Source of the DNA: Promethearchaeota archaeon
Lineage (GTDB): Archaea; Asgardarchaeota; Lokiarchaeia; Sigyniarchaeales; SOKP01
DNA: 64,000 nt
Assembly (NCBI GenBank): GCA_016839555.1
Contig: JAEOUA010000006.1
Location: 32,001-96,000, forward strand
Direction: 5' to 3'
Part shown: positions 1 through 64,000 of the stretch, one piece after another
Numbering within the stretch: the first letter of the stretch is position 1
How the letters are laid out: every line of letters begins with the position of its first letter
Notes under the pieces: model-generated
Database searches by the model: none
What the model was told of the DNA's origin: nothing
The model's input: only the letters and a program-made list of their open reading frames with translations
Position numbers and translations under genes: made by a program

Positions 1-20
1 TGTTTTAATTTATTTTTACA

Positions 21-2378
21 TTATGATATTTTAGATTCCAATTCAATTGGTTGGAGAATATCTTTTTCTATTAAATTAAAAATGGCTTCAATTTGTTCCG
101 GTCTAATTTTCTCTTCAGTAAACAAAAAGGATACGAAAAAATAATCTAAATTATTTTGTTTCATAAATCTATTTGCTGAATTAATGATATCCCTTTCAGT
201 TGAACTAAGTTTTATATCTTCTGGTTCGCTTATTCGAAGTGGAAAGATGAATGCTGTTTTTAAATGTTTTTGTATTACATCATGTAGTCCGACAAATGCT
301 CTTGTGTCATAAGAATATTTTTCAATTTTTTCTCCATATTTCTCTCCTATTTCATACGATAATTCATTAAGGTTTTTATAAAATTCTTCTGAGGGTTTAT
401 CACTCATAATAAAAATTAAGCGGAAATTCTTATATTCGGACATAATTACAATTGAATCCTTGTATTCTAATGAAATAGTTTGGGTTTGGTGGCTAGCACC
501 GGTGAGTTCAATCCCAAAGGAGCGTATAGCGTCTAAAAATCCCGATACTAAGGTGGCATCAACCGCTCTCCCACTATAATGCTCTTCATACACGTTTAAT
601 CCTGATTCTTTAGAAATCACTATAACATCTTGAAGATTGAGGATATCATATGCTCTATTTTGTTGCTTTTTTCGATAAAGTTCAAGATTTTTTCTGATCT
701 TGCGAATAACACTGTATGATACAACACTAATTCCAGCTACGCCACTGATAGTGATAAATATAATTGTAAGCAAAAGGGGATCAATCCCTGTAGTGGTAGA
801 TTCAGGAGGTAAGAAAGTAATACCAGAAACCCCACCACTTATTTGAAAAGCTTGAGTTTGCATTCCCGCATCAGTCTCATTATTCCAAAATACATAGGTA
901 GTCCACTCCCCATTTCGAGAATTAGTTGGGAGATTATATTGAAATAAGATATCTGATCCAGAGCTTTCATTTGTTTGCGTATGAAATATTATTCCAATTG
1001 GATCAACTAGAATGATGTTACAATTTCCTCCCGGAGGGGGCTTTTCCACAAAAAACCCAAGAAGCTCCCCAGCTTTATATGAAGTTTTACCTTCTGTGTT
1101 GATTGTTAAATTGTATCTTATTGATGTAGCCTCAATTTTCCAAACACTATCATAAAGGATGGTGCTGTTATTAATATATAATGAACCTCCATCATAAGTA
1201 ATACCTGAATCAGAAGTAACATTATCGCCACCTCTAAAAATATTCCTAATATTCCAATGATCTGGGTAATCATAAATTACGGTATAGTTATATCCAAACC
1301 TATCAAGGAATGGATTTAATATCCAAAGATTATCTTGATTTTTTTTAATATAAACAGAACCCACTGAAGTTAAGGTGTGATTTAATTTAATATGATAACT
1401 CACATTAAAAATTAAAGCATCTGAAACGTTATTTTTAATAGGAATAGACCAATTAGAGGTATTTGGGAATAAAGTATAATTGAATGAAATACTTAGATTT
1501 CCAGTACCACTCTTAGATTTATTTAGGATAGGATAATCATTTCCATTAATTTTAGCGGTCATATTTATTTCTAAGGGATAAAAGGTTTCATTTACTCTCT
1601 GAATTAATTTATAAAGAAAAGGTTCACCAGATTTTCCCGATAGCCATTCCCCATTATAAATAGATCTATTTAAATCAGGATATTTGGGATTTTCAGTACA
1701 AGTAGACCAGTAATATTCGGATTTTGGACTCCCTCCAATTGCATCCCCATTAATAATTATAGAATATTTCCCTCTTGAGAGATTTAAGGTGGGATTAAAT
1801 TTCTGCAAATGCCATCCTTCACCAACTGATTTTGTCATATTCAGAGGATTATCGTGAAAAATAGTTCCATTTGGACATCCCTTAATCTCATCATAATACC
1901 CAATTTGGAATCTTATATCTTTATCTTCGGTTGATGAATTTCGTCCATAGATATATATACCATAAATAATCGTTTTAGCATTAATATTCATCTGAACTGC
2001 CAATCTATCATAACCACTGAATTTTGATATTTCTTCTTCATCTATGGGATTATCTTCAATAACCTTAGTTTCATTTATAAAGGTCATATTAGTTATTTCT
2101 AATTCTAATTGTGAAACATTCCATCGTGAAGTATTCAAATCTATATCAACGGAGCTAACATTTTGCATAGTTCCATTATTTTCAGCAATTTCAAGTATCT
2201 GAAAGCTTTGAGTAATATTAAGAGCCTCATTGCTATATAGAATATCAGAGGATTGTGGATCATTAAACGCAGCTTGAATATCGGCATTGGAGCTCATATT
2301 CTGATTTAAAGAAAGACTTAGCATGAAAAGAATGAAAAATCCTACCAAAATATAATATTTTTTCTTAATTTCAATCAC
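21..2378 (-). CDS. Large surface/membrane protein with C-terminal cytoplasmic longin-like domain
   Basis: N-terminal hydrophobic signal; Asn-rich beta-type ectodomain with many N-x-S/T sequons; TM helix LLLTIIFITISGVAGISVVSYSVI followed by a basic stretch; then VIVISKESGLNVY...DATLVSGFLDAIRSFGIEL, typical of Asgard longin/roadblock-like domains. Confidence 0.65.
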   Translation of the reverse strand: MIEIKKKYYILVGFFILFMLSLSLNQNMSSNADIQAAFNDPQSSDILYSNEALNITQSFQILEIAENNGTMQNVSSVDIDLNTSRWNVSQLELEITNMTFINETKVIEDNPIDEEEISKFSGYDRLAVQMNINAKTIIYGIYIYGRNSSTEDKDIRFQIGYYDEIKGCPNGTIFHDNPLNMTKSVGEGWHLQKFNPTLNLSRGKYSIIINGDAIGGSPKSEYYWSTCTENPKYPDLNRSIYNGEWLSGKSGEPFLYKLIQRVNETFYPLEINMTAKINGNDYPILNKSKSGTGNLSISFNYTLFPNTSNWSIPIKNNVSDALIFNVSYHIKLNHTLTSVGSVYIKKNQDNLWILNPFLDRFGYNYTVIYDYPDHWNIRNIFRGGDNVTSDSGITYDGGSLYINNSTILYDSVWKIEATSIRYNLTINTEGKTSYKAGELLGFFVEKPPPGGNCNIILVDPIGIIFHTQTNESSGSDILFQYNLPTNSRNGEWTTYVFWNNETDAGMQTQAFQISGGVSGITFLPPESTTTGIDPLLLTIIFITISGVAGISVVSYSVIRKIRKNLELYRKKQQNRAYDILNLQDVIVISKESGLNVYEEHYSGRAVDATLVSGFLDAIRSFGIELTGASHQTQTISLEYKDSIVIMSEYKNFRLIFIMSDKPSEEFYKNLNELSYEIGEKYGEKIEKYSYDTRAFVGLHDVIQKHLKTAFIFPLRISEPEDIKLSSTERDIINSANRFMKQNNLDYFFVSFLFTEEKIRPEQIEAIFNLIEKDILQPIELESKIS

Positions 2379-2669
2379 GACTTTATGTGTATTGAAATAA
2401 ACCTAATATCTCAAAAGCTATATTCTTAATATAAGATATAATATTCAATAGGTTATTTAAAATTTTTTTTTATATTTATTAATATAAAATACAAAATAGA
2501 TATGGATTGTAGTATTTCTGATTTAATAGTAATTATTATTTGTTTGAAATAAATTTAAAAAAAATCTAAAATAAAATTCTTAAGAGATTTCTCAATGATT
2601 AAAAATTTTTTTTCGAAGTGAAATTTTAGATGAGTTTTATTTTTTAAACTATTTATAAGGCTTTGATAT

Positions 2670-5168
2670 TTAATTAATTAGATATTGGGCTGTTTTGGAA
2701 TTCGAATTGCTTTTAACTTCGGTAAGACTGCCAGTAGCGATCACTTTTCCTCCTTTAGGTCCTCCCTCAGGTCCTAATTCAATGAGATAATCACAATAAG
2801 AAAGAATCTCGGGGTCGTGTTCAATGATAATGACGCTGTTTCCCTCTTGAACTAGTCTTTGCAATAAATCCATTAATTTAACGGCATCATAAAAGGATAA
2901 TCCCACCGTGGGTTCATCTAAAATATAGAGGGAATGACCGCTTTTACTCTTCCCTAATTCTTTAGCTAGCTTAATTCTTTGTGCTTCCCCCCCACTCAAA
3001 GTAGGAGATGGTTGTCCTAGGGTGATATATCCTAACCCGATACCATCTAAGACTTTCAGCATCCTCATAATACCATTATTAGATTTAAAATATTCTAATG
3101 CTTCTGTGATTGTCATATTTAATACATCAGCGATGGACTTTCCATGGTGTTTTATTTCTAAGATTTCTGATTGGTATCGTGTTCCTTTGCATTTTCGACA
3201 AGGAATGGTATAACCGCTGAGAAAAGATATTTGTAAATCCTGCACTCCTTGCCCTTTACAAGCGGGGCATCTTCCCGAGCTTGAGTTATAAGAAAAATGT
3301 CCTGCTGTATAGCCGCGTTTTTTTGATTGTTCAAGATTAGCAAAAACTTTTCGAATTTTGCCCCATATTTTTGTATAGGAACATGGAGTAGATGTTCTTA
3401 CTCGAGCGATGGGTTTTTGATTAACTACTACAAAATTATCAAGATTTTCATAACCTTCAATAGTTCCCGAATAGTCTGATAACCATTCTTCATCATCTTC
3501 TTCATTATTTGATTTCATAGCTCTTCTTTTTTTAATTCCTCTCCTAAAATGAGGTTTTAATAAAGGAACCAGAGTATCTAATATGAGGGAGCTTTTTCCA
3601 GATCCGGACACTCCCGCAAATCCAATCATCATTCCTAAAGGGATTTTAACATTTAGATTTTTAAGATTATGGGTGTTTACATTTTTTAGGGTAAGAAACT
3701 TAGTATTCTCAGAAATAGTCTTTTGTTGCTCTGTGAGCTTTTTAGGTAATTTTATTTTACCCGCTAAAAATTGACCTGTATAGGAGATTTCTTTTTGTTT
3801 AATTCCATCAATATTCCCTTGATATACAATCTCTCCCCCATAGATCCCAGGTCCAGGGCCAAGGTCAATTATTTCATCTGCGATCTCCATGAATCGTTTG
3901 TCATGCTCTACAATGATTACGGAATTTCCCAAGTCTTTTAATTTTATTAATGTATCGATTAATGCTTCTTTTTCACTTTCATGTAAACTCATACTCGGTT
4001 CATCCAATATGTAAACCAATGAGTCTAATCCAGCATCCAAATGGGTCATAAGTGTTAATCTTTGGAGCTCCCCACCACTTAATGTGGGCATAGGGCGGTT
4101 TATATGTAAATAAGAGAGTCCAACTTTTCTCAACGCTTCTAACCCTTCTAATATTTCATTAAGTATTGATTTTCCTTGGGGGCTTTTGATAAAAGTATCA
4201 TTAAACTCATGTAAAGTTTTAATTAAATCTTCAATAGTCATCATCGCTAATTCTCCGATATGCTTTCCTCCAATCTTTACCTCTCGGGCTTGTTCATTGA
4301 TTCGAAATCCTTCGCATTTCTCACATAAACGGGATGACATATAATTTTTTAATATTTTCTTCCTTCGATATTCACTGGTACTTTCAGACATAGCCCTTTC
4401 CAAATGTGGAATTATTCCTTCAAATTCTCTTTCTAATTCTCCTGTAAAGCTTTTTGAATTCCATTGAAAAGATAATTTTTTTCCGCTTCCGTAAAGAAAC
4501 ACTTCCTTCACTTTTTCTGGCAGATCTTTATAGGGAGTGTCAATATCAAATTCATAGAAGCTTGGAAGTTGCTCCACAAATCGAATTTGGTCAGCAAAAC
4601 AACCAGATCCCGCTTCAGTAATTTCTATTAAATTTCTATTATAATCTTGAACTATAAGATCCTCCGTAAAATGTGTGGTATGTCCCCGTCCTTTACATTC
4701 TAAGCACATTCCAGAGGGTTCATTGAAAGAAAAATGTTTTATTTGGAGACGATCCACCTTCATGCCACACTGCTCGCATTCTAATGTTATTTGATTCACG
4801 GGTTCTTTGCAAATCGGGCATACTAATATACCTTCAGCAGCATATAACATTCTTAACATATTATATAGCCTCGTCCTGGTTCCCACTGTAGAACGAGGAT
4901 TCGATATTTTAGTAGTGCGTTGCTCTATTGCCACCGTTGGACTTAAACCATCTATCCGATCAAAAGGTTTTTCTCCTTCAAATTTGGGGGGAAATCCGAT
5001 TGATTGTAAATAGCGATTCATTCCTTCATCAAATATAATATCAAATGCCAAGCTTGATTTTCCACTTCCACTTACTCCTGTAATTACAATTATTTTACCT
5101 TTTGGAATTTCTACGCTGACGTCTTTTAAATTATGAAGTCTTGCTCCAACAACTTTTATTTTATCCAT
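2670..5168 (-). CDS. uvrA: UvrA-family ABC ATPase (short class II, UvrA2/DrrC-like)
   Basis: GARLHNLK start; two Walker A motifs (GVSGSGKSS); LSGGE signatures; ILDEP Walker B; CxxC zinc fingers; 832 aa. Confidence 0.9.
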   Translation of the reverse strand: MDKIKVVGARLHNLKDVSVEIPKGKIIVITGVSGSGKSSLAFDIIFDEGMNRYLQSIGFPPKFEGEKPFDRIDGLSPTVAIEQRTTKISNPRSTVGTRTRLYNMLRMLYAAEGILVCPICKEPVNQITLECEQCGMKVDRLQIKHFSFNEPSGMCLECKGRGHTTHFTEDLIVQDYNRNLIEITEAGSGCFADQIRFVEQLPSFYEFDIDTPYKDLPEKVKEVFLYGSGKKLSFQWNSKSFTGELEREFEGIIPHLERAMSESTSEYRRKKILKNYMSSRLCEKCEGFRINEQAREVKIGGKHIGELAMMTIEDLIKTLHEFNDTFIKSPQGKSILNEILEGLEALRKVGLSYLHINRPMPTLSGGELQRLTLMTHLDAGLDSLVYILDEPSMSLHESEKEALIDTLIKLKDLGNSVIIVEHDKRFMEIADEIIDLGPGPGIYGGEIVYQGNIDGIKQKEISYTGQFLAGKIKLPKKLTEQQKTISENTKFLTLKNVNTHNLKNLNVKIPLGMMIGFAGVSGSGKSSLILDTLVPLLKPHFRRGIKKRRAMKSNNEEDDEEWLSDYSGTIEGYENLDNFVVVNQKPIARVRTSTPCSYTKIWGKIRKVFANLEQSKKRGYTAGHFSYNSSSGRCPACKGQGVQDLQISFLSGYTIPCRKCKGTRYQSEILEIKHHGKSIADVLNMTITEALEYFKSNNGIMRMLKVLDGIGLGYITLGQPSPTLSGGEAQRIKLAKELGKSKSGHSLYILDEPTVGLSFYDAVKLMDLLQRLVQEGNSVIIIEHDPEILSYCDYLIELGPEGGPKGGKVIATGSLTEVKSNSNSKTAQYLIN

Positions 5169-5215
5169 TTCTTAATCCTTTTAATTATTTCTTTTTTTAA
5201 AAATATTTTATAATT

Positions 5216-5884
5216 TTAACTTTTTTGTAATATGTAAAAGGCAGTATTAAAGTTTTTTGGATTAGATTTAACCATATTAATTTCTTTTTTATATCTGCTT
5301 ATTTCCTTTCTCAAATTTTTATTTAAATTCATTTGACTTAATTCTTTAATCCTAAGTTCCAATGGATTGTAGAATTCATTCCACCATGCGTTATCTGGTA
5401 ACTGAAACCAATCATATAATATAAAGCCAAAGGATGATAAATGATTGATATAATCTTGAATCCCCTTAATTGTTTCATGTAAAACTAAAAACCCTCCTTT
5501 TTTGAGGATTTTATGACACGCTTTAAAACCTCTTTTAAAGCCTATTATATGAATAACTCCTTCCGCCCAAATAATATCGAAAGTTAGCGGTTCAAATTTG
5601 TAGTTTAATAGAGAACCCTGAATTATTTTAATTCTATTTTCTAAACCATACTCAATAATCTTATTTTCTAATTTTCTAAGATCTTTAGAGTTAATATCCA
5701 TTGCATTAATATATCCATTGGTTAATTTTGCTAATTCAATAGTCGGAACACCTGTACCACATCCAATATCTAGAATTTGAGGGTTATATAGTTTTGGAAG
5801 CAAGTGAAATGCCTTTTGTGTATATTTAAGAAAAATTTCACGAAACTCATCTATATTCAGATTTGCTTTATTTTGATCTCTCAT
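5216..5884 (-). CDS. Class I SAM-dependent methyltransferase
   Basis: ILDIGCGTG motif I; FDIIWAEG; LKKGG. Confidence 0.9.
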   Translation of the reverse strand: MRDQNKANLNIDEFREIFLKYTQKAFHLLPKLYNPQILDIGCGTGVPTIELAKLTNGYINAMDINSKDLRKLENKIIEYGLENRIKIIQGSLLNYKFEPLTFDIIWAEGVIHIIGFKRGFKACHKILKKGGFLVLHETIKGIQDYINHLSSFGFILYDWFQLPDNAWWNEFYNPLELRIKELSQMNLNKNLRKEISRYKKEINMVKSNPKNFNTAFYILQKS

Positions 5885-5898
5885 TTCTCAACCTTTTT

Positions 5899-6345
5899 TT
5901 AATCCATTAATTCGGGATTATAGCTTTTATTACATTTAATACATTTATAATTATAGAATACAATAGGTCCTCCACAAGTATCGCATTTCCACTTATTTTT
6001 TTGAGCTTTAATCCATTGATCATATCCCACTATATTGATATTCTCAACATTATTTGGGATTTCATGTCTGTAGGTAAATTTAATATCATTTGGATGGGAA
6101 TCAAGTAATTTATTTGAAATTTTATCACAGGGAAATTCAGAACATTCACCGCAATATAATAATTTCTTTTCATTTCTACAACAAATTCTTATCTTACAAC
6201 TCCATTTTGAGGTTCTTTTTTGATTTTTATTTTCACTCCTACATCCTAAACATGTTCCTAAATGATAAGAAGGACATGCTCTGCAATATAATCCACAATA
6301 ACTTAATAAATCTAAATTTCTCCTTTCTATTTTACCCACCCACAT
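5899..6345 (-). CDS. DUF3795-like Cys-rich (Zn/Fe-S) protein
   Basis: CGLYCRAC, CLGC, CKIRICC, CGECSEFPC and a C-terminal CxxC..CxxC. Confidence 0.75.
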   Translation of the reverse strand: MWVGKIERRNLDLLSYCGLYCRACPSYHLGTCLGCRSENKNQKRTSKWSCKIRICCRNEKKLLYCGECSEFPCDKISNKLLDSHPNDIKFTYRHEIPNNVENINIVGYDQWIKAQKNKWKCDTCGGPIVFYNYKCIKCNKSYNPELMD

Positions 6346-6351
6346 TTTTAT

Positions 6352-7488
6352 TCATATTTTTATCTCTAACAAATTATGAAATAATTTTTCTTCCACAATA
6401 CAAATTTTGTTTATTTCTTTTGAAAGCTCGGAAAGATCAACCATTTTTAAACAATCATCTTTAAAATTCTCTGCAGCTTTTTTTAATGTATTCGCAAATT
6501 CCGTCCATTTTTGAGCAGAATCACTGATCATTGGGATACAATTTTCAATAATTTGTATCTCCTCTTTAGTCCATGATTTTGGGCCTTGCGTAAATGTTGG
6601 AGTCTTAATGATTTCTTCTAAGAACGACTTATATAAATTTCGAAATAAAGCACCTCCCGTACCCCATTCCTCAATATAACCATAAATCAATTCAAAATTA
6701 AGTCCCGCAAGTAAATATTCTTTATGATTATAAGGATTTTTAATAATTTTGTTGAAAGTCTCATTCCAAGTTAGAATTTTCTCAGCAAAATTCTTTAATC
6801 CTTGTAAACCATTGTTGCTCATCGAAGGTCGTAGCATATGATTTACTACCTTTTGAATTGCCAACTTTACTCCTGCTGAGAATGGAGGATGTTTTCCATC
6901 TAGGCGAGGTTGCATTGAATATTGGGCATTTTTTGGGTGTAAAAAGGAAGTTCCATACTCTGAGCTTCTTGCTTTTTTTAGATTTTCTAATGGTATTGCT
7001 TGAAAACCCTTAAAATCGCTGTCTCCTACATACGCAATTCCCTGGGTTTCATCAAATCCACCAAGTGTAATAAAATGTCCACCAAAATGAATATTTTCTT
7101 TCAGTTCCATATAATCTAAATATGCTAAATCGACTTGAAGCATTAATGGAATATCTTGGAGTATGAGTTTTTTTGCTTCTTCCCACGCTTTCTCCGAACT
7201 TGTGAATGATTGTTTGCGAAGAGTGATCCCTAAAAGACGGCATGCCAAGGAGTTGGGATTAATAGAGTCTTGTTTCCCTCCTACAAAAAGAGGAAGATCA
7301 GTAGTATCACCTCCTCTAAAATTTGAAATTCCATCAAAAAACCCAAAACCGAGGGTGCCATCCAGTCCAAATGCCATTGCTTCGGTCATTGGGAATCCAT
7401 AAAATTCAAACATATCTCTTAATGAGGAAGATTCACAATGCACTCCAACACTATGCTTAAAATCCTCTATAATATATTTATCTTTCAT
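6352..7488 (-). CDS. BtrH N-terminal / DUF4872 papain-like protein
   Basis: GVHCESSSLR (Cys), HFGGHFI (His), VGDSD, GTGGALFRNLY. Confidence 0.8.
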   Translation of the reverse strand: MKDKYIIEDFKHSVGVHCESSSLRDMFEFYGFPMTEAMAFGLDGTLGFGFFDGISNFRGGDTTDLPLFVGGKQDSINPNSLACRLLGITLRKQSFTSSEKAWEEAKKLILQDIPLMLQVDLAYLDYMELKENIHFGGHFITLGGFDETQGIAYVGDSDFKGFQAIPLENLKKARSSEYGTSFLHPKNAQYSMQPRLDGKHPPFSAGVKLAIQKVVNHMLRPSMSNNGLQGLKNFAEKILTWNETFNKIIKNPYNHKEYLLAGLNFELIYGYIEEWGTGGALFRNLYKSFLEEIIKTPTFTQGPKSWTKEEIQIIENCIPMISDSAQKWTEFANTLKKAAENFKDDCLKMVDLSELSKEINKICIVEEKLFHNLLEIKI

Positions 7489-8093
7489 TTATATTCACTC
7501 ATATCTTCTTCTTTTTTTGAATAATCTTGTGGACCTATTTGTCCTTTTCCCTTTTTTACTTCTTCTAAAGCCCACCTTAAAAATTTTAAATCTGTTTTTA
7601 ATATTTCAATGGGATGAATGAATAATCCTGTTACATTTATCGGCATCTGAGAGTTTTCCTCAAGCATTTGTTCTAATTCCTTGATATGCGTTTTTATTTT
7701 TTGTATTGAATGAGAAATTGCCTCTATTTGCTGATCTTTGCTGAGGAGTGGAAGCATAGAAAACGCTACATAATAATTTTCATCATTTCTGCCGTAATAT
7801 TCTTTTAATACATTATATGTTTTGTTTTTTAAGATGTCAAGCCCATATGAAGTAATTCTATATACACGTCTTATTCTATTATCTACTTCTTCAGTATAGG
7901 ATTCCACCAATCCATCATCATCTAATAGGTTTAAATCACTATAGATCGAGGAAGTACCGATATTAGTCCAGTCTCTCATTCCTCGATCTTCAATCTTTTT
8001 ATCAAGGAGATACGCATGGCTGGGTTCTTCACAAATGAGGCCTAATACAATATATTGCCTATGTGTTAATTCGTAAGTCTTTTCGTTTGACAT
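7485..8093 (-). CDS. PadR-family transcriptional regulator
   Basis: VLGLI..PSHAY...IGTSSIYSDLNLL..DGLV..RRVYRITSYG; 4-bp overlap with the downstream gene. Confidence 0.88.
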   Translation of the reverse strand: MSNEKTYELTHRQYIVLGLICEEPSHAYLLDKKIEDRGMRDWTNIGTSSIYSDLNLLDDDGLVESYTEEVDNRIRRVYRITSYGLDILKNKTYNVLKEYYGRNDENYYVAFSMLPLLSKDQQIEAISHSIQKIKTHIKELEQMLEENSQMPINVTGLFIHPIEILKTDLKFLRWALEEVKKGKGQIGPQDYSKKEEDMSEYK

Positions 8094-8559
8094 TGGAGGA
8101 AAAGGTGATTTGAATTGTTATTCAATATTATATTATTATAATATTATATATTAAGAATATTATTGAGCGAGAGTATTTAAAATTATGTATTTTTTAAATT
8201 TTATTTCTATGTGATTTATTAATAACTATTTTAAGTAAATCATTTGAACCTATTTTTTATAAAATAAGAGGATATTTCTCAATATTAATAAAAATAACAA
8301 TTAAAAGATTGTATAGAAGTATTGTAGACTTCTTAATCCTTTAATTATTTGAAATAATATAAATAAATCTAGCTATAAAGAAATTAGAGTTTCTAAATGC
8401 CAAATATAACTAGCTATTAGAGTAATATTGATATATAGAAAGCTTTAAATCTTATAAATTCTGATTTTAATTCATTCTTTATGAATACTAAAAAATATAA
8501 AGATGATTTGTTATTTAAATAAATAAAAATATCAAAAAAACATACTGAGTGTTAACTAA

Positions 8560-10026
8560 ATGGTAGATATAAAATTACAGATATGGGATCCTCCAGGAGA
8601 ACGATATATGTCGTTAAGCTCACTGTATAAAGGATCTCATGGGGTCTTACTTGTTTTTGATTTATCAAATAAAGAGAGCTTTTATGATGCGAAATTGCAA
8701 GAAATAATTGAATTTGTTAAAGAGAATACCTCAGGCCCCATAATACTTATAGCAAATAAAGTAGATTTAGTAAGTTTGGATCAATCTGAGATAAAAAAAG
8801 AGGACATAGCAGCATTTCGATCAAAATATGATATATTAGAGTTTATTATTACTTCTGCAAAAACTGGTGAAAATATTGACTTAGCCTTTCAAACATTAAC
8901 TGATTTAATGGTTAAAGAAAAATTGGAACAAGAAAGTTTAGGTAAAACATTAATTTTTAAAGTTGCTATAGCTGGTATAAATAGTGTCGGAAAAACCTCG
9001 ATAATACAACGCTATATTAATAAATCTTTCCAGAAGGAGTATAAAATGACTATTGGAGTACAATTCTACACTAAAGATGTTAAATATGAACCCGATCTTA
9101 TCTCCGATCTTAGAGGGGAAAAACAATTAGAATCTATTTCAAGAAGGATTGAAACTGAAGAAGAACCAGAGGAATTACTTGAGAAAGTAGATTTTGACAG
9201 AGAAAAAAAAATAGCATCTGCTGTTGAAGAACTGAAAAAGAGAGACGCTATTAAAAAAGCTAGGAAAGCTGAGGAGGATAGAATAAGTTTAGCTAAAGAT
9301 CGAGAGAAAGTTAAAGAACAACTCCAAAAACCTCTTGCAGGAATGCCGAAAATGGCTCCCGCAATGCCAGTACCAGAAGGTGTCGCTAAAAAAGTTGAAA
9401 GAAAGGCGACCGTATTTTATAAAGAGCGAATGAATCCAATGAAATTGAATAGGATGGCAGTAATAATTTCAACAAAAGAATTATATGAAGCTTTAAAAAT
9501 TGAGAGAGAAGAGATTATACGTGCGGCTACTGGTAAAACTTATGAAATTGAAAAGGAGATTCCCATATTATATGTAGAGCCAATAATCCCTGGATGTATC
9601 TGTGTTCCTTCCACAGGAAAGCTGGATGCTAGAAAAGAGTATGATCATGAGCTATTTTTAATTACTCCATTAGAGGCGGGAGAAATTCCTGATGCCAGAG
9701 TTGATATTTATTATAAAGAGAAATTAATCGACTCTATTCCAACTCCAATAGAGGTTGTAAAAACAACTATGGTAAAAATCAGTTCCGCGTTCGCCATAAT
9801 TTTCCCTATAATAGGAGTGTTATTTGATCAGTGGTTAGATACCGTCTTTAAAATCATTATTCCCTTTTATGAGGCAATAGGAGGATTAGAAGGATTTATT
9901 GCGATTTTAACGGGAGCGTTTGCGCTAATGACTGCGATATTTTATTACTTTAGGAAACCCAAAGATGCGAAGCCTGCGGAGTCGAAGTCTCTCCCTGAAG
10001 TAGTAAGTGCGGTCTCTAAGGAGTAA
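8560..10026 (+). CDS. Circularly permuted Rab-like small GTPase with coiled coil, beta domain and two C-terminal TM helices
   Basis: Motif order LQIWDPPG (G3), ANKVDL (G4), TSAKTG (G5), FKVAIAGINSVGKTS (G1), YKMTIGVQF (G2); two C-terminal hydrophobic helices. Confidence 0.85.
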   Translation: MVDIKLQIWDPPGERYMSLSSLYKGSHGVLLVFDLSNKESFYDAKLQEIIEFVKENTSGPIILIANKVDLVSLDQSEIKKEDIAAFRSKYDILEFIITSAKTGENIDLAFQTLTDLMVKEKLEQESLGKTLIFKVAIAGINSVGKTSIIQRYINKSFQKEYKMTIGVQFYTKDVKYEPDLISDLRGEKQLESISRRIETEEEPEELLEKVDFDREKKIASAVEELKKRDAIKKARKAEEDRISLAKDREKVKEQLQKPLAGMPKMAPAMPVPEGVAKKVERKATVFYKERMNPMKLNRMAVIISTKELYEALKIEREEIIRAATGKTYEIEKEIPILYVEPIIPGCICVPSTGKLDARKEYDHELFLITPLEAGEIPDARVDIYYKEKLIDSIPTPIEVVKTTMVKISSAFAIIFPIIGVLFDQWLDTVFKIIIPFYEAIGGLEGFIAILTGAFALMTAIFYYFRKPKDAKPAESKSLPEVVSAVSKE

Positions 10027-10281
10027 ATTTTTTTTTTAATTTTAATATTTATTTCGAATTATAAAATCTCTTAAGATTTTAAGACACATTTGTTTAGACA
10101 ATTTATTATAAATTAATTATATTATTCAATTTAGATTAATTATTAAGATTTAAATTTAAAAACTAAAAATCTTTCTTCGAATTCATAAATATTTTAATCT
10201 TCCTAATGAAGAGTTGATTAAAGAAAAAAATAAAAAATAGAAATTAGCTTTAAAAGATATGTATTTTAAAAAAATTTTTTA

Positions 10282-11082
10282 TTATACCTTTCTCACGCTT
10301 TTTGGAGCGCGGGGGGGTACTCGATTATATTTCACGCTTGGATATCCGAGGGTAAATGCACAAGCAGTTGTTCCTGAAGCTCGAATCAGTCTTTTTATCT
10401 TATTGTTAATTTCTAGAGCCATTAAAGTCCATCCATGATAGCAAGTTCCTAATCCGAGTGACTGGGCTGCTAATCTCCCATAGGTAAGGATATTTCCAAT
10501 ATTTATGAAGTTCACGGTCATTGGCATGGTAGTATGGACTACTATGAGATGAGGGGCATTGAAAAATAAATTTTTACCTTCTTCTTCCAAATGTTTGAAT
10601 GTAGGCCCAAATCTAGCGTTAAAATTTGGATGACTCTCAATAGCTTCCCGAATGGCACTCGAAATTTCTTCTAATTTTTCAGAGTCAGAGATTACAGTGA
10701 AATTTTCTGATCTTACATTGGCTCCAGTAGGAGCATATTGCATTACATTCAATATTTTTTCAATCATGTCATCGGGAACTTTGTCTTTTTTATAACGTCG
10801 AATAACTCTAAGAGCACTAAGGAATTTAAAAAGGTCATTATATGATATAATACTTTCAAGATTTCTAATACCTTCAAATGTGAAGGTTTCACCCATATCT
10901 TCGTGAAGAATTGCATCCTCAGGGCACACAGAAATACAATGACCACATAATATACATCTATTATTTGGATCAGCATAGATTAATTTTCCCTCTTCATTTT
11001 CATGATAAAGAAAAGCGGGGCATTCTCGGACACATTCCATGCAACTTGTACATTTATCGTAATCTATTCCCAATATTGGCAT
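10282..11082 (-). CDS. Nitroreductase family protein with N-terminal 2x[4Fe-4S] ferredoxin domain
   Basis: CTSCMECVRECP and CILCGHCISVCP; RVIRRYK; APTGAN; LGLGTC; LGYP. Confidence 0.9.
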   Translation of the reverse strand: MPILGIDYDKCTSCMECVRECPAFLYHENEEGKLIYADPNNRCILCGHCISVCPEDAILHEDMGETFTFEGIRNLESIISYNDLFKFLSALRVIRRYKKDKVPDDMIEKILNVMQYAPTGANVRSENFTVISDSEKLEEISSAIREAIESHPNFNARFGPTFKHLEEEGKNLFFNAPHLIVVHTTMPMTVNFINIGNILTYGRLAAQSLGLGTCYHGWTLMALEINNKIKRLIRASGTTACAFTLGYPSVKYNRVPPRAPKSVRKV

Positions 11083-11561
11083 ATTTTAAATACCTCTTTA
11101 TAATCTTATCATAATTCTTTTTTATTTCGAAATAGATTAAAATTAATTAAAAATTTTTTAAAGATGATTTAAAATGGGACTATAGAGGTTATTAAGTAAT
11201 TACTAAATATTAATTTTTATATGAAATTAATAGATTTATAAAAATTTTGAATTCTTTCGAGATCTTTAAGATATTTTAATAAGGATTTAAGAAAAATATC
11301 CATGAATTAAGCATTCAGAATCTTTATATGGCATAATATCTTCAGAAAACTCTTTTAATTGCTTTTTAAATTTATTTTCATAAATAAGATGAAAAATTAA
11401 GAGGTGTTAATATAAAAAAACCTATAGATTTGTAAAATTAATTTAGGTATATACTGCTATAGAGTAAAGATTATAAATTCTATCGGTATTTTTATCTTAT
11501 AATAATTTATTCCAGTCTAAAAAAATAATAAAATTGAACTGAATATAATTAATTTCATTAT

Positions 11562-12311
11562 ATGCGGAATTTTAGCTGTATGGATTACTATAAACGTATT
11601 ATAAAGGACGAAATTGCTAAAGAATATCCCCTTGGGCTTCCCAGAGGGACTATTAGAGCTTTAACAACCCTTCTTATTGTTACTTTCCCCTTCTCTTACT
11701 TATTGTTTAATCAGGCAATCCCCGGATATATCATAAATGCAATTTTTATTTTGACGGCATTTTATTTTGAGGCGAGAAAAACTATTAAATTCCGAATAGA
11801 AACAATAATTAAAGAGATGAAGCCGGATTTTGACCTAACTTTGGAATAAAAAAAAGAGATATATCCCCTCTATTTTCCTAAGTATTCTGTGCGTATTTCA
11901 TTAGTTCTTATTATCTTCTTAATCCTTATTCTCAATTATTTTGGTCCTCAAGTTGCATTTGAATATACAAATACTCTCTTAGATCTCATGTTTATAATAG
12001 TTGGCTATATTATCGGCTCAATTTTTAGAGCATATAAGAATAAAAAAGAAGCGGAACGAATAAAGGAGCAAATTAGGAATTTAAAGGATTTTGAAACGCT
12101 TACAGATGTTCAAATAATAGAGAAATTAGTAGTTGAGAAGCCTAAAAAATGGCAATTACATGGTAAAGGTATTTTTTCCATTCTAATGTTTAGCGCTATA
12201 ACTGTTGCTTTGATTTTTTACACCATTAATTTCGATATAGAGATTTCTATTTTTTCTCTAAGGGAGATTTTATTATTAACAATAAATCCATATTATGGAT
12301 TTAGAGATTAA
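11562..12311 (+). pseudogene. Membrane protein split by one in-frame TAA (11847-11849)
   Basis: ORFs 11562..11849 and 11889..12311 share a frame; the bridge reads KKEIYPLYFPKYS, repeating the N-terminal KEYPLGLPRGTIR motif. Confidence 0.75.
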
Positions 12312-12386
12312 CTAAGAATTTACAAAATTAAAACTCTTTTATTTCAAATTTTTTTTACTTTTTCTCTATTTTTTATTGTTCTTTTT

Positions 12387-12998
12387 CTAAACTTTTTTTC
12401 CAAAGATCCAATATTGATATTCTCCCCCTCTCTGAAGAACTCCCTCAAAAAATATAGAAAAGCCAGCTTTCTGAACAAGCTCTAAGGTTTCCTTAGGAGA
12501 ATAATTACTCCAAAACATTGGCACTCCAAAAAAATTGCTTACTCCTTCTGAACCAGATACGCCTGAATTAATCATTAATATTCCCTCGGGCTTGAGAACT
12601 CTATAAAATTGCTTAAAAATATCCAAATGGTTTTTTCTGGGAATATGAAACAATGTATATACTGAAATAATTCCATCAAATAAATTTTCAGAAAACTCTA
12701 ATTTGTTTGCATCCATTTTAATAAATTCGGCCTGAGGAACATTTTGTCGAGCTAATTTGAGCATAGTTTCTGAGATATCAATTCCGGTGACCTTAATTCC
12801 TTTTTCGCTTAAGAATTTGGCAGTGGGAATCCCAGCACCACATCCTACATCTAATACATGAGCATCTTTTGGTATTAATTTAGAAAAACTTTCCAGCTCA
12901 GAACTAAATTTATTAATATCTCTGTTAGAATAATAATCTTGCGCGATTTGATTATAACCTTTTTCTACCATCTGTGTTTCTAACATATATTTTTTCAT
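12387..12998 (-). CDS. Class I SAM-dependent methyltransferase
   Basis: VLDVGCGAG; GIDIS; LKPEG. Confidence 0.9.
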   Translation of the reverse strand: MKKYMLETQMVEKGYNQIAQDYYSNRDINKFSSELESFSKLIPKDAHVLDVGCGAGIPTAKFLSEKGIKVTGIDISETMLKLARQNVPQAEFIKMDANKLEFSENLFDGIISVYTLFHIPRKNHLDIFKQFYRVLKPEGILMINSGVSGSEGVSNFFGVPMFWSNYSPKETLELVQKAGFSIFFEGVLQRGGEYQYWIFGKKV

Positions 12999-13166
12999 AC
13001 CCTATATTATTATACTTTAAGAAATGAAATCTATATATGCAATTAAGATTATAGCTGATAAATCATAAAATAATCAAACAAACCAAATTACTCTAAAAAT
13101 AGTTAAGACTGATTTTTTTTTAATTTATTAATAGAATTCTTTTCAATTATTCTAAGAATAAATTAA

Positions 13167-14363
13167 TCATTCAATATGAATAGGATAACTTCCATATTCT
13201 TCTAAGGTGTTATACATTGCCAAAAAGTTTTCCAATTTAACTGCGGGATTAATACTATGTCCAGAGCTTAATATATATCCTCCGTTAGGGCCAAGAGTCT
13301 TAATGAGGTTTTTAGTATAATCTCTTATATATTGTGGATCTTTATCAAATAAATCTTGAGGCGATACGTTGCCTATAAACGTTAATTTATCCCCATATTG
13401 CTTATGGAGCTTAAAAATATCATATTCTGGATTGGCGGTGGTTGGTTCAATTGGATGGATGGCATCTACTCCAATATCAACCACGTCTTTAAATAGCGGA
13501 AAAACATCCCCACAACTATGCAAGATGATTTTTACACCGTGTTTATGAGCTATGTTGCAGATTTCTTCTATCCAGGGTAATATATATTCTCTATAATTCT
13601 TAGGACTCATCAATAAGCCAGATTTATAGCCATAATCATCATAAATCAATATTACCCCATCCTCGCCCCAGTCTATAAAGGCCTTCACCAAGTCTACCGC
13701 AAATTGTCCTCTGTCATCAAACACGTTTTTTAGTTTGCCTTCTGACGCTAATAGTTTGCTAAAGTTGGTAAATCCAAAAGATTGCCATGTAGATTCAAAA
13801 ATTCCCCATATTGAAGGAATAACAAATATTTCTCCATTATATTCCTTCTCTATTTTTTTCATGGTCTTAAAATATTTCTCTCTTCTTGGATCTCTAGGTT
13901 CTGGCGATTCAAAATCACTATATTCCTCAAAATTAGAGAAATAACCTGTTTTATAATATGCAATATCCATTTGATCTGAAGGATTCCTCTTTAAATCAAA
14001 AATACGCCCATATTCATCAATAAAATAATCTTTATAGCAAATTTTTGGAAATAAAATATAGCCGGTAAAGGGAACTGTCGCCATATCGATTCCGATTTTA
14101 TGGTATAAATTCAGGTGTTGTTTTAAGGTATTTTTTAAATAAGATTTAGTCTCGGTTGCTTTCAAGATTGTATTAGTTAATGCTTCAATATCTCCTTGGC
14201 ATAACTCATTTGTTTTTTCAAAACTCTCGATAAGCCCTTGGAATACATATTTTTCTCCAAAATGCTCACAAATTTTTAGATTATCAATGGAAAGTTCAAA
14301 AGAAGGAACTTTATCTGGTTCTTCATGATTAATTGCATTTAATACTCTTTCTTTTGCATTCAT
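13167..14363 (-). CDS. Uroporphyrinogen decarboxylase/MtaA-CmuA family protein
   Basis: ERVLNAINHEEPDKVP start; DDYG; LHSCG; GNVSPQ; GGYILSSGHS. Confidence 0.85.
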   Translation of the reverse strand: MNAKERVLNAINHEEPDKVPSFELSIDNLKICEHFGEKYVFQGLIESFEKTNELCQGDIEALTNTILKATETKSYLKNTLKQHLNLYHKIGIDMATVPFTGYILFPKICYKDYFIDEYGRIFDLKRNPSDQMDIAYYKTGYFSNFEEYSDFESPEPRDPRREKYFKTMKKIEKEYNGEIFVIPSIWGIFESTWQSFGFTNFSKLLASEGKLKNVFDDRGQFAVDLVKAFIDWGEDGVILIYDDYGYKSGLLMSPKNYREYILPWIEEICNIAHKHGVKIILHSCGDVFPLFKDVVDIGVDAIHPIEPTTANPEYDIFKLHKQYGDKLTFIGNVSPQDLFDKDPQYIRDYTKNLIKTLGPNGGYILSSGHSINPAVKLENFLAMYNTLEEYGSYPIHIE

Positions 14364-14486
14364 CGTTATATATAAAATAATTTATGAATTTTAAAAAAAT
14401 CGGAAAAAAAAGAAGATCTTATAGAAGTGAAATTTTTAATCTATCCATCAATTTTTATTTTAATTAAAAGTAGAGGTATATAATAT

Positions 14487-16037
14487 TTGAAAATAGCTAT
14501 AATAGGATCAGGCTTATCTGGACTGACTGCAGCAGCATATTTGGCTCAAAAAGGACACAGTGTAACGGTATTTGAACAATATAAACGGGCGGGAGGGGTT
14601 ACTGCACCTTCAGAAAAGAATGGATATAAATGGGATTTAGGACAATTAATAATAGAAGGATTAGGCCCGAATGAGCCTTTAGGATTAATTCTATCAGAAT
14701 TAGGTATTGAAAATTTAGAGATTGAGGTAGAAGATCGTGGATATGTATTTCCTTCTCTTGAGATTAATAAACCAACTAATTATAAGGGATTCAAATGGCG
14801 AATTAATTATCTAAAGAACTTATTTCCTGAGGATAGTAAAGGTTTAGATCAATACTGGCGAGATTATATTAATTTTACGCGAATCATGACGTATGCGAGA
14901 AGAATGGAACGAGTCTCTGGGATAAAATCATTTTATTGGAAGATGCGATTATTTATTAAATTATTGACCTCAGGTTTATTTTCAAAGAAAGATTGGAGCG
15001 CTACAGAGCTTATGAAACATTACTTTTCTAATGAGACATTACAATTAGTATTTATCTCTATCATTGCGGACTTTTTTACACCCCCAAGTAAATTCTTGGG
15101 ATTAGGAATCTTTAGCTTAAATCCCGAAACAATTTACGATAAGCGTATGCCTAAATTTATCGACAAGAATACAGAACAAATCTATTGTTATAATATTTTG
15201 GGGGGAATAAGTTCGATGGTTGATGCGCTTGTTGATAGAATAGAGAATTTAGGAGGGTCCGTCAAATTAAATACTAAAATTAAGAAAATTCTTATTGAGG
15301 AAAACAAAGTACAAGGGGCAATGGATGATCGAGGAAATAAGAGTTTGGCAGATGTCGTGATCGCAGCAGGAAGCGCAAAAAAGACTTTTTTTGACTTAAT
15401 AGGAAAAGAATATCTTTCCACGGAACTTATTGAAAAAGTAAATAATCTTAAATTAATGGAATCGGTTTTTATGGTTCATCTAGGACTTAATGAAAACTAC
15501 GATCCCTCAAAATTTAATCAAGGATATACTGTAAGATATTATTATGGAATTGATACTACTAAAGAATTGGAAGAAGGAATTAATGATGAACGAAAGGGTT
15601 CATATCACGAAGGCAAAAAGGGATTTGTAGTTCATATTCCTAGCCTTCATTCGCCAGAAATGGCACCTCAAGGACATCATGCAATGACAATATATACCAT
15701 TTGTCCTAATAAATTAAATCAAGGAACTTGGAAAGAAAGAAAAGAAGAATATACTGATAAATTGCTTAATTACGCTGAAAAATATTTTCCAGACTTGAAG
15801 AAACACATTGATACTCAAGTGATTATGACACCCGAAGACTTTCGTAATCGAGTATATGTGGATCATCATGCATTTGGGGGATTAGCTCCATATATCGAAA
15901 ATCCTAGAATTTCGTTTCAAACGCCGATTGAAGGATTATGGTTTATAGGGGCCCAGAGTGAAAGTGGTGGTGGCGTAAATAATGTAATTCCTGGGGCCTA
16001 TAAAACAGCAAAAAAAATAGTGAAATTATCTCACTAA
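14487..16037 (+). CDS. Phytoene desaturase-superfamily FAD oxidoreductase (retinol saturase-like), substrate unknown
   Basis: IIGSGLSGLTAAA; WDLG; PSLHSPEMAPQG; TPIEGLWFIG..GGGV. Confidence 0.8.
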   Translation: MKIAIIGSGLSGLTAAAYLAQKGHSVTVFEQYKRAGGVTAPSEKNGYKWDLGQLIIEGLGPNEPLGLILSELGIENLEIEVEDRGYVFPSLEINKPTNYKGFKWRINYLKNLFPEDSKGLDQYWRDYINFTRIMTYARRMERVSGIKSFYWKMRLFIKLLTSGLFSKKDWSATELMKHYFSNETLQLVFISIIADFFTPPSKFLGLGIFSLNPETIYDKRMPKFIDKNTEQIYCYNILGGISSMVDALVDRIENLGGSVKLNTKIKKILIEENKVQGAMDDRGNKSLADVVIAAGSAKKTFFDLIGKEYLSTELIEKVNNLKLMESVFMVHLGLNENYDPSKFNQGYTVRYYYGIDTTKELEEGINDERKGSYHEGKKGFVVHIPSLHSPEMAPQGHHAMTIYTICPNKLNQGTWKERKEEYTDKLLNYAEKYFPDLKKHIDTQVIMTPEDFRNRVYVDHHAFGGLAPYIENPRISFQTPIEGLWFIGAQSESGGGVNNVIPGAYKTAKKIVKLSH

Positions 16038-16090
16038 GACTTTTTATGACTTTATTCTCTTTTTTTTATTTATCATCTAATATAATTTTT

Positions 16091-17101
16091 TTAAGCACTT
16101 TCCTTATAATTAAACCAAGCAACAATCTTTGGGATTAAAAATGCAATAACCAAGAGTATAAAGAATCCGGTAATAGAAAGTATTAGTTCGAACAAGAAGA
16201 TAAGATTTGGATCTACATAAAGATATATTATAGTACTCAATGAATTACTAAAACCATGATATACAATAGGAGCGACTAAGCTATTGGTTCGTTCGTAGAG
16301 GAAACAACATACAATTGCAAATGGAAAAGTATTTATGACTTTTCCAATGATATATGGAAGATACAAGTTAAATGAGAGATCTGCATTGATTAACCAAGGA
16401 ATATGGAATATTGTAAACACTACTGAGGTAAAAATAGTAGCATACCAGAATGATTTTCCTGCTTTTCGCATTTTAGTGAAAAAATAGCCCCTAAAGATTA
16501 ACTCTTCAGCAACTCCCACCGCCAATACTTGATAGGGAAAGGTGATAAATTGCGAGAGCTCAAATATTTCAATATGGGAAAAAGCATCTGTACCGCTAAA
16601 GCTGAATGAAAGAACAATATGAAGCAAGGTGAATATTACAATATTAATTAACGCAACCACACAGCCGAGCAATATATTTTTACCTAAATTTTCCCGTTTC
16701 AATCCAAATTCAGAGAGATAGAATCCTTCTACTAAAATAATCTGCGTTGTTACCATATATAACAGTGGAAGCTTCTCAAAAGTGATTCCGAATTTCCAAA
16801 TCATAAATTGTCGGGGAACCCATAATACAGCCATAAAGACCGCAAAAAGAATAACTGTTTTTCGAAAATCAATATCTCCTTCTAATCTTTTTAATTCCTT
16901 TTTACTCTTAATAAGGTGAATCAAGTAAAGTAGAACAATATAGAAAATAATTGAAAACACAATCGGCATAATATAGAATCGGGGATATTCTTCAGAGCCT
17001 TGAATCCAAATATTGAAATCGAAGATCAGAATTATCGCGCATAATCCAAAATACAAGAGATATGGAGTAATTTTTATAAATTTATCATATTTTTCATTCA
17101 T
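16091..17101 (-). CDS. CPBP (Abi/type II CAAX) intramembrane metalloprotease
   Basis: AEELIFRG, FTIFH and HGFSN motifs; multiple TM helices. Confidence 0.9.
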   Translation of the reverse strand: MNEKYDKFIKITPYLLYFGLCAIILIFDFNIWIQGSEEYPRFYIMPIVFSIIFYIVLLYLIHLIKSKKELKRLEGDIDFRKTVILFAVFMAVLWVPRQFMIWKFGITFEKLPLLYMVTTQIILVEGFYLSEFGLKRENLGKNILLGCVVALINIVIFTLLHIVLSFSFSGTDAFSHIEIFELSQFITFPYQVLAVGVAEELIFRGYFFTKMRKAGKSFWYATIFTSVVFTIFHIPWLINADLSFNLYLPYIIGKVINTFPFAIVCCFLYERTNSLVAPIVYHGFSNSLSTIIYLYVDPNLIFLFELILSITGFFILLVIAFLIPKIVAWFNYKESA

Positions 17102-17308
17102 AAGATACTCACAACTATTAGTGTTATTTTTTAATTATTGGTTTTTATCATTTAAAATATTTTCTCCCTAAGAGTTTTTATAAAAAAAATTTAGGAAGAA
17201 TTATTCGGTTAAATAAGAGTGTAAATAAACTATTGGAATTTATATGATCATCAAGCTAAAATTTTTAAATTTTAATTTGAAATTTATCTATGAAATAATC
17301 AAAGTGAG

Positions 17309-18115
17309 TTGATAAAGATTTCAAAAAATAATTATGAATATATTTTAACGGACTTTAATAACGGCATCAAGAAAATCATATTAAACCGTCCTAAAAAGCT
17401 TAATGCGTTAAACTATCCCTTAATCATGGAAATAATAAACGTTTTAGAGGATTCCATGAAAAATCGAAAGATAAGAGTTATTGCGATCGAGGGAAAAGGA
17501 GAAGATTTCTGTTCGGGAGATGATATGAAGAGTATGGGTCCTGATGGAGTAAAATTTAAACCATTAGATGATGGTTCGCAGCTTCCCCATCAAAGAATGA
17601 ATAGATTACTTCGAAAAATTCAAAAACCGGTAATAGCTTTATTGCAAGGATATTGTTTAGGCGCAGGCTTTGAATTAGCCTTAGCATGTGATTTTAGAAT
17701 AGCAGCAGATAATTTGGAAATAGGAGATCATCGCGCGTCGCGGGCGATATGCATAATGAGTGGAGCAAGCTGGCTACTTCCTAGAATAGTAGGCTTTGGA
17801 AGAGCTACAGAAATTATTTTCACCGGAAAGCATCTCTCTGCCGAAGAAGCATACAATATCGGCTTGATCACTGAATATTATCCTACGGATACTTTTAGAG
17901 AAAAATCAATGGAATTTGTGGAGAATATCGCAAAAATGCCAACAAAATGCCTTGGATACAATAAAGCAATGCTAAATTTTTCGATGAAAAATGATTTCTT
18001 TCCATCATTACAAAATGAATTCAAACTCTATTGTAAAAATATAGCATCTAAGGATTTTGGGGAAGGAATGAAGAGCTTTTATGATAAGCGGGAACCACAA
18101 TTTATAGGGCGTTAA
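17309..18115 (+). CDS. Enoyl-CoA hydratase/isomerase family protein
   Basis: LNRPKKLNAL; FCSGDD; GAGFELALACDFRIA; KREPQFIGR. Confidence 0.9.
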   Translation: MIKISKNNYEYILTDFNNGIKKIILNRPKKLNALNYPLIMEIINVLEDSMKNRKIRVIAIEGKGEDFCSGDDMKSMGPDGVKFKPLDDGSQLPHQRMNRLLRKIQKPVIALLQGYCLGAGFELALACDFRIAADNLEIGDHRASRAICIMSGASWLLPRIVGFGRATEIIFTGKHLSAEEAYNIGLITEYYPTDTFREKSMEFVENIAKMPTKCLGYNKAMLNFSMKNDFFPSLQNEFKLYCKNIASKDFGEGMKSFYDKREPQFIGR

Positions 18116-18158
18116 ATTAGAAAATTTTTTATTAATTTTTACTTATAAATTGTATTGT

Positions 18159-18971
18159 TTAATTAAACGATTTTAAGGCTTTTCTAATGAAGGGTTTTAT
18201 AGATTTTCCTTTGTTCCAATAAAATTTAAACAAATCTTTACACCAATTAATAAATGAAGGATGATTATCTATTAAACATTGACTATAATCAATATCATTG
18301 CCTTTATTTAAAAATAGAATCCCACCTTTTTCGGAAACTACAAAAGAGAGGCTAATTTTCTCTAAGAGTCGAATATTTTCATAAATATTGAGTTTTTTAT
18401 AAAACTTCATGGGCTCTTTAAACTTTTCGGACCATTCTTTTGGGATATGATATGATTTTAATAATGATTTATCAATTAACGCGCGGATTTCTAAATTTTG
18501 ATTATGGATATTTTGTTCTACAATTGGTAAAAGGGAATTTTGAAATTGATCTGTAATAGCATATATAAATTGTTCAGAGTTTTTTACTAAATCTGACCAT
18601 AATTCAATATTTTGTAGAGTTTTTGTGCTTAATTCAAGTGTTTGGAGCTCACCTAATTGTAATATTAAATAAAGTGGAATTGAAGTGATATCATGGATAT
18701 TGAAGAAATCTTTATATTTAATAGACACTTTAAAAAGATTTATAATCCAATAAAATATTTTTCCAATGTTCGAAATGCTGTATTTCCCTTCCTTTGTTTT
18801 ATTAACTAGTTTTTTTTCCCGAAGCCTTTTTAGATGTCTTGAAACTTCTGAACCTGTTATATTTAAATCTCGTTCAATCTCACTATGCTTTTTATCTTTT
18901 TCATAGAGACTTCTAAATACAGCGATTCTATCTTCATTAGAAAATTCAAAAAATAAATCTTTAATCTCCAA
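18159..18971 (-). CDS. Archaeal ArsR-type wHTH regulator (DUF1724-like C-terminal domain)
   Basis: SNEDRI...EVSRHLKRL..LV; C-terminal WCKDLFKFYW. Confidence 0.8.
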   Translation of the reverse strand: MEIKDLFFEFSNEDRIAVFRSLYEKDKKHSEIERDLNITGSEVSRHLKRLREKKLVNKTKEGKYSISNIGKIFYWIINLFKVSIKYKDFFNIHDITSIPLYLILQLGELQTLELSTKTLQNIELWSDLVKNSEQFIYAITDQFQNSLLPIVEQNIHNQNLEIRALIDKSLLKSYHIPKEWSEKFKEPMKFYKKLNIYENIRLLEKISLSFVVSEKGGILFLNKGNDIDYSQCLIDNHPSFINWCKDLFKFYWNKGKSIKPFIRKALKSFN

Positions 18972-19220
18972 GATAACTCAATATTAAATTTTTCAAATAC
19001 TATATTTGAATTGTAATTTTACTTTGTTATTTAAAGTATAAATATTATGAATTTAAATTCATTAGCATTTTTTTAAATTTTTTAATTTTATTTAAAATGA
19101 TTTAATCAAGTTTAACTTAGTCTTATTTTATTTAGAGTCTTTATACGATTTCTTTAAATTTATAGCAATAATACTATATTTTGAGTTATTAATAAAAGAT
19201 TTTAATAAAATAATAAAAGA

Positions 19221-19529
19221 GTGTATAGTATTTTGTCAGAAGAATTAGAAAAAAGAGCATTAAACTTATTAGCAAAAAATTTTGAATACAATCAAGCGTT
19301 GCATATGGAAGCCCCGCAGATGGCAGAATTACTCGGAGTTAAGGAAATAGAAATCCAACCCGTGTTAAAAGTATTGGCAGAAAAAGAATGGGCTAACCTT
19401 TATACGGAAGGAGATAAAGTCAAATTAGCTAAAATTTCGTGGAAAGGATTGAATGAAATTGGAGAGGTTAATTTAAAGTTTGGAATGGGAAAGCATGCAT
19501 ATGATAATTATAGTGCGGAGGGATATTGA
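19221..19529 (+). CDS. Small winged-helix protein coupled to acyl-CoA dehydrogenase
   Basis: MAELLGVKEIEIQPVLKVLAEKEW...AKISWKG wHTH pattern; stop lies 2 nt before the ACAD ATG. Confidence 0.6.
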   Translation: MYSILSEELEKRALNLLAKNFEYNQALHMEAPQMAELLGVKEIEIQPVLKVLAEKEWANLYTEGDKVKLAKISWKGLNEIGEVNLKFGMGKHAYDNYSAEGY

Positions 19530-19531
19530 TA

Positions 19532-20776
19532 ATGTTTGATTATATGCCGTGGTGGGATGAAGACACCCGGCAATTTGCTGATGAAGTGGAAAAATTTGTG
19601 GATGAGGAATTAGTTCCACGGACACAAGCCATTATGGAGCGAAATGAAGATCATATGTCAATTCAATGGGAAGCCTCAAAACTATGCGTAGAAAGAGGCT
19701 TTCATCCATTAATGGTCTTAGCAGAGAAGGAATTTGGTGGGCGAGATAAGGGATATGCGGGATATACTATTCTCAATGAAGAAATTGGGCGGTCTAATAT
19801 TAATGTGAACCCCTTACTAACGAGTGTGTTCGGGGCTGGGCCTATCCATTTATTTGGCACAAAATCGCAAAAGGAAAAATTTCTCAAACCGATAGTTCAG
19901 GGGGATAAATGGGCAAGTATTACAGTGACCGAACCTGATGTGGGAAATGATGCAGCAGGAGTACAACTTTATGCTGAAAAAGATGGTGATGATTGGATTT
20001 TGAATGGATGGAAGCGATATATTACCTTAGGATGTCTTTCTGATTATCACTTAGTTTACGCATTAAGCGATCCAGATATGAGAAGTATGTATCGCCATTT
20101 ATCAGCATTCATTGTTCCAGCAGATTCGCCGGGTATTACTACTGAAAAAGTTAATCAACTCATTGGAGACGTGGAAATGGCGAATTCCGTACTTCGCTAT
20201 AAAGATGTGAGGGTTCCTAAAGAAAATATGATCCTCGGCGATGGCGACGGATGGACCGTTATGACCTCAGCCTTGAATATCGAGCGATTAGGCATTGCCA
20301 GTGTTGTGGGCTCCACTAAAAACTTATTTGAAACTGCGAGAGCATATGGAAGACGTAGAGTCCAATTTGGTTTACCTATTTCACGCTATAATGGAGTCCA
20401 ACTTAGAATGGCAAATATCAGCATGAGAATGCATCTCACAAGGGTTTATATTTATTATTTAGCTGAACTATTAGATACTGGAGAAGCAGATATGTTTAGT
20501 TTTGCCTTAAAATCTTCGACTGCGAAGATTTTTGGAACAGAATCTTTAACTGAAAATTCATTAGATGCGCTCTATATCGTTGGAGGCGATGGTTACCTCC
20601 AGGAAACGGGCATTGGGACCATTTTAAAAAATGCTGCCTTAATGCAAATAGCTGGAGGGTCAAACGATATTTTGCGGTTATTTATTGGACGGCAAGAATT
20701 TAAACAGGATGTGGATGAACGCATGATAAATCCATCTGTCAGAGGACCTACCAAAGAGGAAGCAGAAAAATTATAA
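19532..20776 (+). CDS. Acyl-CoA dehydrogenase
   Basis: TEPDVGND; LNGWKRYIT; ERL; RVQFGLPI; GGDGY; IAGGSNDILR; ATG at 19532 preferred over TTG at 19526. Confidence 0.92.
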   Translation: MFDYMPWWDEDTRQFADEVEKFVDEELVPRTQAIMERNEDHMSIQWEASKLCVERGFHPLMVLAEKEFGGRDKGYAGYTILNEEIGRSNINVNPLLTSVFGAGPIHLFGTKSQKEKFLKPIVQGDKWASITVTEPDVGNDAAGVQLYAEKDGDDWILNGWKRYITLGCLSDYHLVYALSDPDMRSMYRHLSAFIVPADSPGITTEKVNQLIGDVEMANSVLRYKDVRVPKENMILGDGDGWTVMTSALNIERLGIASVVGSTKNLFETARAYGRRRVQFGLPISRYNGVQLRMANISMRMHLTRVYIYYLAELLDTGEADMFSFALKSSTAKIFGTESLTENSLDALYIVGGDGYLQETGIGTILKNAALMQIAGGSNDILRLFIGRQEFKQDVDERMINPSVRGPTKEEAEKL

Positions 20777-20792
20777 AAAAGAGGATAAAAAA

Positions 20793-21593
20793 ATGGCAAA
20801 TTATAAAGAAATAAAGTTTGAAGTTGAAGATGAGATAGGGTGGTTAACTATTGACCGCCCAGAAAGACGCAATGCATTATGCAGGGACGTATGGGCGAGT
20901 ATTGGTCAAGTATTAATGGATACATGGGATGATATAGGCGTAAGAGTAATTGTCCTTACGGGAAATGATGATAAAATTAAGGGAAAAGCCGCATTTTCTG
21001 CGGGACTTGATATTAAAGAAATGTCAACCACCGGATTCAAGAATTTAGGTGATTTCCTAGGGATATTACTCGATCCTTGTGAATTAATGGCACGATATCC
21101 AAAGCCATTAATTGCGATGATCAATGGATATGCATATGCTGGTGGGCTAGAATTAACACTATGGTGTGATTGCGCGGTTGCGGCAGATGATGCTGTGATG
21201 GGATTCTGGGAGAATCGTAGAGGCCTTGCGAGTGGGGTAGCCTTCCTTTTACTTCCTGAACTAATAGGAATGCGCCAAACTAAAGAGCTTTTACTTACCG
21301 GGAAGATCATTTCAGCTGATGAGGCTTTTCGAATGGGTTTGGTGAATAAGGTGGTACCACACGATCAATTACGACAGGCAACTAAGGAAATGGCAGAGGA
21401 AATGAAGAAGGTTGCCCCATTAAGCCATAAATGGACGAAAAGATGGTTTCAAAAAGGATATCATTATACCAGGACACGAGCAATTGGATCACTTTGGGAA
21501 CCATTCCAAGAATTATTCCATAGTGAAGATGTGATCGAGGGCTTTACTGCTTTCATGGAGGGTAATAGAGAACCAAAATGGAGTGGAAAATAA
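20793..21593 (+). CDS. Enoyl-CoA hydratase/isomerase family protein
   Basis: IDRPERRNAL; FSAGLD; GGLEL; second Glu in FWENRRG. Confidence 0.9.
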   Translation: MANYKEIKFEVEDEIGWLTIDRPERRNALCRDVWASIGQVLMDTWDDIGVRVIVLTGNDDKIKGKAAFSAGLDIKEMSTTGFKNLGDFLGILLDPCELMARYPKPLIAMINGYAYAGGLELTLWCDCAVAADDAVMGFWENRRGLASGVAFLLLPELIGMRQTKELLLTGKIISADEAFRMGLVNKVVPHDQLRQATKEMAEEMKKVAPLSHKWTKRWFQKGYHYTRTRAIGSLWEPFQELFHSEDVIEGFTAFMEGNREPKWSGK

Positions 21594-21663
21594 CATAATC
21601 AAATAAATAAAATATTTTTTTAAATTGATAAATTAAAAATTAACTTTAAGGAGGGAAAAAAAA

Positions 21664-21993
21664 TTGGGTAGTGAAGAATTAATAGAAGGTATTAAAAAAA
21701 TGGTAAGCAAACTTGATGATCCGGATATGGCAGAAAGATTTGAAGGATTTGAGAAAACTTTACAATTTCATTTCAATGATACGGAAAATTATTATTTAGT
21801 TTTTAAGGAATCCAAATGCGAAATTAAAGAGGGAGAAACTGATGATCCGGATATAACAATTATTACAGATAGCCAAGTTATTATCGATATTATGAACGCT
21901 GAACTATCCCCGACTAAAGCGTTTATGGGTGGAAAACTGAAAGCGAAGGGGCCGATGAATGATATGCTCAAATTACAGATGCTAATGAAGTAA
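21664..21993 (+). CDS. SCP2 sterol/lipid carrier domain protein
   Basis: PDITI...LSPTKAFMGGKLKAKGPM. Confidence 0.88.
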   Translation: MGSEELIEGIKKMVSKLDDPDMAERFEGFEKTLQFHFNDTENYYLVFKESKCEIKEGETDDPDITIITDSQVIIDIMNAELSPTKAFMGGKLKAKGPMNDMLKLQMLMK

Positions 21994-22059
21994 AATCTAT
22001 TTTTAATTTTATATTTTTTTATTTTTTAATTAAGAAATACAATAATGGGTGAAAATTAA

Positions 22060-22878
22060 ATGCAATTTAAATATATTTTATGGAAAATTGAAAATAATGT
22101 TGCTACAATCACATTTAATCGAGAAGAGAAACTTAATGCGATCAATGGATTGATGTTTGATGAGATTTATGACGCTTTAGAAGAGATCGCAAATAATAAA
22201 GAAATCCGTGCCGCAATTATCACTGGAAAAGGACGCGCATTTTCAACTGGCGGTGATTTTAATCAAGCAAGCCAAGGAATGGCAGGAGATGTGGAAGATG
22301 TAAAAGATGGGGGTAAAATGCAATCGGGAGAAGCTGAAATTGATGTATCTCAAAAAAAAATTGTCTTAAAAATGCAAAAAACCCCCAAACCTCTTATTGC
22401 GGCAATAAATGGATTAACTTTAGGAGGTGGACTAAATATCGCACTAAATTGTGACTTAATTTATGCCAAAGAAAGTGCTGAATTAGGTACTTTTTTTATC
22501 AAGAGAGCATTAATCCCAGAGATGTCCTCCACGTATATTTTACCAAGAATCGTTGGGATACATAAAGCAAAAGAATTAATCTTTTTTGGGGATCGTTTTA
22601 GTGCGAAGAAAGCTTTGGAAATGGGATTGATAAATGACACGTTTCCAGACAATATTTTTATGGATGAAGTAAAAAAAATAGCAGAGAAGCTTGCGAAAGG
22701 ACCAACATACTCAATAGGATTGGCTAAACTTGCCATAAATAAGATTTTAGAGGAAAAAATAATTGAAGCATGTAATAATGAAGCAGAAGCTTTATTCAAA
22801 TGCTTTGATTCGTTTGATTTTACAGAAGGTTTAATGGCATTTTTTGAAAAGCGAGATCCTAAATTTTTAGGACGCTAA
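22060..22878 (+). CDS. Enoyl-CoA hydratase/isomerase family protein (PaaG-like)
   Basis: FNREEKLNAI; AFSTGGD; GGGLNIALNCD; KRDPKFLGR. Confidence 0.9.
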   Translation: MQFKYILWKIENNVATITFNREEKLNAINGLMFDEIYDALEEIANNKEIRAAIITGKGRAFSTGGDFNQASQGMAGDVEDVKDGGKMQSGEAEIDVSQKKIVLKMQKTPKPLIAAINGLTLGGGLNIALNCDLIYAKESAELGTFFIKRALIPEMSSTYILPRIVGIHKAKELIFFGDRFSAKKALEMGLINDTFPDNIFMDEVKKIAEKLAKGPTYSIGLAKLAINKILEEKIIEACNNEAEALFKCFDSFDFTEGLMAFFEKRDPKFLGR

Positions 22879-22896
22879 AGAATGAGGTGATAAAAA

Positions 22897-23313
22897 ATTT
22901 CCAAAACACAATTAAAAAGTTTAAAAATCGTATCATTAATAGGAGGACTATATGAAGTCTTTTTTGGGATATTACTGATGTTTTTTATTATCCCTTTATT
23001 GAATCTTTTGGGATTAGATATAGAAAGCATTAATATGCCCATATTTCATCAAACTGCTGGGTTGCTCGCTATAATTTTAGGTTTGATGTTGCTTTTTTCA
23101 TCTTTTAATGTCGAAAAACATTTAATGAACATTATTTTAATTATATATCTGCGATTTGCCATTCAAATAATAATCGTCATTAATATCTTTTTAATACCTG
23201 ATATTGCGTTTGGCTTGTTGATATTCGGATTAATTAATCTTATTTTTGCGATTATTACTCTATATTTAATAAAATCTAGTAATCTATCTTTGAATATCTT
23301 AAAAAATATTTAA
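22897..23313 (+). CDS. Small multi-pass membrane protein (start uncertain: ATT 22897 or ATG 22978)
   Basis: Frame is open from 22894 and adds a further hydrophobic helix (LKIVSLIGGLYEVFFGILL); GAGGTGA lies 6 nt before the ATT. Confidence 0.55.
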   Translation: MSKTQLKSLKIVSLIGGLYEVFFGILLMFFIIPLLNLLGLDIESINMPIFHQTAGLLAIILGLMLLFSSFNVEKHLMNIILIIYLRFAIQIIIVINIFLIPDIAFGLLIFGLINLIFAIITLYLIKSSNLSLNILKNI

Positions 23314-23330
23314 TCATGTGAGCTATTAAA

Positions 23331-24053
23331 ATGTCTAAGATAAACAGTATAATTAAGGAGGCATATGATGATGAAAGATTCTTTTTGATGGAGCATGAGA
23401 GCAAAGACTTTATCGCAGAATATAATATACCCGTTGGAAAATATAAACTTGTACAATCACAGCAGGAGGCAATTAAAGTTGCCAATGAAATAGGATTTCC
23501 TGTTGTTGCAAAGGTTATGAGTCCCGATATTTTACACAAAACTGAGGCAGGAGTTATTAAATTAAATATTGGATCTGATTCGGAACTACAAACAGCATAT
23601 TTTGAAATATTAAATAATGCTGAGCAATATAATCCGAACGCACGTATTTCAGGGGTTAATATTCAGCGAATGGCTCAGGAGGGAATAGTAGAAATCATTA
23701 TTGGAGGGATGAGAGATATAAATTTTGGGTCTATTATCATGTTTGGACTTGGAGGTATTTTTGTAGAAATTTTTAAAGATGTAGTATATAGAGTTTGTCC
23801 CGTTGAAATAAAAGAAGCGGAGCGTATGATTCAAAGCATTAAGGCATATCCTTTATTGAATGGTTATCGGGGAAAGAAAAATGGAGATATTAAACAGATC
23901 CAAGAATGTATCTTAAATTGCTGTGTACTATTAATGGAAAATCCTGAAATTAAAGAACTTGACCTTAATCCCGTTATAGTTTTTGAAAAAGGTCAGGGTA
24001 TTATGGTGGTAGATGCAAGAATAATATTAGAGGAGGATAAGAGCCATGAGTAA
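23331..24053 (+). CDS. acdB: ADP-forming acyl/acetyl-CoA synthetase, beta (ATP-grasp) subunit
   Basis: GFPVVAKVMSPDILHKTEAG; MFGLGGIFVEIFKDV; ELDLNPV; VDARI. Confidence 0.9.
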   Translation: MSKINSIIKEAYDDERFFLMEHESKDFIAEYNIPVGKYKLVQSQQEAIKVANEIGFPVVAKVMSPDILHKTEAGVIKLNIGSDSELQTAYFEILNNAEQYNPNARISGVNIQRMAQEGIVEIIIGGMRDINFGSIIMFGLGGIFVEIFKDVVYRVCPVEIKEAERMIQSIKAYPLLNGYRGKKNGDIKQIQECILNCCVLLMENPEIKELDLNPVIVFEKGQGIMVVDARIILEEDKSHE

Positions 24054-25497
24054 ACTTGAAAAATTGAAGGGATTTTTTAATCCCAACATAGTAGCCTTTT
24101 ATGGCGTTTCAAATATTATGCAAAAATTTGGCACATTACATTTAACTAATCTCTTATCAGCAGGATTTCAAGGGAAAGTCATTCCTATCCATCCAAAAGA
24201 GAATGAAATTATCGGATTTAAAGCATATCAAACCATCAAAGATGTTCCAGAACAAGTAGATTTAGTGGTAATCGCCACACCTACAGAATATATAAATGAT
24301 ATATTGGAGGAATGCGGTCAAAAAGGAGTAAAATATGCGATAGTATTATCTGGTGGCTTTTTAGAAGTTGGAAATGAGAAAGGACAAATCCGGATGAAGA
24401 GGATTGCTGATCAATATGGGATGAGAATAATGGGTCCAAACTGTTCTGGAGAAGTTGTAACTCCAAATATAAATATTACTCACGTCCCGTGGCCACCAAG
24501 AAAGGGAGGTGTTTCTATTATCTCACAATCGGGAACTTATGCCGTGCAACCCCTAATAGCAATTAGCGAAAAAATTGGCGTGGGAATATCAAAAATCATT
24601 TCTGTAGGAAATGAAGTAAATACTGATTTAGTTGATTATTTAGAAGCTCTGGAGGAAGATGAACAAACAACGTGTATAGGAATATATTTTGAAGCCGTTA
24701 GGAGGGGAAAAGAGTTTATTGAAGCTGTGAAAACAATTAATAGAAAAAAACCAATAGTTATTATTCCTATAGGTCAAACAGAGGCTGGAACCAGGTCCGC
24801 TAAATCCCATACTGCCGCTATTACTTCTCCCGGATATATCATTGATTCTATATGTGAACAAACGGGTGCAATAAAAGTGAAAAACAGTATTGAGATGCTC
24901 AATCTATTAAATGGATTTGATTCTCTGCCCTTACCAAAGGGAAATAAGGTCGGGATCCTCACGATGGGAGGTGGTCCTGGCACCTTAATGTCAGATTTAT
25001 TTGAGAGTAATGAAATGAAAGTACCTATTCTAAGTTCTCAGCTTCAAGAAAAATTGGAACCATGGATGCCTGAAACAGCTTCCACAACCAATCCAATTGA
25101 TTTAACCTATTCAGACGATATGCAGAATTATTTAAATGTTCTTCCGGAGATCCTTCTAAAGAGCGAGGAGATAGATTCTTTGATTATTTATGGGTTAATG
25201 GGCTCTGAATACCATAAACGCCTTGTAAATGTTCCTGATTTTATAAAAGAAAATCCAAGTGTAATAACTTTGAGAAATTTCGGTGAAATGATGCATGAGT
25301 TTTTCATTGCGATTTTTGATGAATTGATTAAATATAAAAAAAAGTATGATAAGCCTATAATTTTAACATGCTATAATATGCGAGAAGAGAAATTTGTTGC
25401 ATATTTACAAGATAATGGAATTCCTGTATATTATCCTGAAGAAGGTGTATGGGTGTTAATTCGAATGTGGCAATATGCCAAATTTCTCAAATCATAA
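24046..25497 (+). CDS. acdA: ADP-forming acyl/acetyl-CoA synthetase, alpha (CoA-binding) subunit
   Basis: FFNP; MGPNC; ISQSG; SVGNE; phospho-His motif AKSHTA; NPIDLT. Confidence 0.9.
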   Translation: MSKLEKLKGFFNPNIVAFYGVSNIMQKFGTLHLTNLLSAGFQGKVIPIHPKENEIIGFKAYQTIKDVPEQVDLVVIATPTEYINDILEECGQKGVKYAIVLSGGFLEVGNEKGQIRMKRIADQYGMRIMGPNCSGEVVTPNINITHVPWPPRKGGVSIISQSGTYAVQPLIAISEKIGVGISKIISVGNEVNTDLVDYLEALEEDEQTTCIGIYFEAVRRGKEFIEAVKTINRKKPIVIIPIGQTEAGTRSAKSHTAAITSPGYIIDSICEQTGAIKVKNSIEMLNLLNGFDSLPLPKGNKVGILTMGGGPGTLMSDLFESNEMKVPILSSQLQEKLEPWMPETASTTNPIDLTYSDDMQNYLNVLPEILLKSEEIDSLIIYGLMGSEYHKRLVNVPDFIKENPSVITLRNFGEMMHEFFIAIFDELIKYKKKYDKPIILTCYNMREEKFVAYLQDNGIPVYYPEEGVWVLIRMWQYAKFLKS

Positions 25498-25675
25498 TAG
25501 ATAAGGGATATATTCTAAATTAAGAACTATATTAACTAATTGAACATGACAGTTAGCATCGGTTTTTCAATATTGTTTACCAATTTGAGAATGATTAAGA
25601 ACATATCTTAATCTTGCTCAGTTATTATAGGTATGTTTATTTTATCCTTTTTCTTTAATATTCCAGCAGTAATCT

Positions 25676-26317
25676 TTATATGTTTGAAAGAGCTTCCTTA
25701 ATGATATATTGATTACTATCTGGATAATGTTGCGCGTAATCCAATATTTTTTCTTTTGAAACATATTTCATAAATTTTGCGATGTCCACGATGATTTTCT
25801 GACTATGTATGCCATTATATCGCCATAAGTACACAAAATCAAGCACAGTTTTTTCAGGATCTGAATAACGCACCTTGCGATTTTCTATCCCGAAGTTAAA
25901 TAAGGAGTATTTTAACTTAATAAATTTAAATTTCCGATTGGCAATCATAATTGGTTTTCCTTTAAATAAGCGGTTGCTCATTATATAAAAGATTTCTTTG
26001 TCTTGATCAATATTAATTCCATTTAATTTAAAGGCAGTATATAAACCATAATACCAATTTTTAATTCCTTTTAATTTTAGCCCTTTTCCCACTAATTCCA
26101 GAAGAGAATATTTTAATTTTTTGGATTCAATTTCTTCAGGAGTTTTCACATAATAAATACCTTCAAATATTTTCACGATATATCCTTGGGTGAGTAAATA
26201 TCGAATAACATTGTTATAGTTATAGTAAAGTTCTCTACTGTATTTTTTAATCTCGTCAGATGTACAAAATTCTTTTTCATCTTCTTGTAATTGTGATAGA
26301 ACTTTTCGCATTGACAT
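25676..26317 (-). CDS. AbiEi-like (type IV TA antitoxin / predicted regulator) protein
   Basis: N-terminal wHTH (YLLTQGYIVKIFEGIYYV); WYYGLYTA; YSDPEKTVLD. Confidence 0.65.
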   Translation of the reverse strand: MSMRKVLSQLQEDEKEFCTSDEIKKYSRELYYNYNNVIRYLLTQGYIVKIFEGIYYVKTPEEIESKKLKYSLLELVGKGLKLKGIKNWYYGLYTAFKLNGINIDQDKEIFYIMSNRLFKGKPIMIANRKFKFIKLKYSLFNFGIENRKVRYSDPEKTVLDFVYLWRYNGIHSQKIIVDIAKFMKYVSKEKILDYAQHYPDSNQYIIKEALSNI

Positions 26318-26908
26318 GGTGGAAATTAAACCTTATGACTATAAAGAGTATTTTTCCCAATTTGTGGGGTAATGTTATGACAATTAATATAATTTATTAT
26401 AATTTTTATCTTTATCCAAAATGTTATGTAAGTTAATAATTCAAAATAAAGTATTCTTCAATTAGTTATTTTATAAAATCCAAGTTCAATATAAGATTAA
26501 CCTTATATGAGGCAAAAAAAAAAAGGAAATTTACTAATTCCATTGGTGTTTGAAAAAGGATACTATGAGATTCTTTCATTTTATGGGACTTTTTCTATTT
26601 AAAGATTTCATCAATATAAAGTGTGTTGACATCTTAATTAGTATTTATAGGTTGGAGGATTTTATGAGCCTTATCTTTATCTTCAATTAATTGATATTCT
26701 GCTTTACATATCCTACATACAAGCTTGTTATCCTTTGGAATTAGAAGATTATTACAAACTGGACAATAATTCAAGAATTATTTTGCACCTAGATTAAAAT
26801 AGATTAAGATTTTAAGTAAGCTTTATATATAATAGGGTTTTATACCTTAAAAGTTTTAAATTTAAAGGGAAATCTGATTAGTGAATTAAGATTTTATTAA
26901 TCCTATTC

Positions 26909-27483
26909 TTAAGATATTTTTAAAAGCACCTTACCGAATTGTTTCCCTTCTTGAAGATATCTTTCGGCCTCCGCTGCTTGATCTATAGAAAACACTTTAT
27001 CAATAACCGGCTTTATTTTCCCCTCAAAAACTAATTTAATTACTTCCCGAAATTCTTTTTGATTACTCATCGTGGATCCCTTTATTTGGAGTTGGTTCCA
27101 AAGAATTCTGCGAATGTCCCATCGATATGCTCTCCTTTTATTACAACTTTAGGACATAGATTTTGTTGACCTGCCAAGCAATAAGAACACTTCCCACATG
27201 AAAGTCCTGGATTTATTAAAACTCTATCTCCAGGTTTAAATAATGTAACATTATCACCTACTTCTTTAATCACGCCACTCCCGTCTGAACCCATAATATG
27301 GGGCATTTTCAAGCGTAATCCTGGCCATCCTTCAAGTATAAACAAATCAAGATGATTTAATCCCCCATATTTTGTTTCAATTAGAACTTTATCAGATTGG
27401 ATGGAGGGCATAGCTATGTCACCAACTTTAATGTTTTCAATTCCGCCATGCTCTTGAAAAAAAGCTGTTTTCATAGATAGCAA
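26909..27483 (-). pseudogene. Zn-binding alcohol dehydrogenase/quinone reductase with internal deletion
   Basis: N-terminal GroES domain (NHLD, GSDGSG, CGKCSYC..C) joins, in another frame, the extreme C-terminus WNQLQIKGSTM...GKQFGKVLLKIS*; the Rossmann domain is absent. Confidence 0.85.
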
Positions 27484-27652
27484 TTAGAGACACAAATATA
27501 TAAAAAAGTTGATTATAATTCATAATTACGTAATTCAAAATTCAATTATTTTATTCAGAGTTTTAAACTATATCAAAAATATTTATCGACAATAGAAAAT
27601 AGTCAAATATTAAAAGAAATCTTGATTAAATGATTTAAACTAAGGATTAATA

Positions 27653-28282
27653 ATGACCTTTATTAAAGTTTATATCGCATTTATTAATTTTGGCTCATTA
27701 ATATTATCCTTTATTCTGTTAGGAATTCTCTATACTATAAGCCTTCAGCCTATGACGCGAGCCGAAAAATATGGTGAAAAAGCGTGGAAGCAATGTGAAA
27801 TTTATCGATCTATAGGAGGATTTTTTGAATTACTTTCGGTTATAAATTTAATTTTATGGATTTGGTTTCCGCTCCCTATTGTAGGTGAATGGAAGATTAA
27901 TGACAATATATGGGTTGGGATTATAATAGGGGTCTGTATTTTGATACCATGCGGAATTATTATGGTTAAAGGTATTATTGATGCAGGTTCGGAGGCGTTA
28001 TCCCCCTCAAAAGAGACAGAAATGTATGGAGGTATTTATAAATATATTAGGCACCCTCAGACTCTTGGAGAATTTCCCATGTTTGTTGCCCTTGGATTTT
28101 TATTTAATTCATGGTTTCTGGTCCTCATTTGCTCAGTGTTCATTATATTCTATACCCCAATTATGATTCACTATGAGGAAAAAGATTTAATTAAAAGGTT
28201 CGGCAATAAATATATTCAATATCAAAAGACAACAGGCGCATTATTTCCAAAATTTAGAAAAAAGAATTATATAACTACTTAA
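27653..28282 (+). CDS. Isoprenylcysteine carboxyl methyltransferase/PEMT family membrane protein
   Basis: GIYKYIRHPQ; EEKDL..RFG..Y..Y..TGALFP. Confidence 0.85.
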   Translation: MTFIKVYIAFINFGSLILSFILLGILYTISLQPMTRAEKYGEKAWKQCEIYRSIGGFFELLSVINLILWIWFPLPIVGEWKINDNIWVGIIIGVCILIPCGIIMVKGIIDAGSEALSPSKETEMYGGIYKYIRHPQTLGEFPMFVALGFLFNSWFLVLICSVFIIFYTPIMIHYEEKDLIKRFGNKYIQYQKTTGALFPKFRKKNYITT

Positions 28283-28297
28283 TTAGAGATTTTTTTC

Positions 28298-29092
28298 TTA
28301 ATTTATTGAAATAAATTCATTATAAGATAAAATTCCTTGTTCAATATTCCATTTTTTATATAAATTCATAATAAATTGAATATTTTGATTACAATGAAAA
28401 TTCCCTGGATAAAATTGCTCCCAATGGACCCACCATATTTTAGATATAGCCAATTGCTTTATATGATAGTCTATATCTTTTAAAAAATCTCTGGCGGTCC
28501 ATGATATGAGATGGTCTATTTGATTAAAGTAGGGTTTAAAAGGATCTATACTGTGTGTATCTCCCACATGTAATACTCCAAAGAGATTTCCATTTTTTCT
28601 TTCTTGAATTAAGAAAGCAACTTTCTTAGGATTTTTACTAAATAATTTTTTCTTTAATGGAATTGCCCTTAAAGTTTTTTCCTCACTAGCATCTAAAAAT
28701 TCATATATTTTATTTACGTTTATTATATATAATCTATTTGCCAAATCAATAGATCCTGATGAATCTTTTTTAATCCGAGATTTTAGGGATTTAATTATTA
28801 TTCTTGGAGCTATTATATTCACTTCTTTATTAATAGCAAGAATTTTCTTCAAAAATGAAAAATCATAATGATCTTTATGCTTATGTGTTATTGCTATTAA
28901 TTTAAGGTTTATACCTATTTTCTGAATAAATTCTTCAATTTTATGGGGGATTCCAATCCAAGGTGACTTGCCGTGATATATATTGGTTTTTCCATGCCAT
29001 TTAAAGGATCCTGAAAGAAAAGGATCAATAGCAATATAGAATTCAGAAAATTTTATTACAACACCAGCATGACCAATCCAAAGTAACTCCAT
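28298..29092 (-). CDS. MBL-fold metallo-hydrolase
   Basis: WIGHAG; IDPFL; THKHKDH; HVGDT; VHWE. Confidence 0.8.
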   Translation of the reverse strand: MELLWIGHAGVVIKFSEFYIAIDPFLSGSFKWHGKTNIYHGKSPWIGIPHKIEEFIQKIGINLKLIAITHKHKDHYDFSFLKKILAINKEVNIIAPRIIIKSLKSRIKKDSSGSIDLANRLYIINVNKIYEFLDASEEKTLRAIPLKKKLFSKNPKKVAFLIQERKNGNLFGVLHVGDTHSIDPFKPYFNQIDHLISWTARDFLKDIDYHIKQLAISKIWWVHWEQFYPGNFHCNQNIQFIMNLYKKWNIEQGILSYNEFISIN

Positions 29093-29114
29093 CTGAAATC
29101 GCTATGATAGTATT

Positions 29115-29969
29115 TTATTCTTTATTTTTTTGATAGGTATCTTTCTTATAGATATCCATCAATAATATTCCCGCAATGATAACAATGATTGCTAAAATTT
29201 TAAATATTGAGATGGATGCCCCCAAAACTATTATCAATTCAAAATAGATGGGCGTTATAATATAGAAGGAATTAGAGATGGGTACTAATTTTGAGGCATC
29301 TGCACCTTTCGCAAATCCGAATTGTGTCACTACAAGAGCACAAAATCCTATGAGAAAGCTTAACATAAAGATGGGAAATGTAGAAATATTAAAAATCTCA
29401 GAAAATCCCGCTTTAAGACCGATACGCTTAAAAACATTATCAATAGCACCTAGGGATCCTGATACAAGTCCAAAAATAAATGAGACTGCTAATATTGTTT
29501 TTTTGAATATTGCGATTAAGACAAAGAAAAAAATAAAGATAATTGCACATAATATAATAAAATTCATAAACAATACATTCTCAGTAGTGGGGGGCTCAAG
29601 AATTTGAATAACTCCCACGAATGTCGTTCCTATAATTATAAGCACTATTCCTAATGCACTCCTGCTCGAAATTTGTTCCTTTAAAACGAAATAGGAGTAT
29701 AACATTAAAATTATTAATCCTAATCCAAACATAGAGGAATAAACCGAGGCAGTAGAATACTGAGTTCCTAGCATTTGCCAGATAAATACAGTATTATTTA
29801 GGGCCATTCCAATTATATAAATTAAAGGTTTTTTCCCTTTTTCCTTAAAACTTTTTTTTTTAGAGAAGATTTCGATACCTTGACGCTCTAAGGCCTTTGC
29901 TAAATGAATTTGAAATGTATCAATAAGACCAAATAATAAACCCAAATATACGACATTAACTTCTGCCAA
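29115..29969 (-). CDS. DMT-superfamily (NIPA-like) membrane transporter
   Basis: About nine TM helices; LKEQIS; TQFGFAKGADASKLVP. Confidence 0.6.
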   Translation of the reverse strand: MAEVNVVYLGLLFGLIDTFQIHLAKALERQGIEIFSKKKSFKEKGKKPLIYIIGMALNNTVFIWQMLGTQYSTASVYSSMFGLGLIILMLYSYFVLKEQISSRSALGIVLIIIGTTFVGVIQILEPPTTENVLFMNFIILCAIIFIFFFVLIAIFKKTILAVSFIFGLVSGSLGAIDNVFKRIGLKAGFSEIFNISTFPIFMLSFLIGFCALVVTQFGFAKGADASKLVPISNSFYIITPIYFELIIVLGASISIFKILAIIVIIAGILLMDIYKKDTYQKNKE

Positions 29970-30094
29970 TTTTATTCCTTTTTTTTATTTAGTAAAAAGA
30001 TCAAATATTTTCCCTAATTTATTGTTTTTTATTTGATTTAAGAATTATTAAATGTTAGTCGATCAAAAAAGCAAGCATTTTATAAAATAAATGG

Positions 30095-31384
30095 TTATAT
30101 AATGATCTTTTCTAATTGAGCTGCTATTTGAGCTCCTGAAATAATCGATAATCCTAATCCCGTCCCATATTTAATCTCATCTTCTCCATCAAGGTGTTTC
30201 ATAAAGGAGAAGAGGGCTGATCCACACACAAATATATTTGATTTCCTATCATTGTTAAACAATAATTCAAATGAACTTGAAATTTTATTAGGAATAGAAA
30301 TAGAATTTTTTTCGAATAATTCTTTAAATTCTCTGACTTCAGCAAGGGGTCCTTCTTGAAATAAAGTGCCGACTGCAAATACTATGAATCTCGACCTAAC
30401 ATTTATAATTTTTCCATCCTTATTGAGAAGCTTTAATTTCCAATTGGTATCTTGATCATCAATTTTATCAAATTCTATGAAAGTGAAATTATTATGAATT
30501 GGGATTTCCAACTCCTTAACTTTTTCACTAATACTGTTATTAAATCTTTTAGACATTAAAGATGGTGATAAGGCAACTAATTCCCTGCATTCTATATTTA
30601 AATATTTTGAGAGAAGATTAATAATCTTTCTTTCAGCTTTTAATCCTAAAATTGGTGGAAATAAAATAGAAGTAATTTTATCTAAATTAATCTCTGAGTT
30701 TTGATTTTTTAATTCTTTTTGAATATAATCTCCAAAGATAATAACCTTATCTGAATGTGTATCGAAATAATTTGCAATCTTGTATTCCGATAATTTTCCT
30801 TTTATTTCGGTTTGATTTTCATTTTCTTCCCAATAATCAAAAAGTTTTTTGAGAGAGAGCTTTAATATTTTATAAGTGCAAGAAAAGGTCTCTTTAAGAT
30901 TTTTAGCTACAAGATACATCGCATCATTATTAAATTCAGAAAAATCAACAAGAATTACAATTGAACTATTATCTAATTGCTCAAATTCGTGGAAAATCGT
31001 ATTCCACATTCCAACACAAGGTTTTAAATTGCCTAATGTTGTTAATACATATTTATTTGTTATCTTATCATTCTCAATTGAAAATGTAAATTCAGGAAAC
31101 TGGGCGGAGAATTCTATAAAGGCTCTATTAATTTGGTTGAAATTTAAATACCCATAAGGGTGATGAGGGATTTCTTTCTTAAACTCGTTAAAAGATGACT
31201 CTAAATCCTTATTATGATGATAATCAAGAAAATCCATAGTGCCAACCCAAAATTGGGATGCTCCCGTTCCGCTATTAAAAATTTCGCAATTTATTCCTTT
31301 CATTTTTAATAAAATCCCTAAATATAACCCAGAGAATCCACCCCCTATAATACTCACATCAATAGCTTTTTGATTTTCGTTCAT
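30095..31384 (-). CDS. glpB: Anaerobic glycerol-3-phosphate dehydrogenase subunit B-like
   Basis: IIGGGFSG; HHPY; TTLGNLKP; FPPILG; GTGLG; overlaps the glpA stop. Confidence 0.75.
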   Translation of the reverse strand: MNENQKAIDVSIIGGGFSGLYLGILLKMKGINCEIFNSGTGASQFWVGTMDFLDYHHNKDLESSFNEFKKEIPHHPYGYLNFNQINRAFIEFSAQFPEFTFSIENDKITNKYVLTTLGNLKPCVGMWNTIFHEFEQLDNSSIVILVDFSEFNNDAMYLVAKNLKETFSCTYKILKLSLKKLFDYWEENENQTEIKGKLSEYKIANYFDTHSDKVIIFGDYIQKELKNQNSEINLDKITSILFPPILGLKAERKIINLLSKYLNIECRELVALSPSLMSKRFNNSISEKVKELEIPIHNNFTFIEFDKIDDQDTNWKLKLLNKDGKIINVRSRFIVFAVGTLFQEGPLAEVREFKELFEKNSISIPNKISSSFELLFNNDRKSNIFVCGSALFSFMKHLDGEDEIKYGTGLGLSIISGAQIAAQLEKIII

Positions 31385-33003
31385 TTTAAGTTTCCTCCTA
31401 AAAGATAGATATATTTAGAGAGTTTAATTTGTCTTTTAAGTATATTATTAGCAGAGATTTGGATTTTCCATCGTTTTTCTAATGCTTTTTTCAATTCGGT
31501 CATAATTTGAGAATGTATTTTTTCCGTAAGTTTTGCTTCTAAATTTGCTAATTTATAATAGCAAAACAGCCCTTGGCACGGCCCCATACCCTGGCGTGTT
31601 CTTCTTCTATAATCGTCTAATACTCTTACATTAAGGTTTTCCCTTACCCAAGATAATTCAGGCTCGGTCACATTTTCACATTCACAAATTTTTTGTGGTC
31701 CCTCATCAGAAGAAAAAGGATCTAAACAAGTTTCGCACATCTCAAAAATTTCCTTATAAAAGGTACCCCATTTAAATTGCATATCAAATGCAGTCTTTTT
31801 ATCAACATGAAGCTCCTTCTCGAATACTTTTTTAGTTATTACCCTATCCCCTCCAGGTAGTGGTAGCTCGGCAGTTTGGCATTGCGCATTTATGTCAAGT
31901 TTTTCGGCGACAAGATCCGATATTTGTTCTGCCATTAACCGATAGGTTGTTAATTTTCCTCCTATAATAGTTAATAGACCAGAATATCCTTCCTCTTCAT
32001 AATCAATGATATCAAACTTGCGAGAAGCTTCTCTTAGAGGAGTATCACTGGCAACTAAAGGGCGTGCTCCAGAATAGAATCTAATTATTCGATGTTTTCT
32101 TACGGTTGGAATTAAATATTCGCCTTGATTTAAAATATATTCAATTTCATCTTTAGATGCCATTAACCTATCTAAATCTTCTAATTCCACGGGTTTTGAA
32201 GTTGTTCCCAATATTATAGAGTTATGGCTTGGAACAATAATATCTGCATCTCCGGGTTTTCTCAAACGGTTAATTAAATGGCTTACTAAACGATCTTTGA
32301 TGACAAGAAGAGTTCCCATAGTAGGAGCTATTCTAAGCGGGTGTGAAAGTTTTAAGTCCTTTTCCAGATATGAGGCCCATGGACCTGTTGCGTTAATTAC
32401 TATATCTGCGTAATAGGACTTCTTTTTATTTTTTAAAAAATCAAAGCATTCTATTCCTATTATAGTCCCATCTTTAATGAGTAATTTTTCTGCTTTTGTA
32501 TAGGTCTTAATTTTAGCTCCATGGAGTTGAGCATCATAAGCATTATAAAAGGTCAAAAGAAAGGGATCAATATATCCATCTTTTACTCGAAAAACACGTT
32601 GAGTTTCAGGATTGCAGTTCGATTCATCTTTCAGAAAGGCTTCTGGCTCGATTTCCTCGCACCATACACCAGCTTTTTCACATTCTGTATTAAAGATATC
32701 CCCGTAGTTTACATCTTCATCATTTACTGCCATAAAATAACCCCCACAAGCTTCGGTTATATGTGGTGCAATGTGCAGAAGTATTTTATTTTCTAGAGCA
32801 CACTCGGTTGCAGCTTCTTTATCTTTATATACATATCTTGCTCCTGAGTGCAACATAGCATGACATCGGCCAGTCGTTCCCTCACTTAAATCATTTTTTT
32901 CTACTAATAGGACTTTGAATCCTCTAAGACATAAGTCTCGGGCAATACCAACCCCTGTAATTCCTCCTCCAACTATAAGACAATTATATTTATCTTTACT
33001 CAT
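31381..33003 (-). CDS. glpA: Anaerobic glycerol-3-phosphate dehydrogenase subunit A
   Basis: GGGITGVGIARD; GTTGRCHAMLHSGARY; GGKLTTYRLMAE; C-terminal CECE...RTRQGMGPCQGLFC (BFD-like Fe-S). Confidence 0.93.
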   Translation of the reverse strand: MSKDKYNCLIVGGGITGVGIARDLCLRGFKVLLVEKNDLSEGTTGRCHAMLHSGARYVYKDKEAATECALENKILLHIAPHITEACGGYFMAVNDEDVNYGDIFNTECEKAGVWCEEIEPEAFLKDESNCNPETQRVFRVKDGYIDPFLLTFYNAYDAQLHGAKIKTYTKAEKLLIKDGTIIGIECFDFLKNKKKSYYADIVINATGPWASYLEKDLKLSHPLRIAPTMGTLLVIKDRLVSHLINRLRKPGDADIIVPSHNSIILGTTSKPVELEDLDRLMASKDEIEYILNQGEYLIPTVRKHRIIRFYSGARPLVASDTPLREASRKFDIIDYEEEGYSGLLTIIGGKLTTYRLMAEQISDLVAEKLDINAQCQTAELPLPGGDRVITKKVFEKELHVDKKTAFDMQFKWGTFYKEIFEMCETCLDPFSSDEGPQKICECENVTEPELSWVRENLNVRVLDDYRRRTRQGMGPCQGLFCYYKLANLEAKLTEKIHSQIMTELKKALEKRWKIQISANNILKRQIKLSKYIYLLGGNLK

Positions 33004-33078
33004 AATATATATCAATGCTCAATAATACTGTATTTTAAATATTAATTACAAAAAATTCATCTCAGAGTCTAAAATTTC

Positions 33079-33810
33079 TTAATTGTAGAAAATTAATATT
33101 CTCATTGCGATAAAAAAGACCAGTTGAATCACAACAAACCAAGGACTATGTGGACTTTCCCCGAGTTTAATTCGCTCTTTTTCAGGTATCATTAGAAATG
33201 TTAGGGCAAATATAAACGAAATCGAAAACCATGCAATATAATTCTGAATAGGTACATTGAATGGATCACTCGTTAATTTCCATGTCCAATAGTTCAATCC
33301 TATTGCGACAGGTTCCATGATATAATCAAAAAAAGTTGCCAGAAGCCCTACAATGAACGAAGAAAGCAATACTTTAGGGAAATTTTTTATTGGTGATTTG
33401 AATAGCTTTTCTATAAGCCATTCAGAAAACAACACTAATGAAAAGATAATAATTACCCAATTCAATCCTATTATCACTGGTACATCGAACAGCATAGGCC
33501 CAAGGACATTGCCATAATAATACGGTCCAAATACTAATGAATATGCAACACCAAGTACTTCCAGAGTAAAAGTAATTAAATACGCAATGAGAATCCAGAG
33601 GATTACATATTTTTTGTTATAACACTTGTGAATAGCCCAAATACCGGAAATTAATAATACATATGGAGTCAATACAATCATAAGCGGATAACTGGACTCT
33701 GAAAAATGACTGATAATTCCTACCGTAAAAAAAATCGATAATATTATTACTTGGAATCTCCAATCCAACAATATTGATTTAAGTTTAATTTTAGTTTTAA
33801 TTTCATTCAC
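33079..33810 (-). CDS. cruF: Carotenoid 1,2-hydratase (CruF family)
   Basis: EVLGV..VFGPYYYG..LGP..FDVPVIIGLNW; DYIMEPVA..YWTW; VPIQNYIAWF; located in a crt operon. Confidence 0.82.
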   Translation of the reverse strand: MNEIKTKIKLKSILLDWRFQVIILSIFFTVGIISHFSESSYPLMIVLTPYVLLISGIWAIHKCYNKKYVILWILIAYLITFTLEVLGVAYSLVFGPYYYGNVLGPMLFDVPVIIGLNWVIIIFSLVLFSEWLIEKLFKSPIKNFPKVLLSSFIVGLLATFFDYIMEPVAIGLNYWTWKLTSDPFNVPIQNYIAWFSISFIFALTFLMIPEKERIKLGESPHSPWFVVIQLVFFIAMRILIFYN

Positions 33811-33812
33811 AT

Positions 33813-35294
33813 TTAATCACCCGAAAATTTTTCGATAAGGTTCGCACATATTTTCCCCGATGAGATCACCAGCGGCATCCCCCCTCCTGGGTGAGCAGAG
33901 CTACTGCAGAAGTATAATCCTTTTATATTTTTACTTCTATTCCTATGCCGCATAAATGCAGACATTTTTGTATTCGAACTAATGCCATAAAGACTTCCAT
34001 AGGTGGATCCCGTTCTTTTCTCAATATGGGGTGGGGTAAGGATTCCTTCCGTTTCGATATGAGATTCTATATTAGTGCCTAACCGTTTTGACAGGAGATT
34101 AATGGTAGCTTTTCTTGCATTAGAAACTATTTCGTTCCAATTTTGATTACAATCTGCCGGTGCATTAAGAAGAACAAACCAGTTTTCACACCCTTCAGGA
34201 GCATCAGAAGGAGTTAATTTTGAAGTTATATTAACATATACCGTTGGTTCTTCTGGCATTGTTTTCTCTTCGAACATCGCTTTAAATTCGGCAGGATAAT
34301 TAGATGAAAAGAAAATATTATTGACCGAGAGCTCCTCAAAAGTTCTATTAATACCCCAATAGAACACTATACCGCTCGAACTAGGTTCCAATTTTTTGTA
34401 TCTTTTGGCTTGTTTCAGATCTGGTAAATCAAGAAGTTTATCGTATGTAGAGAGCACATCAGCATCAGATACAACTGCATCATAGTCTTTATCAGCGTAT
34501 TTCGTTGATATTCCACGTAACTTCTTATTCTGAAGATTTATTTTTTCGACTCGCTGATTAAAATAAAATTTAACACCTAAATCTACTGCAGCTTTATGAA
34601 TTTTTTTAGGGATTTCATAAATACCTTCTCCAATTCCATAACCACCACCAATATATTCTATAAATGGGATGATAATCATAGTTGCGGGTGTAAGAAAAGG
34701 ACTTGAACCATTGTAAGTAGCATATCTGTTAAAAAGTTGAACTATACGAGGGTCTTTAAAATATTTTTTATTAATTTTATTTAAAGTGCTAAAGGGATGG
34801 ATGCCTGCGAATCGAACCAACTTTAAAAGGGTAGAAGGCTTCAATAAAGTTCTTATTTCATGAATTGGCTGCGTGAGAAAAAGATTTCCACCTAATCGAT
34901 GCGCTTTTTCAGCTTCTTTTAAATATCTTTTTAGGGATTTTTGACTTCCTGGCGCTATTTTTTCCAGGTCTCGACCAAAATTATCGAGATCAGACCATGC
35001 TTTTAGATAGGTCCCGTCTGAGAGAAAATAGGTACAAATCTCTTTCAGCTTGACTAAGGTGAGTTCCTTATTGATATCTTTTCCTGCAGTTTTGAATACA
35101 TCCTCAAAAACCCAAGGCATTGTCACCAGTGAGGGACCAATATCAAATCTATATCCATCAAACGTTTCTTCGGCTGCTTTACCTCCAGGAAAGGATTGAG
35201 CTTCATATACATCTACATTCCATCCTTTAGATTTTAGATAGATTGATGCGGATAATCCACCTAGCCCTGCACCAATAATCGCAGCCGTTTTCAT
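33813..35294 (-). CDS. crtD: Phytoene desaturase family, probable 1-hydroxycarotenoid 3,4-desaturase
   Basis: Likely start MKTAAIIGAGLGGL at 35294, 1 nt after the crtY stop; FDIGPSL; FNRYATYNGSSP; HPGGGMPL; adjacent to cruF. Confidence 0.75.
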   Translation of the reverse strand: MKTAAIIGAGLGGLSASIYLKSKGWNVDVYEAQSFPGGKAAEETFDGYRFDIGPSLVTMPWVFEDVFKTAGKDINKELTLVKLKEICTYFLSDGTYLKAWSDLDNFGRDLEKIAPGSQKSLKRYLKEAEKAHRLGGNLFLTQPIHEIRTLLKPSTLLKLVRFAGIHPFSTLNKINKKYFKDPRIVQLFNRYATYNGSSPFLTPATMIIIPFIEYIGGGYGIGEGIYEIPKKIHKAAVDLGVKFYFNQRVEKINLQNKKLRGISTKYADKDYDAVVSDADVLSTYDKLLDLPDLKQAKRYKKLEPSSSGIVFYWGINRTFEELSVNNIFFSSNYPAEFKAMFEEKTMPEEPTVYVNITSKLTPSDAPEGCENWFVLLNAPADCNQNWNEIVSNARKATINLLSKRLGTNIESHIETEGILTPPHIEKRTGSTYGSLYGISSNTKMSAFMRHRNRSKNIKGLYFCSSSAHPGGGMPLVISSGKICANLIEKFSGD

Positions 35295-35295
35295 T

Positions 35296-35982
35296 TTATT
35301 CGTCTCTTTTAAAGCTGAATTTATCCCTGAAGAGGAAATAGAAAATAAGATAAAGACTAATAAGAGTAAAACTATAAAAAAAATCTTCAATCGGTATGGA
35401 AATGACTCTCAGACCTATTATTGCATCACTATTGTAGGATACAATAGGCAAATAAGTAAAAATCCCATTAAAAATTAAAAATGGAATATAAGTCAAAATT
35501 AATCCAATTAAAGTCCAGCTGGATTGAAATTTTTCGTATGCTACCAAGCCTATTAATAGCATCGTAATAAAAAAAACTATTCCAATAAGCACTGTATAAC
35601 CTTTATCTAAAAACAAGATTAAAGGTAAAATCCCAATTGAACTAATAATAATAAATACATATCTCGGAATATGAAGGATCCTCTCTTTTGTATAGGCTCG
35701 CACACACTCATATATAAAAACAGTAGCATATGGAACCGCAATAAAAAAAATCCACTCACCTATAGGAAGATTAAATATTTTTAAAGTTCCTGCATAAGTT
35801 TCTGAGAAGGACCAATGCCCAATCTCGGTTACGATAATATCCCAAATAATATAACTGCTACTAACCACCAGCATACTCAAAAGCAAAGGGGGCCATCTAC
35901 GCCAAAATCCCACCTTTTTATCAAAAGATAAAAGAAAGGGAAATATAATTACTAAGAAATTCAACCAAAAATATAGTGCCAT
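35296..35982 (-). CDS. crtY: Membrane-type lycopene cyclase (fused CrtYc/Yd-like)
   Basis: Two repeats: WD...W.F...LPIGEWIFF and NG...Y...IPIEDFFY; multiple TM helices. Confidence 0.85.
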   Translation of the reverse strand: MALYFWLNFLVIIFPFLLSFDKKVGFWRRWPPLLLSMLVVSSSYIIWDIIVTEIGHWSFSETYAGTLKIFNLPIGEWIFFIAVPYATVFIYECVRAYTKERILHIPRYVFIIISSIGILPLILFLDKGYTVLIGIVFFITMLLIGLVAYEKFQSSWTLIGLILTYIPFLIFNGIFTYLPIVSYNSDAIIGLRVISIPIEDFFYSFTLISLYLIFYFLFRDKFSFKRDE

Positions 35983-36270
35983 ATACTTTTAACCTCATTA
36001 TCTTATAATTCTATATAAAATAATACTCACTTTTGCAGCTTCTTTAGCTTTATATACATATATCGAAGCTGTGTGGCATCATATTTAAAATATTATTTAC
36101 AAAGAATTACACCCCATTTAAAAGCATTCGTTTTGTAAAATATAGATAAATACTTAAAAACCGATTTATTTAAAGCTCTTCTGAAAATAGTTCTATTTGA
36201 ACTGAATTTGAAACTAAGATTTAGTATTGTATACTTTCTTTCGTATTATCATTCCCTTTTTATTTTAATC

Positions 36271-37362
36271 CTAAAATAAATGCTCATCTACTATTTTAGA
36301 GCCATATTCTGCCTGGTGTACTCTTACTATATTATTTTCTGGAATGCCGATATTTTGGATCATATTTTGTACAGCATCTAGATCTTCAGTTCTACACAAA
36401 CAATGAATATTTGGGCCTGCATCAACGGTGAAATAACATTCAATCCCTTCTTTCTCTTTTTGCTTAACACCCTCTTCAACCATCTTATAAGTTTGGAAAA
36501 AATTATTTCGAGTATTTACTACCGCCTTTATTACCTTCAATGTATTTGGTTTCCAATAGAACAACGGGGGTTCCGAGGTCATCATAACACTATGCATATA
36601 CAAACAACTTTTCTCGGAGATCTCTCCCACAGTAGTAAAATCATCATTTTGAATTGCTTTTTTAATTTCTACGGCTTGTTTCTGGGATTCATTTATTTTA
36701 ATCTGATTGAAAACACTGGAGTGTGCCGCTTCTTGTCCTATATCAGAACTCACCTCTTTTTCTCCTCTATCGATTACTGCAATTACCGCAGCTATATTGA
36801 ATTCATTACATGGACATATTTGTTCTGCATAAGAAGTATCGTGAGAATATCCTTTATTCCAACATACGAATCCTCCATGAAGAGAGCGAGATGCGGAACC
36901 AGAACCTAATCTTGCATATTTTGAGAGTTCTATATTGTCTAAATTAAGGTTTAACGCATCAGCAGCACTAGTAGCGAGCGCAGCGAATGCAGATGATGAT
37001 GACGCTAACCCTGCAGCTGTCGGAAATTTATTTTGACTGACCATTTTAAAATTTAAAGTTGTACTCGCTAATTTTCTTAACGCATCAACCACTTTTAATA
37101 TTCTTTTCATCTGAATCTCATTAAAGGGAACTATAATCTCATCAGTTTTCAAAAAGCCCGTATCTTCATCATAATGTTCAGAAAATTCAATGGTGGTATG
37201 AGTAATCAATTCGATTCCTGATTTGGCAGTATTGATTGATTCCTTCGTCATGCTAACGCTGTCATTTGTAGGAATATTAAGGTGTGGTGGATGATCTCGA
37301 GATTTACCCCAATATTTTATCAGAGCAATATTTGGGTGTGCGAATGCTGAAGACTTTCCCAT
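36271..37362 (-). CDS. mvaD: (Di)phosphomevalonate decarboxylase
   Basis: AHPNIALIKYWGK; PTAAGLASSSS; RLGSGSASRS; TVDAGPNIH. Confidence 0.9.
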   Translation of the reverse strand: MGKSSAFAHPNIALIKYWGKSRDHPPHLNIPTNDSVSMTKESINTAKSGIELITHTTIEFSEHYDEDTGFLKTDEIIVPFNEIQMKRILKVVDALRKLASTTLNFKMVSQNKFPTAAGLASSSSAFAALATSAADALNLNLDNIELSKYARLGSGSASRSLHGGFVCWNKGYSHDTSYAEQICPCNEFNIAAVIAVIDRGEKEVSSDIGQEAAHSSVFNQIKINESQKQAVEIKKAIQNDDFTTVGEISEKSCLYMHSVMMTSEPPLFYWKPNTLKVIKAVVNTRNNFFQTYKMVEEGVKQKEKEGIECYFTVDAGPNIHCLCRTEDLDAVQNMIQNIGIPENNIVRVHQAEYGSKIVDEHLF

Positions 37363-37532
37363 TTTCTTATTTTATCCTCTTTTTATAATAAGCTATAAAT
37401 ATTATTCAAATATTATTGCGATTGTATTAATAACTTATGTTAATAATTAATATATTCATCTATAAATAAAGGTATTAAGTAAAAGAGGTTCTAATCTTAA
37501 GATTTTTTTAGAAAAGCTCTTCCAAGAATTAC

Positions 37533-37554
37533 GAACCCCTTATACAAAGGGTTC
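37533..37554. promoter_or_regulatory. Inverted repeat (candidate operator) between divergent mvaD and HMG-CoA reductase
   Basis: GAACCCCTT-ATAC-AAAGGGTTC, with arms matching at 8 of 9 positions; GC-rich within an AT-rich spacer. Confidence 0.4.
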
Positions 37555-37640
37555 CATTTTCAACCCAATTATATTTAGGAAAAATCAATTAATAAATTAT
37601 AACCGAAGAAACTTTTTAGATATGAAGAACATTTTTACAT

Positions 37641-38804
37641 ATGAGTATGTATTCTTCAGAAATATCTGGTTTTTACAAGCTTTCTATAGAGGAAAGACTC
37701 AAACTTATTAAGGAAAAAGTTGGTTTAAGCGATGAAGAGACCAAGATTCTTAAGAATTTTGGTTATTTCCAACCAGAACAGATGGATATATTAATTGAAA
37801 ATGTAATAGCTAGTTATCAATTACCTTATTCAATAGCATGTAATTTTAAAGTGAATGGAAAAGATTATTTGGTTCCGATGGTCATAGAAGAGCCTTCAGT
37901 TGTAGCTGCCGCATCCAATGTGGCAAGAATGGCAAGGAAATTAGGAGGATTTCATAGTAAGAAAATTACACAGGTGATGATAGGACAAGTTCAGATTGTT
38001 AATGTGAAAAATATGGATGATGCTGTGAAAAATATTGAGATCCATAAGGAGGAAATTATTCGCCTCGCAAATGAAAAGGATCCTATTCTCATTAAACTGG
38101 GAGGAGGGGTTGAGGATTTAGAGATTCGACCTATTGATACTATAAAAGGTCCAATGATTATAGTTCATTTGCTTGTGAATGTCTTGGATGCAATGGGAGC
38201 AAACGCCGTAAATACAATGGCAGAAACAGTCGCTCCTTACTTGGAAGAATTAACTGATGGGAAAGTATATCTTCGGATCATCTCTAATTTAGCCACCCAT
38301 AGGATGGCAAAATGTAAAGCAACTTTTGATAAGGATATGTTAGGGGGTGCTGAAGTGGTTGAAGGGATAATGAATGCGTACGCTTTCGCCAAAGCAGATA
38401 TTTTTCGAGCATCTACCCACAATAAAGGGATTATGAATGGAATTATAGCCCTCACTTTAGCAACCGGTAATGATACTCGAGCAATAGAAGCCGGTGCTCA
38501 TACTTATGCCGCTTTAAACGGATATTCCCCACTAAGTACTTTTGATGTTGATTCAAATGGGAATTTAGTTGGTGAATTGGAGCTTCCCCTTGCGTTGGGG
38601 ATTATAGGTGGACTCACAAAGACACATCCATTAGCAAGAGTGTCTTTGAAAATTCTTGGAATTGATAACGCAGAAGAGCTAGCTCAAGTTGCTGTAGCTC
38701 TTGGACTCTGTCAAAATGTAGCGGCTTTACGTGCGCTAGCCTCAGAAGGGATACAAGCAGGACACATGAGGTTGCATAAAAGAAAGGAACAAAAAAAGAA
38801 TTAA
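37641..38804 (+). CDS. mvaA: HMG-CoA reductase, class II
   Basis: IENVI; EEPSVVAAAS; DAMGANAVNT; RIISNL; THNKGIMNG; GNDTRAIEAG; EGIQAGHM. Confidence 0.93.
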   Translation: MSMYSSEISGFYKLSIEERLKLIKEKVGLSDEETKILKNFGYFQPEQMDILIENVIASYQLPYSIACNFKVNGKDYLVPMVIEEPSVVAAASNVARMARKLGGFHSKKITQVMIGQVQIVNVKNMDDAVKNIEIHKEEIIRLANEKDPILIKLGGGVEDLEIRPIDTIKGPMIIVHLLVNVLDAMGANAVNTMAETVAPYLEELTDGKVYLRIISNLATHRMAKCKATFDKDMLGGAEVVEGIMNAYAFAKADIFRASTHNKGIMNGIIALTLATGNDTRAIEAGAHTYAALNGYSPLSTFDVDSNGNLVGELELPLALGIIGGLTKTHPLARVSLKILGIDNAEELAQVAVALGLCQNVAALRALASEGIQAGHMRLHKRKEQKKN

Positions 38805-38849
38805 AGCTAAAATTTAAATGTATTTTATTTATTATCTATTTTTTACTGC

Positions 38850-40358
38850 TTAAACTAAATCTTTTTTAACATCATCTACAATCTTCTCACAAGCCAGTTG
38901 AGCAGAGATGATTGTAACGGGAACTCCAACTCCAGGATGGGTGTAATGCCCCGCATAATAGAGATTATTAACTTTATCACTTTTATGATGTGGTCTAAAT
39001 AATGCAGTTTGAAATAAAGTATGTGCCAACCCTAAGGCAGTTCCCTTATAGGCATTGAATGTTTTATTAAAATGTTCATGTGCAACAATTCTTTTTACTT
39101 CGATAGAGTCCCTAAATGATTCTCCAGTTATATTTTCAACTTTTTGAAGTATTTTATCAAAATATGGTTCACGATGGGATTCCATATCTTCAAGATCGGG
39201 AGATACTAACACGAGAATAGTCATGAGTTCCTTTCCTGGTGGAGCAAGTGATGGATCGGATTTAGAAGGAACAGTTATATAAATAGAGGGATCATCTGGC
39301 CATTCGGGATTTTCAAAAAGTTGATCGAAATATTTATCCCAATCTGAATTGAAATAGAAATTATGATGTAAAAAATTATTAAGCTTCTTGTTTAGACCAA
39401 GATAAACTAGGAATGCGGAAGGAGCGATCATCTTCTTTTTCCAGTATTTTTCGGTATATGACCTATATTTTTTATCCAATAATTCCATCTCTCCATGATG
39501 ATAATCTCCAGTACTTAAAATGATATCTGCTTCAAACTCTCCTTTATTTGTAATGATTTTTTTAGCTTTTTTGTCTTCTACCACGATCTTGGATACTTCT
39601 GTGCTGAATTCAATTTTTGCTCCTTGCTCTTGGGCAAGCTTCATTATCCCATCAACGATGGTTCCAAAACCTCCCATAGGATACCAAATTCCAAGGTTCA
39701 TATCAACATGGGCAAGCATAGAATAGACTGCAGGACTAGTTGGCGGAGAAGCGCCCACAAATGCCACATGATATTGAACTATTTTACGTGCTTTATCGCT
39801 GGTAAAAAATTTTTTTGCGTATTTATTCAGTTTCTTAAAAATATGTAGCTTTAATCCGTCTATAATGAGTGTTTTATCCAATAAGTCCCGAACACTCCAA
39901 TAATCCCTGTATAGAAACTTGTTTACCGCAATATCATACATTTTTTGGGAGGATTCTATAAAGTTCTTTAGCTTTTTACCTCCATCTTTTTCAAAGGTGT
40001 CGAATAGCTCGTAATTTTTATTCATATCGTCCATAATGTCTAATGATTCACTCTCACTGAAGAACACTCGATAATGGGGATTTAAACGTATTGTTTCATA
40101 ATAATCTTCAGGTTTTTTACCGAATTGGGCAAAAAGATTATCAAACGCTTCTAACATCATATACCATGACGGCCCCATATCAAAAGTATATCCATCTTTT
40201 TTCCACACCATAGCGCGTCCTCCTGGTCTGTCATTTTTTTCAAGAACGGTCACATCAAAACCTTCTTTAGCTAAAAGCGCAGCAGATGAGAGCCCGCAAA
40301 ATCCGGCGCCTATAACAAATACTTTTCTTCCTTTTATTTCATTCATTGTTATTTTCAC
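38850..40358 (-). CDS. crtI: Phytoene desaturase
   Basis: IGAGFCGL; FDMGPSWY; WYPMGG; GLAHTLFQTA.FRP; HPGVGVP; overlaps the crtB stop. Confidence 0.88.
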   Translation of the reverse strand: MKITMNEIKGRKVFVIGAGFCGLSSAALLAKEGFDVTVLEKNDRPGGRAMVWKKDGYTFDMGPSWYMMLEAFDNLFAQFGKKPEDYYETIRLNPHYRVFFSESESLDIMDDMNKNYELFDTFEKDGGKKLKNFIESSQKMYDIAVNKFLYRDYWSVRDLLDKTLIIDGLKLHIFKKLNKYAKKFFTSDKARKIVQYHVAFVGASPPTSPAVYSMLAHVDMNLGIWYPMGGFGTIVDGIMKLAQEQGAKIEFSTEVSKIVVEDKKAKKIITNKGEFEADIILSTGDYHHGEMELLDKKYRSYTEKYWKKKMIAPSAFLVYLGLNKKLNNFLHHNFYFNSDWDKYFDQLFENPEWPDDPSIYITVPSKSDPSLAPPGKELMTILVLVSPDLEDMESHREPYFDKILQKVENITGESFRDSIEVKRIVAHEHFNKTFNAYKGTALGLAHTLFQTALFRPHHKSDKVNNLYYAGHYTHPGVGVPVTIISAQLACEKIVDDVKKDLV

Positions 40359-41194
40359 TTCTTTCTAATCTTAAATATGTTTTTTAAAACAGTTCTAATT
40401 ATCTTTCCTTTAGAAGGCTTCACTTTTTCTTCATATACAATAAATGGGTTTTCTTTGATTTTTAACGCAGTCCATTTATACATATCTGAAGCTGTTTGAA
40501 TAGGGATCCAATATCTTCTTGGGATATATTTAAATCCATTTTCTGCTTCTTCTTGCCACTTAAGATATAGTTCGATTTGATCCCTAAAGAATCTCTCAAA
40601 TTCCTCTTTATTGTTCATCGCTTCTTCTTTCGTTAAGTTTTTTAGATCATAATCCCCTAAAGGAAAATACCGTCTTCCTAACTTAATATCTTCCTTAATA
40701 TCTCTAATAAAATTAATATACTGCATTGCTCTCCCAAGTCTCTCCGCAGCAAAATATGCATTTTCTGATAAATCAAGAATTTTAGCCATAAATAGCCCAA
40801 TAACTTCCGCAGACCCATAGATATATTCAAGTGTTTCATCTAATGAATTATAAACTTTTTTTGTAAGATCTAATTCCATTGAATGCAGAAATGCATCAAC
40901 CCACTCAGGTTTAAACTCTTTTCTTCGCATTAGATCAACGAAATATTCAATAACAAAATTATCAATTTTTTTACCTGAGAGTGCTTCTTCATACAAACGA
41001 CGAAAATTCAAAAATTCCTCCCGTTGTTGGGGTATTGTATCAACATAATTGTCAGCAACCCTCACAAATCCATATAAGATAAATACATCTTCTCTTACTG
41101 ATTTTGGAAAGAATATACTACTATTAAAGTAAGTAGTGCTGCCTTTTCGAAATATTTCTTCGAATTTCTTTTGAATATCTCTTGATAATACCAT
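40355..41194 (-). CDS. crtB: Phytoene synthase
   Basis: YGFVRVADNYVD; YIYGSAEVIG; LGRAMQYINFIRDIKEDIKLGRRYFP. Confidence 0.93.
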   Translation of the reverse strand: MVLSRDIQKKFEEIFRKGSTTYFNSSIFFPKSVREDVFILYGFVRVADNYVDTIPQQREEFLNFRRLYEEALSGKKIDNFVIEYFVDLMRRKEFKPEWVDAFLHSMELDLTKKVYNSLDETLEYIYGSAEVIGLFMAKILDLSENAYFAAERLGRAMQYINFIRDIKEDIKLGRRYFPLGDYDLKNLTKEEAMNNKEEFERFFRDQIELYLKWQEEAENGFKYIPRRYWIPIQTASDMYKWTALKIKENPFIVYEEKVKPSKGKIIRTVLKNIFKIRKK

Positions 41195-41665
41195 TATGTT
41201 AATTTTTTAAAACTAATTTTTATAATTTGTTTTTATTAAATATTAATTTTCAAATAAGATCAGAATAGAGAAAGAAAGTTAAAATATAGTGAGAACATAG
41301 AAAAATTGAAAAAAAGGCTTTAAATGATATTTTTTAAACTCTAATATCTCATATAGGTTCATAATGCTATAAAACTATTGATTTAGATAGGAGAATCAAA
41401 TTTTTGAGAACTTAATAAATAATTATGATAAAAATTTATATGCAGTCACCTTAAGATTTAATTATCTGAGAAGATAAACATAAAGCAAAAATGAAGAGAT
41501 CACCTTCAAAATTTAAAATATATACATTAGATTTTGACATCTCGAAAAATTTATAGTTTAATGATGGATATAGCAAATTCTATTTTACAAATTATTGAAA
41601 CAGAACACGTAAATATAATATAAAACAAAGTTTTAAATTTATCCTTATTTTATAATAAAAATAAT

Positions 41666-42181
41666 ATGGTAAATCTTTTTGATTATTTGCCTTATCCATA
41701 CGGAATAATAATTTCTATAGGTGCTATTATCTTTGCTACAGTATCAATGGAAGGTGTAGCATGGTTTCTTCACAGGTACGTGATGCACCAATTTGGTTGG
41801 TATCTTCATGAGGACCATCATCGATATACAAAAGGAAGATTCCAAAAGAACGATATTTTTGCCTTGATTTTTGCGATATTATCAATAATATTAATTATTC
41901 TTGGATTAAGAGTATACAATCTTCTCTTCTGGTTGGGAATGGGTGTTTCTATATATGGTTTGGGTTATTTTCTCTTTCACGATGTATTATTTCACAAGAG
42001 GATAAAAAATCACTATCGACCAAAAAAAGAGTATATGAAGAGAATATTCGATGCTCACTCATATCATCATCAAACTACTAATTCAAAGGGATCGGGGGGA
42101 TATTCATATGGTTTCCTCTATGCTTCTAAGAAATATAGCACTTTAATAAAAGATTTACAAATAAAAAAGAAGAATGTATAA
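41666..42181 (+). CDS. crtZ: Beta-carotene 3-hydroxylase (non-heme di-iron)
   Basis: His boxes HRYVMH, HEDHH, HDVLFH and HSYHH; MEGVAW; FQKND.F; SYGFL. Confidence 0.88.
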   Translation: MVNLFDYLPYPYGIIISIGAIIFATVSMEGVAWFLHRYVMHQFGWYLHEDHHRYTKGRFQKNDIFALIFAILSIILIILGLRVYNLLFWLGMGVSIYGLGYFLFHDVLFHKRIKNHYRPKKEYMKRIFDAHSYHHQTTNSKGSGGYSYGFLYASKKYSTLIKDLQIKKKNV

Positions 42182-42187
42182 TAAAAG

Positions 42188-43810
42188 ATGACCGAATCAA
42201 AAAATGATGATTTTTTCTTTAATGTAGGTATTGATTCAATGGGTTTCTACACATCAAAGTATTACGTGGATCTGAGAGATTTAGCTGAAGTTAGAAATGT
42301 CGATCCAAACAAGTATTTAAAGGGTCTTCTGACAAAAGAAATGCGTATTCCAGGACCCGGAGAAGATATTGTAAGTATGGCGTTAAAAGCCGGCCAAAAT
42401 GCTTTGATGAGAGGAAATATTGATCCAAGTGAGATCGATGCCATATTCCTGGGTACAGAAACGATGACATACGCTGTGAAGTCTGTATCTAATATTCTTG
42501 CAGAAATCTTGAACACTTCACTAAATTGTATAACACAAGATGTCTATAATGCATGTGCGGGTGAAACTCTAGCAGTTTTAAACGCTATAGGACTCATTAA
42601 TAACGGAATAATCAATAAAGCACTCATTATCGGAGCAGATATTTGTAGTTATGAGTTGGAAAGCCCTGGAGAGCCTACTCAAGGAGCGGCAGCGGCAGCT
42701 GTAGTCATTACCAAAAATCCTCGAATAGCAAAATTTGGCAAAAGATTTGGAAAATTTACTGCTAACATAAATGACTTTTACAGATTGCCTTATGAGGATC
42801 ATCCTGTTGTGTTTGGGCAGTACTCTATAAATTCATATATTAGATTTCAGCAGGGAGCATTTGATGATTTCTTCAAAGAAGTGGATTCTATTATACCCGA
42901 TTATTTAGCTTTCCATTCTCCTTTTGCAAAATTACCCTTAAAAAATATCCAGAACTTACTCCTCACTAGATGGGACATATTGAAAAAAATATTACTCGAG
43001 AAACCTATTAATACTGCATCTTCGGTAAAAGTCCAAGAAGAGGCTGTCGAAAATGTGATTAAACTACTTGATAATGTTTTAGAGCCCCTAAATGAAAAGG
43101 AAAAGTTTGTCAACGTCAATGAGATAAAAGAAAAATTACTTAAGAGTATCACACATAAACTCCTGCCAAGTCTCAACGTCCCAATGTCTATCGGAAATAT
43201 GTATTCTGCATCTATATGGTCTCAATTAATTTATCTATTGGAAAGTGTGGTAGACAAAGATGATTTAATATATTTTGGATCTTACGGCTCAGGAGCAACT
43301 TGTATTTCTGGTATGCTGAAAGTTATGCCAGAAGTTTCAGAATTCCGCAAAAAATATCCAACAGTGAACAATTTTATCCAAAATAAAGAGCGTAAATCTA
43401 TTGAAGAATATGAAAAATTAAGAGACAAAAATGATGCTCAAGAAGTTATTTATGCCCAAATTGAACCACACCCTACCGAAGAGAATCATTTTATCGTATT
43501 AAATATGTGTGAAGGAGCTTGTATATCATCAAAATTGAATGGATTAGAGTTTTGTCCAAAAGGGAGACACGAAACTTATCAAAGAAAGCTTCCTTTATAC
43601 GCGGTGGTAAAAGAAATTCCTCTCCAGAATATTGTTGATGAGGATCTATTCAGTTCCTCAATAGTGAGAGTATCTGAAGATGTTAAAAAAGGTGATACAG
43701 TTGAATATAACCTTCTTCGAGCCGGAAAAAATGAATCTATGGTTTGCATAGAGAGTGGTTATATTAATTGGATTCCTACCTACAAACCGATCACTCATCC
43801 ACTCACATAA
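42188..43810 (+). CDS. HMG-CoA synthase with C-terminal DUF35/OB-like extension
   Basis: GTET (Glu), NACAG (Cys), AFHSPF (His), GEPTQGAAA, GNMYSAS, GSYGSG; about 130 extra C-terminal residues. Confidence 0.88.
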   Translation: MTESKNDDFFFNVGIDSMGFYTSKYYVDLRDLAEVRNVDPNKYLKGLLTKEMRIPGPGEDIVSMALKAGQNALMRGNIDPSEIDAIFLGTETMTYAVKSVSNILAEILNTSLNCITQDVYNACAGETLAVLNAIGLINNGIINKALIIGADICSYELESPGEPTQGAAAAAVVITKNPRIAKFGKRFGKFTANINDFYRLPYEDHPVVFGQYSINSYIRFQQGAFDDFFKEVDSIIPDYLAFHSPFAKLPLKNIQNLLLTRWDILKKILLEKPINTASSVKVQEEAVENVIKLLDNVLEPLNEKEKFVNVNEIKEKLLKSITHKLLPSLNVPMSIGNMYSASIWSQLIYLLESVVDKDDLIYFGSYGSGATCISGMLKVMPEVSEFRKKYPTVNNFIQNKERKSIEEYEKLRDKNDAQEVIYAQIEPHPTEENHFIVLNMCEGACISSKLNGLEFCPKGRHETYQRKLPLYAVVKEIPLQNIVDEDLFSSSIVRVSEDVKKGDTVEYNLLRAGKNESMVCIESGYINWIPTYKPITHPLT

Positions 43811-43889
43811 TTTTAAAGATTATTTAAGCTTATTTGCTACAACTCGAGGATCAAAACCGAAAAAATCGCAGAAAAAAATAAAAAAAAGT

Positions 43890-44993
43890 TTATATTCGTT
43901 TAAATTCTATTTTCCTTTCTTCTATCCATTCTTTTAGAGAAGAACTAATTACAACAGGGGCTTTTTTTAATTCATCAATATTTTTACTCCCAGTTAATAG
44001 CATTGTAATTTTTAATTCTCTAAAGGTTTGTTCAATAAACGTTTCTATGGAATCCTGTCCTTCTAACGCAACCATAAGAAATGGTCTAGCTAAGGCTGCA
44101 AAATTTGCTCCAAGCCTTAGTGCTTTGGCGATATCAATTCCACTTCTAATTCCTCCGCTGCCAATTATTTGAATGGATGAAGGTCTATTTACCACTGACT
44201 TCACCTCAAGGATACTAGCTGCCGTTGGAATCCCCCAATCCCAAAATAGTTTGCCTAATTCCCTTTTAGATACTTCCCCATATTTTTTTGCTCTATAAAA
44301 TTCCACAGCCACCCAACTAGTTCCTCCTACCCCAGACACATCAATAATATTAATTCCGATATCAAACAATTGTTGAGCAATCTCCTTAGAAATTCCGCAA
44401 CCCGTTTCCTTAATCACTATGGGAACATCTAACTGATCCTTGAGCATTTGTATTTTTTCAATTGCTCCAGAAAACATATTATCACCTTCAGGTTGAATGA
44501 CTTCTTGAATCACATTGAGATGTATCGCTACAGCGTCCGCATCGATATTATCTATAATTTCTTGGACATACTTAAAACTTTCGGAGGTTGTAATTTGAGC
44601 GATTCCAATATTTCCAACGATAGGTATGTCTGGAGCGCATTCTCTTACCACAGAAAAAGAACTTTTTGTTTCTGGATGCTTAAGGATAACTCTTTGACTT
44701 CCCACCATCATTGGGATTTTATATTTTTGAGCCGCTTTTGCAAGTGAAACATTAATTTTTTTTGTCAATTCTGTTCCACCAGTCATTGCTCCAACGAAAA
44801 CTGGTGCTGTTATTGATTTTCCTAAAAATTCACAAGAAAAAGTAAGATCATCTAAATTTAATTCTGGTAGGGTATTATGCACGAATGTGACATGCTCAAG
44901 CCAAGTTGTTTGGTTGCTTTCAACTTTCTCTTGACTTACGAGTAAAATATGTTCATCCTTTCTATTTGTAATTGGAATTTTTCTTATTTCCAT
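43890..44993 (-). CDS. fni: Type 2 isopentenyl-diphosphate isomerase
   Basis: RKDEHI; GAMTGG; VGSQR; HLNVIQE..QPEGD; KETGCG; GGTSW; WGIPT; SGGIRSG. Confidence 0.95.
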   Translation of the reverse strand: MEIRKIPITNRKDEHILLVSQEKVESNQTTWLEHVTFVHNTLPELNLDDLTFSCEFLGKSITAPVFVGAMTGGTELTKKINVSLAKAAQKYKIPMMVGSQRVILKHPETKSSFSVVRECAPDIPIVGNIGIAQITTSESFKYVQEIIDNIDADAVAIHLNVIQEVIQPEGDNMFSGAIEKIQMLKDQLDVPIVIKETGCGISKEIAQQLFDIGINIIDVSGVGGTSWVAVEFYRAKKYGEVSKRELGKLFWDWGIPTAASILEVKSVVNRPSSIQIIGSGGIRSGIDIAKALRLGANFAALARPFLMVALEGQDSIETFIEQTFRELKITMLLTGSKNIDELKKAPVVISSSLKEWIEERKIEFKRI

Positions 44994-45230
44994 ATATATA
45001 CACTTTATAAATAAAGGTGGTATTTAGTATTAAATTTAAAATTTCTAAATCACTTTATCTTTTTTAATTTTATGTAAATATTTTAGTAATAAATCAATTA
45101 TTTCTAAGCGTTTATTTATTTAGGAATTATATTCTTAATTTTATAGAAGAGGAATATAAAAGAGAGAATGGGAAGTAATATTCCTTTTATAAAAAATTTT
45201 GAGAAGGTAGGATTTACTAGGAAAGTTTTT

Positions 45231-45344
45231 TTACTTTACTAAAGAATAGTAAGGTTCCTTAATCATATTTTCTTCAAGGAAAAAATCCAAAATTTCTTTG
45301 AATTTTGTCCCGCTAATTCCCGTTTCTAAACTGATATCTCGCTT
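45231..45344 (-). pseudogene. Remnant of a winged-helix protein
   Basis: 37-codon stretch with no N-terminal start codon, KRDISLETGISGTKFKEILDFFLEENMIKEPYYSLVK*, resembling an HTH. Confidence 0.35.
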
Positions 45345-45560
45345 TTAATACAGTACTATGCTTAAATAACTTCTAATAAACGCTTTTAAGATTCAGAATA
45401 TTTTATTTTTTTCTATTATTATATATCAAAATTAAAAATTTGCCAATAAAATTAAAATTAAGGTTTATATTTTAAAATTATGAATAGATTGTATTATCTT
45501 ACTAGATAAAATGTTAGAATATTATCTTAAAAAATCCTTAAAAAAAATAATGTGATAAAA

Positions 45561-46310
45561 ATGAAAAGATTGGTGCTTTTAAGACACGGAGAGAGCCTCT
45601 GGAATAAGGAAAATAGATTCACCGGTTGGACGGATATTGATTTAACTCAAAAAGGATATGAGCAAGCAAAAGAAGCAGCGAGAAAATTAAAGGAAAAAGG
45701 ATTCACTTTTGATATTGCTTACACTTCATTTCTTAAAAGAAGCATTAGAACATTATGGATTGTTTTGGATGAAATGGATTTGATGTGGATTCCAGTCTAT
45801 CGCTCTTGGAAGTTAAATGAACGCCATTATGGGGCACTTCAAGGATTATATAAAACAGAAATCGCGAAAGAATTTGGGGAAAAACAAGTACTCATATGGA
45901 GAAGGAGTTTTGATATTCCTCCTCCTGCTCTTAAAACTACAGATCCACGATTTCCCCAATATGAAGAAAAATATAGAAATCTGGATTTGGAGGATATTCC
46001 TTTAACAGAATCTCTTAAAGACACTATTGCTCGTGTTCTTCCATATTGGAATGATATTATTGTCCCAAGTATCAAATCGGGTCTTAAAGTTTTAATATCT
46101 GCTCATGGGAATAGTCTAAGAGCAATTGTTAAAATTTTAGATAATATCCCAGATGATGAAATTATCAAATTAAATATCCCGATAGGGATTCCTCTCGTGT
46201 ATGAATTAAAAGATACCTTAGAACCAATAAAGAGTTATTATTTAGCTGAAGAGGAGGATTTAGAAAAAGCTATTAAAGAGGTAGAAGATCAAGGAAAAAT
46301 AAAGAAATAA
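45561..46310 (+). CDS. gpmA: 2,3-BPG-dependent phosphoglycerate mutase
   Basis: [21 protein letters not shown]; [11 protein letters not shown]; AHGNSLRA. Confidence 0.95.
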
Positions 46311-46462
46311 CACAAAATAATGGAGCTTTATAAAGGTTAATTTTTACATTCCTTTTTCCCTAAAAATTTATTTTTGCATTATGTTTTTTATTTTATATCA
46401 ATTTTTCATATCTTTTATATAGAAAGAATTAGCGTATGAAATATTTTTGTTCTTTTGATCAT

Positions 46463-47098
46463 TCAGCCCTTTGATGCGACCCATTTATCTTGAAAAATAA
46501 TTAGATATAAAGTGATGATGATAGTCATTATCATGAAAAATATAGTATCAATTAACCATGAAAGAGTCGCAATTAAAAAAAACAAGCCTCTATTTCCAAA
46601 CATCCAATGATTTTGAGCCGATATGAAAGCTTTTTCTGCAATATCAATTGCTTTAAATTCTCCTTTAGAGTATTTTATCGCATCTCCGCTCAAGAGGATG
46701 CTTACTCGGACAATATAACGTATGGAAAGAATGAAATTGAACAATGAAAAAAATGCAATTATACTATTTACTCCCATCTGGACAAATCTTAGAGGTAAGA
46801 ATTCTATGCCAAAAAAGGGTGTTTTGGTAAAAATTGCGGCGTTGTACACCCCAACCAATATTCCAATAAGAACTAATAATCCAGAAATAAATGTAGCATT
46901 GCCCATGATAAAATTTCGCAAGGATTGAGTAGCGTATAATAAATTTTCATCATTAGCCCTATTTTTCACCCAATTTTTATATACTAAATTCAATGTAGTT
47001 CTCTGAGAGGGTTTGCCTCGCCTGGATATTATTATTAAAAGGATTAAATATCCTACTAAACAGAATAAAAATAAGATAAGAGCGATTTCATCAAACAT
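46463..47098 (-). CDS. DUF599-like membrane protein
   Basis: WV...QSLRNFIMGNATF; GNRGLFF...WL; four TM helices. Confidence 0.7.
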   Translation of the reverse strand: MFDEIALILFLFCLVGYLILLIIISRRGKPSQRTTLNLVYKNWVKNRANDENLLYATQSLRNFIMGNATFISGLLVLIGILVGVYNAAIFTKTPFFGIEFLPLRFVQMGVNSIIAFFSLFNFILSIRYIVRVSILLSGDAIKYSKGEFKAIDIAEKAFISAQNHWMFGNRGLFFLIATLSWLIDTIFFMIMTIIITLYLIIFQDKWVASKG

Positions 47099-47230
47099 TT
47101 TTTCAAAAAACTATAATTTTAATTTTTTTATTTTTTATCACTTATTATATGTTTTATTTAAGGAAGGTTTAAAAATCTTAATGAATTCAAAACTAATTAT
47201 CTATCAATTTAGAATTTAAAGTGATTAAAT

Positions 47231-48673
47231 ATTTTAATTAGCACCATTTTAATAGTAATTACTTTTATTTCTGTAATTCTTTTAATTGTGACAGGAAGGC
47301 TTAATCGAGCAGTGGCATCTTTAGGTGGAGCTCTCATCTGTTTTTTTGTCTTAATTTTTTTAGAGCAATATAAATTTAGTAAAATTTTCGATTTGTTATT
47401 TGGGACCGTAAGAGATGGATTTGCCAATTTCCATAGTATTAGTTTAATTTTAGCAATGATGTTTATCGTTCAGATTACCCATGAATCAGGATTATTTCAA
47501 TTCATTTCAATAAGTCTTATAAAATTATCAAAAGCTAAACCTATTTTGCTTATGACTTTTTTCTGCTTAATTACCCTATTAATTTCGGCTATATTAAATA
47601 ATATTCTAGCTGTTATTATCTTAATACCGCTCACCATAACGGTTTCTCGGATTCTAAATATAAATCCCTCTCCATATATTCTTACTCAAGCAATATTAGT
47701 TAATATTGGAGGAACTTTGTTTTCTATCTCTTCTATTCCAAACATATTAATAACTACCTATGCAAAAATAAGTTTTATCGAGTTTTTTCTAAACGTTGGG
47801 ACACTTTCTTTAGTCGTGTTTGTATTTACTTTAATATTTTTTATCATGCTCTACCGAAGAGACCTAGTCATTCCAAGAGAAAATTTAGATATTTTAATTG
47901 AGTATAATGTATGGAATTTTGTTCAAAATCGAAATCTGTTATATAAATCAATGATCTCATTTATAGTATTATTTTCCCTCTTCATTATTATTCCCCCAGA
48001 ACTTTTAGCTCCAGATATCATCGCATGGATTATTGCAATCAGTTTAATACTAATAAGTAGATTAAATCCAAAGGAAATCTTTTCTAAGGTTGACCTGGAA
48101 TTGATCCTTTATCTATTAGGTATTTTTATCATAGCGGGAGCTTTAGAATTAAGTGGAATTCTAAAATTATTTGGAACCTTAATTTCAAACTTGGGTGAAG
48201 GCGATTCCTACATTTTATTAATTTTAATCTTATGGATTTCTGCCTTATTAAGTAGTAGTATAGATAACATCCCTATAACAAAGGTCTTAATACCTGTGGT
48301 TGGGAATATACAAAATCTTAATTCTGAAGCATTGAGAACGCAATTATTTTATAGCTTAGCTATAGGAGCTAATTGGGGCGATAATTTAACACCTCTTGGG
48401 GATAATATTTTAGTAATGAATATTTGTGAGCAAAATAAACGACCCATATCTTTTAGCCAATTCTTTCGATTAGGATTTTTCACCACAATTTACCAATTAT
48501 TAATCATAACAGTCTATTTTACAGTAGTATTTAAACCAATCCTAGGAATTGTTTTAATTTTTATAATATCGTTCTTAATCATCATATGTTATGTATTTTT
48601 TAAAATTAGTAGAGATAAGTATAAATCGATTGAAAATTTATTTATTAAAGTAAGAAAATTTATCGTGGGGTGA
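47231..48673 (+). CDS. ArsB/NhaD/P-protein (IT superfamily) permease (start uncertain: ATT 47231 or GTG 47288)
   Basis: ISAILNN; NIGG; SSIDNIP; GANWGDNLTPLG; frame is open from 47225 and adds the first TM helix. Confidence 0.85.
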   Translation: MLISTILIVITFISVILLIVTGRLNRAVASLGGALICFFVLIFLEQYKFSKIFDLLFGTVRDGFANFHSISLILAMMFIVQITHESGLFQFISISLIKLSKAKPILLMTFFCLITLLISAILNNILAVIILIPLTITVSRILNINPSPYILTQAILVNIGGTLFSISSIPNILITTYAKISFIEFFLNVGTLSLVVFVFTLIFFIMLYRRDLVIPRENLDILIEYNVWNFVQNRNLLYKSMISFIVLFSLFIIIPPELLAPDIIAWIIAISLILISRLNPKEIFSKVDLELILYLLGIFIIAGALELSGILKLFGTLISNLGEGDSYILLILILWISALLSSSIDNIPITKVLIPVVGNIQNLNSEALRTQLFYSLAIGANWGDNLTPLGDNILVMNICEQNKRPISFSQFFRLGFFTTIYQLLIITVYFTVVFKPILGIVLIFIISFLIIICYVFFKISRDKYKSIENLFIKVRKFIVG

Positions 48674-48678
48674 TAATA

Positions 48679-49317
48679 ATGGTTTTTAAAAGCATTGAAA
48701 GAATTAAAAAAGCTATTCCAGAAATAGTACATGTTGCTATGTTTTATAATAATGGAACCATTTTTAACACAACCTTTGAACAAGAGATTAACATTCCAAA
48801 AGTGGGGGAAAATCTCGCTAGGATGTTAGACCGCTTTAGAAGATTGTATGAACTATTAAATTTTGAACATAAGGATTATAAAAAAGTAATTTTAGAAACA
48901 GAAGATGTTTTCACTATCGTATTAAAATTAGGAGAAGAGAGTAATATTGCATTATTCTTTAAAGCTGGGGATGTTAAAGATATCAATATCAGTTCGATAC
49001 AGAGATATTTAAAGAGAATAGAAGAATTAATCGATATGGATAAGAAAGAGCTTTTATTACAAGATGTACTTTCTTTGGAAAGTGAAATCAAGAATTTGGA
49101 ATCTGAATTAACCAATAAAAAGGAAAGAATTGGAGATTTAAGATTTCAATTAAAAGCGTTAACAGAGGAGGAGAGAGAAAAGAGAGAAAAAGAAAGTGAT
49201 ATCATCAAGAAAATTGAGTCTATCGAAAAGGAATCTAATAGTATCGAACAAGAAATTTCGCAGAAAATAAGTAAAAGGGATAGCTTAAGAAGTGAAATAG
49301 AACATCATTCAATTTAA
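48679..49317 (+). CDS. Roadblock/longin-like domain plus C-terminal coiled coil
   Basis: IPEIVHVAMFYNNGTIF...KVILETEDVFTIVLKLGEESNIALFF; E/K-rich heptads; GGGGTGA RBS overlaps the permease stop. Confidence 0.6.
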   Translation: MVFKSIERIKKAIPEIVHVAMFYNNGTIFNTTFEQEINIPKVGENLARMLDRFRRLYELLNFEHKDYKKVILETEDVFTIVLKLGEESNIALFFKAGDVKDINISSIQRYLKRIEELIDMDKKELLLQDVLSLESEIKNLESELTNKKERIGDLRFQLKALTEEEREKREKESDIIKKIESIEKESNSIEQEISQKISKRDSLRSEIEHHSI

Positions 49318-49387
49318 ATGTTATATTTGTAAGGAATTGAAGGTTTTAATATATCATAAAAAGAAAAAAAATAGAATATGATTAATT

Positions 49388-50629
49388 TTATAAATATTTT
49401 TCAAATCTTTTAGTAAGCCAATTAATAGTTTCTAAACTTTTCTTATGATCGGGGCCTTCTATATTCATTAATCGTAGAAAAGGCATTACCATATCAAAAA
49501 AGATATATTTTTTTTGGGAATCCTCATCATTCTCAAGAATTCGATCAAATTTTTCAGTGAAATCCTTTCTTAACGATTGCAATTGCTTATATTGCTTTTC
49601 TGTTATGAAATATAGACTCATAGAGGTCTCTAAAATCGTGTTGATTATATTAGAATACATTTCTGAGGATTTTGACTGCTTTAATGATAAAAATGTTAAG
49701 GCAGTAAGTCCTTGCTTACCCTTTGGAAAATCTTCTATGAAGGTTTGCAAAAGTTTATTTAGCTCTTCATATATTGATAAAAGAAATACTTTTTTTCTAA
49801 GTTTCATCCTTAATTTCATAATATCCTTTCCTGAACTTGTATCAAAAGATTCATATGTGAAAATCTCTGGATTATATAGAGATTCTTTATTTAAGGCATA
49901 ATATTGTTTATCAATAGAACCCGGCGTTATCTCATATTCTTTTGTATATGATTGTATAATACCCAAATATATTAACCTTCTTGTATACCGAGACATAGTT
50001 GCCTTACTTTTCTTAAGATAATTTGAGATTTCTGCTAAGCTTAATTCTTTATAAGTAGATAAGAGCATGATTATCTTCAGGTTTAAGTCGTTCTTAAATA
50101 ATTCTAAAGCTTTCAAATCGATAAGAACATCTAACATCTTATTGATTGCTTCTTTAAATTCTTTAGTCTTGTTCTCTGAAAGTTCTACATAACTAGTAGC
50201 ACCCTCATTCTTAGCAAATTCTATATAATCCCTTCTGTTTGTAGTTTCTTTGCTTTCTGATTTATTTTTCTTATTGGCAATCAGAATAAAAGGACAAATG
50301 TTATCAATATTTTCCCTAATGTTTATTAATTCTTTTTTGCAATACTCAAATGTTTTAGGATCTGAAGGATCAAATATCAAAATAGCTGCATTTGTTCCTT
50401 CGAAATATTTACTGTGTAAAAATTCAAATTTTTTATCTGCTTTAAAGTCCCAAAATTGAAGGAAGTAATCATTACCATATCTATTAATTTTATGTTTATA
50501 AAACTCAACTCCAATCTTATCTTTTTGATTAATAAATGATTCTAAGAATTCATTAAGTAATGAAGTTTTTCCAGCATTCTCTTTACCTATAATGATAATT
50601 TTAAATGGGATTGCGTCCATTTCTTTCAA
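49388..50629 (-). CDS. Degenerate Rab-like GTPase fused to an ArsR-type HTH domain
   Basis: FKIIIIGKENAGKTS; IGVEF; LQFWDFKA; ANKKN; then LSLAEISNYLKKSKATMSRYTRRL. Confidence 0.8.
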   Translation of the reverse strand: MKEMDAIPFKIIIIGKENAGKTSLLNEFLESFINQKDKIGVEFYKHKINRYGNDYFLQFWDFKADKKFEFLHSKYFEGTNAAILIFDPSDPKTFEYCKKELINIRENIDNICPFILIANKKNKSESKETTNRRDYIEFAKNEGATSYVELSENKTKEFKEAINKMLDVLIDLKALELFKNDLNLKIIMLLSTYKELSLAEISNYLKKSKATMSRYTRRLIYLGIIQSYTKEYEITPGSIDKQYYALNKESLYNPEIFTYESFDTSSGKDIMKLRMKLRKKVFLLSIYEELNKLLQTFIEDFPKGKQGLTALTFLSLKQSKSSEMYSNIINTILETSMSLYFITEKQYKQLQSLRKDFTEKFDRILENDEDSQKKYIFFDMVMPFLRLMNIEGPDHKKSLETINWLTKRFEKYL

Positions 50630-50865
50630 CTCTTTTATGTGTTAAAATTTTTATTGTTAATCTCATTTTTTTTATTAAAATATTATTTCAAAATGATCAT
50701 ATAAAATAAGGTTACTTTCATATTTAAGTATTTGCAACATTTCATAGATTACCTTTTATGGAACAAAGTAATTATTTTAAATTTATACATTCAATTAAAA
50801 ATATAGAATAAAATAGATCAAGATGTTTTATTTCTTAGAATCGACTTTCTAAATTCCGAATAATA

Positions 50866-52317
50866 ATGTATAAACCAATAAACAAATCTGTAAAGAAACA
50901 CCAGGTTCCAGAGTGGTTTCATGATGCAAAATTAGGGATTTTTGTTCACTGGGGATTATATTCCGTTCCAGCATTTGCAGTCACTGGTATGAATTTAATT
51001 GAAGTAATAAAACAAGAAGGTTTTGGGGGGCAATTCAAAAAAAATCCTTATGCTGAATGGTATTTGAATTCCCTTCGGATTTCCGATAGTCCTACCTACC
51101 ACTATCATAAAGAAACATTTGGAAAGGATTTTGCATATGAAGACTTTATTCCGATATTTAATGACGCAATAAAAAAGTGGAATCCAGAGGAGATGGCAGA
51201 AATTTTTAAAAAAGCGGGAGCTCAATACGTTGTCTTAGTTACAAAACATCACGATGGATTCTTGCTATGGCCTAGTAGATATCCTCATCCAAGAAAAGAA
51301 AGATACTACGCAAGCAGAGATATCGTAGGAGAACTTACTCACGCTGTAAAAGAATGCAATATGAAGATGGGATTTTATTATTCCGGCTCATTAGATTGGT
51401 CTTTTAATCCTAACCCTATAAAGGATGTAATTGACTTATTAACGAGCGGTTTAACGGATCAAGAATATATAGACTACGCAAATAATCATTGGTACGAATT
51501 AATCGACATTTATGAGCCGTTAATCCTTTGGAATGATATTGGATATCCCCCAGATACGGATGTATATGAAATCTTCGCATATTTCTATAATTCACATCCA
51601 AATGGAGTTATAAACGATCGTTGGAGTCAAATCAGTAAAAGATTGCGTAAAATCATAAAATTCAAACCATTTGCTACTATAATAAGAGAGGTTGCTAAGA
51701 GAAAATTTATGAAAGGGATTTCTGGAATGACTACAAAAATGCATTGTGATTTCAGAACACCAGAATATACGCATTTTAAAGAAATTAAACCATATAAATG
51801 GGAAAGCACTCGGGGTATTGGCAATTCTTTTGGATATAATAAATTCGAGAAAGAAGAGGATTATTTAACTTCTGAGGAGTTGATTCGAATGTTTGTGGAT
51901 ATTGTAAGTAAAAATGGTAATCTTCTCATTAATGTGGGTCCGAAAGCTGATGGAACTATTCCGGAATTGCAAAAAAAATGCTTATTAGACCTTGGTAAAT
52001 GGCTCGAAATAAATGGAGAAGCAATTTTCGGCACGCGTCCTTGGGATCATGCTGAATCAATTACAACGGAAGGAATATCAATTCGATATACCCAAAAAGA
52101 AGAATCTCTCTATGTCTTTATTTTAGAGAAACCGAAATCCAAGGAGATAATTATTATATCCTTACACATTCATTCAAATGCTAAGATTACATTGCTTGGA
52201 AATGATGAAACCCTTACATGGACTCAAAAAGGAAAAAATCTAGAAATTATATTACCTGAACACCTATCAGATTCTCCAGTATACACTTTAGCAATAAGTC
52301 CTCAATCGGAAAAATAG
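50866..52317 (+). CDS. Alpha-L-fucosidase (GH29)
   Basis: PEWFHDAKLGIFVHWGLYSVP; YAEWY; TKHHDGF; LWND; VSKNGNLLINVGP. Confidence 0.93.
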   Translation: MYKPINKSVKKHQVPEWFHDAKLGIFVHWGLYSVPAFAVTGMNLIEVIKQEGFGGQFKKNPYAEWYLNSLRISDSPTYHYHKETFGKDFAYEDFIPIFNDAIKKWNPEEMAEIFKKAGAQYVVLVTKHHDGFLLWPSRYPHPRKERYYASRDIVGELTHAVKECNMKMGFYYSGSLDWSFNPNPIKDVIDLLTSGLTDQEYIDYANNHWYELIDIYEPLILWNDIGYPPDTDVYEIFAYFYNSHPNGVINDRWSQISKRLRKIIKFKPFATIIREVAKRKFMKGISGMTTKMHCDFRTPEYTHFKEIKPYKWESTRGIGNSFGYNKFEKEEDYLTSEELIRMFVDIVSKNGNLLINVGPKADGTIPELQKKCLLDLGKWLEINGEAIFGTRPWDHAESITTEGISIRYTQKEESLYVFILEKPKSKEIIIISLHIHSNAKITLLGNDETLTWTQKGKNLEIILPEHLSDSPVYTLAISPQSEK

Positions 52318-52399
52318 TATTATAAACATTGTTGAAGTTTACTGAAGAAACCATTATTTGTAATTAAAAGGATTTATCCGCTATTCCTTAAAATAAGAA

Positions 52400-52888
52400 T
52401 TATTCTTTAAAATTTATAGGTAATTCTTTCCAAAACTTACAACCCATACACTGAAGAATTTGCTTTCTTTCTCCTTTTTCATTAATCATGATTGTTTTTA
52501 CCATTTTTTCATTACATTTAGTACAAACGCCCATTATTTTTCTTGAAGTTAATGATTCTTTTTCTAAGCGGCGCAATTTTCTTATTCGTTCTATTCTTTT
52601 CTGAGCACTGGCAAGGTCATCATATAGCTCTACATAACTCACTTTAAAATTTCCATCAAAGCGTTTGGTATATCTATCTCTCTTTTCAATATGATCCTTA
52701 AGTCGTTTGGCGGGATTCTTTGCAGAATCGGTATAATAGAGAAAATCATTGCTTTCCTTTGTGAGAGCTTTTTTGTTCTTATAGCATTTTAATACATACA
52801 CGCAAGAATCATAAAGCTTAGAGAAGTTGGAATCAATTGAGATATTTTTAATTTTTTCCATATTATGTGTGAAACATATTCTATCCAA
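52400..52888 (-). CDS. GIY-YIG family nuclease-like protein with C-terminal Zn ribbon
   Basis: VYVLKC...YYTDSAKNPAKRLKDH...YVELY..A..; CTKC...CMGC. Confidence 0.65.
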   Translation of the reverse strand: MDRICFTHNMEKIKNISIDSNFSKLYDSCVYVLKCYKNKKALTKESNDFLYYTDSAKNPAKRLKDHIEKRDRYTKRFDGNFKVSYVELYDDLASAQKRIERIRKLRRLEKESLTSRKIMGVCTKCNEKMVKTIMINEKGERKQILQCMGCKFWKELPINFKE

Positions 52889-52954
52889 AAATCAGTATAA
52901 TATGAAGATATTATGGGCTACATTATTATAATGAGAACACTTTAAATTCATTAT

Positions 52955-53083
52955 ATGACGACTGTAAAAAGTATTATTGATGATATAGGGATAAAAGCTT
53001 TTGAAAATAGCGTAAACATTGCTAGTTTGGCAGTTATCTCCGATTCAGGAGAATTAGTATACCAAACAACTAATATGGATTTA
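52955..53083 (+). pseudogene. 5' fragment of a profilin/roadblock-like gene truncated at the island boundary
   Basis: MTTVKSIIDD...IASLAVISDSGELVYQTTNMDL resembles Asgard profilin N-termini; the rest of ORF 52955..53287 looks like non-coding read-through. Confidence 0.5.
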
Positions 53084-53227
53084 ATTCATCTTTCAAGTTA
53101 TCTCAAGTTAAAGGCGATATTTTTCTTCAATTTTAGCAAAAAAATCATTAATTTAAACTTTTCCCATTTTCAAATTAAAATTTTTTTTCCTTTTTCAATA
53201 ATATCTAAGAATAAATGTTTCAAGTTT

Positions 53228-54295
53228 TTAATCATAAGCATTCACATCTCTCTGGGCAATAAAAAACCATCCGACCGTCTTCTCTAAGGTTTTAAAATCG
53301 ATACTCAATTTTAGTGGAATTTCTTCATCAAGATGGAGCGTTATTATGGAATTGTCTTCAAATAAAAAGGAGGAGACCTTTTTAAGATTGTCAATAGAGA
53401 TATAGACTTTAATTCTTTCTTTTATATCTTGAGAATTAAATTGTATCTTATGAATATCTTTATTTTCCCACCTAATATTTGTATTTCCTTCCTCATTATT
53501 ATCATAAAAATGTATGAAACTATTTGTTAGTTGAATTCCGATACCTTCAGAAAACCTACCCGCTTGAGATGTAATATGAAAGAATTTGTCCTTATCGAGA
53601 GAACAACACCCTTTATATTTCAGTTCGATTAATTCATCTAATATAATCTTATTTTCATAGTTGATTTTTACATCATTTATGTTTCTAGATATTTTAGACT
53701 TGAGAATGGGAGAAGATTGAATAATTTCAATTTTTTCTTCATTAAACCCAAAATTTGTGGTGATTTTCTCAGATTTATCACATTCCAGGCACTTTAATAA
53801 GGAGTCTAAATTAACGAGAAGATCTAATTGCTTGTTTAAGAAAAATTGACTATTATCACTTTTTAAAATAATATCAAATAGGTAAGTCTTAGCTTCGTTT
53901 GTTGTATAGGCGTGGATTTCATTATAAAGAATCCTAAAAACTATTTTATCATTAGATTCCCTTAGGGCTTTAAACACTTTAAATAACGAGTATCCATCTC
54001 TAAATTCTATTTCGCATAAATAAGTATGTTTCTTCCTTTCCTGTAGATAATTAAAAAGTTCTACTTTAAATCTGGCGATAGCTTCGCTTAAAATCTCGCT
54101 ACTGGTTGAAATATTTTTGAGTTTGATAAGTTCAGATATTCGATGGAACAAAAAATCCAAAATTTCTGAAGAAATTTGTGAATCTTCATCATTTAGAAGA
54201 ATGGGACTTATTTTTTCATAATCCTTTATCCAATCTGTTCTATTTATATTTAATAGATTTACGATCTTTTTTATCTGTTCATCGTGCCTACCCAA
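53228..54295 (-). CDS. Divergent PCNA-like sliding clamp with ~90-aa N-terminal extension
   Basis: From aa ~92 follows the PCNA pattern: FKVFKAL...IHAYTTNEAKTYLFDIIL; VNLDSLLKCL; ISIDNLKKV; ITLHLDEEIPLKL...WFFIAQR (cf. PCNA FxLAPR). Confidence 0.65.
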   Translation of the reverse strand: MGRHDEQIKKIVNLLNINRTDWIKDYEKISPILLNDEDSQISSEILDFLFHRISELIKLKNISTSSEILSEAIARFKVELFNYLQERKKHTYLCEIEFRDGYSLFKVFKALRESNDKIVFRILYNEIHAYTTNEAKTYLFDIILKSDNSQFFLNKQLDLLVNLDSLLKCLECDKSEKITTNFGFNEEKIEIIQSSPILKSKISRNINDVKINYENKIILDELIELKYKGCCSLDKDKFFHITSQAGRFSEGIGIQLTNSFIHFYDNNEEGNTNIRWENKDIHKIQFNSQDIKERIKVYISIDNLKKVSSFLFEDNSIITLHLDEEIPLKLSIDFKTLEKTVGWFFIAQRDVNAYD

Positions 54296-54565
54296 TTCGG
54301 CAAATCTTTCCCAGAGATCGACAGAATGATTATTAGGTTTTGTGATAGTATCATCTCTAAACTATATATTCTTAAAATTATCTACAACCAAGTTTAAATA
54401 CTAATAAGAAATTGTTAATTCGGCGATAAAAATAATAAATATTTAAGGTAGTATATAGATATATTAAAGTGATGATTAAATTAGATTCAGGGATTTATCC
54501 TTTCGATATTCTTAGATCCGACAATTATCTATTTAGCATCTACATCTAATCGAAGAGTGATTATA

Positions 54566-57500
54566 ATGGAAGTAAGTAAAGAAACTAGGATGAGAATTAG
54601 TGAATATCTTAGCAAGATTAAATCAGCTAAGGATTTATTTGAACTTTTTAGGACTCTCAACTACCCAGAAGATATAGTTTTTGATATATCTGCTAAAAGA
54701 AAGAAGGAAACATTTGAATTTAGGAAAGATGACGATGAAAAAATTAAAGAGATATATTCAATACTAAGTATAGAAAATAAAACACATATTTTTCTCCTTG
54801 AGACTACCTCTATTGCGCCTTCCTTTATTAGAAGTGTGACAGCAACTTTCGATCGACAATATCTTAACTTTTTACTAATAATAACTCTTGATTATTCAGA
54901 AATAGTGTTTGTTTTTCCTAATCGTGAAAAGATTAATGGAGATCAGCATAAATTAAAATTAACGAAACTAATTATCAATACTACTGAAATTTATTATACG
55001 GATATTCAAACCATATCAACACTATTATATGAAGAAGGGATAAAGCGACGCCAGTTGTGGCGTCAATGGAAATCAGCATTTAGTGTGGAAAGAGTTACGA
55101 AGAACTTCTTTGATGATTATAAAAAAATTTTTTTCTTACTCAAAAATGAATTTTCTAATCAAGGAATTCCAAAAAAAGAATCACACGAATTTACGCTACA
55201 ATTACTCAATAGAATAATGTTTGTCTATTTTATATCAAAAAAACAGGGTTGGCTTAACACTAAGAGATTTATGAAATGGTTTTGGGAATCTTATAAAAAG
55301 CAAGAAAAATATGATAGTGATGAATTTTACGAAATTTGGTCAAAACAGTTATTCTTTAAGGCATTTAATAATCAATCGAATCTTTTATCTGACCTTCCAA
55401 GTGAAATAAAAAAGGAAATATCTAATTTCCCATTCCTTAATGGTGGATTATTTACTTCAAATGATCTAGATGCTTTAGAAATAAAAATTTCTGATAGATT
55501 ATATGAGAAAATCCATAAATTCTATGAGAAATACAACTTCACCATTAAAGAAGATATGCCTCTTGAAGAAGAAGTTGCTGTTGATCCCCAAATGATCGGA
55601 TATGTCTACGAATCCTTAGCTAATGTAGCCGAAGAGATCTATGACCGTCACGATTTAGGAATTTTTTATACTCCTCGAGTAGAAGTAGATTTTATGGCAA
55701 GAAGAGTATTAATTGAATATCTCTCAAAAAATCTTGAGAATATTCCAAAAGAAAAATTATACCATCTTATTTTTGATCCCCCTGAAGATAAAAAGAAAAT
55801 TATTAATGATTTTGATGAGAAAATCTGGCGTAGGATTGAAGAAATATTAGACAACTTATCCGCCGTCGATCCTGCTTGTGGTTCGGGTGCATTTCTTGTT
55901 GGATTACTTAATGTATTAACAGAATTGTACCATTTAATATATCAACAACTTAATCGAAAATCTACAGATTTTGAATTGAAGAAAAGAATTATTCAATATT
56001 CCCTTTATGGTGTTGATATAATGCCTTGGGCAATTCACGCTGCTGAATTGAGATTATGGTTACAGCTTATGGTCGAAACAGAATTAAAAAAAGAAGAGCT
56101 TAGAAAATACCCTCTATTGCCAAATCTAGATTTAAATTTAAGAATTGGTGATTCTTTAGTACAAGAAATTGGGGGACAATATTTTAATCTTAGAACTAGT
56201 GATTTAGAAGCTTCAATAAAAAAGAAATTATTAATTCTAAAGGATGAAAAACGAAATTATTTTGATAATTTGCCTAGAGCTAAATTTAAAACCCCATTAG
56301 AAATTAAGGAAGAAGAATTAAGATTGTTTGAAGAAATTATTGAAAGTCGCCTAAATATTTTAAAGAGAGAAATAACTAATTTAAAAAATAACATAAAAAG
56401 AGCAAAATCACAAAAAGATTTATATGGAAAAGTAATAGTTGATGAAAAGAAAGTAAAAGCATTACAAAAACAAATTGATGAAAAAGAAAGGTTTATTCTC
56501 GACTTAAATGAAATCAAGAGACTAATTGATATACCAGGGAAAAAACCATTTATTTGGGATATTGACTTTGCTGAAATATTTGGAGAAAAAAATGGTTTTG
56601 ATATTGTTATTGGTAATCCTCCATATGTTAAGCAAGATGATATTGCTCCATTTAATAAAATGAAATCTGAAATTACTTCAAAAGAAAAACAATTATATAA
56701 AGATAAACTTATAAAGTCTGTTATTAATCAATTTCCAGTGATAACCTCAATAGCAAAAAAATGTGATTATTTTATCTATTTCTATTTTCACGGATTAAGT
56801 TTGCTGAATGAAAAGGGAGCTTTTTGTTTCATTACATCTAATTCCTGGTTGGATGCTAAATATAGTAAAAGTCTTCAAGAATTTCTAATAAAATATGTCC
56901 CTATTATTGCAATTTATGATAATGCTAAAAGAACATTCAAACACGCTCTTGTAAATACTATAATTTCTGTTTTTGGATCACCATTAATCGTAGAAAGAAG
57001 AATTGCAGGTCTTAAAGTAATAAAAAAAAGGGACTGGAAGATGTTGGATTATACAGCTAAATTTGTGATGTTTAAAAAACCATTTGAAGAAGTTATAAAT
57101 ACAAAAAATCTACTATATATTGAAAAAATAGAATTAAAAGTTCAAGGCTCCGAAATCGTAGATATTATAGAAAATATCATCCGAACCGAAGATTATCGGG
57201 TATTTCCAATTACTCAAAAGAATCTTTTAGAAGAAGGATGGGTTTACCCTGATAATTATAAGAAAAGTGAAGGATTTTTCAAAAAAGGTTCTTACAATGG
57301 GGAAAAATGGGGAAAATACTTACGGGCTCCAGATATTTATTTTAATATTATAGAGAAGGGGAAAGAAAATCTTGTTCTACTCGATAAAATTGCTGTGGTT
57401 AATGAAGGAAGACCCACTGGAGCGAATAATTATTTTTTTATGCCTATTCAAATTGCTAAGAAATTTAATATAGAAAATGAGTTTTTATTGAACGGAATTA

Positions 57501-58201
57501 TGAAAACCAGAGGTAAGAGTTACTTTATAATAGATGAAGATATGATAGAGAGATATTTTCTACAGATTGACTCGGAAGAGAATGAAATTGAAGATAAAAA
57601 TGTAATGAAATATATTAAATATGGTGAGGAAAATGTATTACCAAAAAGCAAAACACTGAAATCTAAAAATATATGGTGGAAATTTACAAATAGAGATGCT
57701 GCAGATTTATTAGCTCCGTGTGGTTATGGTAAAACAACCTTTTGTGCTATAAATAAAGCAAAAGCAGTAACAAGTAATAGTTATGTAGAAATAAGACTAG
57801 TTGATAAAGATTATTTAACCCCTCTATTTTATTTCTTGAATTCTGCTATTGGGTGGTTATTTTTGGAAATAATTGGAAGACATTCTCTTGGGGGTGGTAT
57901 GTTAAAAGTAGATCCAATAGAATATCGTCAATTATTGGTTTTAAAAAAAGAGCTATTTCAAGAACAAACTATCCCGCCAAATCGTAAAATAAAATCAGTT
58001 TTTATCGAATGTGGATTTAATCCTTCTAAACCAATAAGAGAGCAAATACCTAATCCAATTAATGAAAGGCATATTATAGATGATATTATTTTTGAAAAAC
58101 TTAAATTAAACGAAGAAGAAAGAAATGAAGTTTATTGGAGCGTTTGTGAACTAATAAAACAAAGAACTGATAAAGCTAAAAGTCTTAAAAAAAATAAATA
58201 A
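54566..58201 (+). CDS. Eco57I/type IIG-like N6-adenine DNA methyltransferase with C-terminal target-recognition region
   Basis: LLNRIMF; FLNGGLF; GIFYTPR; DPACGSGAFL; GDSL; FDIVIGNPPYV; FITSNSWL. Confidence 0.9.
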   Translation: MEVSKETRMRISEYLSKIKSAKDLFELFRTLNYPEDIVFDISAKRKKETFEFRKDDDEKIKEIYSILSIENKTHIFLLETTSIAPSFIRSVTATFDRQYLNFLLIITLDYSEIVFVFPNREKINGDQHKLKLTKLIINTTEIYYTDIQTISTLLYEEGIKRRQLWRQWKSAFSVERVTKNFFDDYKKIFFLLKNEFSNQGIPKKESHEFTLQLLNRIMFVYFISKKQGWLNTKRFMKWFWESYKKQEKYDSDEFYEIWSKQLFFKAFNNQSNLLSDLPSEIKKEISNFPFLNGGLFTSNDLDALEIKISDRLYEKIHKFYEKYNFTIKEDMPLEEEVAVDPQMIGYVYESLANVAEEIYDRHDLGIFYTPRVEVDFMARRVLIEYLSKNLENIPKEKLYHLIFDPPEDKKKIINDFDEKIWRRIEEILDNLSAVDPACGSGAFLVGLLNVLTELYHLIYQQLNRKSTDFELKKRIIQYSLYGVDIMPWAIHAAELRLWLQLMVETELKKEELRKYPLLPNLDLNLRIGDSLVQEIGGQYFNLRTSDLEASIKKKLLILKDEKRNYFDNLPRAKFKTPLEIKEEELRLFEEIIESRLNILKREITNLKNNIKRAKSQKDLYGKVIVDEKKVKALQKQIDEKERFILDLNEIKRLIDIPGKKPFIWDIDFAEIFGEKNGFDIVIGNPPYVKQDDIAPFNKMKSEITSKEKQLYKDKLIKSVINQFPVITSIAKKCDYFIYFYFHGLSLLNEKGAFCFITSNSWLDAKYSKSLQEFLIKYVPIIAIYDNAKRTFKHALVNTIISVFGSPLIVERRIAGLKVIKKRDWKMLDYTAKFVMFKKPFEEVINTKNLLYIEKIELKVQGSEIVDIIENIIRTEDYRVFPITQKNLLEEGWVYPDNYKKSEGFFKKGSYNGEKWGKYLRAPDIYFNIIEKGKENLVLLDKIAVVNEGRPTGANNYFFMPIQIAKKFNIENEFLLNGIMKTRGKSYFIIDEDMIERYFLQIDSEENEIEDKNVMKYIKYGEENVLPKSKTLKSKNIWWKFTNRDAADLLAPCGYGKTTFCAINKAKAVTSNSYVEIRLVDKDYLTPLFYFLNSAIGWLFLEIIGRHSLGGGMLKVDPIEYRQLLVLKKELFQEQTIPPNRKIKSVFIECGFNPSKPIREQIPNPINERHIIDDIIFEKLKLNEEERNEVYWSVCELIKQRTDKAKSLKKNK

Positions 58202-58207
58202 TAATGG

Positions 58208-61200
58208 ATGAGAGATATGATACCAAAAGAGTTTATTGATAATAGCGATGGTAATAAATTACACGATTTTTTAAATGAAATTCTAAAGTATTGTCCTAAA
58301 ACTTCAGTAGATATTGCTACGGCATTCTTCAATATTGATGCCTATACGATGATACGGAAAAATCTTGAAGAAATTTCACGATTTAGATTATTATTAGGAA
58401 AACCACCTATGATAAACATTAAAACGACATTAGGCGATTTTCTTCTGAAACAAGTCAGAGAAGAGATTGAAGGATTCGATTTAACAAGAGAAATCGACGA
58501 AGATATGAAACATTTCAGAAATTTTTTGCAAAAGGACATAGTGGAAGTGAAATTATTTAAAAATTTTTTACACGGTAAAGCTTATATTTTTGACAATAGC
58601 GTAATTGTGGGGTCTTCCAATTTTACTTCAGCAGGGTTAACTCGTGAAGGCGAATTAAACACCGTCCGATTAGAAGCTCAAGCAGATGCAATTCGTTCGA
58701 AATGGTTTGAAAAATTCTGGAATTTGTCTGACGATTTTAAAAATGATTTAATAGAATTAATTGAAAATTCTAGGTTCGGGAGCCGTGAATATACTCCCTA
58801 TGAAATCTTCATTAAAACATTGTACGAATTCCAGAAAGAAGAGTTGATGGAAGAAGAGAAAGATGAAGAAACGGGGTTACCCAAAACTAAAGTTAATCTT
58901 GCCGAGTTTCAAGACGATGCGATCGCCAGAATATGGTCGAGATTGAAAAAATATAACGGATGCATCGTTGCCGATTCGGTCGGGTTAGGAAAGACTTGGA
59001 TTGCGAAAAAAATACTCGAAAAAATTGGTTATTACGAGAGGAAGAATATCTTAGTTATCTGCCCTGCTCAATTACGGCATATGTGGCGAAAGGAGCTGAA
59101 AAGCATCGATGTAAAGGAAAATATACTCTCTCAAGAGCAATTGGCGATGGATGATTTTTTGGAAAAAGCTTTGGATGTTCTAGGAGGCAGAACAGACGAT
59201 TTGGAATTGATTGTCATTGACGAAAGCCATAACTTCAGGAATCCATTATCAAATCGATGGGAAAATTTGTTTACCTTAATCAACGATCACATCGTAAAGG
59301 AAGATGTGCGCCCTAATATGCTGTTCCTTACAGCTACGCCCATTAATAATACCCCTTGGGACTTATTCTGGCAAGTTATGCTTATAACCTTGAGCGATAA
59401 TAGTGCATTCATCAAAGAAAATATCTTAGATTTGTTCTCTTTCTTCAAAAAAGCAACTTTAAATTCATCTATCCTAAATGATCTGCTCAATGAAATCTCA
59501 ATCAGAAGAACGAGAGATTATATCGTGAAAAACTACCCCGATGCGTATATAATGGTACCGAATTCTGAAGGTGTTTTGGAAGAAAAGAAAATAATCTTTC
59601 CAGACAGACTTTTGGAAAACATTAATTATAATTTAGATGTGGCTTACGAGGGGATGTATCGTCAAATAGCCGATACAATTTCGGACAAGCTAAAAATGGC
59701 ATATTATCAGCTATTAGAATATAAAAAAGAAGGTGTTCTTACCGACGCTGAAAAGCTGGCGTTAGGGCGGATGATCGGAATTGGGGGAATTTTTAAGACG
59801 ATTCTTCTCAAACGGTTGGAAAGCAGCGTTGAATCGTTTAGAATTAGTATTGATCGCCACATAACATTCTTGGAAAAGCTCAAGAAATATTTAGAAATGG
59901 GAAGGCTCCTAACCAAGAAATCTTTTCACAAATATGTCTTAAGTATAGATGAAGAATTAACCGTCGAAGAATTAAAGGAAGAACTGGAAAATTTCGATAA
60001 GGATAAATACAAAATAAAAGAACTTTTCGATGGTATAGATCTTGATATTCGATACTTATCGGACATTCTTGATAAAGTTAAAAACATAACCCCCGATAAA
60101 GATGCTAAATTCACGGTCCTGAAAGAAAAGCTACTTGAATTATCCAAAGAGGGACAAATTGTCGTTTTCACCTACTATGCAGACACATTAAATTATATTT
60201 ACAGAGAAATATTAAAAGATACCCGTTTTTCTCACTTAAATATAGAAGCAATATCCAGTACGGGTGAATCCAACAAAACGCCCAAGCAACGAACCAAAAT
60301 AATCGACGATTTTTTTGACAAGAAGATTGACATTATTTTAAGCACTGATGTATTATCTGAGGGGCAAAATCTTCAAACTGCAAAATATCTGATTAATTAC
60401 GACCTGCATTGGAACCCCACTCGTATGATTCAGAGAGCGGGAAGAATAGACCGAATCGGTTCCCCCTTCAATGAAATTTTCGTCTACAATTTCTTTCCAG
60501 AAGAAGAGCTGGAAGAACTTTTAAAGTTGGTCCAAATACTCCAAAATAAAATAGCAGACATCGATAAATCGGTTGGCTTAGATCAGACCGTTTTGGGGGA
60601 AGAAATACATCCCAAAGTGTTCGGAATAATTCGTCGGATTAGAGAAAAGGACGCCGATACATTGGACGAATTGGAAGCAGACACTTACGGCGGCGGAGAG
60701 AGTTTTTACCAACCTCTGAAAGATTTCTTAAAGACATCGGCGATTGAGAAATTAGAAGCGATTCCGAACGGTTTGTATAGTGGACTGGAAAAAACCAAGA
60801 GAATTAAAGGAATTTTCTTTTATTATAAGTATGCAAAGGATTTTCACTTTTGGTATTTATACGATATCGTGAGTAATACTATAATAACCAATAAAACGGA
60901 GATTCTCGAATATATCCAGTGCGACCAGACCGAACCCAGAGTAATTCCAGATTTTTTTGAAAAAGTATATGAAATTAACAAGGCGATATTAGAGAAAATA
61001 GAAAGAGATTATAGCGAGATTGAATTGAGCCAGACGCAAGATTCTAAACTTAAAGATATAAGCAGACAAAGATCTACCCGTTTCTTGAAAAAGTTAATGG
61101 ATGAAGTAGAATTGCAATTGGACGATTATTTAGATAAGTATCCCACGGATGACGATATCGAGAAAGAATGGGAAGAAGTAGAGGATCTTTTAGTATCCAC

Positions 61201-61390
61201 GCCTCAGACTAAAAAAAGATTGCAAGTCTTACGGAAAATTTGGAGAAAATACAAAAATAATCGAAATTGGAAAGTCTTAATAAGAGATTTAAAAGGGTTC
61301 CTTATCGGAAAAGGTGCTATTAAGAAGGAACCCTTAAAACCTTTTGATAAAACTAAATTAAAATTGATTACTTTAGATTTTATTTCCTAA
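58208..61390 (+). CDS. PLD-nuclease domain fused to SNF2-type helicase
   Basis: HGKAYIFD..VGSSNFT..E.N (PLD); ADSVGLGKT; DESH; LTATP; KRLESS; TDVLSEGQNLQ; HWNP..QRAGRIDR. Confidence 0.9.
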   Translation: MRDMIPKEFIDNSDGNKLHDFLNEILKYCPKTSVDIATAFFNIDAYTMIRKNLEEISRFRLLLGKPPMINIKTTLGDFLLKQVREEIEGFDLTREIDEDMKHFRNFLQKDIVEVKLFKNFLHGKAYIFDNSVIVGSSNFTSAGLTREGELNTVRLEAQADAIRSKWFEKFWNLSDDFKNDLIELIENSRFGSREYTPYEIFIKTLYEFQKEELMEEEKDEETGLPKTKVNLAEFQDDAIARIWSRLKKYNGCIVADSVGLGKTWIAKKILEKIGYYERKNILVICPAQLRHMWRKELKSIDVKENILSQEQLAMDDFLEKALDVLGGRTDDLELIVIDESHNFRNPLSNRWENLFTLINDHIVKEDVRPNMLFLTATPINNTPWDLFWQVMLITLSDNSAFIKENILDLFSFFKKATLNSSILNDLLNEISIRRTRDYIVKNYPDAYIMVPNSEGVLEEKKIIFPDRLLENINYNLDVAYEGMYRQIADTISDKLKMAYYQLLEYKKEGVLTDAEKLALGRMIGIGGIFKTILLKRLESSVESFRISIDRHITFLEKLKKYLEMGRLLTKKSFHKYVLSIDEELTVEELKEELENFDKDKYKIKELFDGIDLDIRYLSDILDKVKNITPDKDAKFTVLKEKLLELSKEGQIVVFTYYADTLNYIYREILKDTRFSHLNIEAISSTGESNKTPKQRTKIIDDFFDKKIDIILSTDVLSEGQNLQTAKYLINYDLHWNPTRMIQRAGRIDRIGSPFNEIFVYNFFPEEELEELLKLVQILQNKIADIDKSVGLDQTVLGEEIHPKVFGIIRRIREKDADTLDELEADTYGGGESFYQPLKDFLKTSAIEKLEAIPNGLYSGLEKTKRIKGIFFYYKYAKDFHFWYLYDIVSNTIITNKTEILEYIQCDQTEPRVIPDFFEKVYEINKAILEKIERDYSEIELSQTQDSKLKDISRQRSTRFLKKLMDEVELQLDDYLDKYPTDDDIEKEWEEVEDLLVSTPQTKKRLQVLRKIWRKYKNNRNWKVLIRDLKGFLIGKGAIKKEPLKPFDKTKLKLITLDFIS

Positions 61391-61405
61391 TTTTATTTAT
61401 ATTTT

Positions 61406-61534
61406 CTATTTTTTTCCTCTACTTTTATCGGCAACACTCTGAGCTCTACTCTTAAATCCTTGATTCTTACCAGTCTTATCTGCGTGAGATTCTATTCTGC
61501 GTGCTGCCTTAGATGTCATCTGTTTTTTACCCAT
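61406..61534 (-). CDS. Unannotated 42-aa basic protein (SMP/LEA-like motif)
   Basis: MGKKQMTSKAARRIESHADKTGKNQGFKSRAQSVADKSRGKK*; GGGGGTGA RBS 5 nt upstream. Confidence 0.7.
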   Translation of the reverse strand: MGKKQMTSKAARRIESHADKTGKNQGFKSRAQSVADKSRGKK

Positions 61535-61647
61535 ATATTTCACCCCCTTAAAGTGTAATTTTGTTATAAGTCTTCAATATCGGACCAAATTCCGACGAGT
61601 TTTCGCATTTTGTCAAATTTCTTTTTTAATTGTGATTTTGTATTCCT

Positions 61648-62220
61648 TTATGTTGATTCTTTCAACGGAATTCCTAATCTTGATTTTGCAATTACTTCAG
61701 CTTGCTTCTCAGTCAAGCCATTTTCGGCATAAAATTCTTTTAACGCTTCCCATTTTTCATAATTTAGAATATTTGAAACTTCAAAATATAGTATATTACT
61801 GTAATGCGAATTTTCCAAGTCTATTCTCTTAAGGAGGTAGAATTCTACCCAACAATCTTGACATTGGACTTTTTCGATAATGAATTTTGGATAGTAATTC
61901 GATGTATAACTGTATCCAAATTCCGTGTTAATGTTATCAACAACGGTCTCAGATTCCCACGCGATTTTTAGGAAGGTCGTGTTGTGAATTTTTTCATTTA
62001 GACATTTATCTAAGCCATTCTTATTATAGAGCGTTGATTCTGGAAATTGGTGGCGAATTTCGTTTAATATTTCTCTTATTTGCTCGATTAATAAGATTTT
62101 ATGATAAGGCAAGCTGTCGTGTCTATAACCATATTCTATATTTCTTAGATGATAATCGTTCAGTTCTTCCCATTGTTCAATTTCTTCGGGGGCATAAACA
62201 TAATATACATATTCCCACAT
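61648..62220 (-). CDS. Hypothetical protein, possibly N-truncated
   Basis: 190-aa ORF with CQDC; frame stays open upstream of the ATG to about 62268. Confidence 0.55.
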   Translation of the reverse strand: MWEYVYYVYAPEEIEQWEELNDYHLRNIEYGYRHDSLPYHKILLIEQIREILNEIRHQFPESTLYNKNGLDKCLNEKIHNTTFLKIAWESETVVDNINTEFGYSYTSNYYPKFIIEKVQCQDCWVEFYLLKRIDLENSHYSNILYFEVSNILNYEKWEALKEFYAENGLTEKQAEVIAKSRLGIPLKEST

Positions 62221-62250
62221 AAGCTGAAATAACCGATCTTTGAAAAAAAG

Positions 62251-62394
62251 ATAAATCCATTGCTTCTAGATACTGGCGTAAAATCAAATAATAACTTTAA
62301 TACAATTACTTTTATAATAAGTATTATAAGTGGAGTGGGTGTGTTAATAGCTATTTCAAGTATTACATTCTATCGTAGAAGATTACAAAATTAA
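62251..62394 (+). pseudogene. Orphan C-terminal membrane anchor of a surface protein
   Basis: ..DTGVKSNNNFNTITFIISIISGVGVLIAISSITFYRRRLQN*: TM helix plus basic tail, with no ATG. Confidence 0.45.
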
Positions 62395-62548
62395 TAATTC
62401 TTCTTCTATAGAGAATTAATAGAAAAATTTTATAATTTTTTAATTTCTTTTTCTTTTATATTTTGAATATTTTTTTAAACCATAAATTATTCCAAAATTT
62501 TAATTTTATTGCCTTTTCAAACCTTTAATAAAGATTGCGATTGATGTA

Positions 62549-62884
62549 GTGGGCGTTTTATTAGATAATTTAGTAACTTTCCTTGAAATTTATAATAAAA
62601 AGTTTAAAACTGAGCATATTAAAGAAGATATTAAATACTGGGAATATTTTGAAGAATTAAAAATGACCACAGAACAATTCTTTAAATTATTCTATAAAAC
62701 ATTTGATTATTTAGAGGATGTTCCATTTATTGATGAGGAAGCTCCTACCTATATGAAAAAACTGAATAAAGTTAATGACTTGTTTATTCTAACTGCGCTC
62801 GATCCAAATTATAGAAATCTTTTAGTTAAACAGTTAGAATCGTGTCAGATCAAACAACCAGTTCATTATAAGGAGATGATATGA
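62549..62884 (+). CDS. Hypothetical protein
   Basis: 111-aa ORF with protein-like composition; no motif recognised. Confidence 0.5.
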   Translation: MGVLLDNLVTFLEIYNKKFKTEHIKEDIKYWEYFEELKMTTEQFFKLFYKTFDYLEDVPFIDEEAPTYMKKLNKVNDLFILTALDPNYRNLLVKQLESCQIKQPVHYKEMI

Positions 62885-62971
62885 TATTACTAGTATAGGG
62901 GATAATGTCAGAAACAAATACTAAATTTTACTGGAATACTGAATAATCACAACTAATCTATGAAGTAAAAA

Positions 62972-63466
62972 TTATTTTAGGGATGACTTTTCTCTCAATC
63001 TAAGCAAATCTTGATATTGCCACTCTCGCTCTTTAATAACAGCATTATTGGCATCAGAGGAGTTAGTGGCTCTATGAATAGCTTGTAAGGCATAGATTGC
63101 AGCACCAATAGAGTGGGTTTTAACATGTGCTGTTGCAACAGCCTGACCTGTGGCGCGTGCGGCAGAGCGGGCAGCATTATCATCCCAGACTTCACGGGCA
63201 GCCTCATGAGCATCAAGTGATGCTTTGCGAATCACTGCCATTTTAAATATCCCCGTATCTATCCACATTTGGAGTGTTCTGATAGCATTTCTAGGACGAT
63301 GGTCTTTCGGAAATTGTTTCTCAAAAAATGGTAGAACACGTTCGGCACAGTGAATCGCCCAGATAGCTAAAGTTTTTTTATCAGTCTTATTCATAAGCTC
63401 TAAAATTCTCTCGTCTTTTCTGTATTGTATTAGAGAAAATTTAGATTTTTCTTTTTTAATTTTCAT
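62972..63466 (-). CDS. Imm5-like (putative immunity) family protein
   Basis: WAIHCAERVL..F...D.RPR.AI; AARATGQAVATAHV..H..GAA.YA; EREWQ. Confidence 0.75.
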   Translation of the reverse strand: MKIKKEKSKFSLIQYRKDERILELMNKTDKKTLAIWAIHCAERVLPFFEKQFPKDHRPRNAIRTLQMWIDTGIFKMAVIRKASLDAHEAAREVWDDNAARSAARATGQAVATAHVKTHSIGAAIYALQAIHRATNSSDANNAVIKEREWQYQDLLRLREKSSLK

Positions 63467-63539
63467 ATACTCAAATGAACTTTATATTAGTAATCTAAAA
63501 CTCCTTTAACTATGTTTGATCGAAAGACTGAATACTTTT

Positions 63540-63869
63540 TCAATCCACAGTATTTATTTTTATACCCAAAGCTTCTAGAAAATCTTTCGCAAATTCAGTT
63601 AATACATAATAAGAATATTGATTTGAATTATCTGATTTTTGGTAAAAATTATCTATTAAACTTGCTTTTTTTAGTTCTTTTAAATGAAATGTGAGTGTAC
63701 TAGAACTTAAATTTAAATCATTCATTAGATCTGAGAAAGTGACTCTTTTTTTATTAAGAAATACTTCTATGAGTTTTTTTCTATTTTTATTTCCCAAAGC
63801 TTTAATTGCACGCTCTATTTCAGGAGGAATTTTAATTTTTTTCACTTTTTCTAACATTTTTATTTTCAC
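63540..63869 (-). CDS. ArsR-family wHTH regulator
   Basis: KALGNKNR...TFSDL...SSSTLTFHLKEL...YVLTEF. Confidence 0.85.
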   Translation of the reverse strand: MKIKMLEKVKKIKIPPEIERAIKALGNKNRKKLIEVFLNKKRVTFSDLMNDLNLSSSTLTFHLKELKKASLIDNFYQKSDNSNQYSYYVLTEFAKDFLEALGIKINTVD

Positions 63870-64000
63870 TATTTTTAATGTTTTTTTTTTATGTTCAATA
63901 CATTTAATATATATTTATTTTTATATATAAATGTTGATAATATTATATATAAGTTTAATTTAGTCTACAATTATTTAATATTAAACAACTTTTTTTATAA

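Follow-up and report, generated by a model that had tools for sequence, protein, structure and literature searches.

The product of the gene at 8560-10026 (+) of the window, the whole stretch of 64,000 nt of DNA that was analysed, is probably a Rab-like small GTPase, an integral membrane protein of Lokiarchaeia-type Asgard archaea whose G-domain is circularly permuted at the beta2/beta3 hairpin. The ORF comprises 488 aa plus the stop codon, and an in-frame TAA at 8557-8559 lies immediately 5' of its ATG. The preceding 466 bp are AT-rich and ORF-free, and no ORF able to supply a G1-G2 segment was present in them. The features of the gene, with the evidence in parentheses, are as follows.

8560..10026, + strand: whole gene, with permuted Rab-like G-domain, spacer, beta-sandwich, TM hairpin and tail
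8560..8922, + strand: first part of the G-domain, spanning aa 1-121 from beta3 through alpha5 and holding G3, G4 and G5 (Pfam Ras, Ypt1 alignment, AlphaFold2 elements E2-9 to H106-123)
8929..8946, + strand: connector from alpha5 to beta1, aa ~124-129 (AlphaFold2 secondary structure)
8944..9096, + strand: second half of the G-domain, aa 129-179, with beta1, P-loop, alpha1, switch I and beta2 (Pfam Roc; alignment of Rab7 aa 5-56; AlphaFold2 elements E130-139, H145-153 and E167-176)
9097..9381, + strand: charged low-complexity spacer, aa 180-274
9382..9759, + strand: conserved beta-sandwich, aa ~275-400, presumably cytoplasmic (alignments, AlphaFold2, fold searches)
9769..9954, + strand: two-helix membrane hairpin with helix 1 at aa ~404-433, an acidic loop and helix 2 at aa 443-465 (AlphaFold2, hydropathy)
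9955..10023, + strand: conserved basic tail with a short terminal helix, presumably cytoplasmic (alignments, AlphaFold2)

Order of the G motifs and predicted fold

The motifs of the protein follow the order G3-G4-G5-G1-G2, and each element occurs once: G3 is DPPG (D10-G13, nt 8587-8598), G4 is NKVD (aa 66-69, nt 8755-8766), G5 is SAK (aa 99-101, nt 8854-8862), the P-loop (G1) is GINSVGKTS (aa 139-147, nt 8974-9000), and the switch-I Thr of G2, which reads TIGVQF, is T164 (nt 9049-9051). An earlier note on this DNA had read the motif positions, the order and the single copies from the letters, and ORF translation, Pfam and PDB alignments confirmed all three. Its expectation of two swapped profile matches was also borne out. 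Pfam Ras (PF00071) matched aa 3-117 on profile positions 47-160 (E 3.1e-29, 102 bits, cut-off 21.6) and Pfam Roc matched aa 134-175 on profile positions 1-42, the two stretches jointly covering positions 1-160 in swapped order. Rabs in the PDB aligned likewise as two swapped stretches (aa 4-144 with Ypt1 57-195, aa 132-176 with Ypt1 8-52), and the best 60 PDB sequence matches were all Rabs. Matches to the Rab motifs are only partial (IGVQF, KLQIWDPPG-E, LYKGSHG, LVFDLS); the RabF motifs that Pereira-Leal and Seabra reportedly listed in 2000 include IGVDF (RabF1) and KLQIWDTAGQE (RabF2), among others. A prenylatable C-terminal Cys (CC, CXC or CAAX) is absent, and the protein ends with ...VSAVSKE after two TM helices.

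An AlphaFold2 model of the G-domain, built on a 15-sequence G-domain alignment, gave one compact domain (pLDDT 85.7, pTM 0.84) with a pLDDT of >90 in the P-loop region. Its six strands and five helices each occur once, in the order beta3, alpha2, beta4, alpha3, beta5, alpha4, beta6, alpha5, beta1, alpha1, beta2, the last spanning aa 167-176. These elements, together with Pfam and the Ypt1 alignment, support a cut in the beta2-beta3 hairpin, as had been proposed, and the model predicts that the permutant can fold as one G-domain. The pTM and pLDDT values suggest that beta1-alpha1-beta2 packs against the rest of the domain. In Foldseek, Rab27a, Sec4, Rab8, Rab11, KRAS and a Thorarchaeota Rab superposed on ~110-119 residues at 2.3-3 Å; this superposition covers the sequential half (aa ~1-115), since these aligners preserve sequence order and the second half is invisible to such a comparison. 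The connector, whose length ranges from 5 to 34 aa across the family, joins alpha5 to beta1, that is, the native C and N termini of the Ras fold.

Conservation of the permuted order in Asgard archaea

A word-indexed search of JGI, ENA, NCBI and Logan assemblies retrieved 17 close relatives with 39-84% identity, which, where named, were Lokiarchaeota or Promethearchaeota. The relatives start at beta3 with M-V-x-I-K-L, except for the cut or degenerate P0012, P0017 and P0018. We split the G-domain into HMM A (beta3 to alpha5) and HMM B (beta1 to beta2), with HMM C for the C-terminal module. Among 197 retrieved proteins, 24 had the order A-B-C, five had A-B, and 33 carried C with other N-terminal parts. 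None of the 197 had the order B-A-C, that is, a canonical GTPase fused to the C module. In the 3.74-Mb genome of the window (12 contigs), the order A-B-C occurs in a single gene, against 34 canonical genes with the order B-A. The C module was present in 32 of 301 species-level Asgard genomes, and the permuted domain precedes it in three GTDB families: that of the window (G019, G117), a second (G165, with degenerate motifs in its copy) and a third (G211).

The gene could in principle be a truncated or mis-assembled fragment of a tandem double GTPase, and tandem B-A-B-A proteins do align contiguously with the query over their junction. The two tandem proteins with a traceable source are, however, eukaryotic (plant and Anaeramoeba), and they are thus not evident precursors. 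The stop codon directly 5' of the ATG is preceded by no G1-G2 coding sequence, and the protein contains no second G3-G5 downstream. Moreover, about 30 homologues from independent JGI, ENA, NCBI and Logan assemblies have a common order and begin at the same residue, which argues that the protein is neither a truncated tandem nor a misassembly. The chance of such an artefact is negligible in our judgement: the upstream stop and the homologues refute it for practical purposes.

We built a tree of 148 rows from re-permuted and canonical domains. In the free tree, the permuted domains fell in four starred clades (SH-aLRT >=95), the deep branches being poorly resolved, and clades II-IV grouped with the genome's own canonical GTPases in a starred (97) clade of 98 rows. 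In an 80-row subset, a constrained tree that kept the 29 permuted domains together exceeded the tree of a free quick search by 14.3 lnL, and monophyly of these 29 domains was not rejected (AU p 0.67). Taken together with the shared C module, this AU result is most simply explained by one origin.

The same genome contains adjacent pairs of canonical small-GTPase genes at C1:127587-129495, C1:336243-337834, C6:228044-229382 and C4:70574-72590. Such locally duplicated pairs are raw material for a duplication-and-truncation route to permutation.

Active site and presumed nucleotide cycle

The catalytic Gln is deleted in the protein: Ypt1 Q67 falls in a one-residue gap (DPPG-ER versus DTAGQER), and the alignment also shows that switch II is shortened relative to Ypt1. 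This deletion, and the degenerate G3 in much of the family, had been overlooked in the earlier note. The window's protein belongs to clade I, in which the P-loop GxxxxGKT, NKxD, SAK and D10 do not vary and conservation of the switch-I Thr is at least 90%; the G3 Gly is replaced in about one third of the members of this clade (P0009, P0010, P0013-15). Clade II (P0016, P0053-55, P0058, P0072, P0098, P0103, P0108) retains a canonical DLGGQ G3, and clade III (P0070, P0080) has lost the P-loop Lys. In P0018/L008 (L008:181-2148 (+)), nearly all G motifs are degenerate, and L008 too is without the P-loop Lys.

These motifs suggest that the G-domain of the window's protein binds GTP/GDP-Mg and that its intrinsic hydrolysis would be weak or slow, because the catalytic Gln is deleted while G1, G4 and G5 are intact. 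Slow hydrolysis would call for a trans-acting GAP or would prolong the GTP-bound state. Alternatively, the protein could be a pseudo-GTPase or a constitutively GTP-bound scaffold that keeps the fold and serves, without cycling, as a static membrane adaptor. The deleted Gln, the shortened switch II and the replaced G3 Gly speak for such a role, as do the loss of the P-loop Lys in P0070 and P0080 and the degenerate motifs of P0018. Since the G3 Gly is replaced in part of clade I and whole subclades lack the P-loop Lys, some members would be pseudo-GTPases, and the window's protein may not cycle either. On the other hand, GxxxxGKT, NKxD, SAK, D10 and the switch-I Thr are 90-100% conserved in the window's clade, a sign that nucleotide and Mg binding is under selection. 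Nor is a missing cis Gln at odds with hydrolysis that a GAP assists, as happens in Rap and in Rabs served by TBC GAPs. We therefore regard a non-cycling adaptor as rather unlikely for the window's protein and favour a slow-hydrolysing GTPase.

Permuted subclades without the P-loop Lys, whose P-loops read for instance GSSEVGTT or GDQRVGCT, and those with hardly any G motif left still show the family's fold order and carry the membrane module. By their motifs, the Lys-less or degenerate subclades look like pseudo-GTPase derivatives.

The C-terminal membrane module

Conservation is highest in the last 220 aa of the protein, at 68% mean column identity. In the AlphaFold2 model (pLDDT 78), aa ~278-400 form a beta-sandwich, aa 404-433 and 443-465 are two long helices, and the chain ends in a short helix; hydropathy agrees with the two hydrophobic helices; the beta domain and two TM anchors that the earlier note had placed here are thus predicted by the model as well. 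The short acidic loop joining the TM helices bears a GGLEG motif, and the tail (RKPKDAKPxESK...) has invariant P467, D469, A470 and P472. The pair of TM helices has basic residues on its N- and C-terminal flanks and an acidic connecting loop, from which we infer an N-in/C-in hairpin. With this topology, the G-domain, spacer, beta-sandwich and tail would all be cytoplasmic.

Conserved motifs of the beta-sandwich are an invariant CxC (C346, C348), ERKATVFY and MNP. The two cysteines form part of an invariant PGCxCxP motif, at C346-I-C348 (9595-9603), and D356, E360, Y361 and D362 are nearly invariant. This pattern hints at a metal or ligand site near the membrane.

The beta-sandwich was marginally closer to the ZU5 domain, which occurs in ankyrin, UNC5 and the NLRP1 FIIND, than to other folds of its kind. 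The best ZU5 rows reached Z 8.7-9.2 with 116-125 residues aligned and 6-13% identity, only ~1-2 Z above the generic Ig-like and MG-domain rows, a margin that does not decide between them; generic Ig-like, PapD and macroglobulin MG matches had Z of about 7-8. Pfam gave no ZU5, VWA or macroglobulin-like match anywhere in the protein. In the PDB, a Foldseek search with the C-terminal module found only weak, generic beta-sandwiches, among them TRAP-beta, PapD-like and MG domains. The unit of beta-sandwich and two TM helices matches no Pfam family, and Pfam searches of nine other Asgard C-module proteins yielded nothing beyond a sub-threshold Band_7. An ESM Atlas feature search with the module gave no usable match; the Atlas has look-alike modules in proteins of Promethearchaeota and, among bacteria, in proteins that carry TIR, FHA, caspase, kinase, EAD11 or TCAD9 domains. 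In other C-module proteins, among them P0090, P0091, P0101, P0102, P0106, P0115 and P0150, the module is preceded by MshEN, FHA/YscD, HATPase_c, TPR and ubiquitin-like domains. The module (aa 275-488) looks like a mobile, promiscuous membrane-anchoring unit.

The window's genome has 35 Ras-like ORFs in which both halves are present, and the permuted one alone carries C-terminal TM helices. Permuted relatives that lack the C module end in a single tail TM, as does P0103, or in a basic tail, as does P0108. P0103 and P0108 fall into clade II, which also holds P0016 and other C-module proteins; this suggests that the anchor was exchanged while the permuted domain and spacer were kept.

A probable flexible leash between G-domain and membrane

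The spacer at aa 180-274 consists of 95 aa of low complexity, 47% of them charged (D/E/K/R); it occupies the place where the earlier note had read a coiled coil. Across the family it has 29-341 aa (median 110), of which 32-66% are charged and up to 23% are Pro. The earlier note had suggested that the protein is a nucleotide-driven lever, in which the motion of switch I and beta2 is passed mechanically to the beta-sandwich and TM helices and changes the membrane part. Beta2, which follows switch I, does end the G-domain and run on into the rest of the protein, and a cut in this turn between beta2 and beta3 might, in principle, allow a register shift of beta2 like that of the Arf interswitch toggle. 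However, beta2 enters a segment of very variable length that is charged, partly Pro-rich and poorly conserved, and such a segment cannot transmit a defined movement; in addition, relatives with the permuted domain use quite different anchors. A lever is accordingly improbable, and the composition and length range of the spacer favour a flexible leash.

We propose that the protein is a permanently membrane-tethered switch on this leash, whose GTP form would recruit partners to the membrane. By analogy, the spacer and TM anchor may stand in for the hypervariable tail and prenyl anchor of eukaryotic Rabs. The permutation would shift the exit of the chain to the tip of the interswitch hairpin, the site where the membrane tether is attached. 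Such a protein would illustrate how the closest archaeal relatives of eukaryotes may attach Rab-like switches to membranes without prenylation.

The interswitch of Arf shifts its register with the nucleotide state. A comparable toggle of the freed beta2, without the constraint of the hairpin, might let GTP alter the exit of the tether and so regulate the beta-sandwich, the TM module or the tail. We think it very unlikely that the protein works in this way. If it did, it would be a self-contained small-GTPase switch built into the membrane, the first of its kind in a prokaryote, and might represent an archaeal precursor of membrane-delimited Rab/Arf signalling.

Gene neighbourhood

The permuted GTPase gene stands alone between long AT-rich spacers. 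Upstream and divergent from it, at 6352-8093 (-), are two overlapping genes, one for a PadR-family regulator of 202 aa and the other for a BtrH_N/DUF4872 protein of 378 aa; the same pair, at L036 1825-3583, also lies upstream of the orthologue P0004. The convergent gene downstream, at 10282-11082 (-), encodes 266 aa with two 4Fe-4S ferredoxin-type Cys clusters at the N-terminus, and the remainder of its product appears nitroreductase-like by eye. No conserved gene neighbourhood was found beyond the close relatives; the neighbours of more distant orthologues are unrelated and no pathway is indicated.

Relation to eukaryotic cpRAS

Anand et al. are said to have argued in 2006 that a GTPase with the order G3-G4-G5-G1-G2 could not fold. 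To our knowledge, the eukaryotic cpRAS is the single counter-example to that argument, and it remains uncharacterised. The archaeal proteins are a second, probably independent and well conserved case, which would mean that the Ras fold tolerates a beta2/beta3 cut repeatedly. The small, expressible N-terminal domain (aa 1-182) offers a way to the first structure and biochemistry of this topology.

The earlier note knew of no described family with this order. Elias & Novotny (2008, Biol Direct 3:21, PMC2430557), however, described exactly this order for cpRAS, a domain opened between strands 2 and 3, and the claim of a new topology therefore fails. We found no permuted Ras-superfamily GTPase of Asgard archaea in the open-access literature, and the gene is an apparently undescribed archaeal variant. 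PMC2430557 assigns cpRAS to the RAS family, describes a 'TIE' G2 and VWA (Sec23/24 trunk) or macroglobulin-like partners, and regards the domain as eukaryote-specific.

The archaeal and eukaryotic domains might descend from one permutation event. Their motif order and cut site are identical, CPRas was possibly present in LECA according to a 2026 paper, and no group is closer to eukaryotes than the Asgard archaea. Against common descent stand the RAS-family assignment, 'TIE' G2 and VWA/macroglobulin partners of cpRAS in PMC2430557, compared with the Rab signatures (KLQIWD, TIGVQF) and the all-Rab PDB matches of the archaeal domain, and the grouping of clades II-IV with the genome's own canonical GTPases in the 98-row clade. 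A search for cpRAS-type relatives with aa 1-182 returned fish Rab44-like proteins only, and one with the clade-II domain of P0055 returned Asgard permuted proteins and canonical GTPases but no cpRAS; neither search turned up a eukaryotic permuted protein that matches contiguously, which is weak evidence in the same direction. Common descent is thus very improbable. Because the archaeal domain is Rab-like rather than Ras-like and has other partner domains, the archaeal permutation probably arose separately from cpRAS, a distinction drawn from family signatures and from the published description. We propose that it would have arisen once, within Asgard Rab-like GTPases.

Comparison with known GTPases

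cpRAS is alike in its permuted order, its beta2/beta3 cut, the short loop between alpha5 and beta1, and its embedding in a larger protein. It differs in being a Ras-family domain ('TIE' G2) in VWA or macroglobulin fusions, whereas the domain described here is Rab-like (TIGVQF), archaeal and devoid of the catalytic Gln, and lies at the extreme N-terminus, followed by spacer, beta-sandwich and TM hairpin.

The best sequence and structure matches are the canonical and Asgard Rabs (Ypt1, Rab1, Rab7, Rab11; Thorarchaeota Rab, PDB 7ezd). Common to both are the Rab-type beta3/switch II and switch I motifs, GxxxxGKT, NKxD and SAK, and a membrane attachment via a flexible C-terminal extension. Unlike Rabs, the protein is permuted, lacks a prenylatable Cys and the catalytic Gln, and has a permanent TM in place of the lipid anchor, which implies that no GDI-type extraction takes place.

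Stand-alone or tail-anchored permuted Rab-like GTPases of other Asgard genomes, such as P0103 and P0108, share the permuted domain and have a single tail TM or a basic tail, and those of clade II a DLGGQ G3; the protein of the window has instead the module of beta-sandwich and TM hairpin, and a DPPG without Gln. The YlqF/YawG proteins (YRG: RbgA, YqeH, RsgA) are likewise natural circular permutations that fold as one P-loop G-domain. Their order is G4-G5-G1-G2-G3, with the cut after beta3, whereas the protein described here has G3 at the N-terminus, before G4; and they are TRAFAC ribosome-assembly GTPases, neither Ras-like nor membrane proteins.

Follow-up and report, generated by a model that had tools for sequence, protein, structure and literature searches.

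A predicted Lokiarchaeal carotenoid island that carries its own isoprenoid-precursor genes

The explanation favored here, with fairly high confidence, is that this DNA holds a Lokiarchaeal accessory island with a complete C40 carotenoid pathway and a second set of precursor genes. Gene identities, distribution, synteny, tree positions, and the loss of native copies are direct observations of the analysis, and the product, the coupling of flux, and the role are predicted. A Loki-type Asgard archaeon would join spare isoprenoid-precursor genes to a complete pathway for ring-bearing, hydroxylated carotenoids. The sequence-only reading of this DNA allowed that the same cluster might already be described in Lokiarchaeia, but no paper describing such a pathway or cluster there was found in the literature searched.

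The window is the whole stretch of 64,000 nucleotides that was analyzed, and the island occupies 12 kb of it. The ten genes proposed from the sequence alone (cruF, crtD, crtYcd, MVD, class II HMGR, crtI, crtB, crtZ, HMGS, and IDI-2) are all confirmed in position and family by Pfam and NCBIfam profile matches. They are given below with two non-coding features.

33079..33810, minus strand: cruF-like carotenoid 1',2'-hydratase, 243 aa (PF04240, 90.8 bits)
33813..35294, minus strand: crtD, 1-hydroxycarotenoid 3,4-desaturase, 493 aa (NF042421, 497.2 bits against a cut-off of 500)
35296..35982, minus strand: crtYcd, fused heterodimeric-type lycopene cyclase, 228 aa (PF18916 and TIGR03462, two CarR/lycopene-cyclase domains)
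36033..36108, no strand: decayed copy of the glpA 5' end and upstream region, an apparent insertion scar (nucleotide matches to the glpA region)
36271..37362, minus strand: MVD-type (di)phosphomevalonate decarboxylase, island copy (TIGR01240, 249.5 bits against 171)
37641..38804, plus strand: class II HMG-CoA reductase, island copy (TIGR00532, 480.7 bits against 260)
38850..40358, minus strand: crtI phytoene desaturase, archaeal type (NF058655, 642.3 bits against 640)
40355..41194, minus strand: crtB phytoene synthase, 279 aa (PF00494, 161.6 bits)
41611..41640, plus strand: conserved A/T-rich promoter-like element, 26-55 nt 5' of the crtZ start
41666..42181, plus strand: crtZ, di-iron beta-ring 3-hydroxylase, 171 aa (PF04116 and four His boxes)
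42188..43810, plus strand: HMG-CoA synthase, island copy, 540 aa (PF01154 and PF08540)
43890..44993, minus strand: type 2 IPP isomerase (IDI-2), island copy (TIGR02151, 419.2 bits against 281)

CruF, CrtB, and HMGS score below their NCBIfam equivalog cut-offs, and CrtD is 3 bits under its own. The crtD start is moved from 35390 to 35294 because all crtD homologues are 493 aa, and the gene does not overlap the cyclase gene. The crtI start is probably 40346, which would make the protein 498 aa, the length of its homologues. CrtD has GxGxxG at its N-terminus, and CrtYcd has the motifs PIGEW and PIEDF, one in each half. CrtB possesses the Asp-rich motifs DNYVD (48-52) and DIKED (165-169). CrtZ contains the His boxes HRYVMH, HEDHH, HDVLFH, and HSYHH, and its orthologues carry the name beta-carotene hydroxylase. 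Among PDB entries, MVD matches the decarboxylases 6n0z and 5v2l best, and the two score almost the same.

The scar lies between crtYcd and MVD. Its positions 36033-36061 match 32808-32836 at 28 of 29 nt, and 36082-36108 match 33031-33057 at 24 of 27 nt. In Baja_Loki1 (G005), MVD, glpA, and glpB directly adjoin, and the cassette lies beyond glpB. The element at 41611..41640 is the only well-conserved block of the crtB-crtZ spacer among the six island-bearing genomes compared, and is a candidate archaeal TATA/BRE-type promoter. The gap between crtZ and HMGS is 6 nt, as the sequence-only reading had it.

The same island is found in seven other Loki MAGs across three genera, about 8 of the 400 Asgard genomes searched. 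The orthologous islands (G002, G004, G005, G006, G022, Hel_238_bin105 or G248, and G271) are 73-89% identical. All eight island genomes keep the crtYcd-crtD-cruF cassette whole, with its genes closely linked, and six keep the crtZ-HMGS adjacency. CrtZ occurs in 7 of the 400 genomes; G022 keeps the cassette and has no crtZ. Between genera, island genes are 72-89% identical, against 71-78% for the housekeeping proteins PurB and TyrRS. This similar divergence would fit equally well if the island had moved horizontally among Loki lineages or had been inherited from early on and lost many times.

In the proposed pathway, CrtB would make phytoene and CrtI would convert it to lycopene. CrtYcd would close a beta-ring to give gamma-carotene and/or beta-carotene. 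CruF would hydrate the open end to give a 1'-OH, and CrtD would add a 3',4' double bond, yielding 1'-hydroxytorulene. The O2-requiring CrtZ would then add a ring 3-OH, producing a saproxanthin-type monocyclic xanthophyll, or zeaxanthin where both ends are cyclized. HMGS, class II HMGR, the MVD-type decarboxylase, and IDI-2 of the island probably raise and co-regulate IPP/DMAPP flux, and the conserved crtZ-HMGS adjacency and upstream element are counted in favor of such coupling of pigment and precursor genes. Contig C4 would supply GGPP synthase, mevalonate kinase, IP kinase, and the AcnX/UbiD steps. The desaturation pattern could differ from this scheme, since the model matched by the archaeal-type CrtI derives from haloarchaeal enzymes that carry out 3,4-desaturation as well (NF058655; PMC11946383).

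Judged by homology, the predicted product is saproxanthin-like and/or zeaxanthin, which is chemically sound. Family matches and motifs bear out the earlier view that this enzyme set is the one giving saproxanthin-type and/or zeaxanthin-type xanthophylls. The cyclase sequence is compatible with a monocyclic or a dicyclic output, and fused CrtYcd cyclases can act on both ends. It is conceivable, though unlikely, that the organism makes zeaxanthin and not saproxanthin: the main product would be dicyclic, with beta-carotene converted to zeaxanthin by CrtZ, and CruF and CrtD would be confined to minor intermediates, acyclic or monocyclic. The closest CrtI and CrtZ relatives lie in archaeal cyclase-crtI-crtB-crtZ clusters that have neither CrtD nor CruF, and Thermoprofundales with such clusters are predicted zeaxanthin makers (PMC9585477). 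Against this, the cassette is conserved in every one of the eight island genomes, a sign that selection maintains the open-end modifications, and G022 retains the cassette without crtZ. The bacterial cassette also goes with monocyclic 1'-hydroxy pigments, e.g., flexixanthin and myxol (PMC10784355).

The island is a mosaic, and its pigment genes appear to come from at least two outside sources. The trees are quick searches with homologues sampled by similarity. Asgard CrtD groups with that of the bacterial contig L016 (support 100), within a Spirochaetota/Verrucomicrobiota/Kiritimatiellota clade (98); Bacteroidota CrtD forms a separate clade (96). CrtYcd and CruF show the same pattern, CrtYcd in an Asgard and L016 clade (100) and CruF in a clade with eight other Asgard copies and L016 (100). 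CrtB groups weakly (86) with L016 and Marispirochaeta, not with archaeal CrtB. Marispirochaeta and L016 have crtI-crtB-crtYcd-crtD-cruF operons, and in the islands, as in the spirochaete operons, cruF always follows crtD. These positions suggest that the crtYcd-crtD-cruF cassette came from Spirochaetota-like bacteria, and crtB probably did likewise. An Asgard and Bacteroidota CrtD clade is rejected by the AU test (p 1.8e-5).

CrtI and CrtZ appear to belong with sedimentary archaea, namely Thermoplasmatota/MBG-D and Bathyarchaeota-labelled lineages. Asgard CrtI joins a Bathyarchaeota-labelled sequence (99) and then the archaeal clusters L123 and L124 (100), and the non-Asgard homologues nearest to it carry the names Bathyarchaeota and Thermoplasmatota. 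Asgard CrtZ is a clade (100) nested in a group to which the Thermoplasmatota-like clusters L097 and L099 also belong; Bacteroidota CrtZ stands separately. Union of CrtI with the spirochaete type is rejected by the AU test, with a log-likelihood difference of 154. The per-gene trees bring out the mosaic origin that the sequence-only reading had proposed to test for, spirochaete-like for CrtYcd, CrtD, and CruF and archaeal for CrtI and CrtZ. Its claim of acquired crt genes stands, its Bacteroidota model holds as a functional analogue only, and CrtD and CruF, whose placement it had left in doubt, both fall inside carotenoid clades.

The native Loki mevalonate cluster is composed of hmgS, an MvaD-like gene, hmgR, UbiD, AcnX, MVK, IPK, idi2, and GGPPS. 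Island and native copies are 61-70% identical for HMGR, 44-49% for HMGS, and 36-41% for IDI-2, and the island MVD is 25% identical to the native MvaD-like gene. In the HMGR tree, island-type copies from three genera fall into a single clade (100), and the native HMGRs of these genera lie outside it. In the IDI-2 tree, the natives fall in their own clades and none among the island copies, on a tree where the branch uniting the island copies is without resolution. G005 has both HMGR types; G001 belongs to the same genus, lacks crt genes, and has the native type only. The island mevalonate genes are a second, divergent set of deep Loki-type paralogues that travels with the crt genes. The crt genes had been read as wired into the isoprenoid supply; their interleaving with precursor genes agrees with this, but the link is to the second set and not to the native pathway genes.

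In this genome (G000), which is 92% complete, GGPPS, UbiD, AcnX, IPK, MVK, and a native hmgS lie on an unbroken stretch of C4. This agrees with the earlier placing of GGPPS and mevalonate kinase outside the window. The second HMGS, on C4, is of native type and shares 45% identity with the island copy. The island MVD is the only one in the genome, the island HMGR is the single PF00368 match, and the island IDI-2 is the single tblastn match; no second hmgR or idi2 was found. The island set thus appears to have taken the place of native HMGR and IDI-2. With its HMGR and IDI-2 as the only copies, the island now also feeds membrane-lipid synthesis. Because the genome is 92% complete, a single copy, like a missing rhodopsin, is not proof of absence.

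Most likely, the pigment acts in the membrane as an antioxidant or photoprotectant, the cell being an anaerobe that would encounter O2 or light at the surface of sediments or mats. This role follows from the lack of a terminal oxidase, rhodopsin, or photolyase: COX1 and cytochrome bd were searched for in this genome with working controls and not found. No photolyase or UvdE was found either, and this makes a role in light protection alone less likely. A salt lagoon, sampled in its uppermost 1 cm, is the source of the Baja_Loki MAGs (PMC6737245). CrtI, CrtD, and CrtZ are enzymes that require O2 or another acceptor. This need stands against the strictly anaerobic look of the genome.

A rhodopsin antenna had been offered as a possible role from the sequence alone, and related archaeal crt clusters do adjoin heliorhodopsin (PMC9585477). 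The island could mainly serve rhodopsins, supplying the beta-carotene from which retinal is made and/or a hydroxylated carotenoid that acts as antenna on heliorhodopsin or schizorhodopsin-like proteins, as Heimdallarchaeial rhodopsins use hydroxylated carotenoids as antennas (PMC12137139). Three island-bearing sister species (G002, G004, and G006) have a type-1 rhodopsin (about 205-220 aa) as well as heliorhodopsin, and G248, G271, and G022 have heliorhodopsin. This reading is nonetheless improbable. No rhodopsin of either family was found in this genome or in G005 by searches that give matches in relatives. Nor was Blh found in this genome, or any Blh/BCD or RPE65-type cleavage enzyme in it and five island genomes, where the BCD search had no positive control. 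These results agree with the sequence-only reading, which saw neither rhodopsin nor Blh in the window. The rhodopsin genes are unlinked to the island, and heliorhodopsin is present in 73 of the 135 genomes of the family, most of them without the island.

It is very improbable that the crt genes are inactive relics, or act on non-C40 substrates, and that only the mevalonate genes matter to the cell. Several proteins do score under equivalog cut-offs, the host is an anaerobe without oxidases, and the island HMGR and IDI-2 are needed for lipids with or without a pigment. Still, none of the six crt reading frames is broken, and they keep their His boxes, Asp-rich motifs, GxGxxG, and cyclase motifs. 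Across three genera they retain 58-88% identity and short gaps between genes, and the crtZ promoter region is conserved as well.

The island is a genuine accessory island of Lokiarchaeia. It lies at least 33 kb inside a 604-kb contig that ends in an archaeal 16S rRNA, it is flanked by Ras-family GTPases and Asgard-type genes, and its nearest homologues are named Lokiarchaeota or Promethearchaeota. The Loki-like Asgard host of the sequence-only reading is thereby upheld, and the bacterial chimera it had warned of is not what the contig shows. Although the nearest relatives of four of the six crt genes are bacterial and the genome contamination estimate is 6%, mis-assembly or mis-binning of bacterial DNA into an Asgard MAG is hardly credible, given this contig, eight independently assembled Loki MAGs with the island, a GC near the host value (0.33 in the cluster and 0.31 in the window), the only HMGR and IDI-2 found in the genome, and an HMGR of Loki type (61-70% identical to native Loki and 38% to the spirochaete copy).

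The Bacteroidota monocyclic-xanthophyll system has the same enzyme logic (CrtB, CrtI, CrtYcd, CruF, CrtD, and CrtZ) and the same predicted backbone, 3,1'-dihydroxy-3',4'-didehydro-gamma-carotene. The island differs in its archaeal host and in lacking the CrtW ketolase, 2'-hydroxylase, and glycosyltransferase. Bacteroidota CrtD, CrtZ, CrtB, and CrtYcd form separate clades, and no mevalonate genes are seen in the Bacteroidota loci sampled.

The Spirochaetota operons of Marispirochaeta aestuarii and Spirochaetaceae UBA5200 contain the closest sequence relatives of island CrtD, CrtYcd, CruF, and CrtB, in an identical crtYcd-crtD-cruF order. 1'-Hydroxytorulene-type carotenoids are reported from pigmented spirochaetes. 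In UBA5200, idi2, hmgS, hmgR, and mvaD are also interleaved with crt genes, which likewise counts toward coupling. However, the spirochaete loci have no crtZ, their CrtI is in a different clade, their crtI/crtB order is reversed, and their mevalonate genes are 28-38% identical to those of the island.

Subgroup E of the Thermoprofundales (MBG-D, Thermoplasmatota) has photoprotection clusters of heliorhodopsin, CrtZ, CrtB, CrtI, a cyclase, photolyase, and UvsE (PMC9585477). Members are likewise archaeal sedimentary hosts with O2-dependent xanthophyll genes, and include the closest relatives of island CrtZ (65% identity) and close relatives of CrtI (51-60%). Their clusters have neither the spirochaete-type CrtD-CruF cassette nor mevalonate genes, and searches of this genome found none of the heliorhodopsin and UV-repair genes linked to them.

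Among Asgard archaea, Heimdallarchaeia also possess phytoene synthase and desaturase genes. 'Ca. Kariarchaeum' has crtB, crtI, lyeJ-like, and crtD genes (PMC12137139), and deep-sea Heimdallarchaeia have a lycopene pathway (PMC11193907). Both lineages have linear-carotenoid genes only, and their xanthophylls are said to come from the environment (PMC12137139). The Loki island adds a cyclase, hydratase, second desaturase, and ring hydroxylase.

The haloarchaeal bacterioruberin pathway is made up of CrtB, CrtI/CrtD, LyeJ, and CruF. Island CrtI matches the haloarchaeal bifunctional desaturase model, and a CruF-family hydratase is common to both. The cluster has no LyeJ-type prenyltransferase, as first noted from the sequence, and no LyeJ-like UbiA gene was found in this genome with two archaeal cluster-linked queries. 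With a lycopene cyclase and CrtZ in the island, a cyclic C40 product is expected instead of the acyclic C50 carotenoid of haloarchaea.

The island at 33079-44993 is composed of ten genes. ORF listing and profile searches bear out the sequence-only reading, which had described them as contiguous, and the 6-nt gap that it placed between crtZ and the HMGS gene is real.

Profile matches and lengths of the island genes
cruF: PF04240 at 90.8 bits against a cut-off of 25, over residues 45-238, nearly the whole domain
crtD: NF042421 at 497.2 bits against an equivalog cut-off of 500; the CrtI paralogue reaches 242 bits on the same model
crtYcd: fused heterodimeric-type lycopene cyclase; TIGR03462 matches twice (91 bits against 39), PF18916 at 81.6 bits
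MVD (mvaD): MVD-type decarboxylase; TIGR01240 at 249.5 bits against 171
HMGR: class II; TIGR00532 at 480.7 bits against 260, class I models at only 27 bits
crtI: NF058655 (haloarchaeal-type CrtI/D) at 642.3 bits against 640; TIGR02734 at 474 against 238
crtB: SQS_PSY fold; PF00494 at 161.6 bits; Asp-rich motifs DNYVD and DIKED
crtZ: 171 aa, fatty-acid-hydroxylase family; PF04116 at 39.7 bits against 31
HMGS: 42188-43810, 540 aa
IDI-2: type 2 IPP isomerase; TIGR02151 at 419.2 bits against 281

CrtZ is a predicted O2-dependent 3-hydroxylase of beta-ionone rings. Its four His boxes, HRYVMH (36), HEDHH (48), HDVLFH (105) and HSYHH (131), have the HX4H, HX2HH, HX4H, HX2HH arrangement sought in a membrane protein of ~150-175 aa. 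The NCBIfam profile search gave no equivalog match for CrtZ. Its homologues carry the name beta-carotene 3-hydroxylase, and relatives at 65% identity lie in cyclase-crtI-crtB-crtZ clusters. CrtD falls inside the CrtD clade, which is split from the CrtI outgroup with a support of 100, and cruF is directly downstream of crtD in all Asgard copies and most bacterial copies. The crtD start was corrected to 35294, giving a protein of 493 aa that matches all homologues; for crtI, 40346 is the probable start, which makes a protein of 498 aa.

CruF scores below the equivalog cut-offs of characterised CruF (TIGR03460, 51 against 155; NF041333, 50 against 300; NF045693, 36 against 400). It belongs to a Spirochaetota/Bacteroidota branch, which is not known to include a characterised member. 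CrtYcd possesses two CarR/CrtYc-Yd domains in one polypeptide of ~230 aa, with one PxE(E/D)-like motif per half. The N-terminal FAD fold of CrtI contains VIGAGFCG, and GxGxxG is kept in both desaturases, CrtI and CrtD. CrtB is under the NCBIfam CrtB equivalog cut-off (91 against 500) and is read as a putative phytoene rather than squalene synthase, based on its context and its place in the tree with crt-linked CrtB. The HMGS proteins of both the island and the native Loki cluster are ~540 aa, with a C-terminus that exceeds the usual length by ~130 aa; this extension (residues ~410-540) contains CEGAC...CPKGRH and has no Pfam match.

The host is a member of the Lokiarchaeia, as established by an archaeal SSU rRNA fragment at the end of the island contig together with Loki/Promethearchaeota homologues and syntenic relatives. 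At ~30% GC, the 3.74-Mb assembly comprises 12 contigs (92% complete, estimated contamination 6%); the island contig is 604 kb, and the window covers its bases 32001-96000. The closest homologues of CrtD, CrtZ, and CrtI (65-92% identity) are named Lokiarchaeota or Promethearchaeota, and a few bear the submitter labels 'Hermod-', 'Hod-' or 'Thorarchaeota'. Genes on either side of the island include Ras/Roc-family GTPases and others that are common in Asgard genomes. A chimera with bacterial DNA is very unlikely because the genome's only HMGR and IDI-2 are in the island, the HMGR is Loki-type, GC is host-like (0.33 in the cluster vs 0.31 in the window), and the same genes occur in eight separately assembled Loki MAGs. 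Scanning the window for tRNAs and Rfam families gave no hits. Beyond the island, the window includes the following features.

8560-10026 (+), Ras/Roc-family small GTPase gene
14487-16037 (+), further CrtI-family flavoprotein, 516 aa, below all NCBIfam cut-offs
49388-50629 (-), Ras/Roc-family small GTPase gene fused to an ArsR/MarR-type winged helix
54557-61390 (+), Eco57I/MmeI-type methyltransferase (1214 aa), then a PLD-SNF2 helicase (1060 aa)

The two GTPase genes are typical Asgard features, and the methyltransferase and helicase are probably a restriction or defence module. The flavoprotein was weighed as a candidate ketolase or additional desaturase and rejected, given its sub-cut-off scores and the similar paralogues in island-free Loki genomes. 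Such paralogues, 22-27% identical to CrtD, are found in most Loki genomes whether they carry the island or not, and the flavoprotein therefore probably acts on something other than a carotenoid of the island pathway.

The proposed pathway follows the established chemistry of the enzyme families. CrtB and CrtI would produce lycopene, and CrtYcd would close one or both of its ends. CruF would hydrate the open end, CrtD would carry out 3',4' desaturation, and CrtZ would hydroxylate the ring at C3. The expected end product is saproxanthin if one ring is formed and zeaxanthin if there are two. The island has no ketolase, 2'-hydroxylase, glycosyltransferase, or C50 elongase. The short intergenic gaps (1 and 2 nt within crtYcd-crtD-cruF, 6 nt within crtZ-hmgS) suggest four putative transcription units: crtYcd-crtD-cruF, crtB-crtI, crtZ-hmgS, and the divergent pair mvaD/hmgR. 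When the crtB-crtZ spacers of six genomes are compared, conservation is confined to one A/T-rich block, 26-55 nt upstream of crtZ, which would fit a common promoter of archaeal type. We infer the product, flux coupling, and regulation of the island; placing HMGS, HMGR, the decarboxylase, and IDI beside crt is an arrangement that would raise precursor flux along with pigment synthesis.

The origins of the crt genes were followed in trees made by quick searches on homologues picked by similarity. In the CrtI-rooted CrtD tree, nine Asgard sequences form one clade, and a bacterial contig, L016, is its sister (support 100). Together they are inside a Spirochaetota/Verrucomicrobiota/Kiritimatiellota clade (support 98), and the Bacteroidota CrtD sequences (n=52) form a separate clade. 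The Bacteroidota affinity implied by the sequence-only reading does not survive, as a joint Asgard and Bacteroidota CrtD clade is rejected (AU, log-likelihood difference 92.8, p 1.8e-5). The CrtYcd and CruF trees have the same pattern, as does the CrtB tree, weakly (support 86). Operons of crtI-crtB-crtYcd-crtD-cruF are found in Marispirochaeta aestuarii and L016; the latter is marked as bacterial by GGDEF and LacI genes and by a bacterial-type homoserine-kinase-like gene beside threonine synthase.

The nearest named relatives of CrtI are archaeal: Bathyarchaeota (63%), then Thermoplasmatota, 'Thermoplasmata archaeon M8B2D', Altiarchaeota, and Methanofastidiosum. In the tree, CrtI groups with those archaea and apart from spirochaete-type CrtI; forcing a union with the spirochaete type, a group defined after inspection of the tree, costs 154 log-likelihood units. 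CrtZ nests among proteins of ~153 aa at 55-65% identity, and the Bacteroidota CrtZ form a separate clade (support 99). The clusters with the CrtZ relatives are on archaeal contigs of low GC and adjoin genes for UvdE, photolyase or heliorhodopsin. Four of the archaeal clusters (L097, L099, L123, and L124) are putatively assigned to Thermoprofundales because of their context, a TyrRS of archaeal type, and the grouping of CrtI with 'Thermoplasmata archaeon M8B2D'. Clusters of Thermoprofundales subgroup E have a matching layout (PMC9585477). Judged by the bacterial-type placement of CrtD, CrtYcd, and CruF versus the archaeal placement of CrtI and CrtZ, the crt half is a mosaic of at least two donors, a point that the sequence-only reading had put forward for testing: a spirochaete-type cassette joined by archaeal-type crtI and crtZ.

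The mevalonate half of the island is a second, divergent set. In relatives without crt genes, the native cluster is made up of hmgS, an MvaD-like decarboxylase, class II hmgR, UbiD, the large and small AcnX subunits, MVK, IPK, idi2, and GGPPS, and is the archaeal mevalonate route. Island and native copies are 61-70% identical for HMGR, 44-49% for HMGS, 36-41% for IDI-2, and ~25% for the decarboxylase. HMGR proteins of island type from three genera group in a single clade (support 100), apart from the native HMGRs of the same genera; the spirochaete HMGR lies very far off. Island copies of IDI-2 are likewise apart from the native ones in their tree, with no resolved branch uniting the island copies.

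Genomes differ in which HMGR they retain. One genome, G005, has both types, and G001, of the same genus and with no crt genes, has the native type only. The genome studied here (G000) and three others (G002, G004, and G006) have only the island type. On another contig of G000, C4, an unbroken stretch at ~126600-140500 (locus L122) carries GGPPS, UbiD, AcnX large and small, IPK, MVK, and a native-type hmgS. The GGPPS missing from the window in the sequence-only reading is thus found elsewhere in the genome. This stretch lacks hmgR, idi2, and the MvaD-like decarboxylase, and the native cluster is rearranged and reduced. Several of its genes share only 36-59% identity with their counterparts in G013, which belongs to the same family. 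Since hmgR and idi2 are missing from the unbroken C4 stretch and the island copies are the only ones in this 92%-complete genome, island genes have taken over two housekeeping steps, HMGR and IDI-2.

G000 has no clear candidate for a phosphomevalonate kinase. Its five GHMP-family genes are MVK, the island MVD, a galactokinase-like gene, beta-RFAP synthase, and an unassigned gene of 422 aa. Comparison of the island decarboxylase with PDB structures does not separate diphospho- from monophospho-mevalonate decarboxylases. An IP kinase is present, and because no phosphomevalonate kinase is clearly recognizable, the island decarboxylase may act on mevalonate 5-phosphate.

CrtD orthologues (74-81% identity) are found in four of six same-genus genomes and in one genome of another genus, and a scan of genome contigs added two more CrtD-bearing genomes. 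CrtZ is present in 7 of the 400 Asgard genomes searched. These seven genomes belong to a single family. In tblastn maps, a seven-gene block (mvaD, hmgR, crtI, crtB, crtZ, hmgS, idi2) is constant, save that G022 is without crtZ; the crtYcd-crtD-cruF cassette varies in position. It is located between mvaD and glpA in G000 and beyond glpB in G005, adjoins idi2 in G022, G248, and G271, and is on a separate contig in G002, G004, and G006. The crtYcd-mvaD spacer contains, at 36033-36108, a decayed duplicate of the 5' end of glpA and its upstream region (32808-33057), with matches of 28/29 nt and 24/27 nt. In G005, mvaD, glpA, and glpB are adjacent. The glpA remnant fits a scenario in which the cassette would have inserted into an ancestral mvaD-glpA-glpB arrangement still seen in G005.

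Island genes are 72-89% identical between genera, and the housekeeping proteins PurB and TyrRS are 71-78% identical. As these values are similar, recent spread is not separated from old inheritance, and the island would be either horizontally spread among Loki genera or old and often lost. A contig of the same order and another family (L011, G031:C400) is short and encodes a CrtD of only 45% identity. This CrtD is outside the main Asgard clade and inside the same bacterial group, and may be a separate acquisition.

CrtZ requires O2, and CrtI-type desaturases require O2 or a quinone. In G000, searches with working controls found neither a haem-copper nor a cytochrome bd oxidase. G005 matches Baja_Loki1 (locus tag BAJALOKI1v1), a genome recovered from the uppermost centimetre of a salt lagoon in a study that leaves carotenoids and mevalonate unmentioned (PMC6737245). 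The lack of oxidases, the oxygen needs of CrtZ and CrtI, and the surface-sediment source of Baja_Loki1 point to a host that is an anaerobe meeting O2 and perhaps light. The pigment would act as a membrane antioxidant.

The sequence-only reading had also raised a rhodopsin antenna. Neither type-1 rhodopsin nor heliorhodopsin was found in the 92%-complete G000, nor were Blh, photolyase, or UvdE. Among 135 genomes of the family, the same searches found type-1 rhodopsin in 12 and heliorhodopsin in 73. The island-bearing sister species G002, G004, and G006 have both types, unlinked to the island, so a link between island and rhodopsin is possible there. Their type-1 rhodopsins are short (~205-220 aa; PF01036 at 75-95 bits; e.g., G006:C156:93873-94445), and no retinal-forming enzyme was found in these three genomes.

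A wider reading, which we consider unlikely, is that the island is a self-contained 'oxygen-edge' module mobile among Lokiarchaeia. It would combine an antioxidant xanthophyll, which itself takes O2 to make, with a dedicated supply of precursors, including an ATP-dependent MVD-type decarboxylase that, with IP kinase, would bypass the Fe-S (AcnX) and prenyl-FMN (UbiD) steps of the native route in archaea. An otherwise strict anaerobe from the lineage nearest to eukaryotes would thus keep its isoprenoids and have a protected membrane at oxic or lit surfaces, and the module, once acquired, could take over the housekeeping pathway, as with HMGR and IDI-2 here.

How Asgard archaea, models of the archaeal ancestor of eukaryotes, relate to oxygen and light is debated. 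The conserved island should enable some Lokiarchaeia to synthesize a cyclic, hydroxylated xanthophyll, as predicted from its gene content. It suggests regular O2 contact in organisms without terminal oxidases, and the predicted xanthophyll would be a lipid biomarker to look for in mats and surface sediments. An Asgard pathway built of bacterial, other-archaeal, and own-lineage parts that then displaced native housekeeping genes is a clear case that bears on how a mosaic, eukaryote-like metabolism can arise.

Published Asgard carotenoid genes are for linear carotenoids only (PMC12137139, PMC11193907), and Heimdallarchaeia are proposed to acquire xanthophylls from their surroundings (PMC12137139). 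In the literature searched, we found no description of cyclic or hydroxylated carotenoid genes in Lokiarchaeia and no usable paper on spirochaete hydroxytorulene. The island genes are already annotated in public MAGs, and the enzymes and their chemistry are already known. The novelty lies in the host lineage, in the mosaic make-up, and in the joining of crt genes to a second mevalonate set, which displaces native genes.

The saproxanthin/flexixanthin set of Bacteroidota is equal to the island pathway in function (PMC10784355) but differs by descent, since the island has a spirochaete-type cassette and Thermoplasmatota- or Bathyarchaeota-type crtI and crtZ. In Spirochaetaceae bacterium UBA5200 (L020, DHVU01000019.1), the order is idi2, hmgS, crtI, crtB, crtYcd, crtD, cruF, followed by hmgR and mvaD. 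Its mevalonate genes share only 28-38% identity with those of Loki, and the association of mevalonate and crt genes in the two looks convergent, or else the mevalonate halves were exchanged. The interleaving in UBA5200 resembles that of the island but is built from unrelated gene copies.
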